64,000 nucleotides of DNA. It comes from an archaeon. Its GTDB lineage: Archaea; Nanobdellota; Nanobdellia; SCGC-AAA011-G17; GW2011-AR17. The notes under the pieces were generated by a model that saw nothing but the letters and a program-made list of their open reading frames with translations, searched no databases and had not been told where the DNA came from. A program made the translations under genes and the position numbers. This document shows positions 1 through 64,000 of this stretch, piece after piece. Where the stretch lies: the NCBI GenBank assembly GCA_018656555.1, contig JABHZQ010000012.1:28080-92079 (forward strand), given 5' to 3'. How positions within the stretch are numbered: position 1 is the stretch's first letter; every line of letters starts with the position of its first letter.

Positions 1-1111
1 TTTTATCTTTGCTTTTATTCCAAATTTTATTAACCTAACAATAAATCAAATTTCCTTACAAGTTATGTTTGTACCCTTAATGTTGTTGTTTATTTACTCT
101 CTTTTGAATATACAAAAAAGAATGGGCTTATTTTTGATTGTTTCTTTGTTGATAATAGTCTTAGAACCTATGAACTTTTTATTCTTTTTAGCTCTTTTAA
201 TATTCCTTATTTTAATGATTGTAAATGATTTGTCTATTTTGAAAGCAACTAAAGAGGGGGTTTTGTTCTATGTTTTACTTTTGATCTTATTTAATCTAAT
301 CTTGTTTAAGAATCTGTATTTTGATCAAGGATTGTTGGCAGTCTGGCAAAATATACCTAGTCAGTTGTATAGTGACTATTTTCAAACAATAGATATCTTG
401 GGAGTTATTGCTAACATAGGGATTATTCCTATCATTTTAGGGATTACTGGTTTAGTTTTTGGATTTTTTACTGAAAATAAAAGAAATATCTATCTTTTTA
501 CTTCTATTATTGCATCTTGTTTAATTTTATTATTGCTGGAGCTTATTCCTTTTGAGTTGGGTATGATGTTGCTTGCTGTTATGTTGTCTATTACTTCTAT
601 CATTAGTATGGATAGGTTTATAGCCTATATCAAAATTACAAAATTTAGTAAATTTAGATTTTGGATTGTGGGTGGAATTATGATTATAACTATTGTAAGT
701 CTGATTATTCCTTCTGTTGTTTATGCAAGAGATAAAGTTAATGGAGGGGTTTCTTATACAGAGATAGAGGCTTTAGAATGGTTAAGGGACAATACACCAG
801 AAGATAGTGTTGTTGTGGCAAGTGTTTATGAGGGACATTTGATAAGTACTATTGCTAATAAGATTAATGTTATTGATACTCAATTTATACTTGCAGATGA
901 TAGGTATTTAGATATCTCTAATCTGTATAAAACTGAATCTTTAGTCAAGGCTCAAAGAACTTTAGAAAAGTATGGGGTTGATTATTTGTATTTTTCAGAT
1001 AAAGCAAAGGAACTATATGATGTTGAAGTTTTAAGATATGCAGATGAGGAGATTTGTTTTAAGAATATATTTGAAAATGAAGAAGTTGTTATTTACGAAG
1101 TGGTATGCTAA
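1..1111 (+). CDS. Polytopic membrane protein with a C-terminal extracytoplasmic domain; paralog of the next gene, possibly a divergent STT3/AglB-like GT-C. The frame is open to the window start, so the gene may be 5'-partial.
   Basis: ORF 65..1111 has no in-frame stop back to nt 2. The N-terminal half is multi-TM. The C-terminal soluble domain resembles the C-terminal domain of ORF 1038..2483 (…EALEWLRDNTPEDSVVVASVYEGHLIS… vs …AAMDYLETREKGVVFSDYERGVYINYAG…), including a degenerate WWDYG-like 'VYEGHLI'. Confidence 0.35.
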   Translation, partial: FIFAFIPNFINLTINQISLQVMFVPLMLLFIYSLLNIQKRMGLFLIVSLLIIVLEPMNFLFFLALLIFLILMIVNDLSILKATKEGVLFYVLLLILFNLILFKNLYFDQGLLAVWQNIPSQLYSDYFQTIDILGVIANIGIIPIILGITGLVFGFFTENKRNIYLFTSIIASCLILLLLELIPFELGMMLLAVMLSITSIISMDRFIAYIKITKFSKFRFWIVGGIMIITIVSLIIPSVVYARDKVNGGVSYTEIEALEWLRDNTPEDSVVVASVYEGHLISTIANKINVIDTQFILADDRYLDISNLYKTESLVKAQRTLEKYGVDYLYFSDKAKELYDVEVLRYADEEICFKNIFENEEVVIYEVVC

Positions 1112-2483
1112 GTATTTGATTTTACTAGCTTGTATAGGGGTTTTGTTAGTTGTACCTCTGTTGCGAGATGATGAGGCAGGGTGGGTAGGGAGTGATTCTT
1201 ATTTGAATTATAGGTTAGCAGAAGATCCAAGTATGTATGATGATCTAAGTTTTGGTGGGAGATTTGCAGCTTATGAATGGGGGACGCCATTAGTCATGAG
1301 TCTTGCTCCCAATCTTCTAATTAGTGTCTTGCCTTTTGTATTTGGAATATTAACATTTATACTGGTTTGGTTAATTATAAAGAAGTTATATCAAAATAAG
1401 AAGATTGAAAAATTGGCAATGATTTTGTTCTTATTATCGCCGACATTTGTTTATTTGTTTAGTTTTGGAAATAGTTTATTTATTCCTACATTTTTTTGTG
1501 TTTTAGCATTTTATCTATTTATTCAAGATAAACATTCATGGTTGAGTGTTCCACTAATCTTGGTCTTGCCTTTTTTTAACATTATTTTGTTAGCTAGTTT
1601 AATGATTTGTATGTTTTTCTATGCCTTTTTTCAAGATAAAAAGAAAAAGAATCTATTTTTTATATTGCTTGTATTTGGGTTAATTGTTAGTATTGCTTAT
1701 TATGGATTTATATTTAGTCAAACAGGTTTACCTCATCAACTAGATTTGAATGAAGGAAGTTGGACTACATTTTTACAAAAATGGATTTATGATTTTGGGA
1801 GTGAATATGGGATAGGTCTTTTCCTTTTAACCCTAAGTGTAATTGGGATGGCTTATATGTGGAAGAAGAAGTATGATAGTTTATTTTTATTTTTCTCAGT
1901 CTTGGGTTTGCTCATATTTTCATTCTTTAGAATGGAAGTTTTAATCATTTTAAACATATTCTTGTGTGTTTTGGGAGCTTCAGGAATAGAGTTTTTCTTA
2001 GATAAAAAAAGAACTGGGGCTGTGGTCTATACTCTTATTATTATCATTTGTGGAGTGGTTTTTTCAGGAATTTCTCAATTAGATAATCTTACAGAATCTG
2101 TGCCAACAGAAGGAATGGTTGCTGCTATGGATTATTTAGAAACTAGAGAGAAAGGAGTTGTATTTTCAGATTATGAAAGGGGTGTGTATATCAATTATGC
2201 TGGCCATAAAAATTTTATTGATGAGAACTATTTATTTGTTCAAGATGCTGGAGAAAGGTTTGAAATTGCTAATGAACTGTACTATTATAGAAATTTGGAG
2301 GATGTTGAAACTGTATTTGATGAGTATGATATAAAGTACATTTGGATTGATCAAGAGATGAAAGATGAGCTTTGGGAGTATGACACAGAGGGTTTATTGT
2401 TCATATTAGAGTATACAAGAGATTTTATAAAAATCTATGATAAGGAGGGAGTAGAAATATGGATCAAGGAGGATTTAGATTAA
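1038..2483 (+). CDS. STT3/AglB-like oligosaccharyltransferase-type membrane protein (divergent, short), paralog of the upstream gene
   Basis: Multi-TM N-terminal domain carrying an acidic loop 'GSDSYLNYRLAEDPSMYDD', reminiscent of the AglB/STT3 EL1 region. C-terminal soluble domain with 'SDYERG' (a degenerate WWDYG-like). The start could be ATG 1038, 1044 or 1077; the gene overlaps the upstream ORF by 35-74 nt. Confidence 0.35.
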   Translation: MQMRRFVLRIYLKMKKLLFTKWYAKYLILLACIGVLLVVPLLRDDEAGWVGSDSYLNYRLAEDPSMYDDLSFGGRFAAYEWGTPLVMSLAPNLLISVLPFVFGILTFILVWLIIKKLYQNKKIEKLAMILFLLSPTFVYLFSFGNSLFIPTFFCVLAFYLFIQDKHSWLSVPLILVLPFFNIILLASLMICMFFYAFFQDKKKKNLFFILLVFGLIVSIAYYGFIFSQTGLPHQLDLNEGSWTTFLQKWIYDFGSEYGIGLFLLTLSVIGMAYMWKKKYDSLFLFFSVLGLLIFSFFRMEVLIILNIFLCVLGASGIEFFLDKKRTGAVVYTLIIIICGVVFSGISQLDNLTESVPTEGMVAAMDYLETREKGVVFSDYERGVYINYAGHKNFIDENYLFVQDAGERFEIANELYYYRNLEDVETVFDEYDIKYIWIDQEMKDELWEYDTEGLLFILEYTRDFIKIYDKEGVEIWIKEDLD

Positions 2484-2484
2484 T

Positions 2485-3744
2485 ATGCTACTCAGATCAT
2501 TTGATGTTGTTGTCTTTGTAATTTACTTTATCCTATTATTTCTTTCTGTGTTTTGGCTTACTGTTCTATACACTGTTAGAGATCCAAAAAAACCAAAACT
2601 AAAAGGAGAACTTCCTAAATTCACAGCAATTGTTCCAGCATATAATGAAGAGAACACGATTATTGGTACAGTCCAATCTTTAGTAGCTTTAGACTATCCT
2701 AGAGATAAAAAACAGATTATTGTTGTTAATGATGGTTCTAAGGACAAAACAAGAATTAGGATGGAAGAGTTTATTGCTAAGCATCCAGAGGCAGGAATCA
2801 TTTTAATAAATCAAGAAAATCAAGGTAAGGGAACTGCTTTGAATAATGCACTTAAAATAGCAACAGGAAAGTTTTATGCTTGTTTAGATGCAGATTCTTC
2901 TGTTGAATCTAATGCAGTTAAAGAAATGTTACCTTATTTTGAGGATAAGAATATTGCTGCAGTTTGTCCTTTGTTGAAGATTGATAATCCTCGTTCTATG
3001 ATTGAAAAAGTACAGTGGTATGAATATATTGTTAATATGTTTTACAAATATCTTAATGCAAAGATCAATTGTATTCATGTTACACCTGGACCATTTAGTG
3101 TTTATAGAACTGACTTGATTAAAGAATTAGGCGGTTATGATACAACAACAATTACAGAAGATTTAGAAATTGCAATTAGATTACAAAAATATCAGTACCA
3201 AATAGCTCAAACTTTTGATGCTACTGTGCATACAAAAGGACCCAAAACATGGAAGGCTTTGTTTAGGCAGAGAGTGAGATGGTATAAAGGTTCTGTAGAT
3301 AACTCATTAAAATACAAAAAACTTATGTTTAACAAGAAATATGGGGATTTTGGTTTTATTCGGATGCCTACAATTTTATTAGCAGGTATATTGACTATAA
3401 TCATAAGTGCATTTCTGTTTAGAGAAGTTATAATCAAACTGTACAAAGATCTGCTTTGGATGATTGGGATTAACTTTGATATATGGCCATTGATACAGAA
3501 TTTTTCTTTTGACTTCAGTATTTTGAGTTTGCCGTTCTCTAAATTATTTATTGCAACTCTTTTGATTTCATTAGGATTATTTGTTATGTTTTATTCTTAT
3601 CAAGTTATTGGAGAGAAGATTACAAATCATGGAAGAACATTCTTTTCTTTAATCTTTTATTTATTACTATACTCCTTGTTCTTGTCTACTGTTTGGATGT
3701 ATATTGCTTTTATTTTCATTCTAGGTAAGCAATCAAAATGGTAG
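2485..3744 (+). CDS. GT2 family glycosyltransferase with C-terminal TM helices (Dpm1/AglD-like polyprenyl-phosphate glycosyltransferase)
   Basis: 'FTAIVPAYNEENTI', 'IIVVNDGSKDKT', 'QENQGKGTALN', 'YACLDADS' (DxD) and 'QRVRW' motifs typical of GT2. The C-terminal ~120 aa are hydrophobic helices. Confidence 0.8.
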   Translation: MLLRSFDVVVFVIYFILLFLSVFWLTVLYTVRDPKKPKLKGELPKFTAIVPAYNEENTIIGTVQSLVALDYPRDKKQIIVVNDGSKDKTRIRMEEFIAKHPEAGIILINQENQGKGTALNNALKIATGKFYACLDADSSVESNAVKEMLPYFEDKNIAAVCPLLKIDNPRSMIEKVQWYEYIVNMFYKYLNAKINCIHVTPGPFSVYRTDLIKELGGYDTTTITEDLEIAIRLQKYQYQIAQTFDATVHTKGPKTWKALFRQRVRWYKGSVDNSLKYKKLMFNKKYGDFGFIRMPTILLAGILTIIISAFLFREVIIKLYKDLLWMIGINFDIWPLIQNFSFDFSILSLPFSKLFIATLLISLGLFVMFYSYQVIGEKITNHGRTFFSLIFYLLLYSLFLSTVWMYIAFIFILGKQSKW

Positions 3745-5018
3745 GTAAAAAATGGATTTATGTGTTGATTATCTTTCTAATAGTTGCACTTAGATTTACT
3801 TACATGGATGTTAATCATGAAAATTACTATTGGGATGAAGTTGTTTATTTACATTTGGCAGAGAATATAAACAATGGAGGATATTATTCTCATATTGGTG
3901 AAGAGTTTAGGGCTCCGATGTTTCCTTTTTTATTGTCTTTATTTGGCTATGGACATTTCTTTGTATTTTGTTTAGTGGTTATAGGTATTGTTTTAATGTA
4001 CTTTTTAGGGAAAGAGATATTTAATGAAGAGGTAGGGTTGATCTCTGCTGTTATTTTGGGAAGTATGTCTTTGTATTTTTTCTATAGTTTCAAACTTTTA
4101 ACTGAACCCTTAACACTTATACTTCTTATTGGTGCTATGTTGTTATTGTATAAATATGAGAAGCTGAATAAAAATTATCTTTTATATTTGGGAATGATTT
4201 GTGCTGGCTTGGCTGTTTTGACAAGGTATGTTGCTGGAGCTATGGCTTTAAGCATATTTTTGTATTTGTTGTATAAAAAGAAATGGAAGGAAGTCCTTAT
4301 TTCTGGATTAATCTTCTTGGTTGTATTAAGTCCATTGTTTATTTTAGGAATGTTAAATTATGGTAATCCTTTAGGTATGTTAATTTCAAATTTAGTGGAT
4401 AATACTTCAAAACACGGAGGATTATTTTATTATTTTATACATATCTATCCCATACTGGGTTGGTTTATTCCTGCTGCATTTGTATATGGTTTATTTTCTA
4501 AAGAGAACAAAAAACCAATGTTATTTTTTATTATCACTTATTTTATTGTTTTGGAGATTTTAGCTTTGAAATATGATCGGTTCTTTATTCTTATGTTTCC
4601 TTTTATAGCAGTTATTGCAGCAAAAGGAATCTACAAACTTAACAAGAAATACAAGGTGGGAATGTTATTTTTGGCTATTTGGGTTGTTGTTAATCTTACT
4701 GTGGGTTTAGTCCATATTGATATGGATCGGAGTAATACTGCTCTTTTGGTTAATTCTGCAAGTGATTTTGACTTAGAAGGAAATATGGTTTCTAATTCTC
4801 CAGTTTACTTTAGCTATTTTGGAAATCAAGAAGTGGATTATATCCCCATAGTTGAAACAGATATTAGCCATATTGATTATTTTATAATAGACAATTATCA
4901 TCCAAGAGAAGAAGAGTATTACTTGATTTACACAAATTATATAAAAGAGAATGGAACTTTGGTTTACAACATGACAGAAGGACATAGGGAGGTTTTGGTT
5001 TATGCAACGAAGAGCTAG
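3738..5018 (+). CDS. GT-C fold glycosyltransferase (ArnT/PMT-like, GT39/GT83-type)
   Basis: About 11 predicted TM helices. The first extracytoplasmic loop 'YYWDEVVYLHLAENINNGGYY' resembles the ArnT/PMT N-terminal region. A soluble C-terminal domain follows. Confidence 0.5.
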   Translation: MVGKKWIYVLIIFLIVALRFTYMDVNHENYYWDEVVYLHLAENINNGGYYSHIGEEFRAPMFPFLLSLFGYGHFFVFCLVVIGIVLMYFLGKEIFNEEVGLISAVILGSMSLYFFYSFKLLTEPLTLILLIGAMLLLYKYEKLNKNYLLYLGMICAGLAVLTRYVAGAMALSIFLYLLYKKKWKEVLISGLIFLVVLSPLFILGMLNYGNPLGMLISNLVDNTSKHGGLFYYFIHIYPILGWFIPAAFVYGLFSKENKKPMLFFIITYFIVLEILALKYDRFFILMFPFIAVIAAKGIYKLNKKYKVGMLFLAIWVVVNLTVGLVHIDMDRSNTALLVNSASDFDLEGNMVSNSPVYFSYFGNQEVDYIPIVETDISHIDYFIIDNYHPREEEYYLIYTNYIKENGTLVYNMTEGHREVLVYATKS

Positions 5019-5688
5019 TTGGCAATTGTATATATTTTCATTTCTAATTACCTTATTGGTCTTTTCTTTAGGTTTGTCTATTGGACTTGTTATTGAAAAG
5101 GAAAGATTACAAGAAGTGGATAAAATCAATCTAGAACAACAGGTTGGTTTGAAAAGTCTGCAATTGCAACAGTTATACTTAGAATCAGGGGATGCTAATT
5201 GTGATGCTATGAACAAAATTCTAGAAGCCAATATCCAAGACTTGTTTGAATCTATGAACAGAGTTATTGAATTTAATAAAAAATCTATTATTGATGAAGA
5301 GCTCTTTGACTATCAATTGAGAGACTACTTTTTAACAGAAATGCAATTCTTAATGTTTTCCAAAGAGATAGGGGAAATTTGTGGTAGTGATTCAGTAACA
5401 GTAGTATACTTCTATAATGCAGATGAAACAGATGTTCAAGGAGAAGTATTAGATTATTTGAAGAATATCTTTGATGAGAGACTATCTGTATTTTCTTTTG
5501 ATTCTAATTTTGAAGAAGAACCAATGATCGAGGTTTTATTGGAAAGTGAGGGTGTTGAAGTATTTCCTACTTTGATTGTGAATGATGTTGTGTACTCTGG
5601 TGGATTGGGGGCTGAGGAGTTAAAAGAGATTATTTGTGAGGAATTAGAGGAAAAACCAGTAGAATGCCTAATTGAGACCTTACAGTAA
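5002..5688 (+). CDS. N-terminally membrane-anchored acidic extracytoplasmic protein, function unknown
   Basis: A single N-terminal TM (LYIFSFLITLLVFSLGLSIGLVI), then an acidic soluble domain. Confidence 0.4.
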   Translation: MQRRASWQLYIFSFLITLLVFSLGLSIGLVIEKERLQEVDKINLEQQVGLKSLQLQQLYLESGDANCDAMNKILEANIQDLFESMNRVIEFNKKSIIDEELFDYQLRDYFLTEMQFLMFSKEIGEICGSDSVTVVYFYNADETDVQGEVLDYLKNIFDERLSVFSFDSNFEEEPMIEVLLESEGVEVFPTLIVNDVVYSGGLGAEELKEIICEELEEKPVECLIETLQ

Positions 5689-5705
5689 GCTATTTAAACA
5701 GGTAT

Positions 5706-6221
5706 TTGATTTCTAATGTTATGAAAAGGTTATTAATTTTGTTTGTATTGTTATTAATTGTAGGTTGTACTGGACCTTTGCCAGCTACTCCACAAGCTTC
5801 TGGACCTTATACTAATGCATATTATGGCTTTTCAATTGTACCTCCTGAAGGTTGGTATATTGCAGAAGCATCTCCAGGAGTTAGTTTTCTAGGAGATTAT
5901 GACTATTTAGCTAATATTGTTATTTCTGTTGATGGGGATGCTACAACTTTGCTTGAATATTGGGCAGAAGAAAAAGATAGATTAGAAAGATCTGAAATTA
6001 TGGTTGGAACTCAAACAGATCAAGAATTAATGACAACTGTAAATGGATACACTGCTATTTCTGTAGATTATACTTATACTTTAATTGAGGAAGTTAAAGC
6101 TAGAGAGATTATAATTGTTGAGAATGGTAATGCTTATCTTATTACTTACCAAACAGAAGTTGATATGTTTGATGAACATCTTCAAATGTTTGAAGACAGT
6201 TTAGTTACTTTTTCTATTTAA
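5706..6221 (+). CDS. Lipoprotein (lipobox), unknown function
   Basis: N-terminus 'MKRLLILFVLLLIVGCTG' is a signal peptide with a lipobox Cys. Confidence 0.5.
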   Translation: MISNVMKRLLILFVLLLIVGCTGPLPATPQASGPYTNAYYGFSIVPPEGWYIAEASPGVSFLGDYDYLANIVISVDGDATTLLEYWAEEKDRLERSEIMVGTQTDQELMTTVNGYTAISVDYTYTLIEEVKAREIIIVENGNAYLITYQTEVDMFDEHLQMFEDSLVTFSI

Positions 6222-6772
6222 GTTAAAACTTCTACTAATGCACTAATCATATCACATAAACCTACTCCAGTTAACCATAAGATTATTGCTGGGAAGATTA
6301 AGTTTAAACCTGCCAATAATACAAGAACAACAACTGGTGCAAAACAAGCAATATTAGCATAATTTTCATCCCCCAATCCCCAAGCAATTGCAGTTGTAAG
6401 TCCAGGTAAAGGTATTGGTATTGCTCCAATGATCGCACCCACAACTAAGAAAAATGGAGTTGCTACAATTTTAAGAATCCAATTTGCTTCTGAACTCCAA
6501 AGGATTGCTACCCACAATATTCCAACTAATATAGCTCCAATAATCATGAAACCAATAAGACCAATTACTGTTTCAAAAAGTGCATCACCAACTAAATCTG
6601 TTAAGGCATCTAGCACATCAACTAAAAAACCAAGTATGAATCTAAATTTTTTTAATAAGAAAACTATTACTGCTGCAGTAACAATAAAACTTAAAGTCCA
6701 ACCCCAATTTTTAACAAAGAAAATTAAGATTACAAAAAATAATCCAAGTGTTTCACCAATACACAAATCCAT
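6218..6772 (-). CDS. Small polytopic membrane protein, unknown function
   Basis: 184 aa with 4-5 predicted TM helices and an acidic loop 'LVDVLDALTDLVGDALFE'. Confidence 0.45.
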   Translation of the reverse strand: MDLCIGETLGLFFVILIFFVKNWGWTLSFIVTAAVIVFLLKKFRFILGFLVDVLDALTDLVGDALFETVIGLIGFMIIGAILVGILWVAILWSSEANWILKIVATPFFLVVGAIIGAIPIPLPGLTTAIAWGLGDENYANIACFAPVVVLVLLAGLNLIFPAIILWLTGVGLCDMISALVEVLT

Positions 6773-6818
6773 ATTTTAGTGAAAAGGTTTAAATATTAAT
6801 AAAGTTATTTATTTTTTA

Positions 6819-8174
6819 ATGAAAAAGAGGATGATTAGAGAAGAAATTCTTGATTTTAATAATAGAGGGATGGCTGATGAAGGGAGTGTTGCTGGTGCTG
6901 TAGGTTCTGCTGCAGGTGGATTTTTTAATAAAGTGAGAACATCAAAAACAAATAAGCACCTTAGATCATTAGGTAGTGAAAGTTCTGATGGTGCACCAAC
7001 AGAAAAAAAACCAATAAAATTATCCACCGTTGTAACAATAATTATTATTGCTCTTTTGCTTCCTATTATGTATGTAACTTTTAATGCTTATTCAGGTACA
7101 GAACAAGGAGAGACTCTTTGGTTAAAAATTTCAGATGCTATTAAAGAGTATAATCCAATTAGTTGGTATGGTGATTTAGTTAGTGAGCAAAAAACATTAG
7201 ATGTTTGGAGTTCTGAGACTAATAGAAGTAGTACTATGAAAGGTATAGAATTGGATGGGATGAGTTCTATTAGTGGGGGGACGATACCTCAAGGTTCACA
7301 ATTTGAAGTTGTTTATGATATTGAATATCATGAGATTGGTTCGGATGGGGTGGAAGATGTTAATTTTGAATGTGTTTTGCAAGATGGAGATGATGAAGAT
7401 ATTGTTCATGGAGAAATTATTCCTCAAAAAACTTTTACCTTAAGAAAGAATGATTTTGTAAGTTGTAGAATTCCTTCAGAATATACTCAAGACTTAGATG
7501 GGTCTTTCTCTGTTGTGGGTTGGTTTGAATTTCCTTTTTCAACAGAAGATGTTACATTAAAAGTCTATTATACTACTTCAGATGTATTTGATCAATTAGT
7601 AGAAGATGATGTTGATTTCTTCGATAGGTATGATATTGATGGTGGATCTCCAAGGGCAGTGTATAATGGGGAACCAGTTAGGGTTGCTATAGGTGCTACT
7701 GCTTCAAATCAAGATCAACCAGTAATTGTAGGTAGTGATAGATCTTCCTTCCCCATTTTAGGAATTCATTTAGAGAATGAATGGGCAGGTGAAGTTGTAG
7801 ATATAACAGACATGAAAGTATACTTACCTGAAGGTGTTGAGATTAACGAAGAATTATCTTTAAATCCAGATAGTTTTAGTTGTCCTTTTGAACATTTGGG
7901 AAAATCTGATGGGAAGAATGTTTATAGATTATATAGACCAACAATGGAGGAAATGTTTAAATCTTTGATTGATGCAGAGATTCCTATTTTAGGAGATTCA
8001 AAGTATAGTGAAAATGAAAGGAATTTTAATTGTTGGTTGGATGTAGCTCCTGAATTTGTTGGAAGTTCATTATATAAAGTAGATGAATATAGTGTTAGTT
8101 TAGATTATCTTTATAGAGTAAATGATAAAGAAGATCAAGTGGTTATAAGGGCACCAGGAGAGGTAGTTACATGA
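6819..8174 (+). CDS. Type II membrane / cell-surface protein (cytoplasmic N-terminal tail, one TM, large acidic ectodomain)
   Basis: ~65-aa N-terminal tail, a TM 'LSTVVTIIIIALLLPIMYV', then an acidic ectodomain poor in Lys. Forms a tight operon with the next two lipoprotein genes. Confidence 0.5.
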   Translation: MKKRMIREEILDFNNRGMADEGSVAGAVGSAAGGFFNKVRTSKTNKHLRSLGSESSDGAPTEKKPIKLSTVVTIIIIALLLPIMYVTFNAYSGTEQGETLWLKISDAIKEYNPISWYGDLVSEQKTLDVWSSETNRSSTMKGIELDGMSSISGGTIPQGSQFEVVYDIEYHEIGSDGVEDVNFECVLQDGDDEDIVHGEIIPQKTFTLRKNDFVSCRIPSEYTQDLDGSFSVVGWFEFPFSTEDVTLKVYYTTSDVFDQLVEDDVDFFDRYDIDGGSPRAVYNGEPVRVAIGATASNQDQPVIVGSDRSSFPILGIHLENEWAGEVVDITDMKVYLPEGVEINEELSLNPDSFSCPFEHLGKSDGKNVYRLYRPTMEEMFKSLIDAEIPILGDSKYSENERNFNCWLDVAPEFVGSSLYKVDEYSVSLDYLYRVNDKEDQVVIRAPGEVVT

Positions 8175-9112
8175 AAAGAATAATTTTATTGTTATGTTTA
8201 TTATTGTTAGTAAGTTCTTGTGGCTTTAGTCCAAGTGGTGATTCTGAACAAGAAATAACTGGTTGTCCATATTCATGTAGATCGGGAAGTAGTGGGGTTG
8301 AATTGGAAATCTTAAATCCAGATACTAGTATAGGGGATTCAGAAAAAAGAATTATTCCTGCTGGTTATGAATTCATTCCATCTTTAATTGTGCATGATGA
8401 AGGAATGAGCGATGCGGATGGAGAGGTTTGTGTTACTGGTTTAGACTCTAGTACTTTTTCAGGTGTTGGAGGATGTGATTGTGCTGATTATTATATTGTA
8501 GTTGAAGAAGAGGAAGATTATTTTTTGAATGATCAAGTGGTTGATATATTTCCAGGATATGGTGTTGCTAGTGGTACCGAAGGAGATTACCTTATGACTT
8601 TTATTAATAGATATAAGTATAAGACTTATGCAGTTGTTGATGCTTGTTTAAAACAAGATCCAGCAGATAAAGAAGGTTGCTCTTCTAGTGGAAGTATTTT
8701 GGATGTTTCATCTAGTGCACCATTAACTGTTAAAAGTGTAGATCAAACAATTACAAGACCCGGACAGGGAACTAATGCGATTAATTTAATTCTAACTTAT
8801 GAAGTAAGTGCAAAAGGCAATGCTGGTTCTGGTTTGATAAATGATGAAGTTTTATTTAGTGGATTGTGTTATGATCCTAATGATGAAGATCCTTGGATTG
8901 ATGTTAAATTTGTTATTTTAAACCAAGAGTATAGTTGTGAATCAATACAACTAATAGCTGGAGAGGGAACTGGAAGTTGTATTGCTGATTCAATTATTAC
9001 TGAAGGTAGCTCTGGAGAATATCTATTTGAAGATCAAAGTACTCACCAAGGATACTTAGAATTTAGTTATTTATGGGAAGATATAGAGACTGTAGAGTTT
9101 AGAGTACAATAG
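8171..9112 (+). CDS. Cys-rich lipoprotein, unknown function
   Basis: 'MKRIILLLCLLLLVSSCGFS' lipobox, many Cys, acidic. Overlaps the upstream gene by 4 nt (ATGA). Confidence 0.5.
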   Translation: MKRIILLLCLLLLVSSCGFSPSGDSEQEITGCPYSCRSGSSGVELEILNPDTSIGDSEKRIIPAGYEFIPSLIVHDEGMSDADGEVCVTGLDSSTFSGVGGCDCADYYIVVEEEEDYFLNDQVVDIFPGYGVASGTEGDYLMTFINRYKYKTYAVVDACLKQDPADKEGCSSSGSILDVSSSAPLTVKSVDQTITRPGQGTNAINLILTYEVSAKGNAGSGLINDEVLFSGLCYDPNDEDPWIDVKFVILNQEYSCESIQLIAGEGTGSCIADSIITEGSSGEYLFEDQSTHQGYLEFSYLWEDIETVEFRVQ

Positions 9113-9161
9113 AAAGTTTAATAAATAAATATTGCCATTTTAAATCAAAGGAGGGTTTGCT

Positions 9162-10082
9162 ATGAAACTAAAAAATTATACTATTGCTGTTATTTTACTT
9201 GGAATCTTATTCATAAGTGGATGTGGGGGTCAGACTACAACTACAACTGAAGGTTATTATGGTTGTTTTTCTGGAGAGACTTCAATGATTGATGCTTATT
9301 TCTATGAATATGCACCTTTTAGTTCTGAAGCAAGTCCATATAGACCTGGAGAGGAGATTGATGTTAATGTTATTTTAGAAAATAAAATGCCTGAAGATCT
9401 AGATGCTGGAAAGGTTATGATTAGATTGAAAGGTGATGCTGCAATTGAATCCATTTTTACAGGTTCTAGTATTGTAGAAAATCCATCATTATATTCTATT
9501 GATAAAGATACTTGCACTGTTTCTGATGAAGAGGTTGAATTAGGTCCTCTTCTTTATGAACCTGAATTGACTACTAAAATTACTAAAGAAATTGCAGGTA
9601 CTTATTGTTATGAACATCCTGTAGAAGTTCATGGTTATTTATTCTTTACAGAAGATCCTACTGAAGTGGGTGTAAATTTACCATCTGGTGCAAATCCACC
9701 ATCTGGTGTACAAGTTACTGCAATTGAGCAAGATCCAGTTGATGTTTCTGGTGATGGTCAAACTGCTACATTAAGATTTAAAGTTTATATCCAAAATGTA
9801 GGAACTGGAACAATTGTAGATACTTTGGATGATTGTTTTGCCTATAGAGAATTAGGATATAGAGAAACCTTGAATGTAGAAGTTGATACTGCTTATGATG
9901 AGCAGGATTGTACTGAAGAGATAAGGTTATCTAAGGATGCACAAGAAGATGTAATTACTTGTGAAGTTACTGGAATTGATCCAAATAATCTTGGACCTCA
10001 ATCAAGTGAATTAACTGTTACTTTGAATGGTTTTGCTTATGAGGATGAGATTACTGGTGTAGATATCTGGTTAGAACCTTAA
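9162..10082 (+). CDS. Lipoprotein, unknown function
   Basis: 'MKLKNYTIAVILLGILFISGCGGQ' lipobox; an acidic extracytoplasmic protein. Confidence 0.5.
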   Translation: MKLKNYTIAVILLGILFISGCGGQTTTTTEGYYGCFSGETSMIDAYFYEYAPFSSEASPYRPGEEIDVNVILENKMPEDLDAGKVMIRLKGDAAIESIFTGSSIVENPSLYSIDKDTCTVSDEEVELGPLLYEPELTTKITKEIAGTYCYEHPVEVHGYLFFTEDPTEVGVNLPSGANPPSGVQVTAIEQDPVDVSGDGQTATLRFKVYIQNVGTGTIVDTLDDCFAYRELGYRETLNVEVDTAYDEQDCTEEIRLSKDAQEDVITCEVTGIDPNNLGPQSSELTVTLNGFAYEDEITGVDIWLEP

Positions 10083-10158
10083 TTTTTCTTTTATTTATTT
10101 TATATTAAAGAAATTCTTATAAAGGGTAGCAATATTGGGTTGATTGAGGGAAGATTTT

Positions 10159-11145
10159 ATGAATGGATTAAAATATGAAGATATTCTAGCAAAAATAGAA
10201 AAAGAGAAAGGTTTGTCTAAGACTGAAGTTGAAGATAAGATTAAAGAGAAACTAAAACAGTTATCAGATCTTATTTCTAAAGAGGGTGCAGCCCATATTA
10301 TAGCTAATGAATTAGGTGTTAAGTTATTTGATGTAGGCATTAAGAAAGCTAAAGTTAACCAATTGAATACTATGTTAAAAGGTGTGGAATTGGTGGGGAA
10401 GGTTATTAATATTTATGAGATAAGAGAATTTAAAGTTGCTGCCAGAGAAGGGAGAGTTGTTAATATGTTGGTGGGGGATGAGACGGGTTCTTGTAGATTG
10501 GTTTTATGGGATGAAAAACAGATCAAAGAAGTTGAGGAAGGAAAGCTTAAGGTTGGAGATGTTGTAAGAGTTAGTAATTGTTATGTTAAAGAAAATAATA
10601 GAGGTTATATGGAACTTCATATGGGTAAGAATGGTGAATGGGTGATAAATCCAGAAGGGGAAAGTATTGAAGTAAAAAGTTTTTCTGAGGCTGAAAGGAA
10701 AAATATTAAAGATTTGAAAGAGAATGATAATGCTACACTTGTAGGTACATTAGTTCAAGTTTTTGAACCTAGATTCTATGATTCTTGTCCAGAATGTAGT
10801 AAGAAAGTAGAATACAAGGATGATGGATTTTATTGTGCGGCACATGGCAAGGTGGAGAGTAAACCCCAAGGAGTTTTGAATCTTGTTTTTGATGATGGTA
10901 CAGATAATATTAGAATTGTGTGCTTTAGAGATAATGTTAACAAAGTTCTTGAAGTTGAGGATGTTGTTGATTTGAAAGAAAATCATGAGAAGTTCAATGA
11001 AATCCAAAGAAAAGTAGCAGGTAGACAATTAGAAATTTCTGGAAGAGTTACTAAAAATGATTTCTTTGATAGATTAGAGATGGTTGCAAATTCTGTTAAG
11101 GAAGCAAATCCAAAGGCTTTAGCTATGGAGTTAAAGGAAAATTGA
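10159..11145 (+). CDS. rpa: Replication protein A (archaeal RPA/SSB, OB fold plus C-terminal Zn ribbon)
   Basis: N-terminus '…LSKTEVEDKIKEKLKQLSDLISKEGAAHIIANELGV' is typical of archaeal RPA. An OB fold 'RVVNMLVGDETGSCRLVLWDEK' follows, then a Zn ribbon 'CPECSKK…YCAAHGK'. The ORF track begins at an upstream TTG; the first ATG is at 10159. Confidence 0.65.
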   Translation: MNGLKYEDILAKIEKEKGLSKTEVEDKIKEKLKQLSDLISKEGAAHIIANELGVKLFDVGIKKAKVNQLNTMLKGVELVGKVINIYEIREFKVAAREGRVVNMLVGDETGSCRLVLWDEKQIKEVEEGKLKVGDVVRVSNCYVKENNRGYMELHMGKNGEWVINPEGESIEVKSFSEAERKNIKDLKENDNATLVGTLVQVFEPRFYDSCPECSKKVEYKDDGFYCAAHGKVESKPQGVLNLVFDDGTDNIRIVCFRDNVNKVLEVEDVVDLKENHEKFNEIQRKVAGRQLEISGRVTKNDFFDRLEMVANSVKEANPKALAMELKEN

Positions 11146-11166
11146 AAAGTATAGAAAAAGTTTAAA

Positions 11167-12429
11167 TTAAGATGTGATTTCTATTTCTCCATAAGTATAA
11201 TCTTCGTGGATATCTAGATTATACATTGTTTGGTAATCTAATGGAATTATTGATACTCCGTTGTTATTCCCCCCATTAGCAGAGAATAAATAACTATTTT
11301 GTACTGTTAATTCTCTTGATTGATATTCATCTCTAAATATGTATGCGGTTAATCCTTCAGCAGTATAGTAGGAAGGATTATCCAGAGGGTCTAGTCCTGC
11401 TAGAATATCATACATCACATCTTGATAGGGATCGGCATCAACTAAAGGAAAGACTATCAAATCACCATAGGAATTTTCTAGTTGGGTAATTGAATCATCA
11501 TCACCTAAATCTCCACAAATTACAGGTATTATTGTAAATATATTTCCATGTAAATCTATTAGATCATAAGCTTGTATTGTTGGTAATGCTTCCATTCTAA
11601 TATCTTCACATAGGGCTGGTTCTTCATTACATCCTATGTCTCCTTCTATGTAAAAGTCATAAGGTGAAGATTTTCTTTGTTTACCAATAATATCTCCATT
11701 TCTATCTAGGATCAATAAGGTATTGTAAGAAATATCATAACCATTTACTACAGATCTTTCTGCAACAGTTCCTAATACTATGTACACATGATATTGTTGT
11801 GCAAGATTTTGTATGGAACTAATATAATCTACTAATTGATCACTCTCTTGTGTTCCAATTGAAGAAATAGTGCAAGGAGTAGTTTGGCAATCTACAATAA
11901 CTGGATTATCTTGGTGAGTTTGGTCTTGATAAAATATGTACTCTGGTGTTAATATCAAATCTAATTCTTGGTGGTTTGTTAGTACTGAATCAAATTTTGC
12001 TTCTAAGTTAGTAAATGAATAATCATTATTAGATAAATTTATACCTGCTATTTTTACTAAGGGTGTTGTACATGCCCCATTTTCACAAATTGTTCCTGTT
12101 GGACAATTAGATCTATGAAATTGCATCCATTCACTGTCAAAACAGAAATATTCTACTATCTGACCTTGATAGGGTCCCCAATTTATGCACCTATCAGTAA
12201 ATGTTTTAGCCCCTGCAACTCCATATCTGCCTGAAGTTGTTCCTTGGTTTTCTAGATCTAATCCACCATCTGTTTCTATACAAAGGATGTTTTCATTCTG
12301 AATTCCATTTTTAATTAAATCAAAAATATTTAAACCAATTATTTGATTATCTGATAGACCAAATAATCCAGCCGATACTAATGGAAGAGATAATATGATT
12401 ATGAACAGAACTAAAATCTTCTTTTTCAT
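11167..12429 (-). CDS. Secreted Cys-rich protein with a C-terminal nitrilase-superfamily (CN-hydrolase) domain
   Basis: Signal peptide 'MKKKILVLFIIILSLPLVSA'; a Cys-rich N-terminal module. The C-terminal half carries an ordered E/K/C triad in nitrilase-like context ('LILTPEY', 'YNTLLILDRNGDIIGKQRKSSPYDF', 'FTIIPVICGDL'). Confidence 0.5.
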   Translation of the reverse strand: MKKKILVLFIIILSLPLVSAGLFGLSDNQIIGLNIFDLIKNGIQNENILCIETDGGLDLENQGTTSGRYGVAGAKTFTDRCINWGPYQGQIVEYFCFDSEWMQFHRSNCPTGTICENGACTTPLVKIAGINLSNNDYSFTNLEAKFDSVLTNHQELDLILTPEYIFYQDQTHQDNPVIVDCQTTPCTISSIGTQESDQLVDYISSIQNLAQQYHVYIVLGTVAERSVVNGYDISYNTLLILDRNGDIIGKQRKSSPYDFYIEGDIGCNEEPALCEDIRMEALPTIQAYDLIDLHGNIFTIIPVICGDLGDDDSITQLENSYGDLIVFPLVDADPYQDVMYDILAGLDPLDNPSYYTAEGLTAYIFRDEYQSRELTVQNSYLFSANGGNNNGVSIIPLDYQTMYNLDIHEDYTYGEIEITS

Positions 12430-12518
12430 AAGAAACTTAGTGTATTTGGGGTATATAAAATTACCTCAAGGAGTTCTGTTAAATAAAATTTATAAAGGCT
12501 TTTTCTTGAGATTGTTTT

Positions 12519-13997
12519 ATGGGACTAAAGTTTGGTACAAGTGGTTTGCGAGGACTTGTTACTGAGATGACTGATAAGGAGTGTTATGTTAACACTAAAG
12601 GATATATTAAATTTCTTGAGTCTATTAAGGGTGTTAAAGATAGAGTAGCTATTGCAGGTGATCTAAGAGAGAGTACTAGGAGAATTCTTAAGGCTGTTGC
12701 AAAAGCTATAATAGATTGTGGTTATGAGGTTATTTATTGTGGGAGAATCCCCACCCCAACTTTAACTTATTATGCTATGAAAAATAATATCCCTAGTGTT
12801 ATGGTTACTGGAAGCCATATCCCTTTTGATAGAAATGGAGTAAAGTACATTAAAATTGAAGGTGAAGTTTTGAAAGAAGATGAAAAACCGATTTTAGATT
12901 CTGTTGAAAAAGTAAGATTAGAAGAAAGTTATTTGTTTGATGAGAAGGATATGTTTAAAGAATTTGATATTAATTTAATTGAAAATAAAGATGCTAAAAA
13001 AAATTATATTGAAAGATATGTTAATTTCTTTGGAAATTGTTTAATTGGTAAAAAGATTGTATTGTATGAACATACTGCTGTGGGAAGAAATCTTATCAAG
13101 GAGTTGTTTATGGAAATGGGGGCAGAAGTTGTTTGTGAAGAAAGATCTAGTGAATTTGTTCATATTGATACTGAGAAAGTTTCAGGTATTGTTGAAGCTA
13201 AATTAAAGAACTTTTCAATGAAACATAATCCAGATGCTATTATTTCTACAGATGGAGATAGTGATAGACCCCTTCTTGCCGATGAAAATGGGAGATTTTT
13301 ACCTGGAGATAAGTTAGGAGTATTATGTTGTAAGTTTTTGAAACCAGATTTTGCTGCTATTACAGTTAGTTCTAATGATGCAGTTTGTAATTCTTTAGAA
13401 AGTATGGGAATTAAAGTTGTAAAAACTAGAATTGGTTCTCCTTATGTTATTGATGCCATGAATAAGGCTGAAGGTAAAACAGTTAGTTGGGAAGCTAATG
13501 GTGGATTTTTAACTGGTTGTGATTTTATTATTCAAGATAAAAAATTAGAAGCTCTACCCACTAGAGACGCAGTGTTACCTTTAGTTATTGCTTTGGTATT
13601 GGGTAGAAAGTTATCTGAAGTTATTGAAGAAACATTTAGAGGTTATGATTCTTACTCAGAAGCTAGTTATATTGAAAATAATGATGAAGGTTGTGAACAG
13701 TATACTGCTGAAATGGGTAAAAGGATTGTTAAGAGTTTAACCCCTCAAGGAAAAGAAGTTGATTTTAGATTGAAAGCAAGACTAGAGAGTTATTTTTCTA
13801 AAGAGATTGTAAAAGTTAATTATGTTGATGGTTTTAGAGTTTATTTTTCTGATGGTGAAGTTATTCATTTAAGGCCTTCAGGTAATGCTCCGCAATTTAG
13901 GATTTATTCTGTAGGAAGAAGTCCTGAAAGAGCAAGAGAGATTATTGAAGAGACAAAAAAGATTATACCTTTGATAATAAAAGATTTTATTAAGTAG
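12519..13997 (+). CDS. Phosphohexomutase (phosphoglucomutase/phosphomannomutase family)
   Basis: 'KFGTSGLRG' N-terminal motif, active-site loop 'TGSHIP', and 'TDGDSDR' metal-binding loop typical of alpha-D-phosphohexomutases. Confidence 0.7.
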   Translation: MGLKFGTSGLRGLVTEMTDKECYVNTKGYIKFLESIKGVKDRVAIAGDLRESTRRILKAVAKAIIDCGYEVIYCGRIPTPTLTYYAMKNNIPSVMVTGSHIPFDRNGVKYIKIEGEVLKEDEKPILDSVEKVRLEESYLFDEKDMFKEFDINLIENKDAKKNYIERYVNFFGNCLIGKKIVLYEHTAVGRNLIKELFMEMGAEVVCEERSSEFVHIDTEKVSGIVEAKLKNFSMKHNPDAIISTDGDSDRPLLADENGRFLPGDKLGVLCCKFLKPDFAAITVSSNDAVCNSLESMGIKVVKTRIGSPYVIDAMNKAEGKTVSWEANGGFLTGCDFIIQDKKLEALPTRDAVLPLVIALVLGRKLSEVIEETFRGYDSYSEASYIENNDEGCEQYTAEMGKRIVKSLTPQGKEVDFRLKARLESYFSKEIVKVNYVDGFRVYFSDGEVIHLRPSGNAPQFRIYSVGRSPERAREIIEETKKIIPLIIKDFIK

Positions 13998-14017
13998 AAA
14001 GGCATTATATAATTAAA

Positions 14018-14476
14018 ATGATGTTTAAGACCCACTTGGTGATTGCACTTTTGGTTGGTATTGTTCTAGTTCAATGGTTAAATCCAATTTATCCTTTAGT
14101 GTTTTTGGCTGTTCTTTGTTTAGCTGCAGCTTTACCGGATATAGATACTCCAAAAAGTAAAGTTGGGAAAAAAGTGGGGTTCCTTTCTAATATTTTGAAC
14201 TACACTCTGGGTCATAGAGGAGTTATGCATAGTCTTTACATACCTGCAGGATTCTTATTATTAAGCATACTCTTGGGTTTTCCATTGATAGGATATGCTT
14301 TTGCTTTTGGGTATGTAATTCATTTACTATCTGATATGCTGACTAAAGATGGTGTTCATTTACTTTACCCTTTTTTTCATGTAAAGGGTTTTATTAGTAC
14401 TGGAGGTATTTGGGAAACTGTGGTTTTCATTTTAGCTTTAGGTTTAATTGTTTTGAAAGTTAGTGCTTTCTTTTAG
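14018..14476 (+). CDS. Membrane-bound metal-dependent hydrolase (DUF457/YdjM-like)
   Basis: Small polytopic protein with conserved 'LPDIDTP' and 'HLLSD' His/Asp motifs. Confidence 0.45.
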   Translation: MMFKTHLVIALLVGIVLVQWLNPIYPLVFLAVLCLAAALPDIDTPKSKVGKKVGFLSNILNYTLGHRGVMHSLYIPAGFLLLSILLGFPLIGYAFAFGYVIHLLSDMLTKDGVHLLYPFFHVKGFISTGGIWETVVFILALGLIVLKVSAFF

Positions 14477-15015
14477 AATATATCTTGAATAAGAGGTAAC
14501 CATTTCTCTTGATGTTCATAAGCAAATACTCCTGCTGCAAATAGTAGTCCATATTTTGAGTAGTTAACAGCTCTTCTTTTTACAGATGGTTTATACTGTT
14601 GTTTTGATCTATCTCTAACTATCTTAGAAAGAGAAGCTTTTTTGTGATTTTTAGGTAAAAGGAATCTTGATTTTCTATATAATTGCTTTAATTTGGGCCC
14701 ATTTATGAGTTTTACACCATATTTATGGGCATCATGGTAGCATCTACCTTCAAAATCAGAGGTTGTCACCATTACCCTTTCTGATGGGTTAAAAGTCTCA
14801 CAAACGCCCACAAACTTCATAAAATCAGCATAGGATACAAGGGAAGAGTAGTTCTTACATTCAACAAAAGAGGGCCTAATAAGCCCATAGACTAGATCTA
14901 TCTGAGCCCTATAGCTCCCTCTCTTGTATGTTTTATTTCTCCTTACTCTTTTTTTCCCTAGATCTTTAAAGAGGTGCTCTGTGAAGATCTCTAGGGAATC
15001 TCCCTTTTTCTTCAT
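14473..15015 (-). CDS. Restriction-endonuclease (Mrr-cat, PD-(D/E)xK) domain protein with a basic C-terminal tail
   Basis: 'GDSLEIFTEHLFKDLG', 'AQIDLVYG', 'VECKNY' and 'VMVTTSDFEGRCYHDAHKYGVKLING' match the Mrr catalytic-domain pattern (D…ExK). Confidence 0.45.
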   Translation of the reverse strand: MKKKGDSLEIFTEHLFKDLGKKRVRRNKTYKRGSYRAQIDLVYGLIRPSFVECKNYSSLVSYADFMKFVGVCETFNPSERVMVTTSDFEGRCYHDAHKYGVKLINGPKLKQLYRKSRFLLPKNHKKASLSKIVRDRSKQQYKPSVKRRAVNYSKYGLLFAAGVFAYEHQEKWLPLIQDIF

Positions 15016-15100
15016 AGGAGTTATAAGAATTAAAGTTTTAAAATGAGTTTTGTAGAAAAAGCTGAAAGATTTTCAAAAAAAAATAAAAAAAAAGAAAAGT

Positions 15101-16027
15101 TTATCTTCGCACGATTAAGATCAATGCTAGGATAACAATCAATACCGCTAAGATACCGAATCCTAACTTAAGTGCTGTTGAGAAGTCTTTTGTTTCTTCT
15201 TCAGAATCAGCATCTGTTACTGTAACAGTAACTTCGCCTTCATCAGCTTCAGCACCTTCGACGTTCAATGTAATAGAGTCTGAAACAACACTATATCCAT
15301 TGTTATATGTAACAGTTACATCCAGTGTGTATGATGCTGTAGCAGCTTCATCGCCAACTTGGAAATTTAGGGTTACATCGCCTGAGGATTCTTCATCTTC
15401 GTTATCGACTTCAGGTAGGGTGTACAACTCGTCTAAGTAAGTTGCAACATCAACACCAAGCTCTGTGCTTGAAACTTCTACCTTGATATCTTCTTCTTTA
15501 TTGTCACCTTGGTTTTCTAATCTAACTGTAACTGATGCATAATCACCAGCTTCAACTGAATTGTCAACCAAAATGTCTTGAATTCTCACATCATGTCGAG
15601 CATTACTTACTCTCAATGTTGCTTCTTCTCTCACATAGTCTTCATCATCATATGCTTCCACATATAAAGTGTAGTCTTGTTCAGAGTCCATATCATTAGG
15701 TAATTCTAAGTAAAGTGTTTTCTTATAGGAAACACCATCTTCAATATCAAACATACTTGATGTAGCTTGAACAGTTGAATATTCATATCCACCTAGCCAT
15801 GTCTTAACGTTAACATCGGTTGTTTCGCCAAGACCTTCAAGGTAAACTTCAACTGCAATAGTTGCGCCTTCTTCTACGTAGACTGTGTTTGCGTATGATA
15901 AATCATCAACTTTGATATCAGTGATTTCATAGTTGGTTGATTCAGCAGCTAGTGCTGGAACGCATAACAGGCATAGTACAAACATTATTGCAAGTACAAT
16001 TTTTTTCATTTTATATTTGACCTCCAA
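15101..16027 (-). CDS. Acidic cell-surface (S-layer-like) protein with a signal peptide and a PGF-CTERM-like C-terminal anchor
   Basis: Signal peptide 'MKKIVLAIMFVLCLLCVPALA', a highly acidic Thr-rich body, and C-terminus '…TVTVTDADSEEETKDFSTALKLGFGILAVLIVILALILIVRR' (Gly-Phe, TM, then RR). Confidence 0.5.
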   Translation of the reverse strand: MEVKYKMKKIVLAIMFVLCLLCVPALAAESTNYEITDIKVDDLSYANTVYVEEGATIAVEVYLEGLGETTDVNVKTWLGGYEYSTVQATSSMFDIEDGVSYKKTLYLELPNDMDSEQDYTLYVEAYDDEDYVREEATLRVSNARHDVRIQDILVDNSVEAGDYASVTVRLENQGDNKEEDIKVEVSSTELGVDVATYLDELYTLPEVDNEDEESSGDVTLNFQVGDEAATASYTLDVTVTYNNGYSVVSDSITLNVEGAEADEGEVTVTVTDADSEEETKDFSTALKLGFGILAVLIVILALILIVRR

Positions 16028-16218
16028 ATGATCACATTTGTTACCATTTGAAAATAATAAAACCTTTATAAACCTTTCGGTGTGTTATAACTCCCGAGTG
16101 GTATTTTGTCTAAAAATGACTGTTTTTGGTCATTTTGAAGGTTTTTTAAGAAAAGTGCAATAATCTTTATAAAAAATCAAGGAATAATTAGGTTGTGACA
16201 AGGCATCTGCGCGCAGGG

Positions 16219-16226
16219 TTTATATA
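16219..16226 (+). promoter_or_regulatory. TATA-box-like element (tttatata) embedded in nested palindromes upstream of the small ORF/radA operon
   Basis: TATA-like octamer ~36 nt upstream of ATG 16262. Flanked by the perfect palindrome CTGCGCGCAG (16207-16216) and the inverted repeat AGGCAT/ATGCCT (16201-06 / 16229-34). Confidence 0.3.
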
Positions 16227-16261
16227 GCATGCCTAAGTATATAGCACAAGGAGGGATCAAA

Positions 16262-16513
16262 ATGCCAGCACCTATGAAAAGCTTTAAATCTGGAAATTTC
16301 GAAGGAAGTATCTGGAAGAATGAAAAAGACTTTGGTGAGGGAGGAGGAGTTGTAACTTTTAAGTCTGTAACAATAAGGAAGACTTGGAGAGATAATTCTA
16401 ATGTTCTTAGGGAACAAAGACTAAATCTAAGAAAGAATGATGTTGAAAAGATGATTGTTATATTAAGAAAGATCCAAGAACATTTACATCTAGAAGATAT
16501 AAAGGAGGAATAA
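16262..16513 (+). CDS. Small conserved protein translationally coupled to radA; possible PC4/YdbC-like ssDNA-binding fold
   Basis: Strong RBS 'aaggaggg' 7 nt upstream of ATG 16262; its stop lies 1 nt before the radA ATG. 'VVTFKSVTIRKTWRD…QRLNLRKNDVEKMIVILRKI' is reminiscent of PC4/YdbC. The ORF track's upstream extension is probably not translated. Confidence 0.35.
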   Translation: MPAPMKSFKSGNFEGSIWKNEKDFGEGGGVVTFKSVTIRKTWRDNSNVLREQRLNLRKNDVEKMIVILRKIQEHLHLEDIKEE

Positions 16514-16514
16514 A

Positions 16515-17468
16515 ATGACAAAAGAACTGCAAATTGAAGACCTACCAGGAGTAGGGGCTGCTACTGCTGAAAAATTGAAGGATGGTGGTTTTGATAGTTT
16601 AATGGCTATTGCTGTTGCAACACCTGGAGAGCTAATTGAAACTACTGGAATGGGTGATTCTGTTGCAAGAAAGGTGATTAATGCTGCTAGAAATAATTTA
16701 GATATGGGTTTTGCCTCAGGCGATGAACTTTTAGCTAAAAGAGCCCTAATTAAAAAAATCAGTACTGGTTGTAAGGCTTTTGATGAACTGGTCGGTGGAG
16801 GATTTGAATCTGGAGGGATTGCAGAGTGTTATGGAGCCTTTGGTTCTGGTAAGACCGCTTTAGCCCACCAATTGGCTGTAAATGCCCTGGATATTGATGA
16901 GGAAGGAGAACCCCATGCACATTCAGTCTGGATTGATTCTGAGAATACATTTAGACCTGAAAGGATTAAACAGATTGCTGAAGCTGCAGGTTATGATCCA
17001 ATTAAAATACTAAAAAATATTAAAGTGGTTAGAGCCTATAATTCTGATCACCAGATGATGTGTGCTGAAAAAGTAGAGGATTTGATTACTAAAGATGGTT
17101 TGGCTATTAACCTAATTATTGTTGATTCTTTAATGGCCCATTTTAGAGCTGAGTTTATAGGGAGAGGAACTTTAGCAGATCGGCAACAGAAATTGAACAA
17201 ACATATGCATATATTAATGAAAGTTGCTGATGTACAGAACCTATGTGTTTATGTCACTAACCAAGTTATGGCTAAACCAGATATGTTCTTTGGTGATCCT
17301 ACAGCTGCTATTGGAGGTAATATTGTAGGTCATAATTCCCAAACAAGAGTTTACTTGAGAAGAGGGAAGAAGAGCACAAGAGTGGCAAAGTTGGTAGATA
17401 GTCCCCATTTGCCAGATGGTGAGTGTTGCTTTATGATTTCTAATGAAGGAATCATAGATGTCAAATAG
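16515..17468 (+). CDS. radA: DNA repair and recombination protein RadA
   Basis: N-terminal HhH 'LEDLPGVGAATAEKLKDGGF', Walker A 'GAFGSGKT', and Walker B 'LIIVDSLMAHFRAEF'. Confidence 0.9.
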   Translation: MTKELQIEDLPGVGAATAEKLKDGGFDSLMAIAVATPGELIETTGMGDSVARKVINAARNNLDMGFASGDELLAKRALIKKISTGCKAFDELVGGGFESGGIAECYGAFGSGKTALAHQLAVNALDIDEEGEPHAHSVWIDSENTFRPERIKQIAEAAGYDPIKILKNIKVVRAYNSDHQMMCAEKVEDLITKDGLAINLIIVDSLMAHFRAEFIGRGTLADRQQKLNKHMHILMKVADVQNLCVYVTNQVMAKPDMFFGDPTAAIGGNIVGHNSQTRVYLRRGKKSTRVAKLVDSPHLPDGECCFMISNEGIIDVK

Positions 17469-17507
17469 AACAAAAGCTTTATAAATATTTTAAAGTTTTT
17501 TAGAACG

Positions 17508-17681
17508 ATGGAAAAGAAACTTAAATGTACATCTTGTAAAAAAGAATTAATCAATGATCGAGGATCTACTGTTTTTACCTGTCCTACATGTAATAAGACC
17601 CAAATTGTTAGGTGTTCACAATGTAGAAAATTAGGTACAAAATATCAATGTCCAACTTGTGAAACTGAGGGTCCTAATTAA
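17508..17681 (+). CDS. Zn-ribbon protein (COG2888-type, usually found upstream of aEF-1beta)
   Basis: 57 aa 'MEKKLKCTSCKK…FTCPTCNKT…CSQCRK…YQCPTCETEGPN' with four CxxC pairs. Not in the ORF track (<60 aa). Confidence 0.55.
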   Translation: MEKKLKCTSCKKELINDRGSTVFTCPTCNKTQIVRCSQCRKLGTKYQCPTCETEGPN

Positions 17682-17682
17682 A

Positions 17683-17955
17683 ATGGTACAAGCGGGAGTA
17701 ACAATAAAGGTAATGCCTAAAGGTGTTGAAGTTGATAGAGTAGCACTTAAAGGTAAAATGGAAGAGAAAATAAACTCAGCTTATGGCGATGTTGGTGAAA
17801 TCAGATTTGAGGAAGAACCTGTTGCTTTTGGTTTAGTTGCTTTAAAATTTACTTTTATAATTGATGAAGCAAAAGGAACTGATATGGTTGAGGATTGGGA
17901 AGTTGAAGATGCTTCAGATATCTCAGTTATTGACTTTAGAAGAGCATTAGGTTAA
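17683..17955 (+). CDS. Translation elongation factor aEF-1 beta
   Basis: 'MVQAGVTIKVMPKGVEVD…EEEPVAFGLVALKFTFIIDEAKG…' matches aEF-1beta over its full length. The first ATG is at 17683. Confidence 0.8.
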   Translation: MVQAGVTIKVMPKGVEVDRVALKGKMEEKINSAYGDVGEIRFEEEPVAFGLVALKFTFIIDEAKGTDMVEDWEVEDASDISVIDFRRALG

Positions 17956-18392
17956 TGTTTGTAAAATTCATTATCTAAATAATTCTTTATTATTTTTTTA
18001 CTTGGGAAAAACATATTATTAGGTAGATCTTCAAGTGAGAACCATTTCCATTCTGTTATTTCATCTGGTTCCATAACTTGTGGTTCTCCTTCAAATTCTT
18101 CTGTAAGGAATCCAATTGTGACAAAATGTGCATCTGGAACTCTGTCATTTGTTAAACTTATTAATTTTAGTTTTTCTTTATTTAATTTTAGACTAGTTTC
18201 TTCAAGTGTTTCTCTAAATGCAGAGTTTTCAAAGGTTTCTCCAAAATCCATCTTGCCACCAGGCATTGTCCAGGTTCCTTCTCCATGTAGTTCTGAATCT
18301 GCTTTCTCTGGATCTTAATGTCTCCTACCTAGAAGAACTTGATTACCTTTTAGAATCATTACACCAAAACCCACCCCCACTTTATTAGCCAT
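17952..18392 (-). pseudogene. Nudix hydrolase interrupted by an in-frame TAA (pseudogene, sequencing error or recoding candidate)
   Basis: The minus-strand frame reads 'MANKVGVGFGVMILKGNQVLLGRRH*DPEKADSELHGEGTWTMPGGKMDFGETFENSAFRETLEETSL…'. This is a Nudix N-terminal beta-strand and Nudix box, with a TAA at 18315-18317. The ORF track keeps only the part downstream of Met 18266. Confidence 0.45.
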
Positions 18393-18422
18393 AAGAATGA
18401 TTTGTTATTTTAATTTAAATGA

Positions 18423-19169
18423 TTATTGGTACTTTTCTAATAGTTTTGTATATTTTTTATTTAATCCACCTAGTCGGAATAGAACCACTTCTCTTAATCT
18501 ATGTTTCTTTGCTAAATCTAGATCTCTTTTTAAGAGTTTTATTGAAATTGTTTTTTCAGTACCTTGTGCACCTGTGGCTAGGACACCATAAGCTATTATG
18601 AATTTATTTCCATATTCTTCTTTACATTTAGTTAGTTCTCTATTCATTATATACTCTCCAAAGTCATGCATAGAACTATAAGCCATAATCATGGGATGAG
18701 TGTTTTTTCTATCTTTGAAAGATAGATTTAAGAATTTATAGAGGCTTTCTAGGGGCTTATTTACAAAGAAATACTCTGCCACATATACTTTTTTATGTTT
18801 TTTTATGAAATTGTTTATTAGTTTTTTATTTGAGAAGAAAAAAGGTAATTGAGTTATATAGAGTAGGGGATTTGGGTGGGTTGGAAGCTCTGCATCCCAC
18901 ATGATAGGTATTTTTGTGTGTTCGATTTCTCCTATTGTTCTCTTTAGTGCTTTTCTTTGAGTAAATGGTGAAAACCAATAGCCCTCTTTTTTCTTTAGTA
19001 ATGGCCAGTAAGCTATTTCTTTTACATGTTTTGATTTTATAGATTTTTTTAATTTTTTGAATTCATCTAAAGAATGTGCACCGAGGTAGAGCTTTGTTGG
19101 AAACTTGATTAGTTTTAGTTTTTCTAGATTCCTTTTGGTTGGAAATTCTTCATAAAAAGAGATTAACAT
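18423..19169 (-). CDS. Hypothetical protein (248 aa), function unknown
   Basis: Long ORF with typical local composition and no motif I can recognise. Confidence 0.35.
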   Translation of the reverse strand: MLISFYEEFPTKRNLEKLKLIKFPTKLYLGAHSLDEFKKLKKSIKSKHVKEIAYWPLLKKKEGYWFSPFTQRKALKRTIGEIEHTKIPIMWDAELPTHPNPLLYITQLPFFFSNKKLINNFIKKHKKVYVAEYFFVNKPLESLYKFLNLSFKDRKNTHPMIMAYSSMHDFGEYIMNRELTKCKEEYGNKFIIAYGVLATGAQGTEKTISIKLLKRDLDLAKKHRLREVVLFRLGGLNKKYTKLLEKYQ

Positions 19170-19211
19170 AGTATAGAAAGGTTTTTATTAATATAAATAA
19201 TTTTTCCTTAC

Positions 19212-19838
19212 ATGGTATCTGATGAAAAGGTAATGGAAATTGCAAAGGCGCTGCAGGGTTTGAGCCCTGAAGAGCAACAAGATAAATTCAATGAGTTAGT
19301 TCAGGGTTTGAGCCCTGAAGAGCAAAAAGAGGTTATTGAGAAATTAACTGGTGGTAATGGTGGAGGGGGAGAGTGTCCTTTTTGTGGTATGGTAGAGGGA
19401 AAAATTCCTGTGAAGAAGGTTTATGAAGATAATAAAGTAATGGCAATTTTGGATATTAATCCAGCTACAAAAGGTCATGTATTAGTTTTTCCAAAGAAAC
19501 ATGTTGCACTTATGACTCAACTTGATGAAACTATTGCAGGACATTTGTTTGATGTAGCCAATAAATTAAGTGGTATTTTATTCGAAGAGCTTGGTGCTCA
19601 AGGAACAAATGTTGTTGTTTCTAATGGTGCTATTGCTGGTCAGAAGGCTCCACACGCATTGATTAATATTATACCTCGGTTCGAAGGAGATAAAGTTGCT
19701 ATTAGTTGGCAAGGTGAGAAAGCAGAGGAAGGAGATCTTGAGGAAGTGAGAGAGAAGATCTCTAATCGGGCCAAAAATATATCTATGAGTGAACCAAAAG
19801 AAGAGAAATTTGTTGAAGAAGAACCTAGAATCCCATAA
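19212..19838 (+). CDS. HIT-family protein with a degenerate histidine triad and an N-terminal duplicated 16-aa motif
   Basis: 'CPFCGMVEGKIPVKKVYEDNKVMAILDINPATKGHVLVFPKKHV' is a classic HIT N-terminal half. The triad position reads 'APHALINIIPR' instead of HxHxHxx. Confidence 0.55.
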   Translation: MVSDEKVMEIAKALQGLSPEEQQDKFNELVQGLSPEEQKEVIEKLTGGNGGGGECPFCGMVEGKIPVKKVYEDNKVMAILDINPATKGHVLVFPKKHVALMTQLDETIAGHLFDVANKLSGILFEELGAQGTNVVVSNGAIAGQKAPHALINIIPRFEGDKVAISWQGEKAEEGDLEEVREKISNRAKNISMSEPKEEKFVEEEPRIP

Positions 19839-20673
19839 TTGATACTAAAATAGTAACGATTGTTGCTATTAACATTGCAGGGACAAAAGGAATACCTATC
19901 TTTACCCATGCATTTCTTATTTTATTCTTTTTCATTAATTTAATATCTTTTAGAGTTAAGCAAGGGTGTTTTTTTGAAATTAAAACTTTATTTTTATAAT
20001 AAACATCTTTTGCTAACCAATCTCCTTCAGTTACTCTTTCTAATGGAAGTTGCTTGATAAACGATAGTTTCTCTACAATCTTTACAAATATACTAATATA
20101 GAAATAAGCCATTAGGAAAAGAGCTAAGATAATTAGTAATGCTTTTATTGTTAAGATAGGAATTAGTATACTTGAAATTAAAATCATAACTGCTATCATA
20201 AGTATTATGTTCCTTAATCTTCTTTTTTTTATTAATTCTTTTTTTAGTAAGGGGTTTGCTTTCTTTCTATTTTTAAAATATAGTACTATTGCAAAAATTA
20301 ACCCATAAAGACCTCCAATGATTATTACATTTAAAAAAAGTATTAGCAAGAAGGGCAAAGTTAGATTGGAAAAATAAGGTGCTGTTCCAAATGCAGCCCC
20401 AAATCCCATCAAAAGCTTTGCATCTGCTCCACCCCATTGTTTTGTTCTATACATTATAAGAGCTATTATGAACATTATTCCAAACCCTAGTAATCCATAT
20501 AGGAAGAAAGTGTACTCTCTTGTGATTATAGAATGTATTAATCTTATGACTAAAGCTATGACAATTAAGCCGATTGTTAGGTTATCTGGTACTTCTCTGG
20601 TTCTTAGATCCCATATAGAGGATATAATCAAAATAAGTAGTGCAACTGAAATTAAGATAATGTCTGTGATCAT
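19825..20673 (-). CDS. A24-family aspartic peptidase (prepilin/preflagellin peptidase, PibD/FlaK-like) with a C-terminal extension
   Basis: Polytopic protein. The first Asp motif is 'SSIWDLRTREVPDNL' and the second is 'KQWGGADAKLLMGFG' (GGxDxKL). Confidence 0.6.
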   Translation of the reverse strand: MITDIILISVALLILIISSIWDLRTREVPDNLTIGLIVIALVIRLIHSIITREYTFFLYGLLGFGIMFIIALIMYRTKQWGGADAKLLMGFGAAFGTAPYFSNLTLPFLLILFLNVIIIGGLYGLIFAIVLYFKNRKKANPLLKKELIKKRRLRNIILMIAVMILISSILIPILTIKALLIILALFLMAYFYISIFVKIVEKLSFIKQLPLERVTEGDWLAKDVYYKNKVLISKKHPCLTLKDIKLMKKNKIRNAWVKIGIPFVPAMLIATIVTILVSIMGF

Positions 20674-20749
20674 ATAAGATTTGTAAGAAATAATGTTTAA
20701 AAATGTTTTGAAAAAAATAAAAAAAGATAAATCCGTGAAAAGTCAGATT

Positions 20750-21019
20750 TTACCTTTTTTTCTTAACTTTTCTTTTTTTAACTTTTCTTTTTACAGCTTT
20801 TTTCTTCACTTTTCTTTTCTTTGCTTTTTTCTTCACTTTTCTTTTCACTGCTTTTTTCTTTTTAGCTTTTCTTTTCACTGTTTTCTTTTTAGCTTTTCTT
20901 TTCACTGTTTTTTTCTTCACTTTTCTTTTTACAGCTTTCTTTTTCACTTTTCTTTTTACAGCTTTCTTTTTCACTTTTCTTTTCACTGCTTTCTTTTTAG
21001 CTTTTCTTCGAACAACCAT
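20750..21019 (-). CDS. Lysine-rich tandem-repeat protein (approximately 9 copies of the AVKRKVKKK motif), probably nucleic-acid binding
   Basis: 89-aa ORF 'MVVRRKAKKKAVKRKVKKKAVKRKVKKK…'. SD-like 'gaggtgaggtg' lies 8 nt upstream of the ATG on the minus strand. The motif also occurs in the S3 C-terminal tail. Confidence 0.45.
   Translation of the reverse strand: MVVRRKAKKKAVKRKVKKKAVKRKVKKKAVKRKVKKKTVKRKAKKKTVKRKAKKKKAVKRKVKKKAKKRKVKKKAVKRKVKKRKVKKKR
20755..21000. repeat. Imperfect 27-bp tandem repeat array (~9 copies) underlying the Lys-rich ORF
   Basis: Repeated unit 'cttttctttttacagctttctttttca' and variants, contiguous with no spacers. Confidence 0.7.
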
Positions 21020-21232
21020 TTTATGAACACCTCACCTCTTTTTTTTTAGATTGCAGTATGCAATTTAATAATAAACATAGGTGGTTAATAGTTTAAAAAT
21101 GTTTTGATTTTAAAATTAACTAAAAGTTTTAATTATTGAAAAAATAACTATTGTTAAAATAGATTATTAACTATTGTTAAGAGGAATTTTTGATGCGGAA
21201 AACATATAAATTGATCAAAAATTGAAATAAAA

Positions 21233-22294
21233 ATGATTACAATTGTTGGTGCTGGCCCCGTCGGTAATTATCTTGCATATAGGTTTGCAAAGCAAAATAA
21301 AGATGTGAGGGTAGTGGAGGAACATAAAGAGATAGGTAAGCCTGTACAATGCACAGGGATTGTTACTAGTGAATTTGGAAAAATAATCAAGCCATGTAAG
21401 AAATTTTTAATTAACAAAGTAAGTAGAGCTAAAATATTTTCCTCAACAAATAAATTTACTGAAGTAAAGTTAACAAAAGAAAATCTTATCTTAGATAGAA
21501 CAAAACTTGACTTTTATCTACATGAACAGGCTAAAAAAGAAGGAGCAGAGTATATTTTAGGTAAAAGATTTGAAGGTAACCATAAAAACAAAGTAAAAAT
21601 TAATAACAAAGTCATGAAAACTGATTATTTGGTTGGTGCGGATGGACCTTTTTCTACTGTTGCTAAGAAAAATAATATGTCTCAAGGAAGAAAATTCATT
21701 ATAGGCAGTCAAGTAAGAACCAAAGTTAATTGTGAAAAAGATCTTGTTGAGTTTTATCTAGGTGTTGGTAGTTTTGCTTGGTTAGTGCCAGAAAGTGAGG
21801 ATATTGCTAGAGTGGGAGTTGTATCTTATGATAATCCTAAACCCCACCTAGATAAATTGCTAAAAAATAGATGTCCTGGCTGTAAGACTATAGATAGACA
21901 GGGTGGTTTTATACCTATTTATAATCCTCAACAGAAGTTAATGAAAGATAATGTACTATTAGTGGGAGATGCTGCAACCCAAGTTAAAGCTACAACTTTT
22001 GGAGGTTTAGTCCCTGGATTGATTGCAGCTGAAACTATGGTAGATAATATTGAAGACTATCATAAGAAAGCAAGAAAGAGACTACACAAGGATCTTTATC
22101 TGAATTTGATGATAAGAAGAGTTATGGATAGGTTTAAAGAGAAGGATTATGATGATTTGGTTGGCATGTTTATGAAAGATAAAGTTAGAAAGATTATAGA
22201 AGAGAAAGATAGAGATTTTCCTAGTAAGTTTATTCTACAATTATTGTTAAAAGAACCTAGATTGTTAAAATTTTCTTCAAAACTAATAATTTAA
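21233..22294 (+). CDS. Geranylgeranyl reductase family FAD-dependent oxidoreductase
   Basis: Rossmann 'MITIVGAGPVGNYLAYRFA', 'VVEEHKEIGKPVQCTG', and 'LVGDAA'. Confidence 0.65.
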   Translation: MITIVGAGPVGNYLAYRFAKQNKDVRVVEEHKEIGKPVQCTGIVTSEFGKIIKPCKKFLINKVSRAKIFSSTNKFTEVKLTKENLILDRTKLDFYLHEQAKKEGAEYILGKRFEGNHKNKVKINNKVMKTDYLVGADGPFSTVAKKNNMSQGRKFIIGSQVRTKVNCEKDLVEFYLGVGSFAWLVPESEDIARVGVVSYDNPKPHLDKLLKNRCPGCKTIDRQGGFIPIYNPQQKLMKDNVLLVGDAATQVKATTFGGLVPGLIAAETMVDNIEDYHKKARKRLHKDLYLNLMIRRVMDRFKEKDYDDLVGMFMKDKVRKIIEEKDRDFPSKFILQLLLKEPRLLKFSSKLII

Positions 22295-23350
22295 ATTATA
22301 TCTTAGAATTGCACCAATCCCACCCAGCCCTTGGAGTTTCTTTCCTGCCTCATGGTCGGTAGATATTATATGTACATCTCCTTTTTGTTGATCAACTGCT
22401 TTCATTATTTTATCTAATTCCTCAAATTTATTTTCTTCTCTTAATTTATGTATGATTTCATCAGTAACTAGCAGTTTTTTAATTGCACCAGCATCTGATG
22501 CCTGTTTAACCTCTTTAATACCATAAGCACCTTCTTTGTTTGCTGCTATTTTCTCTAATAATTCTTCTACATATTGTGTTTCCCTTGTGGTTCTATCTTT
22601 TTTTAGTACAGACTCCACTTCTTTTCTCTTTAGAACTTCCTCGATTGCATTTTTTCCCAAAGTGTTACAGGTTGCTAGAGTAATTTTGTTTGTTAACTGA
22701 GAATATTTCTTTTTTATTTCTTTCATTAGATCTTCTTTCCAAAAAGCAGGGCTTGCAAGGATTATACTTTCTAAATTATACCTATCTACATATTCTTTCA
22801 TAATCTTTGCTATATCTAAATAGAAATCCTTAGTATTTTTGTTTTCTACTTCTTTCTTTTGAACTTGGCCTTCTATTTCGGTTAATATTTTATAACCTGA
22901 TGGAGTTAATAGTGCAAATGTTGCTTGTTCTCTATCTAATGCACAGATTAAAATGTTGGATATTTTTTCCTCTGTTGATTCCTTTAATCTTTGTAATTGG
23001 TATTTGGGCCAAACTAATTTTCTAATTTTAATTGTTGTTTTATCATCAATATCAAATGTATGATAAAATCCTCTAGGTATATCTTCTGGTGCTTGAGTTA
23101 TTTTCCCAGATACTCTTAGGGAATTAGAATATTTATGAAATTCTATTTTTTCTGCTTTTATTTCAAGAGTTACAACTTTTTTGATTATTTTAGTATTTCT
23201 TTCATCTTCACCAAGTCTAATTTTTCTAATGGTCTTTCCAGTAATTAAATCATTTTCATCTATTATATTAGAAAGAAACCACAAATCATCTAATGAGTTG
23301 GTTAATAATTTTACTTCTCCTTTCTTTATATCTTGAAAAATTATTTTCAT
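22283..23350 (-). CDS. pelA: Pelota (aPelota/Dom34, mRNA surveillance factor)
   Basis: 355 aa with an eRF1-like three-domain organisation; the N-terminal region is Pelota-type. Confidence 0.75.
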   Translation of the reverse strand: MKIIFQDIKKGEVKLLTNSLDDLWFLSNIIDENDLITGKTIRKIRLGEDERNTKIIKKVVTLEIKAEKIEFHKYSNSLRVSGKITQAPEDIPRGFYHTFDIDDKTTIKIRKLVWPKYQLQRLKESTEEKISNILICALDREQATFALLTPSGYKILTEIEGQVQKKEVENKNTKDFYLDIAKIMKEYVDRYNLESIILASPAFWKEDLMKEIKKKYSQLTNKITLATCNTLGKNAIEEVLKRKEVESVLKKDRTTRETQYVEELLEKIAANKEGAYGIKEVKQASDAGAIKKLLVTDEIIHKLREENKFEELDKIMKAVDQQKGDVHIISTDHEAGKKLQGLGGIGAILRYNLNY

Positions 23351-23395
23351 GCAAATTGAAAAAGTTTATATATTAATAAGTTTATTTATTCTAGC

Positions 23396-24571
23396 ATGAA
23401 TAGGAAGGGAGTACAGTCTGCAATTGAAGTATCAATTCTAATTTTTATTATTGCTGGAATTTTAGTAGGTTATGTTATACTAATTCCTGAAGACCAAAGA
23501 AATGAACTATTAGATGATGATGATGATACTTCTACCGACGGAACAGAAAGTACTTCTACAGATTCAGGAACTACTTTATTATCTGCAAGTCCGGGTGAAG
23601 TTGAACCAAGAAAATCAGAAACAATGATTTATGGTTTAGATCCTACCAAGTTATATTCAAAGATTGAAACTGAAACTCAGACTCTTGCAAATTCTTTAAC
23701 TATTTCTAGGAGTCTTATCCATAATGACTATAAGAACATCTATTTTGATATAGATAGAGATAGTTTGGATAAACTAGAATTATTATTATTAATTGTAGAG
23801 TCTAAAGGCAAGTTAAAAGTGGAAATAAATGATCAAGAGATTTATTATGATGAATTAACTAGTAATGAGTTACCATTAGAAATCCCTAAAGCTTATTTAC
23901 AAGATGAAGATAATATTTTGAAATTAACTTCAAACTCACCAGGTTGGAGGTTATTTTCTTCCAATTACTATACAATACAAGATGTTGAATTGATTAAAGA
24001 CTATTTAGTAGAGGATACTTCTAAAATAAAGACATTTAGTGTTGATGAGGTAAGCACATTAAAGAGTGCTACTCTAAGTTATTATATCACATGTAATACT
24101 CCTGAGGAGGGTAGATTAACCATTACACTAAATGAAAGAGAAGTGTTTGATGATGATATTTTTTGTGAGTATTTAGAAAAAAGAGAATTAGTATTAGATG
24201 ATGATTATTTGAGAACTACAAATACATTAATCTTTGAGATTGATGAAGGAGATTATAATCTAGATGAAATAGAGGTTGCATTGCTATCTCAAGGTAGAGA
24301 TTATCCAACCTATACTTTTGAATTAGATTCTGATGATTATGAAGACGTATCTTCTGGGGAAAAAGAGGTGTTCCTAGAGGTGAGTTTTGGCGATGACTCA
24401 AGTCATAAAGAAGCTACTATCTATGTACAAGAATACAGTTTTAACATAAATACCTATAGTACTGATTACGAGAAAGAGATAAGTAGCTATGTAGACAATG
24501 GAGCCAATACAATAAAAATACAACCAAGTGTTACTTTTGATATTGAGAACTTTAAAGTGGTCTTAAAATGA
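23396..24571 (+). CDS. Surface protein with an N-terminus resembling an archaeal class III (type IV pilin-like) signal peptide
   Basis: 'MNRKGVQSAIEVSILIFIIAGILVGYVILIP' resembles KG followed by QxSxE(Y/F)-type prepilin signals. An acidic linker 'DDDDDTSTDGTESTSTDSGTT' follows, then a large ectodomain. Confidence 0.4.
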   Translation: MNRKGVQSAIEVSILIFIIAGILVGYVILIPEDQRNELLDDDDDTSTDGTESTSTDSGTTLLSASPGEVEPRKSETMIYGLDPTKLYSKIETETQTLANSLTISRSLIHNDYKNIYFDIDRDSLDKLELLLLIVESKGKLKVEINDQEIYYDELTSNELPLEIPKAYLQDEDNILKLTSNSPGWRLFSSNYYTIQDVELIKDYLVEDTSKIKTFSVDEVSTLKSATLSYYITCNTPEEGRLTITLNEREVFDDDIFCEYLEKRELVLDDDYLRTTNTLIFEIDEGDYNLDEIEVALLSQGRDYPTYTFELDSDDYEDVSSGEKEVFLEVSFGDDSSHKEATIYVQEYSFNINTYSTDYEKEISSYVDNGANTIKIQPSVTFDIENFKVVLK

Positions 24572-24606
24572 AAAAGTAATTAAATAATTCTTTATTATTT
24601 TTTATT

Positions 24607-25827
24607 ATGGGAGATATTGTTGCTGATTTACACATACATTCTAGGTTCTCTAGAGCTTGTAGTAATAAGATAAGTATTGAGACATTAGAGAAGTATGCAA
24701 AGATCAAGGGTTTGGATTTATTGGGCACTGGCGACTTCCAACATCCAGAATGGTTTAAAGAATTGGATCAATTAGATGAGAGAGATGGGATGTTGTATAC
24801 TAAAACTGGTTTTCCTTTTGTTTGGCAAACAGAAATCTCTTTGATTTATACCCAAGATGGCAGATGTAGAAAGGTCCATCAGCTTGTTTTTGCACCCAAT
24901 AAGGATGTTGTTAAACAGATTACAGAGTTTCTATTATCTAAAGGGAGAATTGATTATGATGGTAGACCCATCTTCGGTATGACAAGTATTGAATTTGTAG
25001 AAAGTTTGAAGAAGATTTCTAAGGATATTGAGATTATTCCTGCACATATCTGGACACCATGGTTTAGTCTTTTTGGTTCTAACTCTGGGTTTGATTCAAT
25101 AAAAGATTGTTTCCAAGATCAACTAAAACACATTTATGCTTTAGAGACTGGGTTGAGTAGTGATCCGGAGATGAATTGGAGGATTTCTGAACTAGATAAT
25201 TATAACTTGGTATCATTTTCAGACATGCATTCATTGTATCCTTGGAGGATGGGTAGAGAGGCCACACTATTAGATATTGATCTTAACTACAAGGATTTAA
25301 TAAAAGCCATAAGGACAAAAAAAGGATACAAAGGTACTATAGAGGTTGATCCCAATTATGGGAAGTATCATTGGGATGGACATAGAAATTGTAATGTGGT
25401 TTTATCTCCAAAAGAAACTGTAAAGGCCAAAGGGATCTGTCCAGTGTGCAAAAAACCATTGACGATTGGTGTGGATTATAGAGTAGAAGAGTTGGCTGAT
25501 AGACCTCTAGGGTATAAACCTAAAAATTATACCCCTTACAAAAAATTAATACCTATTGCTGAACTTGTCTCTATGTACTTACAAAGAGGAATAGCTACAA
25601 AAGGAGTAAGTGAGATTTTTGATAGACTGATAAAAAGATTTGGTTCTGAATTAAATATCATGTTAAATGTAGATAAAAAGGATCTTGTTGATGAAGTTGG
25701 AGAGAAATTAACTCAAATAATACTTAGAAATAGAGAGAGTCAAATAAACATAAAACCTGGTTATGATGGAGTTTATGGTGTTCCTTTATTAGAAGAGAAA
25801 AAACAAAAATCTTTAGTTGAATTCTAA
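24607..25827 (+). CDS. PHP-domain nuclease, endonuclease Q (EndoQ)-like
   Basis: 'ADLHIHSRFSRACS' PHP-type N-terminus; ~406 aa; C-terminal 'HWDGHRNCN…CPVCKK' Zn-binding segment. Confidence 0.45.
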   Translation: MGDIVADLHIHSRFSRACSNKISIETLEKYAKIKGLDLLGTGDFQHPEWFKELDQLDERDGMLYTKTGFPFVWQTEISLIYTQDGRCRKVHQLVFAPNKDVVKQITEFLLSKGRIDYDGRPIFGMTSIEFVESLKKISKDIEIIPAHIWTPWFSLFGSNSGFDSIKDCFQDQLKHIYALETGLSSDPEMNWRISELDNYNLVSFSDMHSLYPWRMGREATLLDIDLNYKDLIKAIRTKKGYKGTIEVDPNYGKYHWDGHRNCNVVLSPKETVKAKGICPVCKKPLTIGVDYRVEELADRPLGYKPKNYTPYKKLIPIAELVSMYLQRGIATKGVSEIFDRLIKRFGSELNIMLNVDKKDLVDEVGEKLTQIILRNRESQINIKPGYDGVYGVPLLEEKKQKSLVEF

Positions 25828-26585
25828 CCAAAGTAATTAACATCATTATTTTCTTTTTGTTCTTGTGTTGCTGCTTCTGCTAGCTTTTTTGTTTTAGTTT
25901 TGATTTCTTGCTCTAACTCGGCTATTTCTTCAGATAGTGTTTTTAAATTTAACTTGAAATTAAACTTTTTATCTAGTACTGCAAGAGTTTCTTTGGATCC
26001 TTTTATTCCTAAATATGCAGGGTGTCCAAATGTTTGTGTTAACAAAGATACAGCTTGTACATTTCTTTTAGCAGCTGCACCAAGTAGAACTCCAGTTACA
26101 CCCATTATTGGACCAACTACACCATAGATCTTACTTGAACAGCCTTTGAATGAAGATACCATTTCTTTATTATTACCTGTAATGTAAACTTTTGGTTTTT
26201 TTGGTATTTTTTGTAGACCTATACCTCCAAGAGTTACTATTTGTTTTCCTTCAAATTTATCCATAACATCTAAGACCACTTCACAAAACTTGTAACATGA
26301 AGCTTCATCAATAGGTTGAATATCTCCAACTAGGAAGAAAAAGTCTTGCTTGCTAACTTTTTTATGCCAAATTTCAACAACTGGCAAATTAATTAGATTA
26401 TCTTCATTAACAAAAACTGAGTGAGGAAAATAGTGAGAGTGAATTTCTATAATCTTCTTACATTTTAGACTTTCAACTAGAAAATCTGCTGCAACTTTAC
26501 CCACATTACCAATACCAGGTAACCCCTCTATCAATATGGGATTTTTTACCTTTGTTTTTGTAAGAAATTTTACTTCAAAACTCAT
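25824..26585 (-). CDS. PAC2-family (proteasome assembly chaperone-like) protein
   Basis: 'ILIEGLPGIGNVGKVAADFL' matches the PAC2/COG1938 N-terminal motif; a coiled-coil C-terminus follows. Confidence 0.55.
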   Translation of the reverse strand: MSFEVKFLTKTKVKNPILIEGLPGIGNVGKVAADFLVESLKCKKIIEIHSHYFPHSVFVNEDNLINLPVVEIWHKKVSKQDFFFLVGDIQPIDEASCYKFCEVVLDVMDKFEGKQIVTLGGIGLQKIPKKPKVYITGNNKEMVSSFKGCSSKIYGVVGPIMGVTGVLLGAAAKRNVQAVSLLTQTFGHPAYLGIKGSKETLAVLDKKFNFKLNLKTLSEEIAELEQEIKTKTKKLAEAATQEQKENNDVNYFG

Positions 26586-26608
26586 CTTGTTAAAAAAGAA
26601 TGTGTCTT

Positions 26609-26773
26609 TTATAAAGCTTGTTGTTGTTTTTTATACTCTCTACGGTATTTACCCCATTTATCTTCTGGGTTGAATTTAGCTGGCCGAGTAGTTACTGTCT
26701 TTTTACCACAACTACAGGTCTCTTTAAGAGTGTATTTATCACAGTTTTTACAATATAGTATTTTAGAACTCAT
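26609..26773 (-). CDS. nop10: H/ACA ribonucleoprotein component Nop10
   Basis: 54 aa 'MSSKILYCKNCDKYTLKETCSCGKKTVTTRPAKFNPEDKWGKYRREYKKQQQAL' has the Nop10 Zn ribbon and the RPAKFNPED motif. Not in the ORF track. Confidence 0.7.
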   Translation of the reverse strand: MSSKILYCKNCDKYTLKETCSCGKKTVTTRPAKFNPEDKWGKYRREYKKQQQAL

Positions 26774-27564
26774 TTTTTCTTTATTAATTCATAAGAACCT
26801 TTTGATTTTTTTATTCCCTTTTGAATTTTGTCACATACTTTTTCTAATTGTTCTTGTGCAGTCTTATAATCGGAAGAGTAAGATTCTATTCTATACCTTG
26901 GGGCTGAAATATAAACTATACCCATTTTGTATTCATTCTTTTTTGCAAACTCTTCAGCCGCAATAAGAACTTTTTTTATTTCTTCTATCCCATTTTCAGA
27001 GGGATTTTGTAGATTAACAAAAGCACCAACTAGAACCTCTGGAGGTTTTATTTTATCTTGAATTGTTTCAACCAGTAGTTTAGTATATTTGGATGGAAGT
27101 TCTAAGTCCGCTATTACTTCCTCTCCTTTTGCAGATATTTCAAAAAAAGCATGTGAGAGAAGATCAAACTCTTCTATTAATTTGAAACCTACATTTTTGT
27201 AATAATCTAATAATGTTGTCTTTTGTTGTTTTGCTACAGACTCCATTAATTTTTCAGCTTTGATTTCTTGTTTAAATTCATCATTTTTCTTGTTCCTTAA
27301 AGACATTGAAACCCTTCTTAAGGATAGATCTACTTGTTTTTGCTTTTCATTTACTCTTAGAACTACACAAACTAGTTTCTTTCCTTCTTTAACATAATCT
27401 CGAATGTTCCTTATTCTTCCAGGAGCTATTTCAGAAATGTGAATCATACCATCTTGTTTTTCATATTCATCTAGATCAACAAAAATAGAATGATATAGGA
27501 TTTTCTTAACTGTACAAATTACTATTTCATTTTCCCGAGGTAATCCTTTCTTCTTGTAAAACAT
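26770..27564 (-). CDS. Translation initiation factor aIF-2 alpha subunit
   Basis: N-terminal S1 domain 'LPRENEIVICTVKKILYHSIFVDLDEYEKQDGMIHISEIAPGRIRNIRDYVKEGK'; length 264 aa. Confidence 0.8.
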   Translation of the reverse strand: MFYKKKGLPRENEIVICTVKKILYHSIFVDLDEYEKQDGMIHISEIAPGRIRNIRDYVKEGKKLVCVVLRVNEKQKQVDLSLRRVSMSLRNKKNDEFKQEIKAEKLMESVAKQQKTTLLDYYKNVGFKLIEEFDLLSHAFFEISAKGEEVIADLELPSKYTKLLVETIQDKIKPPEVLVGAFVNLQNPSENGIEEIKKVLIAAEEFAKKNEYKMGIVYISAPRYRIESYSSDYKTAQEQLEKVCDKIQKGIKKSKGSYELIKKK

Positions 27565-27596
27565 AATAGAGAAAAAAGACTGTTTATTTAAAAGGT

Positions 27597-27773
27597 TTAC
27601 TCTAGAACTTCAATAACTTGAGCTTCTATCTTGCTTTTTCCACCAGTTGCTAAAGCAAGAGGTTCTCCACAAACAAGGCAATCTATTTTAGATGAACACT
27701 TGCCAAAGATTATTTGTTCATTTTTACACTTACAACGAACTTTTATGAATTTTCCTTTTGGTTCTTGAATCAT
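27597..27773 (-). CDS. Ribosomal protein S27e
   Basis: 58 aa 'MIQEPKGKFIKVRCKCKNEQIIFGKCSSKIDCLVCGEPLALATGGKSKIEAQVIEVLE' with a C4 Zn finger. Not in the ORF track. Confidence 0.75.
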   Translation of the reverse strand: MIQEPKGKFIKVRCKCKNEQIIFGKCSSKIDCLVCGEPLALATGGKSKIEAQVIEVLE

Positions 27774-27774
27774 T

Positions 27775-28089
27775 TTATTGTAACTCCAATTTTTTTGCTC
27801 TTCCTCTATTCAGAATATGGCCCCTGCTACAGACTGAACATCTTAGTACTAGAACATGTTTTTTTGTTTGTTTTGCTCCAGTTCTTTTGAATTTAGATAC
27901 AGCTGGCTTAGAATACTTGTTATAGTTACCAAAACCCCTTCTAAGGCCTCTTAACCTCATTCTAATTTTAGAACCAATGGATTGAGTATGAACAGAACTT
28001 CTTGTTTTTTGTTTTGCTTCTGTTACTGCCATCTCTACGTGTTTTTTACACTTTGTACAGTATCTTTTTATTTTCTTAGGATGTTTCAT
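27775..28089 (-). CDS. Ribosomal protein L44e
   Basis: 'MKHPKKIKRYCTKCKKH…' with a C4 zinc ribbon and a basic composition. Confidence 0.8.
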   Translation of the reverse strand: MKHPKKIKRYCTKCKKHVEMAVTEAKQKTRSSVHTQSIGSKIRMRLRGLRRGFGNYNKYSKPAVSKFKRTGAKQTKKHVLVLRCSVCSRGHILNRGRAKKLELQ

Positions 28090-28693
28090 TTTCAGCTTGT
28101 TTACTTCTTACCAATATACTAGCAATTTTCGGGTCCAAATGTATTGTTTCTCCAACCTCAAAAGGCCCATAATTCTTCATATCTGGACCAACAAACTCGG
28201 GAATGGATTTTACTACCTGAATAGCTATGGTATCGGTTTTATCTGGTGTTTTTAAATCTTTCTGTTCCTGTTTTTGGATAGTTGGGAGCTGATTCTGAAG
28301 TAATTTTATAAGAATATTCCCTTTATAAGTAGAAAAGGTTTTGTTTAACTCAGTATAGAAGGATAGTTCTTCTTGTAGCATCATAGAAGTATCTTGTGCC
28401 ATGTTGCTCCTCGAGGCAAAAAGTGCAGCCTGTATGATTTTGGATTCTCTTTTTTCATAGAGTTCCTTTAGTATTTTCCTCACATTTTTTAATTGAATCT
28501 GAGTTTTTTCCAATTCTTTTGAGGCAAAAATACTATCTTTTTTTGATTGGGAAGCTAAAATTGCCTCTTTTTCATTAAGATACCTTATAACATCTTGATA
28601 AAAAGTATGGTCTAATTTTTGAAGTTCGGTTCTATATTTTTCACTTCTTAAAACTTCATACAAATTTTCATAAGTTATTAAAACTTCAGACAT
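28076..28693 (-). CDS. GINS subunit (Gins51/Gins15-like)
   Basis: N-terminal 'YENLYEVLRSEKYRTELQKLDHTFYQDVIRYLNE' resembles the Gins51 A-domain (…REK.S.ELQPLP.DFY…). Confidence 0.4.
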   Translation of the reverse strand: MSEVLITYENLYEVLRSEKYRTELQKLDHTFYQDVIRYLNEKEAILASQSKKDSIFASKELEKTQIQLKNVRKILKELYEKRESKIIQAALFASRSNMAQDTSMMLQEELSFYTELNKTFSTYKGNILIKLLQNQLPTIQKQEQKDLKTPDKTDTIAIQVVKSIPEFVGPDMKNYGPFEVGETIHLDPKIASILVRSKQAENETS

Positions 28694-28723
28694 AAATACT
28701 AGAATTGAACAGAGCCTTTAAAT

Positions 28724-29962
28724 CTATTTCTGTAATAATTTCATTAGATCTTTTCCTTTTATCCTTCCTAATGATCCAGTTCTACACTCTTGTTCTGTGA
28801 ATCTTTCTGTTTTATCTGCTCCCTTCCCATAGATTAACAAAGGAACTGGGTGATAGGTGTGCCTCTTTCTATCACACGGAGTTGTATGATCACAAGTTAT
28901 TGCTATCTGAGCTTTAAATTTCCTTAATTTAGAGATAAAATCTCTATCAATTATTTCCAACATCTTCACCTTATGTTTAGGGAAGCCATCATGACCTGGA
29001 ATATCTGTTTCCTTTAGGTGTATGTAGAAAGTATCATATTTTTTGAACTGGGTTCTTAGGTATTTTATTGACTTTTTTATTGTTAGATCTAAACCCTCAT
29101 AAAGGTGTTTGTATACATTTTTAGAAGTTATTGGAGGATAATCAAAAGGTAGAACTTTAATACCTGCCAATCTGGCTATTCCTTTTTCTAAGGGGAAAGA
29201 AGTTACTGCTGCCCACTTTTTCTTTTGGGGGAATTTAGGAAGTTTATTTCCTGCGTCTCTTAATAGTATAACATTTGCTGGTTTGTATCCTTTTTTTTCT
29301 TTTTTCTTATTGATTGGATGATTCTTTAATACTTCTCTTGAATTCTCAACAAACTCATTAACTATTGCTGCTGCTCTTCTTGCTTCTTTTTTTAGAGGCA
29401 TGCATCTTTGTACATAATCATTATCTACATCCTGGGCAATACCAAATGCACCAATTCTTTTGTATGCTGGATCAACATTTGTTATTTCATCAGAAAATCT
29501 TCCTTTTAGAACTAAAACCCCCCTATGTTCTATAGTACTTTTGAATATAAACTTACAAGGAAGTTCTACTTTTTCATTAATTTCTTTGGCAAGGGCATGT
29601 GCTTCAGGTGTTGTTAGAGTTCTTCCTGCTCTTCTATCTGTTATTTCATTATCATCATCAGCTGTTGCAAAGTTTGCTCTTAAAGCAAGAAATGGACCCT
29701 TAAGAAGGATATCTGAGCCATGTGCTTCTAGGGGACCTCTACCTGTGAAGTATTTGTAAGGATCATAACCAAGTAGTGCAGTTACTGCTACATCTGATTC
29801 TGGAGCCACTGTGGGATTTACAGGATAGATTAAACCAGTCTTTCCATTTTTTGCAAAATAATCTAGATTGGGAATTTTAGCAGCCTCAAAAGGAGTTTTG
29901 TTTTTTAAGGAAGCTGTGGGTAGATCTGCTGCACCATCAAGAATAACAAAGATTGTTTTCAT
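28724..29962 (-). CDS. apgM: 2,3-bisphosphoglycerate-independent phosphoglycerate mutase, archaeal type (ApgM)
   Basis: 'MKTIFVILDGAADLP' N-terminus; ~412 aa; conserved metal-binding His/Asp positions of the COG3635 family. Confidence 0.8.
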   Translation of the reverse strand: MKTIFVILDGAADLPTASLKNKTPFEAAKIPNLDYFAKNGKTGLIYPVNPTVAPESDVAVTALLGYDPYKYFTGRGPLEAHGSDILLKGPFLALRANFATADDDNEITDRRAGRTLTTPEAHALAKEINEKVELPCKFIFKSTIEHRGVLVLKGRFSDEITNVDPAYKRIGAFGIAQDVDNDYVQRCMPLKKEARRAAAIVNEFVENSREVLKNHPINKKKEKKGYKPANVILLRDAGNKLPKFPQKKKWAAVTSFPLEKGIARLAGIKVLPFDYPPITSKNVYKHLYEGLDLTIKKSIKYLRTQFKKYDTFYIHLKETDIPGHDGFPKHKVKMLEIIDRDFISKLRKFKAQIAITCDHTTPCDRKRHTYHPVPLLIYGKGADKTERFTEQECRTGSLGRIKGKDLMKLLQK

Positions 29963-29999
29963 ATTATTTATAAAGTGGTTGTGATTTTTAAAGTTTTGT

Positions 30000-30854
30000 A
30001 TGAATATTAAAAAAACCCCAGAAGAGTTTATTGTTAAGGAAGAAGCACAATTAGAACTTGGTAGTGGAAAGTATGCTTACTTTCTTTTGGAGAAAAAAAA
30101 TTGGAATACTCTGGATATAATTAGAGATATTGCAAGAAGATTAAATATTAAAGAAAAAGATATTGGTTTTTCAGGTAATAAAGATAAAAGGGCTTGGACT
30201 TTTCAACATATTTCTATTCCAGTTTCTAAAGAAAGAGTTCTTGGTTTAAGGATTAGAGATGTTAGATTAGAATATTTGGGGAATGGAAGTAAAAGAATTA
30301 ATTTGGGAATGTTAAAGGGCAATCATTTTGAGATTGTTGTTAGAGATTGTAAGGGGATTGAAGAAAAAGAGTTTATTATCAATTACTTTGGTGAACAAAG
30401 GTTTGGGGTTGAGAAAAAAAATTGGAAAGTTGGAAAGTATTTGATATTGGGTAAATTTAAGGATGCTTGTGAACTTTTGAATTTAGAAGTTGAAAGGAAT
30501 GACTACCTCGGTGCTTTGAAAAGAGAGGGATTTAGGACTTTAAAATTTTATATTGCATCTTATCAAAGTTATTTATGGAATAAAGTGGTTGATGGAAAGG
30601 GTAAGGTTCCTATCTTGGGCTATTTAACAGAAGGAAAAGTTTATGATAAACTTATGAAAGAAGAGGGGATTAAAAAAACAGATTTTATGATTATGTCTTT
30701 TAGGGAATTAAGTGCTGAAGGGGGAGAAAGAGAGGGAGTTGTAGAGATTCAAGACTTTAAATCTGAGAAGATTGAAGATGGAGTGTATAGAGTTAGTTTT
30801 TTCTTGTCAAAGGGGGCTTATGCCACTGAAGTTTTAAGGCAGATAGTTTTATAA
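30000..30854 (+). CDS. truD: tRNA pseudouridine synthase TruD/Pus7 family (compact form)
   Basis: 'GFSGNKDKRAWTFQHIS' (catalytic Asp motif), 'INYFGEQRFG', and C-terminal 'GAYATEVLRQI'. Confidence 0.65.
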   Translation: MNIKKTPEEFIVKEEAQLELGSGKYAYFLLEKKNWNTLDIIRDIARRLNIKEKDIGFSGNKDKRAWTFQHISIPVSKERVLGLRIRDVRLEYLGNGSKRINLGMLKGNHFEIVVRDCKGIEEKEFIINYFGEQRFGVEKKNWKVGKYLILGKFKDACELLNLEVERNDYLGALKREGFRTLKFYIASYQSYLWNKVVDGKGKVPILGYLTEGKVYDKLMKEEGIKKTDFMIMSFRELSAEGGEREGVVEIQDFKSEKIEDGVYRVSFFLSKGAYATEVLRQIVL

Positions 30855-30871
30855 ATAAATTTACTATTTTC

Positions 30872-32026
30872 TTGAATATGTTTAAGTTTTTAAAGAAGAA
30901 GTTATCAGATGCTGTTGGAGTCTTTAAGAAAGGTGTGGAGGAGAAGGGTGAAGAGGTTGAGGCTCCAAAAGTAGAGAAACCAAAGAAAGAGAAAAGAGTA
31001 GTTGAGAAACCAAAGAAAAAAGAAGTGAAGAAAAAAGAGGTAGTGAAAGAGGAACTAAAAGAAGAAGTAAAGGAAGTTAAAGAAGAGCCTAAGGAAGAAG
31101 AGGAGAAGGTTGAAGAAGAAAAACCAGTTGTAAAAGAAGAACCTAAGGAAAAGAAAGGATTTTTTGGTAAAATAAAAGAAAAGGTAACTACAAAAAAAAT
31201 TAATGAAAATCAATTTGATGAATTATTCTGGGAATTGGAGGTTGCTTTATTAGAAAATAATGTTGCTTTTGAAGTTATTGAGAAGATTAAAGAAGATTTG
31301 AAAGTTGAATTAGTTAATACTCCTTTGCAAAGAAGGAAAATAGAGACTATTATTCTTGATACTTTGAAGAAAAGTGTTGATGAAGTTTTAGAGTATGAAG
31401 ATTTTGATTTGGTAACAGAATCTAAGAAGAAGAAACCGTATGTTATTGTTTTTATTGGTGTTAATGGTTCAGGTAAAACTACTTCTATTTCTAAAATTGG
31501 TCATTTGTTGCAAGAAAAAGGCATGAGTATTGTTTTAGCTGCTGCAGATACTTTTAGGGCAGCTTCTATTCAACAATTAGAAGAACAGGGTAAAAAATTG
31601 GGTGCTAAAGTAATAAAGCATGATTATGGTAGTGATCCAGCTGCTGTAGGATTTGATGCTGTTAAGTATGCAAAACAAAAGGATATTGATGTTGTTTTAA
31701 TTGATACTGCTGGAAGGCAACATAGTAATATTAATCTAAGAGATGAGATGAAAAAGATAATTAGGGTTGTAAATCCTGATTTAAAATTATATATTGGTGA
31801 AATGATTTCTGGTAATGATTGTATTGAACAGATTAAAGAGTTTGATAAAGCTATTGATATTGATGGTGTTATTTTATCTAAGGCAGATGTTGATGAAAAG
31901 GGTGGAACTGCTATTTCTGTTTCTTATGTAACTGGTAAACCAATCTTGTTTATTGGGGTTGGTCAAGAGTTGCAAGACTTAGAAAAGTTTTCTAAAGACA
32001 AAATATTAAAAAATTTAGGTTTTTAG
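30872..32026 (+). CDS. ftsY: Signal recognition particle receptor FtsY with a K/E-rich N-terminal low-complexity region
   Basis: NG domain 'FIGVNGSGKTTSISK', 'DTAGRQH', 'LSKADVDEKGG'. Confidence 0.85.
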   Translation: MNMFKFLKKKLSDAVGVFKKGVEEKGEEVEAPKVEKPKKEKRVVEKPKKKEVKKKEVVKEELKEEVKEVKEEPKEEEEKVEEEKPVVKEEPKEKKGFFGKIKEKVTTKKINENQFDELFWELEVALLENNVAFEVIEKIKEDLKVELVNTPLQRRKIETIILDTLKKSVDEVLEYEDFDLVTESKKKKPYVIVFIGVNGSGKTTSISKIGHLLQEKGMSIVLAAADTFRAASIQQLEEQGKKLGAKVIKHDYGSDPAAVGFDAVKYAKQKDIDVVLIDTAGRQHSNINLRDEMKKIIRVVNPDLKLYIGEMISGNDCIEQIKEFDKAIDIDGVILSKADVDEKGGTAISVSYVTGKPILFIGVGQELQDLEKFSKDKILKNLGF

Positions 32027-32084
32027 AAAAAACTTATAAATAAAAAGGATATATTAAACTATATAAAATTCGGAGGAATGTTCA

Positions 32085-32747
32085 ATGGTTAAAAAAGTAA
32101 AATCTGGAATGGACTTTAAATCTGCTATGAAAAGACCGTTTCAAGATACAACAAAACTCATAATTGGGTGTGCTCTTAATATTGTACCGATTGTTAATTT
32201 CTTAGCAACAGGTTATGTTCTTAAGAGTGGTAAATTGACACTAAATAAAAAAAATGATTTACCTGAATGGACTGACTGGGGTAATCTATTTATCATGGGC
32301 TTACTTGCAGCTGTAATTGGTCTTATCTGGATGATTCCGGCAATTGTTGTTGCTGTTATCGGTGGTGGAGCTGCAATTGCTTCGTTAGTAACTGCTGGTG
32401 CTACTGGTGCAACAGGATTAGGTGTTGGTGGTTTAGCTGGCGCAGGAGTACTATTAGTTATAGCCGCATTATTAGCATTGATCGCTGCTTACTTTGCTCC
32501 ATTAGCAGTTCTAGGTTATGTAGACAAAGGTAACTTTGGTGATGGATTTGATTTTTCAACAATCTTTAAGAAAGCCTTCACTGGTGACTATGCTATTGCT
32601 TGGTTGCTAACTGGTGTTGTTGCAATTGTTTTAGGAACTGTTGCAGGAATTATTCCATATGTGAACTTTATCTTAAGTCCAGCAGCTAGTTTCATCTCAA
32701 TGATGATTGGGATAACATTAATTGGTTCTGTTTATAGGAACCTTTAA
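32085..32747 (+). CDS. Gly/Ala-rich polytopic membrane protein (DUF4013-like)
   Basis: Four TM helices with a Gly/Ala-rich central region. Confidence 0.4.
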   Translation: MVKKVKSGMDFKSAMKRPFQDTTKLIIGCALNIVPIVNFLATGYVLKSGKLTLNKKNDLPEWTDWGNLFIMGLLAAVIGLIWMIPAIVVAVIGGGAAIASLVTAGATGATGLGVGGLAGAGVLLVIAALLALIAAYFAPLAVLGYVDKGNFGDGFDFSTIFKKAFTGDYAIAWLLTGVVAIVLGTVAGIIPYVNFILSPAASFISMMIGITLIGSVYRNL

Positions 32748-32771
32748 TTTTTTTATTTTAGGAGGTAAAAA

Positions 32772-32987
32772 ATGGCTGAAAAAAAATGGATTGTAACTTT
32801 ATTGCTTTCTATATTTTTAGGTACTTTAGGTGTGGATAGATTCTATATGGGTATGATTGGTACTGGAATCTTGAAATTGCTAGTAACCATTGTAACTATG
32901 GGTATTGGTGGAATGATTTGGTGGATTGTAGATATAATCCTAATTGCGACAAAGCACCAGTTTAAAGATATAGAATGGGTTGAATAA
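32772..32987 (+). CDS. TM2-domain small membrane protein
   Basis: 'WIVTLLLSIFLGTLGVDRFYMGMIGTGILKLLV' matches the TM2 domain pattern. Confidence 0.5.
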   Translation: MAEKKWIVTLLLSIFLGTLGVDRFYMGMIGTGILKLLVTIVTMGIGGMIWWIVDIILIATKHQFKDIEWVE

Positions 32988-33058
32988 ACCTTTTTTCTTT
33001 CTTTTTTAATTTATAAAAACCTTTTTAAATGGCCTTTTTATTCTAATTCTAAGGGAAA

Positions 33059-34405
33059 ATGGTATTAGAGAAGTTAGGTGGATCCTTGAAAAATACGCTG
33101 AGTAAGATAGCTAAATCTATGTTTGTAGATGAAAGACTGATAAATGAATTAGTCAAAGACATTCAAAGAGCTTTGTTACAGGCAGATGTTAATGTTAAGT
33201 TGGTGTTTGAACTTACAAAGCAGATTAAAGAAAGAGCACTAAATGAAAAGGCCCCTTCTGGAGTTACTCAAAAGGAATATCTGGTAAAGATAGTTTATGA
33301 AGAACTTGTAAAGTTCTTGGGTGGGGAGAAAAATGAAATTGAGGTTAATAAGAAGCCTTTCAAAATAATGATGGTAGGTTTGTTTGGTTCTGGTAAAACT
33401 ACTACTATTTCTAAACTGATAAAATATTATGCTAATAGGGGGCATAAAGTTTGTACTGTTGGTCTAGATGTTCACAGGCCAGCTGCACCAGAACAGTTGA
33501 AACAATTGTCCGATAGCTTAAATGTTCCTTGTTTTATTAAAAAAGGAGAGAAAGATGCCTTAAAAATCTATAAAGAGTTTGAAAAAGAACTAGAAAAATT
33601 TGATATGATTCTTGTTGATACTGCAGGGAGAGATGCACTTTCTGAGGATTTGGTTGAAGAGATTAAAGATTTGAATAATTATATTAAACCGGATGAGAAG
33701 TTGTTGGTTCTTTCTGCTGATATTGGTCAAGCTGCACAGAAACAAGCCCAGAGTTTCCATGATTCTTGTGGTGTTACGGGTGTTGTAGTTACTAAATTAG
33801 ATGGTACGGCTAAGGGTGGAGGTGCTTTAAGTGCTTGTGCAGTTACTGGGGCCCCAGTTAAGTTCATAGGTATTGGTGAAAAGCCAGAGGATTTAGAAAT
33901 ATTTAATCCCAAAGGATTTGTTGGAAGAATATTGGGGATGGGAGATATTGAAGCATTATTAGATAAGGCTAAAGAAGCAATGGATATGGAGAGTGCTGAA
34001 GATCTGGGTAAGAAATTATTGAAAGGAGATTTTAATTTTCTTGACCTTTATGAACAGATGCAAGCCATGAGTAAGATGGGGCCTTTATCTAAGGTAGTTG
34101 ATATGATTCCAGGACTGGGTGGAGCAAATATTCCTAAAGACATGTTGGATGGTCAAGAAGGAAAGTTAAAGAAATGGAAAATTATTATGCAGTCTTGTAC
34201 TAAAGAGGAACTAGAAGATCCAAGTCTATTAAGTAGAACAAGGATTGATAGGATTGCTAAAGGTGCAGGAGTTAAGGTTTCTGAAGTTAGAGAATTGTTG
34301 AAACAGTATAAGAAGAGTAAGAAACTGATGAAAATGATGAAGGGTAGTGATGATCCAAATAAATTAATGAAAAAATTAAAAGGTAAAGTTCCTAAGGGGT
34401 TTTAG
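33059..34405 (+). CDS. srp54: Signal recognition particle protein SRP54
   Basis: 'MVGLFGSGKTTT', 'DTAGR', 'TKLDGTAKGG', plus a Met-rich M-domain. Confidence 0.9.
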   Translation: MVLEKLGGSLKNTLSKIAKSMFVDERLINELVKDIQRALLQADVNVKLVFELTKQIKERALNEKAPSGVTQKEYLVKIVYEELVKFLGGEKNEIEVNKKPFKIMMVGLFGSGKTTTISKLIKYYANRGHKVCTVGLDVHRPAAPEQLKQLSDSLNVPCFIKKGEKDALKIYKEFEKELEKFDMILVDTAGRDALSEDLVEEIKDLNNYIKPDEKLLVLSADIGQAAQKQAQSFHDSCGVTGVVVTKLDGTAKGGGALSACAVTGAPVKFIGIGEKPEDLEIFNPKGFVGRILGMGDIEALLDKAKEAMDMESAEDLGKKLLKGDFNFLDLYEQMQAMSKMGPLSKVVDMIPGLGGANIPKDMLDGQEGKLKKWKIIMQSCTKEELEDPSLLSRTRIDRIAKGAGVKVSEVRELLKQYKKSKKLMKMMKGSDDPNKLMKKLKGKVPKGF

Positions 34406-34408
34406 ATT

Positions 34409-35017
34409 ATGAAATTACTAGAACATGGTGCTGAAGCCAAGATTTTCTTTAAAGATGGTACGGTAATAAAAGAGAGAATAAAAAAAGAATATAGGCATGA
34501 AGCTATTGATAGTTTTATTAGGAAGAAAACAACAAGAAGTGAAGCTAAATTATTACAAAAGGCTTCCAAACTAATTCCAGTTCCAGATGTAATTGATTCC
34601 TGCGACAAAGAGATGATAATCAAAATGGAATTTATTGAAGGGAAGAAATTGAGAGATATTGTTGATGGTATGAATGAGAAAGAGAGGAAGAAGATATTTG
34701 AAAGAGTTGGGAAAAAGATTGCAAAACTTCATAATGAACATATTATCCATGGAGATCTAACTACCTCAAATTTAATATTAAAAGATAAAGTTTATTTTAT
34801 TGACTTTGGATTAGGGTTTATTTCTACTAAAATTGAAGATAAAGCAGTTGATCTTCATTTGATTAAAAAAGCATTAGATAGTAAACATTACAAACACTCT
34901 AAGGAAAGTTTTGATGCTATTTTGAAGGGTTATAGGAAACAGAGTAAGGAATTTGATAGTATTTGGAAGAGGTTTGAGAAGGTTTGTTCTAGGGGTAGAT
35001 ATAAACAAAAACAATAA
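34409..35017 (+). CDS. Bud32/PRPK-type atypical protein kinase (KEOPS complex)
   Basis: 'LEHGAEAKIF', 'IIHGDLTTSNLIL' catalytic loop, 'YFIDFGLG'. Confidence 0.6.
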   Translation: MKLLEHGAEAKIFFKDGTVIKERIKKEYRHEAIDSFIRKKTTRSEAKLLQKASKLIPVPDVIDSCDKEMIIKMEFIEGKKLRDIVDGMNEKERKKIFERVGKKIAKLHNEHIIHGDLTTSNLILKDKVYFIDFGLGFISTKIEDKAVDLHLIKKALDSKHYKHSKESFDAILKGYRKQSKEFDSIWKRFEKVCSRGRYKQKQ

Positions 35018-35038
35018 ATTTTTTAAATCAAGCTAATT

Positions 35039-35881
35039 TTGTCCATTTCTATGGAATTACTGCAGTTTTATGGGGCAAGTGAAGGTTTTTTAAGAGGAGT
35101 TATAAGAGATACTTTTCTTGATCATGTATGGGTTAATGCTTATTTAGAAGAGAAAACTCATGGATTTCTACATGGAGATAGGGTGAGAAAAGGTAGTAAA
35201 AAACTTCTGGGTAAATTAACTGATGACGAAAGACAAAAATTGACCCTTGAAGGTGAAGAGTTTGATGGTGCTAGTCCATTTACTAGTGCTTGTGCAGTTG
35301 TTGAAATATGTTCTTTATTACATGATGGAGGTAGATTTGATGAAAGAGGTGAACAAACTGAAGAAAGTAATAAGATGCATCATATTATTGGTGCAGATAG
35401 GGCGGTTGAATTTTGTAAAAGTCTAGGATTAGATGCAATTATTCCTTATGTAGATAATACTATTTTATGTCATGATTTCCAAAGTCCCACAGATACTCCC
35501 TCTTTAGATTCTCCAAGTTATATGATTGGTAGTGTAGTCCAATCTTCTGATCAAATGGGGTGGATGCATCCAGGATCTGTAGAAAGAACTGTACAATATA
35601 GTTTGGTTGTTAATAGACCCATTTTTGATCCCACTGTACTTATAGAGGATAGAATTGGATGGCAACCTTTTGTGGGGGATGCTTTAGATGCCCTTACAGT
35701 TTTATTAAAACAGCTATATGGTAATACTGGTCCAGATAGATTTGGTGTGGAAGCTGCAAGAACAAAAGTTGAGAGATATAAACCACAAATAAGAGCAGGT
35801 ATTGTTGCCTTATCAGATAGGGAAGGTTTTAGACAAGAATTGGATGAGATTATGCAAGTCTATGATAATTTATCTGTATAG
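35039..35881 (+). CDS. Putative HD-domain phosphohydrolase; amino-acid and nucleotide composition differ from the neighbours
   Basis: 'THGFLHGDRV', 'SLLHDGGRFDE', 'KMHHIIGADRA' and 'CHD' approximate an H…HD…H…H…D arrangement. Local GC is ~40% against ~32% for neighbours; the protein is poor in Lys and rich in Gly/Arg/Asp/Gln. Confidence 0.35.
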   Translation: MSISMELLQFYGASEGFLRGVIRDTFLDHVWVNAYLEEKTHGFLHGDRVRKGSKKLLGKLTDDERQKLTLEGEEFDGASPFTSACAVVEICSLLHDGGRFDERGEQTEESNKMHHIIGADRAVEFCKSLGLDAIIPYVDNTILCHDFQSPTDTPSLDSPSYMIGSVVQSSDQMGWMHPGSVERTVQYSLVVNRPIFDPTVLIEDRIGWQPFVGDALDALTVLLKQLYGNTGPDRFGVEAARTKVERYKPQIRAGIVALSDREGFRQELDEIMQVYDNLSV

Positions 35882-35927
35882 TAAGTTTTTTATAAATTCA
35901 AAACAAATTATTTCTTGGTGAAACTAA

Positions 35928-36179
35928 ATGGATGAAAAGGAAATAGGTGTTGTAACTCACTTCTTTGCAAACCTTGGGGTGGGAGTTATAAAATTGTCTG
36001 GAAACTTAAAAATTGGAGATAAAATTCATATTGTGGGGGAAACAACTAATTTTGAACAAACTCTTGAATCTATGCAAGTAGATAAAAAGTATATTGAAGT
36101 AGCTAAACCTAGCGACGATATTGGAGTTAAATTTAAAGAAAGAGTTAGAGCTAATGATAAAGTTTACTTAGTAGAGTAA
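35928..36179 (+). CDS. Small beta-barrel protein (EF-Tu domain-2-like / TRAM-like), function unknown
   Basis: 'IGVVTHFFANLGVGVIKLSGNLKIGDKIHIVGETTNFEQTLESMQVD…' is an alternating hydrophobic pattern typical of a small barrel. Confidence 0.3.
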   Translation: MDEKEIGVVTHFFANLGVGVIKLSGNLKIGDKIHIVGETTNFEQTLESMQVDKKYIEVAKPSDDIGVKFKERVRANDKVYLVE

Positions 36180-36246
36180 GATTATTTTTTATTTTAGAAA
36201 AGTTTATTAACTAATTAATTTTGATTGTTCTCATTGGTGAAAAAAC

Positions 36247-37848
36247 TTGGTTCAAACTAAATTAACTGATGTAAAAAAAGGTAAAGTAAAAGCAGAAGAA
36301 CTTGCAACAAAGCAAAGAGAGATCTCAATTTCTGAATTTTTTACTAAAAATCGGCACTTATTGGGGTTTGACAATCCAAGAAAAGCATTAATTACTTCTG
36401 TAAAAGAGGCTGTTGACAATTCATTAGATGCTTGTGAAGAAATTGGTGTTCTTCCTGAATTATATGTTGAAATAAAACAAACTACAGAAACAAGATATGT
36501 TATGATTATTGAAGATAATGGTCCTGGAATTGTAAAAGAACAAATTCCCAAAATATTTACAAAGTTACTTTATGGTTCAAAATTCTTTAAACTATCCCAA
36601 TCAAGAGGACAACAAGGTATTGGAATTAGTGCTGCTGGTTTGTATGGTCAATTAACAACTGGGAAGCCAGTGAAGATTGTTTCTAAAACAAGTAAGAAAG
36701 GGAAAGCCCATTATTATGAACTATTACTTAACACAAAAACAAATGAACCAGAGATTGTAAAAGAGGCTGTTGAAGAGTGGGAAAAAGATCATGGTACAAG
36801 GATTGAGATTGAGATGGAAGGTAAGTACCATAAAGGGAAGTTGAGTGTTGATGAATATTTACAACTAACAGCAATTTCAAATCCCCATGCTACTATTATT
36901 TACAAATCCCCTATTCAGGATAAACCCATAGAATTTCCAAGAGTTATAAATGAAAGTCCAAAACAAGCTAAAGAAATTAAACCTCATCCATATGGTATTG
37001 AGTTAGGTATTTTAATTAAAATGCTTAAAGATACTAAACAAAAAACATTACAAGGTTTTTTGAAACATGATTTTTGTAGAGTTTCTTCAAAAGTTGCTAA
37101 AGAAATTTCTGATAAGGCAGGTTTGTATGAAAAAGCTAGACCTTCTAGAATTGCAAGACAAGAAGCAGATAATTTATTTCAAGCTATACAAAAAACAAGA
37201 ATAATGACTCCACCAACAGATTGTATTTCTCCAATTGGTGAAGAACAAATGATTAAAGGAATGAAAAAAGAGATTGATGCCGAGTTTTATGCTGCAGTTA
37301 CAAGGAAGCCTAGTGTTTATAGAGGAAATCCATTTGTTATTGAAGCTGCGGTTGCCTATGGTGGAACTTTACCTGGAGATGAGCTAGTTAAGGTGATTAG
37401 ATTTGCTAATCGGGTTCCTCTACAACATCAAGCTGGTGCTTGTGCTATTACTAAATCTACAATGCAAACAGCATGGAGATCTTATGGATTATCTCAATCA
37501 AGAGGTGCTTTGCCTTCTGGTCCGGCAATTATTATGATCCATATGGCAAGTGTTTGGGTTCCATTTACATCAGAATCAAAAGAGGCAATTGCTTCTTATC
37601 CAGAGATTATTAAAGAAGTTAAATCCGCATTACAAGAATGTGGAAGGAAATTAGCAAGCCATGTTAGAAAGATAAAAAAGGTTGAACATGAAAAGAAAAG
37701 AAAGAAAATATTTGAACTTTATATTCAAGAAGTTATTCATTCATTAAATAAAATTGATAAGATAGATAAAGAAAAATTAAAGAAAAAATTAGAAAATATA
37801 GCTGAAGAGAGGACAGTTGGAGAAAATGGTAAACAGAAAAAAGGATGA
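36247..37848 (+). CDS. top6B: DNA topoisomerase VI subunit B
   Basis: GHKL/Bergerat ATPase motifs 'EAVDNSLDA' and 'IIEDNGPGI', then a transducer domain; 533 aa. Confidence 0.85.
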
Positions 37849-38938
37849 AACTAAGCTAAAAATCAGAAGATTAGCTAAAGATGTTGTAAGAGATATTGAT
37901 AAACATAGTAATCCTTCTATTGAAATTCCAATTAGAGCTTTATCTAATGTTCATTTTAATGAAAAAAAGAGTATTATTGAACTAGGAAAGGAAACTCAAC
38001 AAAGATATTTCTTTAATGTTGGTCAAGCAAAGAAATTTATGCAAACTATACTTATTGCAAGTGCTTGTGATGAACTCCTTGATTCAGGTAAAACTACATC
38101 TATTAGGGACCTATACTACATGACTAAGCATACTATTGGTAAGAGTAAAGAAAATACTTTTGATGACCAGGCTGAATCTGATCCTATTATTGAAGATTTA
38201 GAGGTTACAATTGATTCCTTAAGAGAAGAATTAAACTTATTTGCTTCAAATAGGGGAGCCATGGTTGGACCAATGAAAGTAATTGATTATGGTATTAATA
38301 AGAAAGGAGATCAAATTGATTTAGCAAGGATGGGGTCTGGGGGTTGGTCTATACCTTCTATTGTTGAAGAGGATATAATTGAATTCAAAGATTGTAAAGC
38401 TAAGTTTATTTTAATGGTTGAGAAAGATGCGGTTTGGAGAAGGTTAAATGAAGATGGGTTTTGGAAGAAGCATAATTGTTTGTTAATTCATGGTCAAGGG
38501 ATGGCTCCAAGAGGGGTAAGAAGATTATTACATAGGTTAGTAAATGATTACAAACTACCTATGTATGTATTTGTTGACCAGGACCCTTGGGGATTGTATA
38601 TCTATTCTGTTATCAAACAAGGAAGTATTAATTTGGCTTATGAGAGTCAGAGGATGGCAGTACCATCTGCTAAGTTTATTGGGTTGAGTGCTTTTGATAA
38701 AGAGAAATATAAATTACCAGACAATGTTACAATTAAACTAAATGAACAAGATAAGTCAAGAGCTAAACAGATTCTTAATTATCCTTGGTTTCAGAAAAAA
38801 AGTTGGCAAAAGGAATTAAAGCAGATGCTGAAAAATGGTTTTAAGTTAGAGTTAGAGGCTTTAAGTGCTAAAGGAATTAGTTTTGTAACAGACAAATATT
38901 TGCCTGAAAAACTTAAAAATAAAGATTGGTTGGATTAA
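37817..38938 (+). CDS. top6A: DNA topoisomerase VI subunit A (Spo11-like)
   Basis: Winged-helix region and a Toprim domain '[10 protein letters not shown]…[16 protein letters not shown]…VFVDQDPWG'; overlaps top6B by 32 nt. Confidence 0.85.
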
Positions 38939-40800
38939 GCTGCTTTATCCATTTGTTCTCTTATCTCTTCTGCAGCGTGTTCATAGCCACCAAGTCCAAG
39001 AGTTAAAGTATAATCACTAGTCTCACCATCTCCTTCTGTAGCTTCATCTTCTGTAGGCTCTTGAGGTTCTTCTCTTAATTCATTTAATAATTCTACAGCC
39101 ATCCTATCAAGTGGATTTCTTTTTAGATCTCTATAGATTGTTGAATTTGAAATACCATAATCTGTAGCTAATCTACTTACAATTCCTGCCTCGCCTCTTT
39201 CTAACATCTCTTTGTAAGCTTCTTGAACTTCTAAAGCTCTTTGATCAACATATTCACCCTTCACATCTGAGTAAGTTTTACCACAAGTATCTTTCATATG
39301 TTCTCTTAGATCATTTTCATCTACACCTGCAAAATTTGCAATTTGGTAGAATTTAAATTGTGATACTGTTTCTTCATCACAAGCCTTCATCATTCCAGCT
39401 TCTAATCTTGAATCATAATCAATTGTTCGAGGTATGGTGATTCCTGATTCTTCATAATGGTTCCACATACCATCAACTAAGCCATCTAATTCTCCATCGG
39501 ATTCAATACTTCCATCAAATAATGGGCTTTCAAATTGTGCTAATGCTCTTTCTGAAACAATTAGATTGTATAAATATTCAAATTCTGTGGACAGTTCTTG
39601 CATTGCATAACCATCACCTGTTGAACTTGTATCTGGAAGTTGTATATCACCAAGAGCATCTTCTAAGTCTATCCCAAAAACAAATAGTTCTTGATTAGGC
39701 ACAATATGAACATGAGGTACTCCTTCTCTATCTTCAATTTCTAATTGATTATCATGAGCAACCTGTTTCCAATCTACACCATATTGTTTTGCAATTTCTG
39801 CAAGAGTATCTCCTTTTGCAACTTTGTGAGTTGTTGAATTAATAGGTAATTGAACTTCTTGATTGGTATATATCCAGTGAGTATTTTCGATTTCACTAAC
39901 ACTTGCAACATGTCTTTCCATTGCTTGGGTAAATGGATTTCTATATAGTTTACCAGTATGTTCTTTTAAAATTCTGGATAGGATCTCTCCTTTTTGAACA
40001 GAATGGGTAAGATATCTTTCTGATTCTGGAACATCTGAAGGTGGTGTGTAAGAATCTGCTTGCATTAATTCTTCTGCAGTTGCTAAAGCATGTTCTAAAG
40101 TAACAAGAATATGTTCATGGGTTGGTGTTGGTGGGATTATTAAATCATCTGCTGGATCACATTCACCATATAATTCATCAATAGCTGGTGTTGTTAAAAC
40201 TGGTTCATAAACCTCATCATCAAAACATTCACCAATAACAGTTACTCCACCAACAGTTAAGGATCTTGTTTCAGCTATTGTAGCCAAATCAGCTGTTGGA
40301 TTTGTTAATCTTCTTTGTGAATTAGGAAGTGTGATTTGAGAAGGTTTTGGACCCTCTGTGAGTAAAGAAGTATCATATCTTCTACCTTCAGGAATGGGAT
40401 TTAATTCTGAATCATCTACTGTTACTGTTAGTTCTGGAGGGTTTTGAGCTCTATAAATTCCTAAAGCTGTACCTACTGCTAATAAAGTTCCAAAAAGTAA
40501 ACCCCCAATTCTTCTCCTACTTCTTTTTCTTTGAATATAATCTGTTTGTGCAAGTTCTGATTCAGTAGCTCTGGCATCAATTTGATCTTCAAATTCATCT
40601 ACTGCAGTTGTAGCAGAAGTATGAGATGTTAGTGCATCTCCTTCAGCAAATACTTGTTGTTCAAGATCATCATAACCATCTGTATCAGCTGCATTAGAAA
40701 CTTCGGCCTCAACTGCTGCCATTCCACCAGTAATAGTTTTATCTACAGGTTTACCTCCACCTAAAGCCCTATCTTCTGGTTTCTCATCTTTCATATTCAA
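38935..40800 (-). CDS. Single-pass membrane protein with a large extracytoplasmic region containing a LysM domain and an IS30-like HTH-like motif
   Basis: Acidic N-terminal ~95 aa, then 'QRKRSRRR' and a TM 'IGGLLFGTLLAVGTALGIY'. LysM 'HKVAKGDTLAEIAKQYGVDWKQVAHDNQL' (nt ~39690-39830). Near the C-terminus, 'VSRLATDYGISNSTIYRDLKRN' (nt 39121-39180) resembles IS30-family transposase HTH motifs. Confidence 0.55.
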   Translation of the reverse strand: MNMKDEKPEDRALGGGKPVDKTITGGMAAVEAEVSNAADTDGYDDLEQQVFAEGDALTSHTSATTAVDEFEDQIDARATESELAQTDYIQRKRSRRRIGGLLFGTLLAVGTALGIYRAQNPPELTVTVDDSELNPIPEGRRYDTSLLTEGPKPSQITLPNSQRRLTNPTADLATIAETRSLTVGGVTVIGECFDDEVYEPVLTTPAIDELYGECDPADDLIIPPTPTHEHILVTLEHALATAEELMQADSYTPPSDVPESERYLTHSVQKGEILSRILKEHTGKLYRNPFTQAMERHVASVSEIENTHWIYTNQEVQLPINSTTHKVAKGDTLAEIAKQYGVDWKQVAHDNQLEIEDREGVPHVHIVPNQELFVFGIDLEDALGDIQLPDTSSTGDGYAMQELSTEFEYLYNLIVSERALAQFESPLFDGSIESDGELDGLVDGMWNHYEESGITIPRTIDYDSRLEAGMMKACDEETVSQFKFYQIANFAGVDENDLREHMKDTCGKTYSDVKGEYVDQRALEVQEAYKEMLERGEAGIVSRLATDYGISNSTIYRDLKRNPLDRMAVELLNELREEPQEPTEDEATEGDGETSDYTLTLGLGGYEHAAEEIREQMDKAA

Positions 40801-40919
40801 AAAAACTTAATATCTTATATTTAAACCTTTCTATGTTTATTAACTAAAAAGTGAGAACATTCTGGGATTTAGAGTCAATAGAAACGTTTTTAAAGCAAAT
40901 CAATTTTAAGGAAATTTAT

Positions 40920-40992
40920 GTCCCTGTAGCTCAGTTGGTGGAGCATTCGGCTGTTAACCGAAAGGTCGCAAGTTCGAGTCTTGCCGGGGACG
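40920..40992 (+). tRNA. tRNA-Asn (anticodon GTT)
   Basis: Folds as acceptor GTCCCTG/CGGGGAC, D-arm GCTC/GAGC, anticodon stem TTCGG/CCGAA with loop CTGTTAA, T-arm GCAAG-TTCGAGT-CTTGC, discriminator G. No encoded CCA. Confidence 0.85.
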
Positions 40993-40995
40993 TAT

Positions 40996-41070
40996 GGCCC
41001 CGTGGCTTAGCCTGGCTAGAGCACTCGACTGATAATCGAGAGGTCCTGGGTTCAAATCCCGGCGGGGCCA
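40996..41070 (+). tRNA. tRNA-Ile (anticodon GAT)
   Basis: Acceptor GGCCCCG/CGGGGCC, anticodon stem CTCGA/TCGAG with loop CTGATAA, T-arm CTGGG-TTCAAAT-CCCGG, discriminator A. Lies 3 nt after tRNA-Asn. Confidence 0.85.
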
Positions 41071-41077
41071 GATTCTA

Positions 41078-42919
41078 TTAACAGATTTTAGCACCAGTTT
41101 CAATATCTTGGTCTGGTTGTAATAGAGATACTTTTTTCTTGAATTCTGCTGCAAGAAGCATTCCATTACTTTCTATTCCTCTAATTTTGGTAGGTTGAAG
41201 ATTGGTAAATACAACTATCTTTTTTCCCACTAAATCCTTAAGTTTATAGTCATCCTTAAGACCTGAAACAATTTGTCTAGGGTTTTCTCCTTTACCCATA
41301 TCAACAAGTAGAACATAAAGTTTGTCTGCATCGGGATGCTTTTCTGCTTTTTTTACTTTCCCAACTCTAATTTGCATTTTTTCCCATTCTTTAAATGGAA
41401 TATAATGTCCAGCTTCTGGAGTAGATATAACTTGAGTTTCTTTATTCATTTTTTTCTCTCCTTCAATTTTAGTAAATAAGTATCCTGATTTTTTTACTTT
41501 ATTATTTCCCAATAATCCAAATTTAATATCTTTGAATGTTTCTTTTTTCTTTAATCCTAATTGTTGTTTAATTGTTTTTGCAGTATTGGGCATGAATGGT
41601 TCAATCAAAATAGAGATCACTCTTAGTGATTCTGCTAGATTGTATAAGATTATTTCAAGTTTTTTAGTATTGTTCTTTGCTAATTCCCATGGTTTGTTAT
41701 CATTTATGTATTTATTACATTCATTGATAAATTTCCAAATTTCATTTAAGGCATTATGTAATTCATAATTTAACATGTGATTATTTATTTTTTTGAAGTT
41801 TAATTTTTTAAATAATTCATTTTTATTTGTTCTTGGGATTTTTCCATTGAAATACTTTTCAATCATAGTTATTGTTCTTGATTGTAGGTTTCCTAGATCA
41901 TTCATTAATTCATTGTTATGTCTTTGATTTAGGGCATTTATAGAGAAGGTACCATCATGACCAAAGGGTATTTCTCTTAATAAAAAATATCTAATTGAAT
42001 CTGTAGGGTAGGTTTTTGCAAGTTCAAAGGGGTCTATTACATTTCCAATAGACTTGCTCATTTTTACTCCTCCTTCTGCATTTATGAAACCATGCACTAC
42101 TAATTTTTTTGGAGGTTTAATCCCTGCTGCATAGAGCATTGATAACCAGATAACAGAATGATGCCACATAATATCATGAGAAGTTACATGTGCAGCTGCT
42201 GGCCAGTACTTTGTTTTATCAACCCCAGAGGGATAATTTAGTAATGCATCGAACCAAACATAAGCAACATGTTTTTTATCAAAAGGTAGAGGGATACCCC
42301 ACTTAACCTTTTCTCTGGATATACAAAGGTCTTTTATTCCATCTTTCATTCTTTTTAATAGGAAAGTCTGTCTTTGTTTAGGAATTATATAATTATTATC
42401 TTTGATATATTTTTCAACTTTTTTTGCATATTTACTCATTTTAAAGAAATAAGATTCTTCTTCAAACCACTCTACTTTTCTCTTGTGTATTGGACAACAT
42501 CCATCTTCTAAATCTTTTTCATTGTAGTAAGTTTCACAATCTACACAATACCATCCTTCATACTTGCCCTTGTAAATATCTCCATTATCATAGACTTTTT
42601 GTAGAACCTCTTGACAATATTTTTCATGCTTTTTATCTGTTGTTCTTAGGAAATTATCATATTCCATTGAATAGAGTTTTGCTAATTTTTTAAATTCTGG
42701 GACTAATTTATCAACAAATTGTTTGGGGGTTATTCCTTCTTTTTCAGCCACCCTTTCAATTTTTTGACCATGCTCATCAGTTCCTGTTTGTAAAAATACA
42801 TCATCTCCTAGAAGTTTGTGCCATCTAGCTATTGTGTCTGACACTATATTTGTGTAGCAATGCCCTATGTGGGGCTTTCCTGAAGGGTAATATATTGGAG
42901 TTGTAATGTAGTATTTCAT
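41078..42919 (-). CDS. metG: Methionyl-tRNA synthetase with a C-terminal EMAP-II/Trbp111-like tRNA-binding domain
   Basis: 'PHIGHCYT' (HIGH), 'KMSKSIGN' (KMSKS), Zn knuckles 'CVDCE…CCPIH'. The C-terminal OB domain includes 'KLYVLLVDMG…IVSGL'. Confidence 0.9.
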   Translation of the reverse strand: MKYYITTPIYYPSGKPHIGHCYTNIVSDTIARWHKLLGDDVFLQTGTDEHGQKIERVAEKEGITPKQFVDKLVPEFKKLAKLYSMEYDNFLRTTDKKHEKYCQEVLQKVYDNGDIYKGKYEGWYCVDCETYYNEKDLEDGCCPIHKRKVEWFEEESYFFKMSKYAKKVEKYIKDNNYIIPKQRQTFLLKRMKDGIKDLCISREKVKWGIPLPFDKKHVAYVWFDALLNYPSGVDKTKYWPAAAHVTSHDIMWHHSVIWLSMLYAAGIKPPKKLVVHGFINAEGGVKMSKSIGNVIDPFELAKTYPTDSIRYFLLREIPFGHDGTFSINALNQRHNNELMNDLGNLQSRTITMIEKYFNGKIPRTNKNELFKKLNFKKINNHMLNYELHNALNEIWKFINECNKYINDNKPWELAKNNTKKLEIILYNLAESLRVISILIEPFMPNTAKTIKQQLGLKKKETFKDIKFGLLGNNKVKKSGYLFTKIEGEKKMNKETQVISTPEAGHYIPFKEWEKMQIRVGKVKKAEKHPDADKLYVLLVDMGKGENPRQIVSGLKDDYKLKDLVGKKIVVFTNLQPTKIRGIESNGMLLAAEFKKKVSLLQPDQDIETGAKIC

Positions 42920-42943
42920 TATGAAAAGAAAGGAAATGAAAGC

Positions 42944-43342
42944 TTAAAAGCTTTTCTCCATAAAGTTTAACTTTATGAATTCAATCATTTGGAAATTGCC
43001 AGTTTTTAAGAATAGATCGTAAGCTAATTGGTATTCATTCTCTTCAATACATCTTAATCCTGCTTTTTCTATTCTCAATCTGTCTTCTGAGAACATGTAG
43101 AATTTTGCTGCATCAACAAATCTTCCTTGAAGGAATAAGTAATCACCAGACTCTATTAATTTCATTTTGTTATTTGCCATTGCAAATGCTTTTGCAGAGT
43201 CCCTATACCTCTGTTCTTTGAAAAGAATATCTCCTACTTCAGTTAGAATATCATATTTTAAATGAGAGGGAAGCATTTCTAATTTAAGGTTTTCAAGTCC
43301 TTCTGCAAGGATTTTTCCAGTTATAGCAGGATATTTACTCAT
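42944..43342 (-). CDS. Hypothetical helical protein (132 aa)
   Basis: ORF with TPR-like helical character and no diagnostic motif. Confidence 0.35.
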   Translation of the reverse strand: MSKYPAITGKILAEGLENLKLEMLPSHLKYDILTEVGDILFKEQRYRDSAKAFAMANNKMKLIESGDYLFLQGRFVDAAKFYMFSEDRLRIEKAGLRCIEENEYQLAYDLFLKTGNFQMIEFIKLNFMEKSF

Positions 43343-43415
43343 TTTAAATATAAATCAGGATAGATTAAAAAGGATTAGGATAGTTTTAAATATGTGTTAA
43401 AAAATAGGTGATTTC

Positions 43416-44270
43416 ATGAAAAGCATGTCAGAATTGGCTGAAAAGCTGGATAAACGAATGCAAAAATTAACAAAGCATGATAATGTTCACTTTACAGATA
43501 GGGGAAATTCTGCTATTTTTATGGCACTTTCAATTGCAAAACAAATTAATAATAAACCCAAAATATTGATACCTGATCAAGGGGGTTGGTATTCATATAA
43601 GCGATATCCCAAATACTTAGGTTTAGAGATTGTTGAAGTTAAAACCGATTATGGAGTTATTGACTTAAAAGATTTGAAGAAAAAGTTGAAAAAAGATGAG
43701 ATCGGTTGTTTTATTTTTAGTTCCTTTGCAGGTTATTTCGCTGAGCAACCATTAAGGAAGATTAAAACTATTTGTAAGAAAAAGAATTGTTTGATAATAG
43801 AAGATTCTTGTGGCTCTATTGGAGACACTAAATTATGTAATGGAAAGTATTCTGATATGACTGTAGGTAGTTTTGGGAACTGGAAACCAATATCTTATGG
43901 TTATGGTGGGTGGATCTCTGTTCGAGAGAAAAGATGGTTGGATAATGCTAGAGAGGTTATGAGTATGTGTAAAGTTCATGAGAGATTCTATAAAGATATT
44001 ATGAAGTTTATTAGAAAGAACAAATTTAAGAAATTGATAAAGTTAAATAAAATTGTTAAGGAAGACTTGAAAGATTTTGATATTATTCATAGAGATAAAA
44101 GAGGATTAAATGTGGTTGTAAAGTTTGATCCTAAAATTACTGAATATTGTAAAGAGAAAGGATTTCAGCATATTCTTTGTCCAAATTATATTAGAGTTAA
44201 TGAAATGGCTGTTTCTATTGAGTTAAAGAGGTTAAATTTAGATAGGATTAAAGAGTTAACTTCAAACTAG
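43416..44270 (+). CDS. PLP-dependent enzyme fold protein, DegT/DnrJ/EryC1-like (short)
   Basis: 'RKIKTICKKKNCLIIEDSCGSIG' and 'MTVGSFGNWKPISYGYGGWISV' resemble the DegT-family motifs around the PLP-binding Lys. At 284 aa it is shorter than typical members. Confidence 0.35.
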   Translation: MKSMSELAEKLDKRMQKLTKHDNVHFTDRGNSAIFMALSIAKQINNKPKILIPDQGGWYSYKRYPKYLGLEIVEVKTDYGVIDLKDLKKKLKKDEIGCFIFSSFAGYFAEQPLRKIKTICKKKNCLIIEDSCGSIGDTKLCNGKYSDMTVGSFGNWKPISYGYGGWISVREKRWLDNAREVMSMCKVHERFYKDIMKFIRKNKFKKLIKLNKIVKEDLKDFDIIHRDKRGLNVVVKFDPKITEYCKEKGFQHILCPNYIRVNEMAVSIELKRLNLDRIKELTSN

Positions 44271-44318
44271 ATTGAACCTAAAACAAGGTTTATATAGTTT
44301 TAGAGTTCTATAAATTAT

Positions 44319-44882
44319 ATGAAAAATAAAATAATTATAGGAATAATCCTTTTGTCTTTAGTTTTTGTTGTAGGCTGTGCTCAAGAAGAACAGGTGCAAC
44401 AATACAGTTTAGGAGATTTAGATTATAAACTCGGAGAAGTTGTTGTTGGTTTTCCCGAAGGAATGGATAAAACAGAAGCTCAAGCTTTAATCGATTCTTA
44501 TGAATTAGAACTTGAATCTTGGTCTCCAAGAGATTTTACTACTATTAATCTGGTTGTTAATGAAGAATATCCTTCTGTATTAGAAAATCATGAAAGAATT
44601 GGTAGTTTAGAACAAATAGAGGGAAATGAGTATACTGTTTATTTTTATATTGAAGATTTTAATAATTTAAAACTTTCTGAAGTTGAGGAAATACTCTCTG
44701 AATTTGATGTTGAGATTATAGAGGATGAACATTACACAGAAGTTATGTCTGTAGAATGGGGAGTTTTAATTGTTTCAGAAGGTTCTGAGGTTGAATGGGT
44801 TAATACTCTTCAAGAGGATCCAAACTTTAAATATGTAGAACTAAACTATCTAGTTGAGTTGGAGGATGATGTTTTAGAATGA
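44319..44882 (+). CDS. Acidic lipoprotein, unknown function
   Basis: 'MKNKIIIGIILLSLVFVVGCAQ' lipobox. Confidence 0.45.
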   Translation: MKNKIIIGIILLSLVFVVGCAQEEQVQQYSLGDLDYKLGEVVVGFPEGMDKTEAQALIDSYELELESWSPRDFTTINLVVNEEYPSVLENHERIGSLEQIEGNEYTVYFYIEDFNNLKLSEVEEILSEFDVEIIEDEHYTEVMSVEWGVLIVSEGSEVEWVNTLQEDPNFKYVELNYLVELEDDVLE

Positions 44883-45307
44883 ATAAAATATATTTTTTAA
44901 GTTTTTTATTGATTTTCTTAGTTGGTTGTACTTGTTCTCAGGGTTTTCTTACCTACACTGGAGAAGAATTAGAACTTGATGAATTTGAAATAAGAAAAGA
45001 AAAAGTAGAAGTTAATCTTAATTTATTAGAAGAAGATAGAGTTAATATTGACCTTTTTGGTACAGAATATGTTATGATTAAAGAGAAAGTGGAATATAAT
45101 GAATTGAGTGATTCTTATTCTTGGCATGGAGAGTTAGAAGGGGAGTCATCTTCTTCTATAATTATAGTCTATGATGAAGACTCACTTGTAGGTAATATTT
45201 GGAACTATCTCCCAGGGGCAGTGTATACATACAAAATAGAAGGGAGTTTAGAAGAGGGATTTAGTTTGTCCGAAATTGATCAAAGTTTGATTACTGGTGA
45301 GGATTAA
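44879..45307 (+). CDS. Acidic lipoprotein, unknown function
   Basis: 'MNKIYFLSFLLIFLVGCTCSQG' lipobox; overlaps the upstream gene by 4 nt. Confidence 0.45.
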   Translation: MNKIYFLSFLLIFLVGCTCSQGFLTYTGEELELDEFEIRKEKVEVNLNLLEEDRVNIDLFGTEYVMIKEKVEYNELSDSYSWHGELEGESSSSIIIVYDEDSLVGNIWNYLPGAVYTYKIEGSLEEGFSLSEIDQSLITGED

Positions 45308-45338
45308 CCTTATATATTTCTAATTATTATTTTATTTC

Positions 45339-45650
45339 ATGGCTAAGAATAAGTTTGTCAAGTTTCTTTCAACTGTAATTAGATTTATAGGATTAGGGAT
45401 TTATCATATGTTGAAGTGGTTGTTTGTAGATTCTATAAAGACTCTTGCAAAAGCATTATATTTAGCTAGAAACCCTAATGAAAATGAAAAGATTAATAGA
45501 AGATTAGATTCTGAAAAGAAATTAGAAGTACATGATGAAAGAATTGAGAGAGTAGAAAGATTAATCTACTCTGTTTATAATGATCCAGAATATTCAAAAT
45601 CAGATAAAGGAAAGCATGATTTAAAAGTCCTTAAGGAGAGAGTAAAATGA
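45339..45650 (+). CDS. N-terminally membrane-anchored coiled-coil protein, unknown function
   Basis: TM 'VIRFIGLGIYHMLKWLF', then a charged helical region; overlaps the downstream gene by 4 nt. Confidence 0.35.
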   Translation: MAKNKFVKFLSTVIRFIGLGIYHMLKWLFVDSIKTLAKALYLARNPNENEKINRRLDSEKKLEVHDERIERVERLIYSVYNDPEYSKSDKGKHDLKVLKERVK

Positions 45651-46339
45651 ATTTTATAAGAAAAATGTGTGAAGGAAAGCATGATGAAGACGTACAACAA
45701 CAGATGAAAAGATTTTCAACAGGAAATTTTATCAACAAAGCAATTGTTGAAATAAAAAAGGGTAAAAAGATTAAAATTAAAACTACTTTTGAGTATGCTA
45801 ATTGGTTTGTAAAGTTTTTAGCTGAAAAAGGTAAGGGAAAGTATAGGGTTCAGGGTGGAGTACTCTCTAAAATAGACTTAAGAGAAGAATTGGGAGTGGA
45901 AGTAATTTCTTATAAACAATTTATGGGTGTTAAGAAGATGGAGATTAATGCAGACCTTCCCAAAGAGAAAATTTTGGAATTGTTAAATAATTATCCTGAT
46001 GCTCTGATGCTTTTTACTTTTGAAAATGATTATGGAAAAATAAAAACTAAAGTTAAGGCCCCAAAGTCAGGTAAGGAAAAGCCAGATGCAGAACCAAAAG
46101 TAAATTATTGTACATTTGTAACTGAAGATGAAGGGTTTTTAGAAGAGTTTGTATTTGACTTTACCCAGGAATTTAAGGCTGCAAAAATTAAACATACTTT
46201 TGCTATTAGTAATATTGAGGTTCCTGAAGAATACAAGAATGATCCTAAAATTGCTAGGATGAAGGCTATCCGTCATGGAAAATTAATTAGAGAAATTGAA
46301 GTTGATGGAAAAAAAGAAATAAAAGAATATTCTTTTTAA
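45647..46339 (+). CDS. Hypothetical soluble protein (230 aa), unknown function
   Basis: Coupled to the upstream small membrane-protein gene; I recognise no motifs. Confidence 0.35.
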   Translation: MNFIRKMCEGKHDEDVQQQMKRFSTGNFINKAIVEIKKGKKIKIKTTFEYANWFVKFLAEKGKGKYRVQGGVLSKIDLREELGVEVISYKQFMGVKKMEINADLPKEKILELLNNYPDALMLFTFENDYGKIKTKVKAPKSGKEKPDAEPKVNYCTFVTEDEGFLEEFVFDFTQEFKAAKIKHTFAISNIEVPEEYKNDPKIARMKAIRHGKLIREIEVDGKKEIKEYSF

Positions 46340-46341
46340 TT

Positions 46342-46554
46342 TTATTTTGTTGCCTCTCTAATGTCGGCAGATTTTACTGTTTTTCTTCCTGCATGTTTAG
46401 CCATTCTAATTGCTTTTTCACCAATTTCTTCTCCAATCTCTTCAAGTACTTCTCTTAATTTCTCTTTTGCATCAGCTGAAACCCTTACAGCTCCAACCTT
46501 CTTAAGCAGTTTTTCCATAGCAGCTGCAGGTAGTACATGTTTTCCTTTTTGCAT
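46342..46554 (-). CDS. Archaeal histone (HMf family)
   Basis: 70 aa '…LPAAAMEKLLKKVGAVRVSADAKEKLREVLEEIGEEIGEKAIRMAKHAGRKTVKSADIREATK' matches the histone-fold consensus of archaeal histones. Confidence 0.85.
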   Translation of the reverse strand: MQKGKHVLPAAAMEKLLKKVGAVRVSADAKEKLREVLEEIGEEIGEKAIRMAKHAGRKTVKSADIREATK

Positions 46555-46759
46555 TTTACCTTTATATTAGCTATAAATTATTTAAATCTTTCTTTTTTGG
46601 ACCCCAAATGACTAAATGGGGCCTATTTTAAGAGCGTTTATTAAAAAAATTAAAAATAGGTAATAGAGAACAATATAGAAATGTTTATAAATGGATTAAG
46701 ATTTTCAAAGGCCTATAAGATATGATTAAAGAATCATGTTTAATAGAAATAACAACTTG

Positions 46760-46850
46760 CTAGGTTCGCAACAGAGTTTGTAGAACCCCTTAGGTGACTA
46801 AGGTTCTAAAGCAGGCGAGTGCAGGTTCGACGTCTTTAAACCTGCTGTTT
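46760..46850 (+). other. Structured GC-enriched RNA-like element immediately upstream of rpl3 (candidate operon leader or small ncRNA)
   Basis: Three consecutive hairpins: GGTTC/GAACC (46763-67 / 46783-87); CCTTAG-GTGA-CTAAGG with a GNRA-type loop (46788-46803); GCAGGTT/AACCTGC (46821-27 / 46839-45). It sits in a 329-nt noncoding gap. Confidence 0.3.
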
Positions 46851-46883
46851 CGAGAGAAACATGTAAAAAGCAAAATAAGTAAA

Positions 46884-47846
46884 ATGCCGACAAAACATCA
46901 CCCACATCGAGGAAGTATGCAGTTTTGGCCAAGAGCTAGATGTAGAAAGCACTGTGCTAAGGTTAAGTCTTGGGTAGATTCTAAAGAAAATTCTGCTTTA
47001 GGATTCATTGGTTATAAGGTTGGAATGACTCACGTCTGGCTAAAAGAAGCTAACGCTAATTCTCCTCGTGCTAACATGAATGTTTCTACTCCAGTTACTG
47101 TTATTGAATGCCCACCAGTTAAGGTCTATTCAATAAGATTATACAAACAAGATGAAGATGGTTCAAAAATTATTTCTGAGATATTTTCTAAAAAAGTTGA
47201 TAAGGAATTAGCAAGAAAAACTAAAATTGCTAAAAAAAGTGGAGAAGAAAAAGAAGATTTTGATAGAGTTATGCTTACTATTTATACCCAACCGAAATTA
47301 ACTGGTATGGGAAAGAAAAAACCGGATTTGATAGAGGTTGGAGTGGGTGGAAAGGATAATAAAGAAAAATTAGAATTTGCTAAGGGATTATTAGATAAGG
47401 AAGTTAAATTATCTGATGTATTGAAGGAGGGGGAATTAGTTGATGTTCATGGTGTAACAAAAGGTAAAGGTTTCTGTGGTACAATAAAGAAATTTGGTGT
47501 TAAAAGATTACAACACAAATCAGAGAAGAAGATTAGAGGTATTGGTACACTTGGTGCTTGGACAACTAAAAAAGTTCAATATACTGTTGCTCAACCAGGA
47601 CGATATGGTTACCATTTGAGGACCGAGTACAATAAACAAATAGTTAAAATTGGAGATAAGGTAGAGGAAATAAATCCCAAAGGTGGATTTTTGAGGTTTG
47701 GTTTTTTGAAGAATGATTATGTTTTAATTAGAGGTTCTGTTCCAGGAGCTACTAAGAGGCCAATTACTTTAATTAAAGCTATAAGACCTAAGGGGCTAAT
47801 ACCTAAGATTGAACTCACCTATACAAGTTTGGAGTCTAAACAATGA
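46884..47846 (+). CDS. rpl3: Ribosomal protein L3
   Basis: 'MPTKHHPHRGSMQFWPRARCRKH…' is an archaeal L3 N-terminus. The ORF track's upstream extension is not L3-like. Confidence 0.85.
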   Translation: MPTKHHPHRGSMQFWPRARCRKHCAKVKSWVDSKENSALGFIGYKVGMTHVWLKEANANSPRANMNVSTPVTVIECPPVKVYSIRLYKQDEDGSKIISEIFSKKVDKELARKTKIAKKSGEEKEDFDRVMLTIYTQPKLTGMGKKKPDLIEVGVGGKDNKEKLEFAKGLLDKEVKLSDVLKEGELVDVHGVTKGKGFCGTIKKFGVKRLQHKSEKKIRGIGTLGAWTTKKVQYTVAQPGRYGYHLRTEYNKQIVKIGDKVEEINPKGGFLRFGFLKNDYVLIRGSVPGATKRPITLIKAIRPKGLIPKIELTYTSLESKQ

Positions 47847-48664
47847 AGGCAGAATTAAAAGGACTGGATGGAAAGAAAACTAAGGATATTACTTTGCCTA
47901 GACAGTTTGATGAAGAATTTAGACCAGATATAATTAAGAGGGCAGTTTTGGCTGTTCAGTCTCATAAAATTCAACCATATGGTACGTTTAAGAGGGCAGG
48001 ATTGGGTTATGCTTCACATCTTTCTAAGAGAAGAAAAGAATACAAGTCCTCATATGGACATGGAAATTCAAGAACTCCAAGAAAGGTTTTGACAAGAAGA
48101 GGTTTACATTTCTATTATCAAGGAGCTACTGTTCCTAACACAGTTGGAGGTAGGAGATCACATCCACCTAAGGCTGAGAAAGATTGGACTGAGAAAATAA
48201 ATATTAAAGAAAGAAGAAAAGCAATAAGAAGTGCTATTGCCGCTACTATGGTTTCTAGCTTAGTAAAGAAAAGAGGTCATACAACTGAATCAATTGTTAT
48301 TGACTCTAAAATTGAAAATCTAAATAAAACTAAAGAAGTTTTTACCTTATTCACTAATATTATGGCTAAGGAAATGAAAAGAGTTGAGTATAGGAAGGTT
48401 AGGGCTGGAAAAGGGACAATGAGAGGAAGAAAGTATAAATACAAAAAAGGTCCTTTGATTGTTATTTCAAAAATGTGTCCTTTAGTAAAATCTTCAAAGA
48501 ACTTACAAGGTTTTGATATTTGTATTGTTAGTGACTTAAATGCTGAATTGTTAGCTCCGGGTTGTGATGCAGGAAGACTTACTGTATGGACCGAGGGAGC
48601 GATAGAGCGACTAGGTAAAGAAGATTTATTTTATCAAAAGGCAAAAAAGGAGACTAAAAAATGA
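47843..48664 (+). CDS. rpl4: Ribosomal protein L4
   Basis: Position in the cluster and an archaeal L4-like sequence; 4-nt overlap with rpl3. Confidence 0.8.
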   Translation: MKAELKGLDGKKTKDITLPRQFDEEFRPDIIKRAVLAVQSHKIQPYGTFKRAGLGYASHLSKRRKEYKSSYGHGNSRTPRKVLTRRGLHFYYQGATVPNTVGGRRSHPPKAEKDWTEKINIKERRKAIRSAIAATMVSSLVKKRGHTTESIVIDSKIENLNKTKEVFTLFTNIMAKEMKRVEYRKVRAGKGTMRGRKYKYKKGPLIVISKMCPLVKSSKNLQGFDICIVSDLNAELLAPGCDAGRLTVWTEGAIERLGKEDLFYQKAKKETKK

Positions 48665-48924
48665 AAGATCCTTATTCAATAGTTAAATATCCACTAACTA
48701 CAGAAAAAAATGTAAAGGTTATGCAGGAAGAAAATAAATTAGTATTTATTGTGGATAGGAAAGCTAAAAAACCTGAAATAAAAATGGCTGTTGAAGAGAT
48801 ATTCAAAGTTAAGGTTGACAAGGTTAATACTGCAATATTACCTTCAGGAAAGAAAAAAGCATACTTAAAATTATCAATGGACACACCAGCAATTGATGTG
48901 GCTACACAACTAGGACTAATGTAA
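48661..48924 (+). CDS. rpl23: Ribosomal protein L23
   Basis: 'DPYSIVKYPLTTEKN…' L23 signature; order in the cluster. Confidence 0.8.
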   Translation: MKDPYSIVKYPLTTEKNVKVMQEENKLVFIVDRKAKKPEIKMAVEEIFKVKVDKVNTAILPSGKKKAYLKLSMDTPAIDVATQLGLM

Positions 48925-48925
48925 A

Positions 48926-49648
48926 ATGGGTAAGAGATTAATAACACAAAGGCGAGGAAGAGGAACAACTACTTACAAGGCCCCTAGTCATAGATATAAA
49001 GGTACTATCAAATATAGGCCTTTGGATGATATAGAAAAAGAAGGAGTTATCTATGGTACTGTTAAGGATATAATTGATTGTCCGGGACATAGTGCACCTT
49101 TAGTTTTAGTTAAATATGAAAAAGAGAGTATTTTAGTATCTGCACCATTGGGATTAAAAGTTAATGATGTTATTGCAGCTGGTGCTACTGCCCCAGTTCA
49201 AAAAGGAAATACACTTCCTTTACAAAATATCCCCGATGGAACATTAGTTTATAATATTGAATTAAGGCCTGGAGATGGTGGAAAATTAGTAAGAACTTCT
49301 GGAAGTTTTGCTAAGGTTTTTGGAAAGGCTGGAGAAAAAATAGTAATAATTTTACCTTCAAAAAAACAGAAGAAAATGGATGGTAGATGTAGAGCAACTG
49401 TTGGAGTTATTGCTGGTGGAGGTGCAAAAGAAAAACCTATCTTAAAGGCAGGTAAGAAAATGCACGCTATGAGAGCAAGAAACAAGTTATATCCCAAAAC
49501 ATCAGGAGTAGCTATGAACGCAGTAGATCACCCATTCGGATCTGGAAGAGGAAGACATGCAGGTAAGCCAAAAACAGCACCAAGGTGGGCTCCTGCAGGA
49601 AGAAATGTTGGTTTAATCAAAGCAAAGAGAACTGGGAAGAAAAAATAA
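48926..49648 (+). CDS. rpl2: Ribosomal protein L2
   Basis: '…[16 protein letters not shown]' C-terminus and L2 length; cluster position. Confidence 0.85.
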
Positions 49649-49649
49649 A

Positions 49650-50048
49650 ATGGCTAAAAAAGAATATACTTACAGAGGAAAATCATTGAAAGAATTGCAG
49701 GAGATGGATATGCAAGAATTAGCAAAGTTACTTCCAGCAAGAACTAGAAGAAGTTTGAATAGAGGTTTTACTGAACCCCAGAAAAAACTACTAGCTAAAA
49801 TTCAAAAATTTAAAGATGGTAAGACAAAGAAACCAATTAAAACCCACTGTAGAAATATGATTATAATCCCAGAAATGGTTAACTTAACAATTCATATTCA
49901 TAAAGGTAAGGGATTCGAACAAATATTAATTCAGCCAGAAATGGTGGGACATTATTTAGGAGAATTTGCTTTATCAAGACAAAGAATAGCACACTCAGCT
50001 CCAGGAATTGGAGCAACAAAATCAAGTGCTGCTGCATCAGTTAAATAA
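49650..50048 (+). CDS. rps19: Ribosomal protein S19
   Basis: '…[24 protein letters not shown]…' S19 core motif. Confidence 0.85.
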
Positions 50049-50050
50049 AA

Positions 50051-50500
50051 ATGGCAAAAAAAGAACATTCAGCAAGTGTAATTGGAAGCAACCTCGATAT
50101 TTCGAAGAAGCATACAATAGAGATCGGTAATTTTATTAGAGGTAGGCTTCTTGAAAAGGCTAAAACTTTAATGGAAGGAGTTATTGTGAAAAAAGTTGCT
50201 GTACCGTTTAAAATATTTAACATGGATGTAGGCCATAAAAAAGGAAGAATAGCTGCTGGAAGATATCCAGTTAAGGCTGCAACAAGAATCCTTGGATTAT
50301 TAAACTCTGCTGAGAGTAATGCAGAAGATAAGGGTCTTGATATAGATGCATTGTATATTTCAGAATTTATTGCTAATAAAGGAAATGGTTCATTACACCA
50401 CGGAAGGCACAGAGGAAGAGCGATGAAAAGAACACATATAAAAATAGTGTTAGAAGAGAAAGAGAAGAAAAAGAAAGTAAAAGAGGAAAAGAAAAAATGA
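50051..50500 (+). CDS. rpl22: Ribosomal protein L22
   Basis: Cluster position; L22-like basic beta-hairpin region. Confidence 0.8.
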   Translation: MAKKEHSASVIGSNLDISKKHTIEIGNFIRGRLLEKAKTLMEGVIVKKVAVPFKIFNMDVGHKKGRIAAGRYPVKAATRILGLLNSAESNAEDKGLDIDALYISEFIANKGNGSLHHGRHRGRAMKRTHIKIVLEEKEKKKKVKEEKKK

Positions 50501-51285
50501 TAGAAAGAAAATTTGTTGCGGAAAAAATGAGAGACTTTATGGTAAGAACTTATATGTCTCAACATTTAGGTAGTGGAAAGTATAGCTCTATCACAATTAA
50601 AAAAACACCTTTAGGTGAAAAAGTTGTTATTTATACTGCAAAACCCGGATTGATTGTTGGAAAGAAGGGTGAAACTATTAAAAGTCTTACAAGGGCATTA
50701 AAAAATAGATTCAAAATGGAAAATCCACAAATTGAAGTTGCAGAAATTGTTAAACCTGATCTAGATGCCCAGACCATGGCTGAAACTATTGCAAATGTAT
50801 TAGAAAGGTTTGGTCCTAAGAGATTTAAATCCACAGGCTATAGAACTTTACAAAGAATTATTGACGCTGGAGCTATTGGTGCTGAAATCTTAATTAGTGG
50901 AAGAGGACTGCCGGGAGCAAGAGCAAAGAGTTGGAGATTCTATGCTGGTTACTTGAAAAAATCTGGAGATGTTGCTGTTTCACAAGTAAGATATGGCCAG
51001 AGTATTGCTAATTTAAAGTCTGGAAGTGTGGGGATTAAGATTAGAATCTCTCCACCAGATATCAGATTACCCGATAAAATTATAATTAAAGAAGATCCAA
51101 AACTAACTGTACAAGTAGAAGAAGTAACTAAGGAAGAGGGTGGGGAAGAGAAAAAGGAAACAAAAGAAGAAAAGAAGAAAACAGTTAAAGAGGAAGAGAA
51201 AAAGACAGTTAAGAAAAAAGCTGTTAAAAAGAAAGTGAAAAAGACAGTTAAGAAAAAGGTAAAGAAGGATGAAAGTAAAAAATAA
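50497..51285 (+). CDS. rps3: Ribosomal protein S3 with a Lys-rich repetitive C-terminal tail
   Basis: KH domain 'VVIYTAKPGLIVGKKGETIKSL'. The C-terminal tail is '…KKTVKEEEKKTVKKKAVKKKVKKTVKKKVKK'. Confidence 0.85.
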   Translation: MIERKFVAEKMRDFMVRTYMSQHLGSGKYSSITIKKTPLGEKVVIYTAKPGLIVGKKGETIKSLTRALKNRFKMENPQIEVAEIVKPDLDAQTMAETIANVLERFGPKRFKSTGYRTLQRIIDAGAIGAEILISGRGLPGARAKSWRFYAGYLKKSGDVAVSQVRYGQSIANLKSGSVGIKIRISPPDIRLPDKIIIKEDPKLTVQVEEVTKEEGGEEKKETKEEKKKTVKEEEKKTVKKKAVKKKVKKTVKKKVKKDESKK

Positions 51286-51487
51286 CGAGCTAAGAAAACT
51301 ATCTGAAAATCAATTAGATGAGAAAATGATAGAGTTAAGAAAAGAACTAATTAAAATAAATGCTCAAATTTCAACTGGAACAGTTCCTGAGAATCCAGGA
51401 AATGTTAGAAATGTTAAAAAAACAATTGCAAGGATACTAACTATTAAAACTGAAAAGAAAAGGGAGGCAAATAAAACAAAACAATGA
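51269..51487 (+). CDS. rpl29: Ribosomal protein L29
   Basis: 'LRKLSENQLDEKMIELRKELIKINAQ' L29 helical signature. Confidence 0.8.
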   Translation: MKVKNNELRKLSENQLDEKMIELRKELIKINAQISTGTVPENPGNVRNVKKTIARILTIKTEKKREANKTKQ

Positions 51488-51816
51488 GTGAGATTTGCTC
51501 AAAATGTGGGCTCCCCATGGAGCTATGTGTTTGTGAGACAATAGCAAAAGAAGAACAAAAAATCACAATTAATGTTGTGAAAAGACGGTTTGGAAAACTG
51601 ATTACTCAGGTCACGGGCATAGATGAAAAGGACATAAATATTAAAGATTTGGCAAAAAAGCTGAAATCAAAATTAGCATGTGGTGGAACTGCAAAGGATG
51701 GAAACATTGAATTGCAGGGGAATCATGCTAACAGAGTAAAGGAATTCCTTGTGGAACAGGGTTTTTCGGCGGGAACTATTGTTGTCAAGAATATCTATCA
51801 AAAAGGTAGGAAATGA
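51484..51816 (+). CDS. Translation initiation factor aSUI1 (eIF1 homolog)
   Basis: N-terminal Zn knuckle 'CSKCGLPMELCVC' and SUI1 core '…ITQVTGIDEKDINIKDLAKKLKSKLACGGTAKDG…IELQGNH'. Confidence 0.75.
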   Translation: MSEICSKCGLPMELCVCETIAKEEQKITINVVKRRFGKLITQVTGIDEKDINIKDLAKKLKSKLACGGTAKDGNIELQGNHANRVKEFLVEQGFSAGTIVVKNIYQKGRK

Positions 51817-52073
51817 TAACTTCCAATAATATCAAAAAACATGAATTGATAGGATTGGATGTTGAGGTTGTTGATTCAATAAACAAAGACCTTTGTGGTT
51901 TGAAGGGAAAGGTGGTTGATGAAACAAGAAATTTGATTGTGTTGGCAACAAATAAGGGTGAAAAAAAAGTCTTGAAAAAAGATGCAACCTTTATGTTCAA
52001 ACTTGAGAATGAAAAGGTCGAAGTGGATGGAAAGGTTTTGGTGGGAAGACCGGAAGAAAGATTAAAAAAATGA
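51813..52073 (+). CDS. RNase P protein component 1 (Rpp29/Pop4)
   Basis: 'HELIGLDVEVVDSINKDLCGLKGKVVDETRNLIVLATNKGEKKVLKKDATFMFKL' matches the Rpp29 Sm-like barrel; the position between L29 and S17 is the canonical archaeal one. Confidence 0.75.
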   Translation: MITSNNIKKHELIGLDVEVVDSINKDLCGLKGKVVDETRNLIVLATNKGEKKVLKKDATFMFKLENEKVEVDGKVLVGRPEERLKK

Positions 52074-52399
52074 AACAGAAAAAAAATATCGGAATTGAAG
52101 TTGATTTACCTAAAGAGAAATGTGATGACAAACACTGTCCATTTCATGGTGAAATCAAAGTAAGAGGTAGAACCTTTGTTGGAACTGTTATCAAAAAAAG
52201 TATACACAAAACACTATTAGTAGAATGGTCTAGACCTTACTATATACCCAAATATGAAAGGTATGAAAAAAGAAGGACAAGAGTAAAAGTTCATAATCCT
52301 AAATGTATTGATGCAAAAATAGGAGACAAAGTTATGATTGGAGAAACAAGACCAATAAGTAAAACAAAAAACTTTGTTGTAATCAAAATTGAAAAATGA
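52070..52399 (+). CDS. rps17: Ribosomal protein S17
   Basis: 'CDDKHCPFHGEIKVRGRTFVGTV…' S17 OB-fold signature. Confidence 0.8.
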   Translation: MKQKKNIGIEVDLPKEKCDDKHCPFHGEIKVRGRTFVGTVIKKSIHKTLLVEWSRPYYIPKYERYEKRRTRVKVHNPKCIDAKIGDKVMIGETRPISKTKNFVVIKIEK

Positions 52400-52797
52400 A
52401 AGCACTAACATGTAAAACAGTTAAAGGACTGCCTGTAGGGGCTGAAATACCTGCTTGTGATAACTCTGGAGCTAAAGTTGTTAAACTTATTAGTGTAAGG
52501 GGCCATAAAACAGTTAGAAGAAGAATAGCTGCTGGTGGGATTGGTGATTTGATTAGTGCTTCAGTAATTAAAGGTAAACCAGATATGAGAAATAAGGTTG
52601 TTCTTGCTGTGATTGTTAGACAGAAGAAAGAGTATAGAAGACCAGATGGTTCAAGAATTAAATTTGAAGATAATGCTGTTGTTGTCCTAAAAGATGACAA
52701 GGGTAATCCTAAAGGGACAATATTCAAAGGAGCAATTGCAAAGGAGGCAACAGAAAGGTGGCCAGGTGTTTCAAAGGTCGCCAATATAGTGGTATAA
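52396..52797 (+). CDS. rpl14: Ribosomal protein L14
   Basis: '…ACDNSGAKVVKLISV…' L14 signature. Confidence 0.85.
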   Translation: MKALTCKTVKGLPVGAEIPACDNSGAKVVKLISVRGHKTVRRRIAAGGIGDLISASVIKGKPDMRNKVVLAVIVRQKKEYRRPDGSRIKFEDNAVVVLKDDKGNPKGTIFKGAIAKEATERWPGVSKVANIVV

Positions 52798-52798
52798 G

Positions 52799-53206
52799 AT
52801 GGTAGATTGGAGTAAAGATTGGATTTCAAGTAAAACTGTTGCAAAACAGAGAAAGTATAGCTATAATGCTCCATTGCATATTCGACAAAAGTTTATGGGA
52901 GTTCATTTAAGCCTAGAGTTAAGGAAAAAGTATGGAAGAAGGAGTATTACGGTTAGGAAGGGAGATACTGTTAAGATTTTGAGGGGACAATTCAGTAAAA
53001 AAAGTGGAAAGGTTACTGATATGGAACTTAAGAGAAGTAAGGTTTATGTTGAAGGTGCTGAACATATAAAGAAGGATGGTTCAAAAACACCCTACCCAAT
53101 AAATCCAAGTAATTTGATTATTACAAATTTAATCCTTGATGATAAAAAAAGAAAAGAAAAACTTAGTGTAAAAGAGAATAAGAAGGAGAGTAAAAAGAAT
53201 GGTTAA
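52799..53206 (+). CDS. rpl24: Ribosomal protein L24
   Basis: KOW motif 'RKGDTVKILRGQFSKKSGKV'. Confidence 0.8.
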   Translation: MVDWSKDWISSKTVAKQRKYSYNAPLHIRQKFMGVHLSLELRKKYGRRSITVRKGDTVKILRGQFSKKSGKVTDMELKRSKVYVEGAEHIKKDGSKTPYPINPSNLIITNLILDDKKRKEKLSVKENKKESKKNG

Positions 53207-53888
53207 AAATCACTTGAATAGATTGGTTGCACCTAAGAGTTGGCCAATAAGAAGGAAGGGTGTCAAATTTATCACAAGACCAGATGCTGGTGCACATACA
53301 TTAAAGGAAGGTATTCCATTAACTTTAGTAATCAGAGATCTATTAAAGTATGCAAAAACAACTAAAGAAGTTAAAAAAATCTTGAATGATGGAAAAGTCC
53401 TTGTAAATAACAAAATCAGAAAAAATCATACTCTTAATATGGGAATTATGGATATCCTTACTATCCCAGAATTAAAAGAAAGTTATGTTTTGTATAAAGA
53501 TATTAAAGGAAAATACAAATTAGCTAAAATTGATGAAAAAGAATCAATGAATAAGCTTTGTAAAATTCAAGATAAAGTTACATTAAAAAAAGGTAAAATT
53601 CAGTTGAAGTTTTTCAATGGTTACAACCTCCTTATTGATAAGGATGTTTACAAGACCGGAGATACTGTAATTATTAACCTTAAAGAGAATAAAATTATAA
53701 AACACTTGAAATTTGAAAAAGGTGCAAGTATCTACATTACTGAAGGAAATAAAGTTGGAATGTGTGGTAAGTTAGTAGAAATCACTGAATTAAATAAAGG
53801 TAGAGAAAATGTTATTTTTGAAGTTGAAGGAAAAAAATATGAAACTTCAAAGCATTATGCATTTGTTAAAGGAGATTTAAAACTTTAA
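53199..53888 (+). CDS. rps4e: Ribosomal protein S4e
   Basis: 'LNRLVAPKSWPIRRKG' S4e N-terminus. Confidence 0.85.
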   Translation: MVKNHLNRLVAPKSWPIRRKGVKFITRPDAGAHTLKEGIPLTLVIRDLLKYAKTTKEVKKILNDGKVLVNNKIRKNHTLNMGIMDILTIPELKESYVLYKDIKGKYKLAKIDEKESMNKLCKIQDKVTLKKGKIQLKFFNGYNLLIDKDVYKTGDTVIINLKENKIIKHLKFEKGASIYITEGNKVGMCGKLVEITELNKGRENVIFEVEGKKYETSKHYAFVKGDLKL

Positions 53889-53889
53889 A

Positions 53890-54414
53890 ATGAGTAGCAT
53901 GAAAGATATCAAAGTTGAAAAGATTACCTTAAATATTGGTGCAGGTAAGCCAGGAGCTGAATTAGATAAAGCTATCACCTTACTAAAAACAATAACTGGT
54001 AAAACTCCTGCTGAAACTAAAACTACTAAAAGAATTCCTGGTTGGGCAATTAGACCAGGATTAACTATTGGTTGTAAGGTTACATTAAGGAATAAAGATG
54101 CAGTAGAAACTGTAAAAAGACTACTTACTGCTATTGATAATTTAATTAGTATAAGATCATTTGATAAAAATGGAAATTTCTCTTTTGGTGTTCCGGAATA
54201 TCTTGAAATACCTAATATGGACTATATTCCTGAAGTAGGTATTATTGGATTGGAAGTGGCAGTTACTCTTGCTAGGCCAGGGTATAGGATTAAAAGAAGA
54301 ACTCAAAAAACAAAGAGTATTCCAGAGAGACATAAAATTTCAAAACAAGAAGGAATTGATTTTGCAAAGAAAGAACTTGGTGTTAAAATCAAGGAAGAGG
54401 AGGATGAAGAATGA
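53890..54414 (+). CDS. rpl5: Ribosomal protein L5
   Basis: '[10 protein letters not shown]…' L5 signature and cluster order. Confidence 0.85.
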
Positions 54415-54641
54415 CTGCTGGAAGTTATAAAAAAGTTTTCAAACAATTAAGAAGTAAGCCAGTAAAGTTGGCTAAATTCATTAAACATAATGCTCCTAAA
54501 CCAAGAAAGTTTGGTGTAAATAGTAAACCATGTAAATTATGTGGAAGAGTTGGAGGACATATACAAAAATATAACCTTAACTTATGTAGGCAATGTTTTA
54601 GAGATCATGCAACAAAGTTAGGATTCAAAAAATACTACTAA
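54411..54641 (+). CDS. rps14: Ribosomal protein S14 (Zn-binding type)
   Basis: '[32 protein letters not shown]'. Confidence 0.8.
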
Positions 54642-54642
54642 A

Positions 54643-55035
54643 ATGGCAATGAATGATACATTAGCAGGAACATTGAACAATATACAGAATGCTGAGACTG
54701 TTGGAAAAGGCAGTTGTAGAGCTAATCCAGTATCTAAAACAGCTAAAAAAGTTTTAGAGATCTTTAAAGATAATCTTTATATTGGAGAATTTAAAATTAT
54801 TGAAAACGGTAAAGGTGATATCTTTGATATTACTTTAATTGGTAGAGTGAATAAATGTGGAGTTATAAAACCTAGATTTTCAGTTAAATTAACTGACTAT
54901 GCAAAATTTGAGAAAAGATTTTTGCCTGCAAAGGACTTTGGTTTGATAATTGTTTCAACACCAAAAGGAATAATGACTCACACAGAAGCAAAAGAGAAAA
55001 GACTAGGAGGAAAGCTACTAGCTTTTATTTATTAA
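54643..55035 (+). CDS. rps8: Ribosomal protein S8
   Basis: 'DTLAGTLNNIQNAETVGK…' S8 N-terminus. Confidence 0.85.
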   Translation: MAMNDTLAGTLNNIQNAETVGKGSCRANPVSKTAKKVLEIFKDNLYIGEFKIIENGKGDIFDITLIGRVNKCGVIKPRFSVKLTDYAKFEKRFLPAKDFGLIIVSTPKGIMTHTEAKEKRLGGKLLAFIY

Positions 55036-55036
55036 T

Positions 55037-55588
55037 ATGATTGAAGCACGAAGGTTGATAAAAGAAATTGAAGTTCCTCAAGGTGTAGAGGTTAAGTTAG
55101 AAGAAAATATCCTAACTTTTAGCTCAAATGGGAAGGAACTTAGTAGAAAATTGTTTTATCCAACTCTTAGTATCCAAATAAAAGAAGGCAAGGTTTTAAT
55201 TGAACCTAAAAAGTTTTCAAAGAGAGAGAAAAAGATAATTAACACATTCCAATCACACATTTTGAATATGATTAAAGGTGTACAAGATGGATGGGAATAC
55301 AAAGTAGAGATATGTTCCAGTCACTTCCCAATGAATGTAGGTATAGAGGGAGATATGATTATTGTTAAAAATTTCTTTGGAGAGAAGGTTCCAAGGAAAG
55401 CAAAGATTAGAGAGGGTGTGGAAGCAAAGATAGAAGGAAATATTATAACTTTAAAAGGTATGAACAAAGAAATGGTTGGCCAAACCGCAGGTAATTGTGA
55501 AAAGGCGACACGAATCACAAACAGAGATAAAAGAAGATTCCAAGATGGTTTATGGATAATTCACAAAGCTGGAAAGGATTTAATCTAA
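55037..55588 (+). CDS. rpl6: Ribosomal protein L6
   Basis: Cluster position; duplicated alpha/beta L6 domains. Confidence 0.8.
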   Translation: MIEARRLIKEIEVPQGVEVKLEENILTFSSNGKELSRKLFYPTLSIQIKEGKVLIEPKKFSKREKKIINTFQSHILNMIKGVQDGWEYKVEICSSHFPMNVGIEGDMIIVKNFFGEKVPRKAKIREGVEAKIEGNIITLKGMNKEMVGQTAGNCEKATRITNRDKRRFQDGLWIIHKAGKDLI

Positions 55589-55589
55589 G

Positions 55590-56183
55590 ATGGTAGATAA
55601 AAAAATATTGGAACTGAGAAATGCAAGGAAAGCAAAGAAACCAGACTTTGTTAGACAGGAAGCTTGGAGAAGACCTAAATTAACTATAAAATGGAGACAA
55701 CCAAAAGGTGGTCAATCTAAATTAAGGAAAAAATATAGAGGTAAAAGAAAACAGCCATCACTTGGTTATTGTTCACCTTCAGCAGTTAAAGGACTAAATA
55801 GAGAAGGATTGAGAGAGAGAGTTATATACACCTTAAGTGAACTTGATGCTTTTGATGTAAAAACTGAAATTATAATCATAGGAAAAATAGGTAATAGAAA
55901 AAAGGTTGACATTTTAAAGAAATGTCTGGAGAATAAATTTAGGGTGGGTAATGTTAAAGATGTTCAAAAATATATCAAAGATGTTGAAGAAAAATTAGCT
56001 AAGAAGAAGAAAGATACAAAAGCTAGAGAAGACAAAAAAGAAAAAGCTATAGAAAAAGCCTTGAAGTCTAAAGAAAAAGATGAAAAGAAAGAAAATTTAG
56101 ATGAAAAATTAGAGGATGCAAAAGAAGAGACTAAAAAAGGCGACAAGAGTGATAAAATTAAAATACTGGAGAAAGGAGAATGA
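55590..56183 (+). CDS. rpl32e: Ribosomal protein L32e with a K/E-rich C-terminal extension
   Basis: '…WRRPKLTIKWRQPKGGQSKLRKK…' L32e core, then a tail '…KKDTKAREDKKEKAIEKALKSKEKDEKKENLDEK…'. Confidence 0.8.
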   Translation: MVDKKILELRNARKAKKPDFVRQEAWRRPKLTIKWRQPKGGQSKLRKKYRGKRKQPSLGYCSPSAVKGLNREGLRERVIYTLSELDAFDVKTEIIIIGKIGNRKKVDILKKCLENKFRVGNVKDVQKYIKDVEEKLAKKKKDTKAREDKKEKAIEKALKSKEKDEKKENLDEKLEDAKEETKKGDKSDKIKILEKGE

Positions 56184-56632
56184 ACATATCAAATCAAAGA
56201 AGGATTAGTGCACAGCTACTAAAAGTTGGAATTCATAGAGTTTGGTTTGATAATAATAGACTAGAAGAGATTAAGGAAGCAATTACAAAAGCAGATATCC
56301 AGGCATTAATTAGTCAACTTGCTATTCAAAAAAGACCATTTAAAGGTACATCCAGAGTTAGAGCTAGAAAAAGGGCTATGCAGAGAAGGAAAGGAAGACA
56401 ACAAGGAGATGGGCATAGAAAAGGAAAGGCTACAGCTAGATTATCTAGAAAGGCAAAATGGATGATTATGGTTAGAAATCAAAGAAAGTTTATAAAAGAA
56501 TTAAAGGGAAAACAATTGATTGAAGTAAGTATCTACAGAAATTTGTACCAAAAAGTAAAGGGTGGATACTTTAGAAGTAAAAGACACATTAAATTATACT
56601 TAACAGAACAAAAATTATTCAAACAAAAATGA
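56180..56632 (+). CDS. rpl19e: Ribosomal protein L19e
   Basis: 'QRRISAQLLKVGIHRVWFD' L19e N-terminus. Confidence 0.85.
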   Translation: MNISNQRRISAQLLKVGIHRVWFDNNRLEEIKEAITKADIQALISQLAIQKRPFKGTSRVRARKRAMQRRKGRQQGDGHRKGKATARLSRKAKWMIMVRNQRKFIKELKGKQLIEVSIYRNLYQKVKGGYFRSKRHIKLYLTEQKLFKQK

Positions 56633-57126
56633 GAAGACAAAAATTCGTAAAATATAGAAGGAAACGAGAAGGAAAAACTAACTACTCAAAGAGGCTAAGA
56701 ATGCTAAAGGGAGAGAAGGTTAGATTGGTTGCTCGTAAAACTTTGAGATATATAACTGCACAACTTATCAAGTTTGATCCTAATGGAGATAAGGTTTTAG
56801 TTGCAGCAAATACCCAAGAATTGAAAAAATATGGGTGGAAAGGATATGGAAGAAATGTTCCTGCAGGATACTTATTAGGTATGTTAATTGCAAAGAAAGC
56901 TAAAAAAGCAAAGGTGGGTGAAGCATTATTTGATATTGGATTGAATAATACAACAAGCACAGTACTATTTGCAATTTTAAAGGGTGCTGTGGATGGTGGA
57001 TTAAATTTACCTCACAGTGAAGAACTTTATCCTAAAGAAGATAGAGTAATTGGTAAACATATTTCAGAAGAAATGGTCAAAAACTTCAATGATACAAAAA
57101 GTAAGATAGAAAAGGGGGAGACCTAA
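56629..57126 (+). CDS. rpl18: Ribosomal protein L18
   Basis: '…RLVARKTLRYITAQLIKFDPNGDKVLVAANTQEL' L18 signature. Confidence 0.85.
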   Translation: MRRQKFVKYRRKREGKTNYSKRLRMLKGEKVRLVARKTLRYITAQLIKFDPNGDKVLVAANTQELKKYGWKGYGRNVPAGYLLGMLIAKKAKKAKVGEALFDIGLNNTTSTVLFAILKGAVDGGLNLPHSEELYPKEDRVIGKHISEEMVKNFNDTKSKIEKGET

Positions 57127-57891
57127 ATGGTAAGAGACCACAAATCAAAAAATAGATCTAGAAAAAGGGGAGAGAGTGGAATTAGTCAAGACAAGAGTTT
57201 TGATATGGAAGCTTGGCAACCTAAAACAGAAATAGGAAAGAAAGTTAAGAAAGGTGAAATCGTCAGTATTGATGAAGTGTTGGATAGAGGCCAGAGAATT
57301 TTAGAAGCTGGAATAGTTGATGCTCTTTTACCAGATCTACAGGCAGATTTAATTGAAGTTGGACAATCAAAGGGTAAGTTTGGTGGGGGTAAGAGTAGTA
57401 TTTGGAGACAAACCCAGAAAAAATCTAAAGAAGGAAATAAACCTTCATTTGGTACTGTTGCTGTTGTTGGTGATGGAAATGGTTATGTTGGAATTGGTAG
57501 AGGTAAAGCTAAAGAAACTGTTCCTGCAAGAGAAAAAGCAACAAGACAAGCAAAATTAAACTTAATTAAAATCAAGAGGGGTTGTGGCTCATGGGAATGT
57601 GGTTGTGGTATGGCCCATTCAATACCATTTAAAGTGGAAGGAAAATGTGGCTCTGTAAGAGTTGTATTAAGTCCTGCTGCTAAAGGTACAAAATTATGTG
57701 CTGAAAAAGAATGTCAAAAGATTTTGAAAATGGCAGGATTAAAAGATGTTTATGCAAAAAGTTTTGGACAAACAAAAACTAAATTGAACTTAGTTTATGC
57801 TTGTTTTGAAGCAGTTAAAAAATTAGCAACTATGAAAGTAAGTGAAAAAGATGTTAAAAGAGCTGGAATAGTTGGAGGCAGAAATGAATAG
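57127..57891 (+). CDS. rps5: Ribosomal protein S5
   Basis: dsRBD-like N-terminal domain; 'VGDGNGYVGIGRGKAKE' S5 signature. Confidence 0.85.
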   Translation: MVRDHKSKNRSRKRGESGISQDKSFDMEAWQPKTEIGKKVKKGEIVSIDEVLDRGQRILEAGIVDALLPDLQADLIEVGQSKGKFGGGKSSIWRQTQKKSKEGNKPSFGTVAVVGDGNGYVGIGRGKAKETVPAREKATRQAKLNLIKIKRGCGSWECGCGMAHSIPFKVEGKCGSVRVVLSPAAKGTKLCAEKECQKILKMAGLKDVYAKSFGQTKTKLNLVYACFEAVKKLATMKVSEKDVKRAGIVGGRNE

Positions 57892-58354
57892 AATTGTTAT
57901 TGTAAGGATTAGAGGAAAGAACCATGTTCAGAAAAAAGTAGCTGATACTCTAAAAATGTTGAGGCTTTACAAACCAAATGGTTGTGTTGTTGTACCTAAT
58001 AATCCAATATATCTTGGAATGATAAAGAAAGCTAAAGACTATATCACTTGGGGTGAAATTGATCAAGAGACTTTTACTATACTATTAACAAAGAGAGGTA
58101 AAATTATGGGAGATAAACCTCTTGAAGAAACTTATCTAAAAGAAAAAACAAAATTAGGATTTTCAGAATTCATAAAAGAATATTTCGAAGGTAAAAAAGA
58201 ACTAAAAGATATTCCGGGATTCAAAACATTCTTTAGACTATGTCCACCTTCCAAAGGATATGAACGGAAGGGTATTAAAAAACCATTTAGTATGGGTGGA
58301 GCTTTAGGATATAGAAAGGAAAAGATTAATGATTTAGTCAAAAGGATGATGTAA
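57872..58354 (+). CDS. rpl30: Ribosomal protein L30
   Basis: 'IVIVRIRGKNHVQKKVADTLKMLRL' L30 signature. Confidence 0.8.
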   Translation: MEAEMNRIVIVRIRGKNHVQKKVADTLKMLRLYKPNGCVVVPNNPIYLGMIKKAKDYITWGEIDQETFTILLTKRGKIMGDKPLEETYLKEKTKLGFSEFIKEYFEGKKELKDIPGFKTFFRLCPPSKGYERKGIKKPFSMGGALGYRKEKINDLVKRMM

Positions 58355-58355
58355 G

Positions 58356-58790
58356 ATGAAGCATAAGACAAAGAAAGATAGAAGATTAAGAGGAAGTAAA
58401 ACTCATGGTTGGGGTAGTATGAAAAAGCATAGAGGTGCTGGAAATAGGGGTGGGAGAGGAAAGGCTGGTACAGGTAAGAGAGCAGATACTAAAAAGCCAA
58501 CAATAATTAATTTATTTGGTAATGATTACTTTGGAAAGACTGGATTTACCAGTAAAATGAGAAAAATAGTTCGGAGTATTAATGTTTGTGAAGTGCAAGA
58601 CCGGGTGGAAAAAGGAATTCTAACAAATACTATTAATCTAAAAGAAATAGGTTACAATAAGCTGTTAGGAAAGGGCAATGTTAGTGGTAAATTAAACATT
58701 ACAGTAGAATCAGCATCAGTGAGAGCAATAGAAAAGATTAAAAAAGCTGGCGGTAATGTAGAATTATTAATACCAAATAAAGAAAAATAA
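58356..58790 (+). CDS. rpl15: Ribosomal protein L15
   Basis: '…RGSKTHGWGSMKKHRGAGNRGGRGKAGTGKR' L15 glycine-rich signature. Confidence 0.85.
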   Translation: MKHKTKKDRRLRGSKTHGWGSMKKHRGAGNRGGRGKAGTGKRADTKKPTIINLFGNDYFGKTGFTSKMRKIVRSINVCEVQDRVEKGILTNTINLKEIGYNKLLGKGNVSGKLNITVESASVRAIEKIKKAGGNVELLIPNKEK

Positions 58791-58792
58791 AA

Positions 58793-60196
58793 ATGTCTTT
58801 TTTAAGCAACCTAAGTATGAACTTGCCAGAGGTTAAAGGACCCCTGCAAAAGAGGCTAGCATTTAAAGAAAAATTAAAGTGGACTTTAATTGTTCTTGTT
58901 GCATTCTTCCTTCTAGGTATTATTCCTTTGTATGGTCTAGGTGAGAATGCCTTATCCCAATTTGAATTTTTATCTATTATTTTAGGGGCTAAGTTTGGTT
59001 CTATTATCTCTTTAGGTATTGGGCCTCTTGTTACTGCTTCTATTGTATTACAATTGTTGAATGGGTCTGGAATAATTAATTTTGATCTAACAACTCCAGA
59101 AGGTAAAAAGAATTTTCAAGGTTTACAGAAATTGTTGGCTTTGTTCTTTATAATATTTGAAGCTTTTATCTATGTATTTATGGGTGGATTGGCACCGTCT
59201 GCAACTTTAGCCCCCAGTGCATTTTTAACAATGCAGTTTATTTTAGTTGGGCAACTGATTGTGGGAGGTATTTTAATTATGTTTATGGATGAAATTATAA
59301 GCAAATGGGGATTTGGTTCAGGTATCTCCTTGTTTATTGCTGCAGGAGTTTCATCTGAGATTTTTATTAGAGCTTTTAGTCCCTTAACAACAGCAGGAAC
59401 ATGGGCTTTTGGTTCTGGTCAAGCTCCAGTTGGGAAAGTTTGGGTTTTATTCCTAAGTTTAGCAGGAAGAAATCCAGTTGGTGCTCTTTTAGCATTCTCA
59501 GCAATATTGGCTACTGTTGTTGTTTTTGTTATGAGTGTTTATGGTCAAGCAATGAAAGTAGAAATTCCATTATCTTTTGGTAGGATTAGAGGGCATGGAA
59601 TAAGATGGCCATTAAATTTTATTTATACTTCTAACATTCCAGTTATTTTAGTTGCTGCCTTGTTAGCTAATGTCCAATTATGGGCAAGATTACTCGAAAA
59701 TTGGGGGTATGCTATTCTGGGTACCTTTTCTGGGGGAACTCCCGCCAGTGGATTTGTTTTATGGGTTTCTCCACCAAACTTGGTTGAAAAAATAATTACC
59801 GGAGGAATTGTACCTATGGACTTTGCACATGCAGGAGTTTATGTTTTACTAATGGTGGGTGGAGCAGTTATATTTAGTCTATTTTGGATGCAAACAGCAG
59901 GAATGGATGCTAAGAGTCAGGCTAGACAGATGATGGCTTCAGGTTTACAAATTCCAGGCTTTAGAAGAGACCTAAGAGTATTAGAAACTGTTTTAAACAG
60001 ATATATTATGCCTTTAACTATTATGGGTGGAGCTCTTGTGGGAATATTAGCTTCGAGTGCAGATTTATTGGGTGCTTTAAGTTATGGAACTGGAATATTA
60101 TTAGCAGTTATGATTATCTATAAACTATATGAGGAGATTGCTAATCAACACATGATGGATATGCATCCTGCGTTGAGGAAAATGATGGAAAAATAA
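58793..60196 (+). CDS. secY: Preprotein translocase subunit SecY
   Basis: 10-TM protein at the end of the r-protein cluster; 'GIGPLVTASIVLQLL' TM2 plug region. Confidence 0.9.
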   Translation: MSFLSNLSMNLPEVKGPLQKRLAFKEKLKWTLIVLVAFFLLGIIPLYGLGENALSQFEFLSIILGAKFGSIISLGIGPLVTASIVLQLLNGSGIINFDLTTPEGKKNFQGLQKLLALFFIIFEAFIYVFMGGLAPSATLAPSAFLTMQFILVGQLIVGGILIMFMDEIISKWGFGSGISLFIAAGVSSEIFIRAFSPLTTAGTWAFGSGQAPVGKVWVLFLSLAGRNPVGALLAFSAILATVVVFVMSVYGQAMKVEIPLSFGRIRGHGIRWPLNFIYTSNIPVILVAALLANVQLWARLLENWGYAILGTFSGGTPASGFVLWVSPPNLVEKIITGGIVPMDFAHAGVYVLLMVGGAVIFSLFWMQTAGMDAKSQARQMMASGLQIPGFRRDLRVLETVLNRYIMPLTIMGGALVGILASSADLLGALSYGTGILLAVMIIYKLYEEIANQHMMDMHPALRKMMEK

Positions 60197-60639
60197 TGGC
60201 ATGGAATTCGTTTTTAGATCCTGTAATGGGACCAGTTATGAATTTACCTAATCCTTGGAATCTTTTATTGATTAGTTTTATTCTTACAGCTATAATTACC
60301 CTACTGTATAAGTTTCTAACTGATCAAAAGCTGATGAAGGAACTTAAAGCTGAGATGAAAGGTTATCAAAAAGAGATGAAAGATTTTAAAGATGATCCTA
60401 AAAAAATGATGGAAGTTCAGAAACTGGCTATGGAAAAGAACATGAAATACATGTTGCAAAGTCTGAAGCCTACTTTGTTTACTTTTATTCCAATTATTTT
60501 TATCTTTAGTTGGTTAAGAACTTATTATACAGATTTGGGTAATCCAGATGTGTTACTGGGATTAGGATGGATTTGGATTTATATTATATTCTCAATAGTT
60601 GTAAGTTTAACTCTTAGAAAGGTATTAAAGATTCATTAA
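60196..60639 (+). CDS. DUF106-family membrane protein (archaeal YidC/Oxa1/EMC3-like insertase)
   Basis: Three TM helices with a central coiled-coil cytosolic loop 'KLMKELKAEMKGYQKEMKDFKDDPKKMMEVQKLAMEKNMK'. Its position right after secY is the canonical archaeal one. Confidence 0.65.
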   Translation: MAWNSFLDPVMGPVMNLPNPWNLLLISFILTAIITLLYKFLTDQKLMKELKAEMKGYQKEMKDFKDDPKKMMEVQKLAMEKNMKYMLQSLKPTLFTFIPIIFIFSWLRTYYTDLGNPDVLLGLGWIWIYIIFSIVVSLTLRKVLKIH

Positions 60640-60972
60640 GGTGTTATTGTCCCACCATACCTTGCAATTCTACAATAATATAATGCTTTATCACTCGGGG
60701 ATTGGTAGGGACAGGAATGTTTGCTCAATAAACAATAGTCTATTCTATCAGGACCAGTTAGTACTTTCTTTCCAGTATGGAGACAGTCATTTACTTGATT
60801 ATCCAAGCTTTTCCAATCAATTTGTGGTAATCTTTTAATATTTAGAAGGAGCGCTCATCACTATTTTTCACTCCCTGCATTATTGAGCAATAAGATTGAA
60901 AGTTGGAGTTTTATTTATAAGCTTTTTTGATAGGACGAAAGGTTTATAAAGGGAACAAATTTTTGTGTGTGT

Positions 60973-61236
60973 ATGCCAAAAGCAAGATTACGAAATAAAA
61001 CATTTAGAAAAGTTAGGGTCAAAGTACCTACTGGTGTGACTACACACTATAAGAGGAGAACCCCTGCAAAGGCAAAATGTGCTAAGTGTGGAAAGGCATT
61101 ACTAGCTGTACCAAATAAAATTCCATCTAAGATGCAAAATATGCCAAAAACAGCCAAGAGACCAGAAAGGCCTTATGGTGGAAATTTATGTTCTAAATGT
61201 ATGAGAATAGTTATTAAAGAGGGAATTAGAAAATGA
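60973..61236 (+). CDS. rpl34e: Ribosomal protein L34e
   Basis: 'MPKARLRNKTFRKVRVKVPTG…CAKCGK…' L34e Zn ribbon. The ORF track's 2-codon upstream extension is unlikely. Confidence 0.8.
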   Translation: MPKARLRNKTFRKVRVKVPTGVTTHYKRRTPAKAKCAKCGKALLAVPNKIPSKMQNMPKTAKRPERPYGGNLCSKCMRIVIKEGIRK

Positions 61237-61574
61237 TAGAGATTGGAAGAGTTTGTGTTAAGATTGCAGGTAGAGATGCTGGAAGGAAGGCAGTTATAAT
61301 TGATATTCTTGATGATAATTATGTTATGATAGATGGTGAAGTTAGAAGGAGAAAATGTAATATTGCACATTTAGAACCCTTAAAAGAAAAAGTTGAAATT
61401 AAAAAAAATGCTTCTTCAGATGAAGTTTGTAAGATCCTAAATATTAAACCCAAAAAAAGTAAAGATAAGAAAGAGAAAACAGAGAGACCAAGAAGAAAGA
61501 GAATTAATAAAAAAGAGTTAGCAAAAGAGGAAGATAAAAAGGGAAAGAAAGCTAAGAAAAATGAATCAAAATAA
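61233..61574 (+). CDS. rpl14e: Ribosomal protein L14e
   Basis: KOW-like 'IEIGRVCVKIAGRDAGRKAVIIDILDDNYVMIDG' with a basic C-terminal tail. Confidence 0.75.
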   Translation: MIEIGRVCVKIAGRDAGRKAVIIDILDDNYVMIDGEVRRRKCNIAHLEPLKEKVEIKKNASSDEVCKILNIKPKKSKDKKEKTERPRRKRINKKELAKEEDKKGKKAKKNESK

Positions 61575-61968
61575 TGTTCTTGAAGGTTATCAAAATATGC
61601 AGGAGTTCAATAATCAACTTCAAGCAATGCAACAACAAGTAGATGTTCTTGAAAAACAAACTGTTGAATTAAATACTGTAAAAGAAGGCCTAGATAGTAT
61701 TGAGCAATGTAATGGTGATGAGGAAATTTTAATTCCCTTAGGTTCAGGTATTTTTTTGAAGGGGGGAATTAAAGATAAAGCCCAAGTTACTATGAATGTT
61801 GGTGCAGGGATTGTTGTAGAAAAAAGTATTTCTGGAGCCTTGAAATTAGTTGAAGAACAAATTGTTAAAATGGGCAGTTTTAAAGAAGAATTGACCAAAG
61901 AAATGGGTGAAATTTCTATGACCCTGCAAAAATTGCAACTAGAGATGCAAAAAACACAGAAAGAATAG
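61561..61968 (+). CDS. pfdA: Prefoldin alpha subunit
   Basis: Coiled coil, two beta hairpins ('ILIPLGSGIFLKG', 'VTMNVGAGIVVEKS'), coiled coil. Confidence 0.7.
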   Translation: MNQNNVLEGYQNMQEFNNQLQAMQQQVDVLEKQTVELNTVKEGLDSIEQCNGDEEILIPLGSGIFLKGGIKDKAQVTMNVGAGIVVEKSISGALKLVEEQIVKMGSFKEELTKEMGEISMTLQKLQLEMQKTQKE

Positions 61969-61999
61969 ATAAAAGCTTAAATATTTCTTTTGATTATGG

Positions 62000-63310
62000 T
62001 TGATTATGGTTGATAGCACTTATCTTAGATTCTATTCTAGGAAGGAAGTTCAAGAGAAAATCTTAGAATTAGCTAAAGATAGAGAGATAGGAGTTATGTT
62101 TAACCAGGGATTTGGTAAGAGACCAGATATACTTCAGTTTCCAGGAGATATTATGGAATTAGCAAGGAAAGGGGCTACTTCTTTTCATGTATCTGAGGAG
62201 AGATGGAAAGAACCCTTAGATTTAGTGCCAGGTATGACTAAGAGAAGTCTAGATGAAAATAGAAAAGGATGGGATTTGATATTAGATATTGATACTATCT
62301 ATTGGGATTATGCAAAATGGACTGCTTATTATCTTATAGAAGCTTTAAGATTTAATGATATTCATTCTATCTCGGTTAAATTTTCTGGTTCAAAAGGATT
62401 TCATTTAGGTATTCCTTTTGAGGCTTTTCCCGACGAGGTTAATGGTATTGAAACAAAAAACTTGTTTCCAGATGGTCTAAGAGTTATTGCTCTATACCTT
62501 CAAGAAATGATTAGAGATATGTTGGTAGCAAAGATTTTGGAGAAGAATAATATATCTGGTTTAATAAGTAGTACAGGGAAGAAAAGGGATGAACTTGTGA
62601 AGGATGGGCAATTAGATCCTTTTGTTTTAATTGATATTGATACTGTTTTGATATCTAATAGACATTTGTTTAGATGTGCTTATTCCCTCCATGAAAAAAC
62701 TCAACTAGTTTCATTACCAATTGATCCAGATAGTGTTTTAAAATTTGAGAAAAGTTTTGCAGATCCAGAAAAAATAAAAGCGTTTAGAGGTTTTTTGGAA
62801 AGAAAGAATGTGAATAAGAATGAAGCTAGAAATTTATTAATTCAGGCATTTGATTGGCATTCTAGACAGAATCTAAAAAATAAATCTATTGAAATTAAAA
62901 TAGACAGAGAATTTAAACTTCCAGAGAATGCAATTGATGAAGAGTTTTTTCCTGCATGTGTTACAAAGATCTTAGAAGGGAAGATGGAAGATGGGAAGAA
63001 AAGAGCTTTGTTTATTTTATGTAATTTTCTTAGGAAGATGGGTTGGAAATGGGATGATATTGAAAAAAGAGTTAAGGAATGGAATGACAAAAATCCAGAT
63101 CCATTAAAAGAAGCTTACCTTCGGGGGCAAGTATCTTGGCATAGAAAAAGGAAGGATGGAATTTTACCCCCTAATTGTTCTAATTCAATGTATTATAAAG
63201 ATTTGAGAATTTGTTGTAATAGTAAAGTTTGTGAAAGATATAAGAATCCTGTAAATTTTGCTTTGAAACAGTCTAAAAGAAAAAAAGTGAGGAAGAAGAT
63301 TAAAAAATGA
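62000..63310 (+). CDS. priS: DNA primase catalytic subunit PriS with a C-terminal Cys-containing helical PriL-CTD-like extension (fused compact primase)
   Basis: PriS catalytic motifs 'LILDIDT' (metal-binding DxD) and 'SGSKGFHL'. The C-terminal ~150 aa is helical with Cys residues (PACVTK…, CNFLRK…, NCSN…CCNSKVCERY). The start is ambiguous (TTG 62000 or ATG 62006) inside a 10-nt tandem duplication 'tgattatggt' x2. Confidence 0.65.
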   Translation: MIMVDSTYLRFYSRKEVQEKILELAKDREIGVMFNQGFGKRPDILQFPGDIMELARKGATSFHVSEERWKEPLDLVPGMTKRSLDENRKGWDLILDIDTIYWDYAKWTAYYLIEALRFNDIHSISVKFSGSKGFHLGIPFEAFPDEVNGIETKNLFPDGLRVIALYLQEMIRDMLVAKILEKNNISGLISSTGKKRDELVKDGQLDPFVLIDIDTVLISNRHLFRCAYSLHEKTQLVSLPIDPDSVLKFEKSFADPEKIKAFRGFLERKNVNKNEARNLLIQAFDWHSRQNLKNKSIEIKIDREFKLPENAIDEEFFPACVTKILEGKMEDGKKRALFILCNFLRKMGWKWDDIEKRVKEWNDKNPDPLKEAYLRGQVSWHRKRKDGILPPNCSNSMYYKDLRICCNSKVCERYKNPVNFALKQSKRKKVRKKIKK

Positions 63311-63594
63311 CTGAAGGAACAGAAGATAATTTTACTTACTTTTTAATGACTTTAAGTGGGTATGCTGTTACAAGGGCTGTGGATGAGAGTGTGGGGGTTG
63401 GTTATTATCACATTATTGATCCAAGAAAAATAGAAGAAGGAGAACCTCTTGAAATTAAGCAAGCATTTCATTTGGGCCCATTTAGACATGAAACCTTAGA
63501 AGGTATAATGGGAGAGTTAAAAGAATTTGTTGAAAGAGAGAAGACAGGGACGAGGTTTTTAGGTGGAGTATTTCATGGCCCAGAAAATTTATGA
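63307..63594 (+). CDS. Hypothetical protein (95 aa) coupled between the primase and the Cas4-like nuclease
   Basis: ATGA overlaps at both ends; no recognisable motif. Confidence 0.3.
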   Translation: MTEGTEDNFTYFLMTLSGYAVTRAVDESVGVGYYHIIDPRKIEEGEPLEIKQAFHLGPFRHETLEGIMGELKEFVEREKTGTRFLGGVFHGPENL

Positions 63595-64000
63595 TGTTAA
63601 GTGTTACTTATTTGTGTTCATATCTTTATTGCCCTAGAAAGTTATATCTTAATTTAGTTCTTGGTTTACAAGAAAAAGTAAAAGATGTTACAATTAAGGG
63701 GAAGATAAGACATGGTGCTTATGAACTTGCTTCTAGAAGAGAAAAAGAAGTGATTGTTGGTTTAGATTCTAAAAAAAGATATGAAGAGTTTGAGATGGAT
63801 TTTAGGAGAATGTATAATAAGGTTTTGATGTGGTTGATTTCACAAAATAAAAAAGAGGTTGATTCTGTGGGTTTGAAGACATTAGATTTGTATAAAGAAT
63901 TATGGCCTTTATTTGTTATTGAATGTAGGGAAAGAAGTCTAGAAGTTTTTGAGTTTGCACAGAAAAATAGTGTTTTTGGAGAGGATCTTTGGTTTAAGTT
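63591..64000 (+). CDS. Cas4-like / DUF83 RecB-family nuclease (5' portion; continues beyond the window)
   Basis: The translation 'MMLSVTYLCSYLYCPRKLYLNLVLGLQEKVKDVTIKGKIRHGAYE…' carries the Cas4 N-terminal YxCPRK(L/F)(Y/W) motif followed by G…H. Not in the ORF track because it runs off the window end. Confidence 0.55.
   Translation, partial: MMLSVTYLCSYLYCPRKLYLNLVLGLQEKVKDVTIKGKIRHGAYELASRREKEVIVGLDSKKRYEEFEMDFRRMYNKVLMWLISQNKKEVDSVGLKTLDLYKELWPLFVIECRERSLEVFEFAQKNSVFGEDLWFK

Follow-up and report, generated by a model that had tools for sequence, protein, structure and literature searches.

A small gene encoding a predicted PC4-like protein is linked to radA in Woesearchaeota-type DPANN archaea

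Single beta-beta-beta-beta-alpha chains of the PC4-like fold class, the type II proteins as defined by Janowski and Niessing in 2020 (PMC7549692), dimerise, with the full domain built between two chains by a swap of helices, and bind ssDNA or RNA (PMC7549692; PMC3575825). Among them, bacterial Pur-alpha (single PUR repeats of the Borrelia burgdorferi BB0047 type; PDB 3n8b and 3nm7; Pfam DUF3276/PurA, PF11680/PF04845) dimerises into one PC4-like domain that binds ssDNA or RNA (PMC7549692); it is found in spirochaetes and Bacteroidetes, and its genes are described as monocistronic (PMC3575825). A preference for purine-rich ssDNA or RNA, e.g., (GGN)n, counts among the marks of this family. The PC4/Sub1 family (Pfam PF02229) includes YdbC (DUF2128) and a PC4-like protein of phage T5 that acts in recombination-dependent replication (PMC7549692). 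Whirly proteins, which bind ssDNA in plant organelles and curb illegitimate recombination, belong to the same fold class and carry out recombination surveillance on ssDNA, with two repeats per chain and tetramers as the assembled form (PMC7549692). For archaea, a survey of YdbC in 2013 reported that PC4 and Pur-alpha are absent (PMC3575825). With respect to the regulation of archaeal DNA repair, the closest described system is the DNA-damage response of Sulfolobales, in which Orc1-2 binds an ANTTTC motif in the promoters of the ups, ced and tfb3 genes (PMC6061795).

Here we describe a locus in a 64,000-nt stretch of DNA (hereafter, the window) from a Woesearchaeota-type DPANN archaeon, in which an 83-codon ORF forms a two-gene operon with radA (Table 1). 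The radA product has the build of an archaeal RadA, i.e., an N-terminal HhH domain and a Rad51/RecA ATPase core in about 320 aa.

Table 1. Features of the small-ORF/radA operon and of the region upstream of it (positions are those of the window).
Feature	Position	Strand	Remarks
Inverted repeat AAAATGAC-n8-GTCATTTT with T-run	16113-16136	+	Probably outside the control region of the operon
GACAA box (as GTGACAA, 16195-16201)	16197-16201	+	Proximal copy of the TTG[ACT]CA(A)/GACAA box
GC-rich element CGCGCAGG	16210-16217	+	Directly upstream of the TATA box, in BRE position; overlaps the palindrome at 16207-16216; contains the sole CGCGC of the window
TATA box TTTATATA	16219-16226	+	Putative TATA box of the small-ORF/radA operon; aligns with TTTATA[AT]A of all relatives
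Shine-Dalgarno GGAGGG of the small ORF	16250-16255	+	6 nt 5' of the ATG; read from sequence; kept in relatives
Small ORF, 83 aa	16262-16513	+	ATG 16262, TAA 16511-16513; basic, pI 9.4; predicted fold a single beta-beta-beta-beta-alpha repeat, PC4-like/PUR-repeat-like; new sequence family
Shine-Dalgarno GGAGG of radA	16504-16508	+	Within the 3'-terminal codons (K-E-E) of the small ORF; read from sequence
Stop/start junction TAA-A-ATG	16511-16517	+	Spacer 1 nt (A 16514); candidate translational-coupling site
radA, 317 aa	16515-17468	+	Archaeal Rad51/RecA-family recombinase; Pfam Rad51 E 2e-77 (residues 76-315), HHH_5 E 1e-10 (residues 8-59)

The first-pass annotation had proposed a small novel ORF with a strong ribosome-binding site and a stop codon 1 nt before the radA ATG, and these claims were borne out. 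The small ORF is a genuine gene: a profile search recovered at least 184 homologues (55 clusters at 50% identity), none of them annotated beyond "hypothetical protein", and comparison with the near-identical strain L007 gave eight synonymous codon changes and one non-synonymous change (dN/dS 0.027). The protein is under strong purifying selection. Ten homologues, with 72-99% identity, share its start; because all 10 of these begin at the methionine of MPAP or MPSP, the start was placed at 16262, and a 94-aa version initiating at the ATG at 16229 was ruled out. In the interval given earlier for the feature (16201-16513), position 16201 marks where the promoter region, and not the ORF, begins. 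The initiation region (16249-16300) was less stably folded than 200 of 200 shuffles (z +2.35). The alternative that we are looking at a chance, untranslated open frame in the radA leader could draw on the shortness of the ORF and on its bare database label; it is effectively refuted by the conservation of start, length and residues down to 27-33% identity, by the low dN/dS, by the strong Shine-Dalgarno sequence and by confident structure predictions that agree between two models. Longer database members of the family, considered as possible Rosetta-stone fusions, turned out to be mis-called starts or a spurious repeat protein.

The linkage between the small ORF and radA is conserved far beyond the source genome. 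In a genome scan with an 11-sequence alignment as query, radA lay directly downstream on the same strand in 21 of 21 Woesearchaeota/Nanoarchaeota species-representative genomes (small protein 33-99% identical), and the small ORF was directly upstream of radA in eight further metagenome contigs. Loss of the small ORF from this position in relatives, which the first-pass annotation had named as a refuting result, was clearly not what we saw. Across all linked loci, the RadA orthologues were 56-92% identical, and the genes upstream of the pair varied from locus to locus. One distant paralogue of the small protein (P0151, locus L028) adjoins an integrase gene, not radA.

At the junction between the two genes, stop and start codons overlapped or abutted (-8 to +3 nt) in about 20 of the 24 junctions read in relatives, a count for which N-terminally extended RadA starts were read by eye from the junction sequences. 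The junction types comprised -8 (ATGAGTAA), -4 (ATGA) and +1 to +3 nt, and one relative (L019) had a 168-nt T-rich spacer between the genes. Such recurrent overlap or abutment is what translational coupling predicts, and together with the 1-nt spacer in the window it gives the locus the structure expected of a translationally coupled operon. Since radA has a strong Shine-Dalgarno sequence of its own, we consider coupling plausible, short of proven.

Upstream of the operon, the first-pass annotation had drawn attention to palindromes and interpreted them as an operator for a damage-responsive regulator. The palindrome CTGCGCGCAG (16207-16216) and the inverted repeat AGGCAT/ATGCCT (16201-16206 and 16229-16234) are present, as is the repeat further upstream, but they are not conserved in relatives and hence are not the conserved feature of this region. 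CTGCGCGCAG is replaced by ATGCGCGCAG, ATACGCGCAG and ATGCGCGTAG, and AGGCAT/ATGCCT is gone in L003 and L001. The repeat at 16113-16136 was found only in the window and in L007, where both arms change together (AAAATGGC/GCCATTTT), and is missing from L003 and L001. The inverted repeats did not stand out in folding, be it as RNA or as DNA (z-scores of -0.21 and +1.53 compared to shuffles), and inverted repeats of 6-8 nt are plentiful in the AT-rich spacer, with 15 pairs in 234 nt. Given the lack of conservation and folds no better than those of shuffled sequences, the palindromes were rejected both as an operator and as an RNA structure. Scanned against Rfam, the intergenic region and the loci of seven relatives gave tRNAs only, plus an insignificant DUF3800-V match (E 1.4).

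Alignment of the relatives points instead to an asymmetric putative promoter as the conserved element, in which GACAA/TTGNCA boxes are followed by CGCGCAGG and then by the TATA box. A GACAA-type box was found 12-17 nt upstream of TATA in 22 of 24 radA-operon loci, compared to a background of 0.11 boxes per 45 nt, and relatives carried one to four direct copies of the TTG[ACT]CA(A)/GACAA box upstream of the TATA box. CGCGCAGG is kept as C[GC]CG[CT]AGG in distant relatives, with its palindromic symmetry lost, and is a candidate regulator site or else a BRE of unusual sequence. The window has a G+C content of 32%, and the one CGCGC in its 64 kb, located in this promoter region, compares to 0.34 expected from dinucleotide-preserving shuffles. 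The operator idea thus survived in part: the symmetry on which it was founded is lost in relatives, but the GC-rich core belongs to a conserved promoter module that is also seen before uvrB and hef. Most relatives have, in addition, a conserved purine-rich leader (UGAAAUAAAAUGCGAAAGCAAGGAGG) that contains a GNRA-type hairpin (3 bp, co-varying) and lies immediately before the small-ORF Shine-Dalgarno sequence. Within the loci examined, this motif is almost confined to that position; the window's own clade is without it and has kept the gene.

A scan of metagenomes with the promoter pattern yielded 30 matching stretches, all on metagenome contigs and four of them from one sample (Ga0180007). Thirteen were low-GC intergenic copies, four at small-ORF/radA operons (three with radA in view) and nine at genes encoding UvrB, Hef, a primase-like protein (primase-S/Prim-Pol-like), NERD/Hjc-like, KilA-N, Bro-N, DUF6036 (two copies) and TcmP proteins. 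A fifth radA-operon copy was on a contig with a GC content of 0.50 (L053), and the other 16 matches, of higher GC, were not promoters and served as negative controls. In seven of the nine non-radA copies, an ATG followed TTTATA after 24-27 nt; calibrated by these members, transcription of the window's operon would start near 16249-16251, giving a leader of about 12 nt. No second copy of the module was found within the window, where the other TTGACAA words fall inside genes and a TTGTCAA near the FtsY promoter at 30804 comes without the GC element.

The same cis-module, at a constant spacing from the basal promoter, thus precedes a number of genes with related functions. Since these include uvrB, hef, a primase-like gene and others, the module suggests a DNA-repair regulon in related low-GC archaeal contigs, and a dedicated regulator of repair genes seems plausible. 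As in the Sulfolobales damage response, a short conserved element lies near the basal promoter of a damage/repair gene set. However, the element there is ANTTTC, whereas here GACAA/TTGNCA boxes are combined with CGCGCAGG abutting TATA, so that the placement differs as well, and the gene set (radA, uvrB and hef instead of ups, ced and tfb3) and the phylum are also different. To our knowledge, archaeal damage-response regulation outside Sulfolobales is essentially undescribed.

Sequence searches did not place the small protein in a named family. The window protein had no Pfam match at E<=1, and searches of Pfam, NCBIfam and PHROGs with 59 family members gave no family assignment and no PC4, PurA/DUF3276 or COMM match. 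Both phmmer and a profile search of PDB sequences with the family returned nothing (the profile search none at E<=10). Aligned by hhalign to human PC4 CTD and MoSub1, a thin two-sequence profile on the PC4 side that was checked against PDB, the 59-sequence family alignment scored a probability of 0.15% (E 0.39). Thus, the Pfam, PDB profile and hhalign searches gave no sequence-level homology to any nucleic-acid-binding family. A resemblance to PC4/YdbC-type folds had been suggested on the basis of a TIRKTW pattern, and in this the sequence and the predicted structure part ways. The likeness of TIRKTW to the DIREYW of PC4 is restricted to the window's own clade, with position 39 varying in the wider family, and the PC4/YdbC signature residues (D-I-R and K-G-I-[ST]) are unconserved; the four-stranded sheet plus helix that the resemblance foretold was, however, predicted.

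AF2 models of two family members (pLDDT 86.1 and 88.7) both had the order beta-beta-beta-beta-alpha, with the four-stranded antiparallel sheet and single helix of the PC4/Sub1/YdbC architecture. DSSP assigned strands E6-10, E13-23, E30-43 and E49-57 and helix H58-82, with equivalent elements in P0073, and the monomer pTM of 0.63-0.67 was compatible with a dimer and uninformative on it. The top PDB match in Foldseek was 3n8b; bacterial Pur-alpha was the nearest solved structure to the model, followed by COMM domains and PC4-family proteins, and the Whirly structure 1l3a was a weak match (E 0.58, TM 0.40). A search of a viral fold library gave no significant match. The predicted model accordingly matches a PUR repeat, and as a single beta-beta-beta-beta-alpha chain within about 70-90 residues it has the chain architecture of the type II PC4-like class. 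Conserved residues, mostly aromatic or basic, lie in the predicted sheet of the family (W18, N20, F33, K/R40, W42, R50 and R57), and in the window's clade, for which the pI in Table 1 holds, the sheet region has 11 K/R compared to 6 D/E. Most orthologues, e.g., that of GW2011_AR20, carry an acidic C-terminal tail, which makes many of them acidic as a whole (pI 5.3-6.6).

Compared to the described families, the small protein is basic like Pur-alpha but only 11-13% identical to it in structural alignments, with no HMM match, and it comes from DPANN archaea and from an operon with radA. With PC4/Sub1 proteins it shares small size and a basic sheet, although the structural match is weaker than that to Pur-alpha; unlike Whirly proteins it has a single repeat, and it has no sequence relationship to them. 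A possible mimic of the RadA polymerisation motif (FxxA-type), the conserved [FWY]-[KR]-[SA]-G close to the N-terminus, was set aside, since the motif is of low information, is located in a predicted strand and is changed to Ile in a few of the close homologues. Small and soluble-looking, the protein makes an easy target for expression.

From the predicted fold and the gene context, we infer, with somewhat better than even confidence, that the small protein is a dimeric single-stranded nucleic-acid binder made together with RadA and acting in homologous recombination. Given its predicted PC4/Pur-alpha-like fold and a promoter type common to DNA-repair genes, it probably assists recombinational repair as a factor not described before. 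By analogy with other single-repeat PC4-like proteins it would homodimerise, and its basic, aromatic-rich sheet would bind ssDNA or RNA. Because it would be made in fixed proportion with RadA, it could act at the presynaptic step, holding or opening ssDNA and aiding RadA loading in competition with RPA; alternatively, like Whirly proteins, it may hold inappropriate strand exchange in check. As is the case for the tails of bacterial SSB and of phage ssDNA-binding proteins, its acidic C-terminus, where present, may serve to contact partners or to regulate the protein itself. The proposed handover from RPA/SSB to the recombinase, by a protein co-encoded with the recombinase, would be reminiscent of recombination mediators and accessory ssDNA binders (RecO/RecR, Rad52, BRCA2, archaeal RadA paralogues, and phage UvsY and gp32), which are unrelated to the small protein in fold and sequence; its role is read from context. 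No PC4-like partner of archaeal RadA was found in the literature searched, and we know of none. Against a recombination role, canonical RPA is encoded 5 kb from the small ORF, so there is no ssDNA-binding gap to fill. The overall acidic orthologues, the L019 spacer and the paralogue beside the integrase were also counted on that side.

Other functions could be reconciled with parts of these results. Functions in transcription are known for PC4, Whirly and Pur-alpha alike, and some ssDNA-binding proteins, e.g., T4 gp32, control their own synthesis through their leader. The small protein might thus be mainly a regulator that binds the operon or regulon promoter, or its own mRNA leader, and sets the expression of radA and the repair genes, perhaps with ssDNA as the inducing signal. 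Its gene lies within the regulon that it would control, under the promoter common to uvrB, hef and others, and the purine-rich leader with its hairpin is conserved in most relatives. We regard this reading as possible though doubtful, since the window's own clade has kept the gene without the leader motif, direct-repeat GACAA boxes are double-stranded sites usually read by winged-helix/HTH factors and not by PC4-like sheets, and stoichiometric coupling to RadA would be odd for a regulator. It is unlikely, in our judgment, that the protein is a general genome-maintenance binder of ssDNA or RNA (an additional "SSB" of non-OB type, or a guard against illegitimate recombination in the manner of Whirly proteins) whose place beside radA reflects shared regulation and no specific RadA partnership. 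YdbC and other PC4-like proteins are regarded as complementing SSB (PMC3575825), the promoter is common to several unrelated DNA-metabolism genes, and paralogue P0151 exists away from radA. However, adjacency to radA was held in every radA-linked locus over deep divergence, and the overlapping stop and start codons are kept, a tighter arrangement than co-regulation needs, while other regulon members are scattered.

Very improbable, finally, is a COMM-like module, serving dimerisation or as an adaptor, whose ligands would be RadA or other proteins in place of nucleic acids. COMM domains are among the nearest structures, but the small protein has neither the helical N-terminal (HN) domain of these proteins nor, in any of the 59 members, a Pfam COMM_domain match, and its four strands are unlike the COMM arrangement. 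Its sheet is also basic and aromatic-rich, whereas COMMD-like proteins have been described as being without the charged nucleic-acid-binding surface of Pur-alpha (PMC13392464).

A more far-reaching scheme, which we put forward as quite improbable, would be an SOS-like circuit in Woesearchaeota-type DPANN archaea. Repair genes (the radA operon, uvrB, hef, the primase-polymerase gene and others) would be under the GACAA-box/CGCGCAGG/TATA promoter, and the PC4-like protein, co-translated with RadA, would be the ssDNA sensor, with the module promoters or the leader of its own mRNA as targets, and would be titrated away by damage-generated ssDNA or RadA filaments. If true, such a circuit would give DPANN archaea their first described damage-response logic and would add a new regulatory role to those of the PC4-like fold.

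Together, at least 184 sequences with a predicted PC4-like fold form a family in archaea, a domain from which the survey of 2013 had reported PC4 and Pur-alpha to be absent. As the family is firmly tied to radA throughout an order of uncultured archaea with reduced genomes, it offers a tangible candidate for an accessory factor of recombination that has been missing, and the promoter module common to uvrB and hef provides a testable handle on the regulation of DNA-repair genes in DPANN.

The sequence at 15900-16700 and the ORF table both bore out the first-pass annotation, which had described an 83-aa ORF with a strong ribosome-binding site and a stop 1 nt ahead of the radA ATG. GGAGGG lies 6 nt upstream of the ATG of this small ORF (83 codons), and a single A separates its TAA from the start of radA (317 aa; Pfam Rad51, E 2e-77, plus an N-terminal HHH_5 domain), whose own GGAGG, also 6 nt upstream of the ATG, falls within the final codons of the small ORF. 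A 94-codon reading from the ATG at 16229 was rejected, since all close homologues begin at the MPAP methionine. The initiation region (16249-16300) was unusually unstructured compared to shuffled sequences (z +2.35).

Ten homologues (72-99% identity) were found among 5.8 billion proteins. When 1.84 billion cluster representatives were searched exhaustively, 55 clusters passed E<1e-3, almost all of them 75-110 aa long, and a family-profile search gave 184 proteins, every one "hypothetical" and without a Pfam domain. Comparison with L007, a near-identical strain, showed 8 synonymous and 1 non-synonymous codon changes in the small ORF (dN/dS 0.027; radA, 0.063), a codon pattern showing purifying selection. 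We are nearly certain that the small ORF is a real gene co-expressed with radA, and regard a spurious ORF as exceedingly improbable.

Features of the window, and elements at loci of relatives
Feature	Position	Strand	Remarks
RPA-like ssDNA-binding protein	10144-11145	+	OB fold + Rep_fac-A_C
Mrr-type restriction endonuclease domain protein	14473-15015	-	
Secreted CARDB/Ig-like repeat protein	15101-16027	-	divergent neighbour; C-terminal membrane anchor
TATA box of CARDB/Ig-like gene	16065-16072	-	cgAAAgg BRE
Repeat AAAATGAC-n8-GTCATTTT	16113-16136		
Module box GACAA	16197-16201		
Inverted-repeat arms AGGCAT/ATGCCT	16201-16206 and 16229-16234		
Palindrome CTGCGCGCAG	16207-16216		
Module GC element CGCGCAGG	16210-16217		
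TATA-like element TTTATATA	16219-16226		module TATA
Small ORF	ATG 16262, TAA 16511-16513	+	
radA	16515-17468	+	
Zinc-ribbon protein	17508-17681	+	small, four-cysteine, HVO_2753-like
EF-1beta	17659-17955	+	
Leader motif examples	L017:3957-3988; L020:3923-3960 and 3965-4000; L016:3925-3999; L029:2966-3000; L031:179-212		relatives
Paralogue P0151	L028:789-1058		27% identical

With each prokaryotic species represented by one genome, a scan located the small ORF at 21 loci, all from Woesearchaeota/Nanoarchaeota (DPANN) MAGs, with proteins 33-99% identical. The small ORF is indeed conserved ahead of radA in these relatives: radA followed immediately downstream on the same strand at 21/21 loci, and in the metagenome contigs examined (tblastn). 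The linkage also held in one JGI contig, at L029 (with a 29%-identical member), at L031 (the most divergent subgroup) and in four contigs found via the promoter. Upstream neighbours vary among the loci (S-layer-like protein, glycosyltransferase, nucleotidyltransferase and NUDIX genes), and the conserved unit is therefore the small ORF plus radA. Stop and start were joined as ATGAGTAA (-8), ATGA (-4) or by a 1-3 nt spacer in about 20 of 24 loci, the exceptions being L019 (a 168-nt T-rich spacer), L029 (33 nt) and L023 (16 nt); several apparent gaps proved, from the printed junctions, to be N-terminally extended RadAs whose ATG overlaps the stop. Such a sequence pattern is what translational coupling predicts, although radA also carries its own Shine-Dalgarno sequence.

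In two relatives, too, an RPA gene is found no more than a few kb from the operon. On the other side of radA, the zinc-ribbon gene overlaps the listed GTG start of EF-1beta by 23 nt (ORF table). The start of the divergent CARDB/Ig-like gene is likely ATG 16009 (MKKIVLAIM...), which is preceded by GGAGGT, and the ORF finder's choice of TTG 16027 is probably incorrect. RadA inteins were seen in several relatives, apparently at three different sites (near residue 215 in L001, L002 and L008, near 270 in L022 and near 145 in L026); the L002 RadA has 768 aa with Intein_splicing and LAGLIDADG_3 domains, and that of the window has no intein. We also observed that the small ORF and intergenic DNA (16028-16513) were far closer between the window and L007 than radA (16515-17264), with dS 0.19 for the small ORF, 92% intergenic identity and dS 0.67 for radA. 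The low divergence of the small ORF could reflect an extra DNA or RNA constraint, or recombination with a breakpoint where the two genes meet.

The palindrome, arms, TATA-like element and upstream repeat named in the first-pass annotation were all found in the window; conservation of the palindromes in relatives was not. The symmetry decays to ATGCGCGCAG in L007, ATACGCGCAG in L003 and ATGCGCGTAG in L001, the arms are gone from L003 and L001, the 16113-16136 repeat is present in the window and L007 only, and none of the window's repeats folds better than shuffled sequence. What is kept, even in the most divergent loci, is a module of fixed order, with 1-4 direct copies of TTG[ACT]CA(A)/GACAA, a GC element C[GC]CG[CT]AGG 3-8 nt past the box, and TTTATA[AT]A one nucleotide after the GC element. 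Boxes were present in 22/24 loci, compared with a background frequency of 0.11 per 45 nt, and CGCGC is unique to the promoter within the 64-kb window. From these alignments, the conserved promoter feature is the asymmetric module rather than the palindrome.

A metagenome collection was scanned for GACAA-N3-8-CGCGCAGG-N-TTTATA, giving 30 matches, four of them from one sample, Ga0180007. Seventeen lay in contigs with GC>=0.43, of which 16 were chance matches, mostly within long ORFs, with no gene at promoter distance in any; the seventeenth, L053 (GC 0.50), has the small ORF together with radA. The remaining 13, in low-GC contigs (0.30-0.38), were all intergenic. Three of these (L039, L047, L051) are upstream of the small ORF and radA, and the contig of a fourth, L052, ends directly after the leader motif. 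At the other nine (L038, L050, L049, L055, L054, L059, L045, L061 and L042), the module stands upstream of genes for UvrB (L038; Pfam UvrB_inter, UvrB, UVR), a Hef nuclease/helicase (L050; NCBIfam PRK13766, E 2e-56 on a 160-aa fragment), a DNA-primase-S/LigD-Prim-Pol-like protein (L049), a 587-aa NERD/Hjc-like protein, a KilA-N protein, a Bro-N protein, two DUF6036 nucleotidyltransferase-like proteins and a TcmP protein. The recurrent form in low-GC archaeal contigs was (cac)TGGACA-GACAA-N3-5-CGCGCAGG-N-TTTATAAA. In 7/9 of the non-radA cases the ATG lies 24-27 nt past TTTATA, the geometry of leaderless archaeal mRNAs, which is an independent argument that the TATA box is functional. With this spacing, transcription in the window would start near 16249-16251, at the Shine-Dalgarno sequence, with a leader of about 12 nt.

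The module is found at nucleotide-excision and fork-repair genes, and the operon promoter therefore belongs to a shared class. The suggested operator for a damage-responsive regulator thus survives in spirit, the module being shared with repair genes, but not in its basis, the palindromes. The only characterised archaeal damage-response element, the Sulfolobales ANTTTC element bound by Orc1-2 (PMC6061795), differs from this module in both sequence and gene set. The module could be read by a transcription factor on the boxes, or by a TFB paralogue taking CGCGCAGG as BRE.

Most radA-linked relatives have a conserved leader immediately 5' of the small ORF's Shine-Dalgarno sequence, UGAAA(U/A)AAA(A/U)-NNN-GA(A/U)(A)A-N'N'N'-A(A)GGAGG, at times in two tandem copies and almost confined to this position within about 250 kb of loci. 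Its two inner stem pairs co-vary perfectly in 18 copies (GC/GC 11, CC/GG 4, GG/CC 3), and it had no Rfam match. The motif is absent from window 16227-16261, whose clade has lost both this motif and most of the leader. A distant paralogue, P0151, has no radA, leader motif or promoter module, and sits beside a tyrosine integrase and a large gene for a PAS/GAF response regulator, a context suggesting that the family may also travel on mobile elements. Separately, about 120 nt between the divergent promoters (16073-16195) are conserved with L003 despite a different upstream gene there, including GTTATAACTCNNGAGTRGT (16084-16102) and AATAATCTTTATAAAAAAT (16160-16178); a T-run comes after the 16113-16136 hairpin, whose two arms have changed together in L007. 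This stretch might encode a small untranslated transcript or contain a second promoter, and Rfam gave only an insignificant match (DUF3800-V, E 1.4).

Pfam, NCBIfam and PHROGs gave no family for 59 members, and phmmer and profile searches of all PDB sequences gave no match for the small protein. AlphaFold2 with the family alignment (pLDDT 86.1) predicted strands at 6-10, 13-23, 30-43 and 49-57 and a helix at 58-82, with identical topology for a family member of 39% identity encoded in the complete genome of GW2011_AR20 (pLDDT 88.7). The top Foldseek match was 3n8b, a bacterial Pur-alpha of the Borrelia burgdorferi BB0047 type, and in structure the small protein comes closest to a PUR repeat. 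The modelled fold is that of the type II PC4-like class, i.e., single beta-beta-beta-beta-alpha chains that homodimerise and bind ssDNA or RNA (Janowski & Niessing, PMC7549692), and we hold a PC4-like fold to be highly probable. The PC4/YdbC-type ssDNA-binding fold proposed earlier therefore stands as predicted topology, but not as PC4/YdbC membership, for which sequence and profile tests were negative (family versus PC4, verified against 1pcf/6ycs, plus MoSub1; probability 0.15%). Likewise, the likeness of TIRKTW to PC4 DIREYW is limited to the window's clade; the broad family has a conserved basic residue at position 40 and a variable position 39. Our verdict is a new sequence family with a PC4-like fold.

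Family-conserved residues on the sheet are P4, W18, N20, F33, K/R40, W42, R50 and R57. The window's protein is net positive (pI 9.4) with a basic, aromatic sheet, and in most orthologues the C terminus is extended by an acidic tail (such as EEEEEDE or EDDEAEAD) that would resemble SSB-type tails. We propose that the protein would be a homodimeric single-stranded nucleic-acid binder produced in fixed ratio with RadA. It would act before synapsis, serving as a mediator against RPA or else as a restraint of the Whirly kind. Nucleic-acid binding is predicted with some confidence, and for a direct functional partnership with RadA we see even chances. The conserved leader motif of the relatives, which may be an autoregulatory RNA site, speaks for a regulator of the operon or regulon, a role we consider unlikely; a general non-OB ssDNA binder is slightly less probable again, and a COMM-like protein adaptor is a distant contender.

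PC4 and Pur-alpha were stated to be absent from archaea in a 2013 study of YdbC, where the genes for all three proteins are said to be monocistronic (PMC3575825), and archaea go unmentioned in a 2020 review of PC4-like domains (PMC7549692). We searched the literature for a small protein linked to RadA and for a repair regulon in DPANN archaea and found neither. The finding is not categorically new, because the PC4-like fold and likely biochemistry are already familiar, yet it goes beyond the ordinary, since no partner of this type has been described for an archaeal RadA. New are the sequence family, its tightly conserved operon partnership with the recombinase and a previously undescribed promoter class, whose module, judged by the genes it precedes, marks a candidate DNA-repair regulon in Woesearchaeota-like archaea.

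Follow-up and report, generated by a model that had tools for sequence, protein, structure and literature searches.

Discussions of archaeal chromatin usually centre on histones, Alba and a few folded proteins, and linker-histone-like polycations are regarded as bacterial or eukaryotic. The C-terminal domain of linker histone H1 and the protamines combine very high positive charge with low complexity, and act by neutralizing the charge of DNA and compacting it; the bacterial protein Hc2 (HctB; PF07382) is rich in Ala, Lys and Arg. A bacterial origin has been proposed for the H1 family (PMC9239181). The hctB gene, which encodes Hc2, carries an in-frame 108-bp VNTR of 2.5-4.5 copies that differs between strains (PMC3283677), and its product is believed to remodel and condense the chromosome (PMC13317200). 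In Pseudomonas AlgP, the KPAA domain binds DNA in vitro, its repeat number is rearranged between isolates, and it is predicted to be either disordered or helical around DNA (PMC9239181). In the literature that we covered, a limited set, we found nothing tying Woesearchaeota or DPANN archaea to H1-like or lysine-repeat proteins.

The locus compared here with those systems lies in a 64,000-nucleotide stretch of DNA, hereafter the window, which has a GC content of ~31% and an archaeal gene content (Pelota, an A24 prepilin peptidase, a HIT protein, a geranylgeranyl-reductase-like (GGR-like) oxidoreductase and an S3/L22 ribosomal cluster). Identical contigs come from marine samples (Saanich Inlet and Line P), and the host is a marine Candidatus Woesearchaeota (DPANN) archaeon. 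The list of open reading frames and their translations places on the minus strand an ORF of 89 codons with an ATG start, whose 89-aa product begins MVVRRKAKKKAVKRKVKKK... (Table 1). In the Tandem Repeats Finder output, its period-27 array scored far above every other repeat of the window; the runner-up (130) is located in the S3 tail. The array encodes nonapeptide units of the form [A/T]VKRK[V/A]KKK, and the whole product is laid out as MVVRRKAKKK-(AVKRKVKKK/TVKRKAKKK...)-VKKRKVKKKR. This 10.7-kDa protein consists of 49 K, 16 V, 12 R, 9 A, 2 T and 1 M; lysine and arginine together account for 61 of its 89 residues (69%), D and E are absent, and the net charge is ~+60. The ORF was called by gene callers at all nine places listed, among the 19 contigs that carry it, and at NCBI the accessions of the proteins encoded on either side are two apart, a gap suggesting that the ORF is annotated there too. 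The preliminary description of the locus, with about nine copies of a 27-bp unit encoding AVKRKVKKK repeats behind an ATG and a Shine-Dalgarno (SD) sequence, was accurate.

Table 1. Features of the repeat locus and of the bacterial proteins built from the same nonapeptide. Positions are those of the window; contigs are given where the feature lies elsewhere.
Feature	Position or contigs	Strand	Basis and remarks
CDS, 89-aa polycationic repeat protein	20750..21019	-	ORF list, translation, composition, syntenic orthologues with intact frame
27-bp tandem array, 8.6 copies, 84% matches; 9-codon units plus 5-, 10- and other in-frame variants	20773..21008	.	Tandem Repeats Finder score 284; codon-register layout
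SD-like GAGGTGAGGTG, ending 8 nt before the ATG	21028..21038	-	7-nt anti-SD match; GGTGA-type SD conserved in L009, L070 and L073
Palindrome TTGCATACTGCAA in the predicted ~48-nt leader	21051..21063	-	Conserved in the window, L009 and L070; first half also in L073
BRE/TATA-like promoter motif AAAACATTTTTAAAC, ending 72 nt before the ATG	21091..21105	-	Exact 15-mer; region conserved in all four orthologous intergenic regions
Promoter motif, second exact copy, 22 nt upstream of the ATG of the next gene downstream (A24 prepilin peptidase)	20695..20709	-	3' boundary of the unit
T-runs (TTTATCTTTTTTTATTTTTTT), archaeal oligo-T terminator-like, starting 19 nt past the stop codon	20711..20731	-	T-runs conserved there in L009, L066, L073 and L054
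Bacterial stand-alone repeat proteins	L052, L055, L058-L060, L065, L067, L068, L074-L076, L079, L081, L082, L087, L092, L093		42-57% GC contigs

We then considered the signals that surround the ORF. Its SD matches the archaeal anti-SD over 7 nt, tied for best; a match of this length is reached by only one of the 57 ORFs of at least 150 aa, and such a strong SD suggests efficient translation initiation. The promoter 15-mer occurs exactly twice in the window, once upstream of the repeat gene and once upstream of the A24 peptidase and, because the second copy precedes the peptidase, the repeat gene most likely forms a transcription unit of its own. Related BRE/TATA-like motifs precede other gene starts by 17-29 nt and the tRNA-Asn by 24 nt; this recurrence indicates that the motif behaves as a promoter in this organism. 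Motifs of the form AAA[AC]N0-2-T[AT]T[AT]TAAA end upstream of gene starts or of the tRNA-Asn at window positions 12485, 20709, 32056, 33016 and 40882. From the spacing of the promoter motif we infer that the leader of the repeat gene is ~48 nt long and carries the SD, and the data suggest that most genes of the organism are leaderless, which would make the repeat gene an SD-led exception. The palindrome in the predicted leader may serve as an operator or as a small hairpin; the predicted fold of the 5' leader was no better than those of shuffled sequences (z = 0.45).

Other sequence elements were observed around the gene. It is flanked at 20695-20711 and 21091-21107 by an exact direct repeat of 17 nt, which reads TCAAAACATTTTTAAAC on the minus strand and has a spacing of 396 nt. 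Each copy is promoter-like, and the pair could simply reflect the promoter consensus or be the trace of a cassette insertion or duplication. The repeat gene and the GGR-like gene are divergent, and the intergenic region that separates them also contains, at 21145-21190, two adjacent copies of an imperfect palindrome, TTAAC-N4-GTTAA, which are conserved in the sister strain and in contig L070, with one copy in L073; the pair is a candidate transcription-factor site. Rfam covariance models returned no match at the repeat locus, and only two tRNAs of the window reached gathering scores, both at 40.9-41.1 kb. These only Rfam matches of the window, tRNA-Asn(GTT) and tRNA-Ile(GAT), are adjacent at 40919-41071 and lie 1 nt apart.

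Conservation of the gene was assessed in metagenomes, where orthologues were recovered solely by a degenerate DNA pattern for VKRK[VA]KKK[AT]xKRK that returned 42 loci. Eight contigs encoding exactly the same repeat protein are 100% identical over up to 3.4 kb; they represent one clone and therefore provide no information on variability. In a sister strain (L009), the repeat gene occupies the same place, with flanking genes 87-92% identical at the nucleotide level. Both ends of the gene are conserved there and its interior is reshuffled with no net change in length, again giving 89 aa, and a second allele of the sister strain has exactly one 27-bp unit fewer (80 aa). The intergenic regions flanking the repeat gene (window 20674-20749 and 21020-21232) are 98.5% and 95% identical to those of L009, that is, above the values of the neighbouring coding genes. 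At a greater distance, four low-GC contigs (L054, L066, L070 and L073) each have an all-basic ORF (75 to 127 aa) that is placed and oriented alike, flanked by the A24 peptidase and the GGR-like gene and, further out, by Pelota or HIT; these neighbours are 43-68% identical to the window proteins, and neighbouring proteins across the contigs span 43-73%. Alignment of the orthologous loci brings their promoter motifs, SDs and T-runs into register. A further archaeal contig, L062, holds a 100-aa version in a different context, with aIF5A and TYW1 as neighbours.

The K-repeat ORFs that the preliminary description proposed to seek in relatives are thus present in the sister strain and in four distant syntenic contigs, and its view of the gene as expandable was confirmed for in-frame changes by the lengths of 89 aa in the window, of 89 (rearranged) and 80 aa in the sister strain, and of 75 to 127 aa in the distant orthologues. 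Repeat content varies between strains and always in frame, with the proviso that copy-number differences rest on short-read assemblies, which the array breaks. Contigs from two assemblies stop inside the array (L011, 1-177; L012/L015, 2-190), and close to its end L011 shows a GCA-to-GAA (Ala to Glu) difference that may be a sequencing error or a rare allele. When synteny of the GGR-like protein was followed in GTDB genomes, a sister MAG ('Candidatus Woesearchaeota archaeon') was the sole case with the repeat gene. No K-rich ORF adjoins the GGR homologues, of at most 51% identity, in 36 more distant genomes, and its absence there indicates that the gene is lineage-restricted.

Variation of this kind raises the alternative, also put forward in the preliminary description, that the array is non-coding, a hyper-variable minisatellite in which an ORF arises by chance. 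Repeat arrangement does differ between strains, with one allele a unit short; a 27-bp period preserves the frame automatically, and the antisense frames are open as well. However, the sub-unit indels are all multiples of 3 too, despite an A-rich tract prone to single-base slippage: units of 4, 5, 8, 9, 10, 13 or 14 codons occur, and every length change is a multiple of 3. The sense frame is free of stops in every orthologue, as against 3-15 stops in the other two same-strand frames, and it is intact in all nine copies examined (six complete and three cut by contig ends), which come from relatives whose flanking proteins are 43-64% identical. Start codon, SD, promoter and terminator are likewise conserved. 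Moreover, the xVKRK[V/A]KKK peptide is kept while its codons vary (GTG/GTT/GTA, AAA/AAG, AGA/CGA/AGG and ACA/ACT), and poly-A is avoided. The longest A-run measures 6-8 nt in each of the six orthologues versus the 10-12 nt expected from random synonymous coding with the lysine usage of the genome (69% AAA), and AAA-AAA-AAA encodes none of the 57 KKK windows; in this comparison, units within one gene are not independent of each other, and the six genes use different codon arrangements. Such avoidance would fit selection against slippage in a translated frame. An array that is variable but coding-like, with no frame-breaking indels among nine copies, leaves the minisatellite explanation highly improbable.

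A Phe-rich antisense ORF does exist at 20693-21049 (+). It was rejected as a gene: one antisense frame has a stop in L062, and the ORF has neither an SD nor a promoter. That antisense frames stay open carries no information, since a pyrimidine-rich strand rarely forms stop codons, and the initial judgement that the antisense peptide is implausible was borne out. Judged from its sequence, the repeat locus is a conserved, predicted protein-coding gene whose array turns over in frame, and the stand-alone, translatable Lys-rich repeat protein gene proposed at the outset is upheld by the ORF, the SD, the promoter motif and the intact frame in orthologues.

We also examined the proposal that the 3' end of the S3 gene was duplicated and then expanded into this gene. 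The S3 gene (50497-51285) matches Pfam KH_2 and Ribosomal_S3_C and its C-terminus reads ...KKTVKKKAVKKKVKKTVKKKVKKDESKK; the tail comprises ~50 residues, first K/E-rich and then K/V-rich. A 27-nt stretch of this tail, aaagctgttaaaaagaaagtgaaaaag at 51217-51243, is identical to one repeat unit at 24 of 27 nt, with no other unit matching well, and the best local DNA alignment between repeat gene and tail (38/46 nt, score 22) stands marginally above those of codon-shuffled S3 tails (p about 0.01-0.02). Yet the K/E-rich N-terminal coding region of FtsY (gene at 30872-32026, region at ~30.9-31.1 kb) reaches the same score of 22, that is, similarity to the uS3 tail does not extend beyond that of other K-rich coding DNA of the genome, and at a genomic GC content of 31% any two K-rich stretches will inevitably have AAA/AAG-rich DNA in common. 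Arg is missing from the S3 tail, which has a spacing of ~8 residues and encodes valine mostly by GTT; in the repeat gene, KRK is invariant, the period is 9 residues and GTG predominates among the valine codons. Furthermore, the S3 tail changes between near-identical strains (S3 is 262 versus 254 aa long in strains >90% identical), whereas the repeat gene has been retained over far greater evolutionary distances. On other low-GC contigs, much closer matches to the module (TVKRKVKKKAVKRKVKKKTVKRKAKKK) form the C-terminal tails of unrelated small proteins.

Of the resemblance claimed in the preliminary description, the shared motif and codons hold for one unit, at 24 of 27 nt, but not for Arg, period or Val codons. 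Duplication of the tail into an independent gene did not gain support, given the equal score of FtsY and the instability of the tail between strains, and we consider this origin very unlikely; the resemblance is treated here as putative convergence of basic low-complexity sequence. This genome tends in general to add basic low-complexity extensions to its proteins, as in the tails of S3 and of L22 (50051-50500, ending in EEKEKKKKVKEEKKK) and in the long K/E-rich N-terminal region of FtsY. A related situation concerns the Lys-rich, H1-like extensions of mosquito RpS6 and RpL23a, reported as independently evolved (Hernandez & Fallon 2007, as cited in PMC11764897). Those K-rich low-complexity tails resemble chromatin proteins, the same relation as proposed between S3 tail and repeat gene, but they are eukaryotic and fused to ribosomal proteins, whereas the repeat gene is archaeal and free-standing.

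Homology searches with the 89-aa protein gave few matches. A word-indexed HMMER search retrieved nothing at E <= 0.001 and three insignificant matches at E <= 10, and exhaustive phmmer against 1.84 billion representatives produced five matches, none of them an all-basic Lys-repeat protein. Three phmmer matches were inspected and rejected as unrelated proteins having internal repeats of other composition. The clustered protein collection contains none of the eleven Lys-repeat proteins that we looked up, including that of the window, which is present in the gene-position index. Low-complexity Lys-repeat proteins thus seem to be missing from this collection and, since it lacks all eleven, the HMMER negatives say nothing about distribution. 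Pfam and NCBIfam, searched at E <= 10, provided no relevant match, PF07382 HC2 and NF038053 hist_H1_lk_Burk included, and no match to ribosomal protein families. The winged-helix domain of linker histones H1/H5 (Pfam Linker_histone) was not found in the protein, whose entire sequence is repeat.

AlphaFold modelled one long helix over residues 2-88 (pLDDT 94.8), a prediction that is unreliable for a chain of charge +60 modelled without an alignment and that can at most indicate helical propensity on charge neutralization; it was not used for a fold search because a lone helix matches anything. The mean muH at the alpha-helical angle (100 degrees) was 0.10-0.11 in windows of 18 and 36 residues, revealing no amphipathic face.

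We next asked what such a protein might do. Small size, highly basic Lys-rich low-complexity repeats and in-frame variation in repeat number are all features of the functional H1-like class that the protein displays, with a composition that departs from classical H1-like proteins in being Val-rich, devoid of Pro and poor in Ala. The nucleic-acid-binding role suggested in the preliminary description is the most reasonable reading of this composition. Reasoning from composition and analogy, the best reading is that the protein would be an archaeal counterpart of the bacterial histone-H1-like polycationic proteins (Hc2, AlgP), and it is probable, although by no means certain, that this polycation without a globular domain binds a polyanion electrostatically, most likely genomic DNA. 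Binding would occur in bulk and neutralize the charge of the polyanion, with the chain folding into a helix solely upon binding. The number of repeats would set the length of nucleic acid covered and would itself change as the array gains, loses and reshuffles units in frame. The outcome would be a nucleoid-compacting or linker-type protein that parallels bacterial H1-like proteins, the C-terminal domain of H1 and the protamines.

DNA and RNA or ribosomal targets cannot be told apart from sequence; we favour coating of nucleoid DNA and regard action on RNA or the ribosome as a serious rival, possible if rather unlikely, in which the polycation would bind rRNA, serve as an assembly chaperone or act as an extra ribosomal protein that provides a basic tail in trans. 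What keeps a ribosomal link alive is that the same genome puts K-rich tails on S3 and L22, and the strong SD, the single unit match in S3 and the interaction of chlamydial Hc1 with RNA as well as DNA, reported in a reference cited in PMC13317200, point in the same direction. Against it, the gene lies ~27 kb from the ribosomal protein cluster (~48-58 kb) as a separate transcription unit, the protein matches no known ribosomal protein family, and its similarity to S3 is no better than that to FtsY.

A target other than nucleic acids, or work outside the cell, appears very doubtful. The polycation could tether polyphosphate granules, which the H1-like AlgP organizes (PMC9239181), or be exported as a cell-penetrating or antimicrobial peptide used by an episymbiotic DPANN archaeon on its host, and a prepilin peptidase does adjoin the gene in four of the five orthologous contigs. 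Nonetheless, this peptidase has its own promoter, and the N-terminus MVVRRKAKKK lacks a hydrophobic stretch and thus shows neither a signal peptide nor a class III (prepilin) signal. The protein has no amphipathic helix either. A membrane-active or secreted peptide is unlikely because muH is near zero and a signal peptide is missing, and the membrane-active/antimicrobial reading was rejected for the same lack of amphipathicity and signal peptide.

The DNA pattern also uncovered the nonapeptide outside the archaeal loci. Bacterial metagenome contigs (Table 1) encode stand-alone, all-repeat AVKRKVKKK proteins of 70-151 aa that start with MAAKKKAVKRK... and are built of the units AVKRKVKKK and AVKRKVATKKK. 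In the loci with neighbours listed, the bacterial repeat genes adjoin genes whose copies in L060 match ilvA, rpiA and the bacterial 5-formyl-THF cyclo-ligase (MTHFS). A further neighbour, with no family match, resembles what we take to be an EVE-domain gene. This set looks like a conserved H1-like gene predicted to be made from the same nonapeptide, and a bacterial AVKRKVKKK analogue scored E = 1.6 against HC2 and 0.52 against NF038053, far below the cut-offs. The bacterial proteins share with the window protein the nonapeptide and the all-repeat architecture, but differ from it in the higher GC of their contigs, other codons, an extra VATKKK spacer and another N-terminus. They surfaced because the search pattern demanded the motif, so that common descent and convergence are indistinguishable; as far as these predicted proteins go, the nonapeptide design is not peculiar to archaea, though the search pattern imposed the motif.

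Two further protein types carry tails of this kind. Proteins of 139 (L061 and L063), 136 (L077), 140 (L091) and 68 aa (P0015), encoded on 33-36% GC contigs, consist of one or two ~35-residue domains (…KREAGYLYYIDKKGNVCCAKMARGG) followed by a TVKRKVKKK/AVKRKVKKK tail. The ~35-residue domain had no match in Pfam or NCBIfam, no significant match among solved structures and no copy in the window. A conserved 53-aa protein, MPFKSQKQRAWMYKNKPKMAKKWEKETPKG.KLP.KVKRKAKKKATKRKAKKK, with a short tail of the same type was found in L056, L057, L071, L080, L084, L086 and L088-L090; it is probably of phage origin, since L090 and L095, a match from the viral collection, are both 38,747 bp long.

These observations invite a broader and decidedly tentative picture, by analogy, in which a Woesearchaeota clade would possess a dedicated, conserved and free-standing polycationic chromatin protein, the archaeal counterpart of the linker-histone C-terminal domain and protamines. 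Here, [A/T]VKRK[V/A]KKK would be a portable nucleic-acid-binding cassette, attached also to small DPANN proteins (the 'GYLYYIDKKGNV' domain), and marine bacteria might have reached the nonapeptide independently or exchanged it.

If the proposed role is correct, a DPANN Lys-repeat protein would add a simple charge-neutralizing component to archaeal nucleoid or ribosome biology. The gene would also be a tractable example of protein length evolving by in-frame repeat turnover. Genes of this kind break short-read assemblies and appear to be absent from the clustered protein collection searched, and trypsin-based proteomics would probably miss their products, in which one residue in every two or three is a cleavage site; for these reasons they are likely to be systematically overlooked. 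The advance would be modest, for the kind of protein is already known; its archaeal membership is new, and its function is read from composition.

Compared with the known systems, the repeat protein departs from the linker histone H1 C-terminal domain and the protamines in having neither a winged-helix domain nor S/TPKK motifs, and it is Lys-rich, whereas protamines are Arg-rich. Pseudomonas AlgP and PhaF are, like it, Lys-rich tandem-repeat polycations of variable repeat number, but they combine a folded N-terminal domain with a Pro-containing unit of 4 residues, KPAA, whereas the archaeal protein is all repeat, without Pro or a second domain. From Hc2, which is bacterial, it differs by its archaeal host, its Val/Lys/Arg-based units of 9-residue period and the lack of a PF07382 match at E <= 10; both are nonetheless small, very basic, low-complexity, Lys-rich prokaryotic proteins with an in-frame tandem repeat.

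Follow-up and report, generated by a model that had tools for sequence, protein, structure and literature searches.

The window, a 64,000-nucleotide stretch of archaeal DNA, contains a minus-strand gene encoding a protein in which LysM modules and an HTH fold lie together on one side of its only TM helix. This unusual arrangement raises the question of where the two domains lie and what they bind; either outcome, an extracellular HTH or an intracellular archaeal LysM, would be informative. Our best explanation, to which we give about an even chance, is a fast-evolving, lineage-specific type II single-pass surface glycan-binding protein and candidate adhesin of a marine/aquatic Woesearchaeota clade, a reading in which topology, ligand and adhesin role are all inferred.

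The gene and its conserved slot

The ORF at 38935..40800(-) encodes 621 aa if started at TTG 40800, as in the window ORF list, and public gene calls (P0001) start it two codons downstream at ATG 40794, giving 619 aa. The ATG is the more likely start, and residue positions follow the 619-aa numbering throughout (the 621-aa numbering runs two higher). The ORF is regarded as coding because its dN/dS against the L001 orthologue is 0.30; the gene is genuine, and purifying selection acts on it. In public data it already carries a LysM-protein annotation. The spacing of the TATA-box-like TTTAAATA to the ATG, taken with known archaeal promoter geometry, suggests a leaderless mRNA. At its other end the gene shares 4 nt (TTAA) of its stop with the stop of the convergent Top6A gene.

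Table 1. Features of the LysM/HTH gene, its product and its flank (619-aa numbering)
Feature	Position in window	Strand	Basis or remark
CDS of LysM/HTH membrane protein	38935..40794	-	public calls; dN/dS 0.30 vs L001 orthologue
TATA-box-like TTTAAATA	40818..40825	-	centre ~27 nt upstream of ATG 40794; read off sequence
tRNA-Asn(GTT) 40919-40993, tRNA-Ile(GAT) 40995-41071	40919..41071	+	divergent neighbours; adjacency in 5/5 genomes
Residues 1-87, acidic N-tail, net -16, probably disordered, predicted cytoplasmic	40534..40794	-	dN/dS 0.37
Residues 88-95, QRKRSRRR, positive-inside determinant	40510..40533	-	flank charge count
Residues 96-114, IGGLLFGTLLAVGTALGIY, sole TM helix, rich in small-xxx-small motifs	40453..40509	-	hydropathy
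Residues 115-260, acidic Pro/Thr-rich stalk, C190/C212 pair	40015..40452	-	composition
LysM-1, residues 262-318, degenerate, extended second helix	39841..40011	-	orthologue and PHROG matches
LysM-2, residues 323-373, clear LysM, 12-residue HVH-bearing insertion in alpha2-beta2 loop	39676..39828	-	Pfam
Residues 393-575, conserved alpha-helical C-module, C472 and C504	39070..39618	-	alignment; model
HTH-fold unit, residues 515-566	39097..39252	-	dN/dS 0.126, most constrained segment
HTH core V539-N560, VSRLATDYGISNSTIYRDLKRN	39115-39180	-	sub-threshold profile matches
Residues 576-619, acidic C-tail, net -14, conserved Tyr-containing terminal helix	38938..39069	-	Y604 invariant

Both tRNA genes that an earlier note on this DNA had placed in tandem beside the gene were located, the pair beginning about 120 nt from the start codon in divergent orientation. 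The order MetRS/tRNA-Asn/tRNA-Ile, LysM/HTH gene, Top6A is kept in five of five genomes, and the tRNA pair represents conserved gene order only, with no part in the function of the protein. Recent acquisition or descent from a mobile element, either as an IS30 remnant or within a tRNA-linked island, would fit the position beside two tRNA genes, a GC content (0.355) slightly above that of the neighbours (0.30-0.32) and a motif resembling the IS30 HTH. The GC excess remarked on in the earlier note is genuine, but it does not carry over to a foreign origin, because GC3 is 0.116, below that of the neighbours, which ascribes the excess to amino-acid composition and not to gene transfer. Further against this origin, the gene occupies the same slot in five genomes among neighbours 79-98% identical, in contrast to the variable genomic location typical of IS30 mobility; a DDE (rve-type) domain was absent from Pfam, NCBIfam and PHROG scans of the protein, as was any integrase domain, and viral contigs resemble it in the LysM region only. 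A recent or mobile origin is therefore very improbable, and horizontal transfer is effectively refuted by GC3, the five-genome synteny and the lack of integrase or DDE domains.

Domains and membrane topology

The LysM module reported in the earlier note scored well over threshold in the profile search, with LysM-2 matching Pfam PF01476 at E 6.6e-10 (39.2 bits; gathering score 20.9) and the orthologues reaching 43-53 bits. The match covers profile positions 1-29 of 43 and is cut short by a 12-residue insertion (EIEDREGVPHVH) ahead of the last strand; as this insertion lies in the ligand loop, the ligand may be non-canonical. In a low-confidence AF2 model (pLDDT ~55), residues 321-364 are arranged as strand-helix-helix-strand. 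LysM-1 alone is a weak match (E 0.098), and the segment aligned with it in P0004 and P0006 matches PF01476 over its full length (positions 2-43 of 43). Residues 249-367 also match PHROG endolysin double-LysM modules (phrog_291, E 9e-9). Backed by the orthologues and by these phage endolysin binding modules, the protein probably contains two tandem LysM modules.

The C-terminal motif had been likened to the HTH of IS30. That resemblance is real but generic, since matches to HTH_7, SpoIIID, HTH_11 and sigma region 4 are of similar strength, and it is accompanied neither by a DDE domain nor by any sign of mobility. Pfam matches in this protein are sub-threshold and generic (SpoIIID E 0.006, HTH_psq 0.036, HTH_11, HTH_7), and HTH_38 (PF13936) gave no match to it at E<=10. 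HTH_38 reaches 22-23 bits in P0004 and P0006 and 14.4 bits in P0002, against a gathering threshold of 27, and HTH_7 reaches 23.4 bits in orthologues; all HTH profile matches fall under their gathering thresholds. Profile comparison with the C-module alone returned best E-values of 2.3e-5 and 2.7e-5. The HTH sequence signature and a predicted tri-helical fold are conserved in the family, and pLDDT is 70-81 over residues ~458-563 of the predicted structure. Foldseek gave no significant match against PDB and BFVD, and a full-length AF2 model computed from two sequences was unusable (pLDDT 34). The possibility that the HTH stretch is the remnant of a separate truncated gene is ruled out: all six family members carry it in frame, its dN/dS (0.126) is the lowest, and it is better conserved than any other part of the sequence.

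The acidic N-tail, the QRKRSRRR cluster and the single TM segment were all found as the earlier note had described them, the hydrophobic segment having a mean Kyte-Doolittle value of 1.78 and the second peak only 1.05. Across the six members the N-tail varies from 95 to 381 aa, with no signal peptide in any of these tails. All six display the predicted hallmarks of a type II signal anchor, namely one TM, no cleavable signal peptide and a K/R excess on the N-flank (K+R 3-7 on the N-side versus 1-2 on the C-side). By the positive-inside rule an N-in/C-out arrangement is predicted in 6/6 members, with LysM and HTH both outside, and this charge asymmetry favours the extracytoplasmic C-terminal region proposed earlier.

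Composition adds a second line of evidence. The window proteome is bimodal: proteins with a signal peptide or lipobox have a pI of about 4.05 and 2-4% Lys, and most cytoplasmic proteins have a pI of 9-10 and 12-18% Lys. The LysM/HTH protein has a pI of 4.35 and 3.4% Lys. Net charge is -1 to +2 in the HTH unit, -2 to -9 in the enclosing module and -7 to -14 in the following tail, so that the unit, predicted to lie on the outer face of the membrane, is near-neutral and lacks the basic context of a cytoplasmic DNA-binding domain. The acidic HTH module and tail are unlike the basic cytoplasmic proteins of the same organism. A compositional classifier that parts secreted from cytoplasmic window proteins rated the LysM and HTH segments intermediate, and it scored the presumed cytoplasmic N-tail secreted-like too, which leaves the topology unsettled by the composition score. 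Only four of the six members have the C472/C504 pair, and disulfides are accordingly not decisive for an outside location.

HTH domains are overwhelmingly cytoplasmic, and LysM domains also occur inside cells, as in E. coli Kbp/YgaU, SpoVID, SafA and eukaryotic LysMD proteins, so LysM alone is no proof of exposure. A membrane-tethered DNA-binding or regulatory protein with a cytoplasmic C-terminal part, in which the HTH contacts DNA or a transcription component at the membrane and LysM serves as an intracellular ligand- or protein-binding module, would draw on these precedents and on the conservation of the HTH signature within the most constrained segment. We consider it improbable: the charge asymmetry is opposite in 6/6 members, the acidic 95-381-aa N-tails would have to be exported without a signal peptide, and the near-neutral HTH sits in an acidic module beside an acidic tail, in an organism most of whose cytoplasmic proteins have a pI of 9-10. 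Nor does the protein have a ToxR/CadC- or RodZ-like layout, with a cytoplasmic HTH and a sensor across the TM, as LysM and HTH both lie C-terminal to the sole TM.

A fast-evolving family and its candidate ligands

The family comprises six proteins from five Woesearchaeota-type genomes and is single-copy except for a tandem duplicate in L093. The DPANN host on which the earlier note had made its proposal conditional is supported by a syntenic, 72%-identical orthologue in a MAG titled Candidatus Woesearchaeota (L001). This 72% compares with 91-98% for the neighbours in the same genome, and against L011 the protein retains 19-29% identity versus 79-89% for its neighbours. At 0.30, the dN/dS is about ten times that of the neighbours (0.02-0.06 against L001), and the fastest-evolving segment is the membrane-proximal stalk at residues 115-185 (dN/dS 0.63). 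Fast evolution is shared with many surface and host-interaction proteins.

An exhaustive profile search recovered only P0003, P0004 and P0006, besides LysM-only matches, and a genome scan added L011 alone. Word-indexed searches with two family alignments returned no new member, and one alignment missed even P0001, probably a limitation of the tool. A metagenome scan with the family alignment gave no further member. Among more distant relatives, 80 loci from metagenomes whose Top6A is 57-91% identical have no family member either, and the downstream neighbour is not conserved there. P0008 (77 aa) has a lipoprotein signal followed by 45 residues identical to the C-terminal end of the LysM/HTH protein, with the fusion junction inside a GAAGAACC (Glu-Glu-Pro) repeat; it occurs on a single 1.8-kb contig, is a probable assembly chimera and was left out of the evidence.

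For the surface glycan-binding protein that we favour, the following arrangement can be proposed. The acidic disordered N-tail would be cytoplasmic, with the K/R cluster and glycine-rich TM helix serving as membrane anchor, and the acidic stalk would project the two LysM modules, then the helical module with its HTH fold, then the acidic tail. The LysM pair may bind an external GlcNAc-containing glycan, most likely the peptidoglycan or a chitin-like glycan of a partner, and such binding would tether the small archaeon to the partner surface. The HTH-fold module would bind a second, conserved partner and would not act as a cytoplasmic DNA-binding domain. Two papers (PMC8204110, PMC9723730) describe extracellular murein-directed proteins in Woesearchaeota and Pacearchaeota, with bacterial hosts proposed, and put forward that the small-genome members attach to the walls of bacteria or break them down. 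The interpretation in the earlier note is supported in part: the DPANN host, the LysM module, the C-out charge asymmetry and the fast evolution speak for a candidate attachment factor, and a specific IS30 likeness, the GC content and the tRNA link fall away. Against the adhesin reading, the gene belongs to the strictly syntenic core, and neither hydrolase nor secretion genes are linked to it.

With the same topology, the LysM pair could instead bind the cell's own GlcNAc polymer or glycoprotein glycans and anchor a capsule or wall layer. Such a self-envelope organiser is unlikely, though it has concrete points in its favour. A membrane GT2 encoded at 2485-3744 bears processive-synthase hallmarks (DAD, TED, QRVRW) and best matches the PgaC/IcaA poly-GlcNAc synthase (E 3e-46), with matches to NodC and Chitin_synth_2 as well, which makes a self-made GlcNAc polymer a live alternative ligand. 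The largely single-copy gene, strictly syntenic among housekeeping genes in five genomes, also fits a structural core gene. The product assignment is weak, however, as the synthase scores 158 bits against an equivalog cut-off of 422, and a dN/dS tenfold that of the neighbours together with length variation in tail and stalk fits proteins in contact with a second organism better.

The outward HTH fold also allows a receptor for extracellular nucleic acid, in which the exposed HTH captures DNA or RNA at the wall of a partner while LysM docks. This purely inferential reading would suit the smallest-genome DPANN, which one paper describes as thought to live on scavenged nucleotides (PMC8204110), but the acidic context of the HTH disfavours polyanion binding and nuclease or uptake genes are not linked to the locus; we rate it as quite improbable, below the tethered regulator. 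A broader version is somewhat less remote, although still improbable: a transposase-, resolvase- or sigma-4-type HTH may have been redeployed outside the cell beside LysM as a ligand module, for example for an anionic wall polymer or extracellular nucleic acid at the wall of the partner. If true, such a surface receptor would be of a type not described before and would give direct molecular access to the way in which marine Woesearchaeota interact with their hosts.

In the literature searched, we found no host or attachment mechanism for marine Woesearchaeota, and the LysM/HTH gene is among the few in the region whose product has a recognisable binding domain, is predicted to lie at the cell surface and evolves as fast as expected at an interface. 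Given the tiny family, the candidate function and the existing LysM annotation, we regard it as a good lead and not as a discovery.

Comparison with known systems

Bacterial N-anchored LysM proteins such as B. subtilis YneA likewise have a signal-anchor TM followed by an extracytoplasmic LysM, a likeness accompanied by a weak NCBIfam match (E 0.003). The tandem-LysM wall-binding modules of endolysins and autolysins align with residues 249-367 (phrog_291; PDB LysM chains). The archaeal protein has no catalytic domain and adds a long acidic cytoplasmic tail and a helical/HTH module. Plant CEBiP and LYK/LYM receptors share a LysM-repeat ectodomain, a single TM and a cytoplasmic tail, with weak LysM3_LYK4_5 matches. 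Their orientation is opposite, with an N-terminal signal peptide and the ectodomain first, and the archaeal protein has no kinase and no homology to them past LysM, so the likeness is architectural only.

The motif GIS-x-ST[IV]YRDLKRN fits the helix-turn-recognition-helix pattern of HTH_38 (IS30), HTH_7 (resolvase/Hin) and SpoIIID; HTH_38 and HTH_7 reach E ~1e-4 to 2e-5 in orthologues and SpoIIID aligns locally. In contrast to IS30 and resolvases, the archaeal protein has no transposase or recombinase catalytic domain, and its motif stands in an acidic context that is predicted to be extracytoplasmic. ComEA, a parallel for the speculative nucleic-acid receptor only, also has an anchor at its N-terminus and an exposed helical motif that binds nucleic acid; it uses helix-hairpin-helix motifs, is basic and has no homology to the LysM/HTH protein. 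With the published murein-directed proteins of Woesearchaeota and Pacearchaeota, the LysM/HTH protein has the lineages and a proposed surface theme aimed at bacterial peptidoglycan in common; it lacks a hydrolase domain, and its role would be confined to binding.

Gene boundaries, conserved neighbourhood and family

The open reading frame of the LysM/HTH protein occupies 38935..40800 on the minus strand and, counted from a TTG codon, encodes the 621 aa of the earlier note, whereas public gene calls start at an ATG two codons downstream (619 aa). An TTTAAATA element read from the sequence at 40825-40818 is centred ~27 nt 5' of this ATG, a spacing expected for an archaeal TATA box when the mRNA is leaderless, and 619 aa was therefore taken as the product, with M1 at 40794. 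The database copy P0001 is 100% identical and annotated 'LysM peptidoglycan-binding domain-containing protein [archaeon]'. Genes for the topoisomerase VI subunits Top6B and Top6A lie on one side, and tRNA-Asn, tRNA-Ile and methionyl-tRNA synthetase (MetRS) genes on the other; the tRNA adjacency pointed out previously is thus confirmed as part of a conserved gene order, the family slot X being the same for all six members (MetRS - tRNA-Asn/tRNA-Ile - X - Top6A - Top6B). The stop codons of the gene and of convergent Top6A overlap by 4 nt in the palindrome TTAA (38935-38938); this junction has no intergenic terminator, and the overlap is kept in loci L001, L011 and L095. ORFs of 76 aa (40851-41081, +) and 70 aa (40954-41166, -) cover both tRNA genes and are both spurious, although some public assemblies list the former among their genes (e.g. 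locus L005, 714-944). The gene is indeed slightly GC-richer than its neighbours (0.355 vs 0.30-0.32), owing to Ala, Gly, Thr, Asp and Glu codons; its GC3 (0.116) is below theirs, which together with the conserved tRNA adjacency rejects an origin as foreign DNA.

A profile search run exhaustively over 1.84 billion cluster representatives returned only P0003, P0004 and P0006 as further proteins matching outside the LysM region. With the family alignment A3 as query, a word-indexed protein search missed even the identical P0001, and a metagenome scan was blank although P0001 is present on JGI contigs, so that neither blank result signifies absence. The sixth member is a tandem paralogue beside P0003 (L093:10157-11914); this duplication in one lineage (8001-11914; P0003, 703 aa, then the 585-aa paralogue of the same plan) lies on an 841-kb contig that is probably most of a genome. 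One family-bearing genome is labelled Candidatus Woesearchaeota. Because 80 metagenomic loci with a more distant Top6A (57-91% identity) contained no family member, their downstream neighbour not being conserved, the family is limited to a narrow clade.

In the P0004 genome (L011, 4414-5730), tRNA-Asn and tRNA-Ile, which have a 408-aa ORF between them, are each broken by a ~30-nt insertion in the D-arm region. ARAGORN detected no tRNA at this locus, and the interruptions may represent non-canonical introns plus an inserted gene. In the 77-aa called protein P0008 (L092, a 1805-bp contig), a lipoprotein-type signal peptide is fused to a stretch identical to the final 45 residues of the LysM/HTH protein (38938-39072). 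Its junction falls within a GAAGAACC repeat and 533 bp upstream are missing from the window; P0008 is probably an assembly chimera.

Tandem LysM modules and predicted membrane sidedness

All six members share a common plan of acidic N-tail (95-381 aa), K/R cluster, one TM, two LysM, helical/HTH module and acidic tail.

Domain layout of the LysM/HTH protein (619-aa numbering)
Feature	Residues	Remarks
N-tail	1-87	net charge -16
K/R cluster QRKRSRRR	88-95	directly after N-tail
TM segment IGGLLFGTLLAVGTALGIY	96-114	mean hydropathy 1.78; next-best peak in protein 1.05
Acidic stalk with two Cys	115-260	
LysM-1	~262-318	
LysM-2	323-373	
Alpha-helical module	~393-575	
Acidic tail	576-619	net charge -14

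The clear LysM module of the earlier note was borne out by Pfam profile search, in which LysM-2 scored 39.2 bits against PF01476 (gathering score 20.9, E 6.6e-10); it also matches LysM chains of solved structure. Of the 43 profile positions, only 1-29 align, since an insertion of 12 residues (EIEDREGVPHVH) in the alpha2-beta2 loop precedes the last strand. This ligand-loop insertion (residues 353-364; 39703-39738, -) ends in H-V-H-I, is conserved in the family members P0002 and P0003 and absent from P0004 and P0006, and might alter ligand specificity or bind metal. LysM-1 is weak when taken alone (E 0.098) and aligns with a segment that scores as a full-length LysM in P0004 and P0006. Residues 249-367 as a whole match phrog_291 (E 9e-9), the double-LysM module with which phage endolysins bind the wall, and viral contigs match the same stretch.

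The TM segment is the sole strongly hydrophobic segment of the protein. The 15-residue flank preceding the TM contains 3-7 Lys+Arg and 0-2 acidic residues in every one of the six members, against 1-2 Lys+Arg and 1-4 acidic residues in the 15-residue flank that follows it, and the N-tails are without hydrophobic signal. The positive-inside rule accordingly places the N-tail in the cytoplasm and residues 115-619 outside, the topology proposed before, and we regard this predicted C-out orientation as likely, with good confidence. The window proteome is sharply bimodal, signal-peptide/lipobox proteins having pI ~4.05 and 2-4% Lys and most cytoplasmic proteins pI 9-10 and 12-18% Lys; the LysM/HTH protein has pI 4.35 and 3.4% Lys. 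A log-odds composition score (secreted window proteins +0.06 to +0.21, cytoplasmic -0.10 to -0.34) gave +0.059 for residues 115-619, and it cannot settle sidedness because the N-tail scores +0.066 too and the LysM and HTH segments are near zero. The bimodal set includes 5002-12429 and 44319-45307, with lipobox examples LLLVSSCG, LFISGCGG and VFVVGCAQ; most of these acidic surface proteins have no Pfam family, and the product of 15101-16027 (-), anchored by a C-terminal TM, is Ig/CARDB-like and also a surface protein.

A constrained module with a helix-turn-helix signature

The distal C-terminus had been likened to IS30 transposase HTH motifs. In the LysM/HTH protein, V539-N560 gave only sub-threshold generic matches (SpoIIID, E 0.006; HTH_psq, 0.036; HTH_11; HTH_7), and the Pfam profile search gave no match to HTH_38, the IS30-type model. 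The same columns in distant orthologues reached 22-23 bits for HTH_38 (threshold 27) and 23.4 bits for HTH_7 (threshold 23.8). When the C-module was searched alone, the best E-values were 2.3e-5 (HTH_7) and 2.7e-5 (HTH_38), and four of five members matched HTH_11 and SpoIIID. The motif thus reads as a genuine HTH signature whose likeness to IS30 is real but not specific, and an AF2 model of the C-module from five sequences (pLDDT 70-81, residues ~458-563) suggests that the region probably adopts an HTH fold. Since a DDE domain is absent, the protein is not a transposase, and membership in the IS30 transposases was rejected.

The motif [IV]S-x-[ST]T[IV]YRDLKR[ND]P is near-invariant in four of the six members (the LysM/HTH protein, P0002, P0004 and P0006), even though P0004 and P0006 share only ~25% overall identity with the LysM/HTH protein. 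Compared with P0002 (L001), the gene has dN 0.199, dS 0.654 and dN/dS 0.30; constraint is strongest in the HTH segment (511-575; dN/dS 0.126) and weakest in the juxtamembrane stalk (115-185; 0.63), and the value of 0.37 for the N-tail indicates that it is translated. This constraint and the motif conservation rule out the alternative named earlier, that the HTH stretch is a remnant of a truncated gene, and mark it as an integral part of a real gene. Neighbouring genes show dN/dS 0.02-0.06 and identities of 91-98% to L001 and 79-89% to L011, against 72% and 19-29% for the LysM/HTH protein, which is therefore a fast evolver in a very conservative neighbourhood; the rapid change of its stalk and tail is what would be expected at an interface.

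An HTH fold could also be read as a cytoplasmic, membrane-tethered DNA-binding role, or as an extracellular nucleic-acid receptor role. Net charge across the family is near neutral for the HTH unit itself (-1 to +2), but runs from -2 to -9 for the module that encloses it and from -7 to -14 for the tail behind it, and such acidic surroundings would be an unlikely setting for a DNA-binding domain where cytoplasmic proteins are mostly strongly basic. We consider both roles less likely than a surface glycan-binding one.

Candidate ligands and known systems

The LysM/HTH protein is most likely displayed at the surface in type II orientation. Its tandem LysM modules would bind a GlcNAc-containing glycan outside the cell, and its constrained HTH-fold module a second, conserved partner. 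PMC8204110 and PMC9723730 (see also PMC12352652) report extracellular murein-directed proteins in small-genome Woesearchaeota and Pacearchaeota and propose bacterial partners or prey, which makes a partner's peptidoglycan the favoured ligand. The main rival is self-binding, in which LysM would hold a GlcNAc polymer made by the archaeon itself. A 419-aa membrane GT2 with processive-synthase hallmarks (DAD, TED, QRVRW), encoded at 2485-3744 (+), may be its source; the best match is the poly-beta-1,6-GlcNAc synthase PgaC/IcaA (E 3e-46, below the equivalog cut-off), and NodC, CelA (cellulose synthase) and Chitin_synth_2 are also matched. Multi-TM, glycosyltransferase-like proteins flank it (65-1111, 1038-2483 and 3738-5018). 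Elsewhere in the window, a type IV prepilin-like peptidase (19825-20673, -; Peptidase_A24, E 6e-16) implies that the organism makes pili or a surface filament of the archaellum type.

A full-text search with incomplete literature coverage found no paper pairing LysM with DPANN/Woesearchaeota or with helix-turn-helix in archaea. The protein, with its topological oddity of LysM and HTH together on the predicted outer side, is a promising starting point for experiments on the cell-surface biology of Woesearchaeota; it does not demonstrate a new system. Tethered regulators of the ToxR, CadC and RodZ type do not match it, because here LysM and HTH share one side of the sole TM. The architecture loosely resembles that of plant LysM receptor-like proteins, and we propose that it may work like bacterial N-terminally anchored LysM wall-binding proteins.
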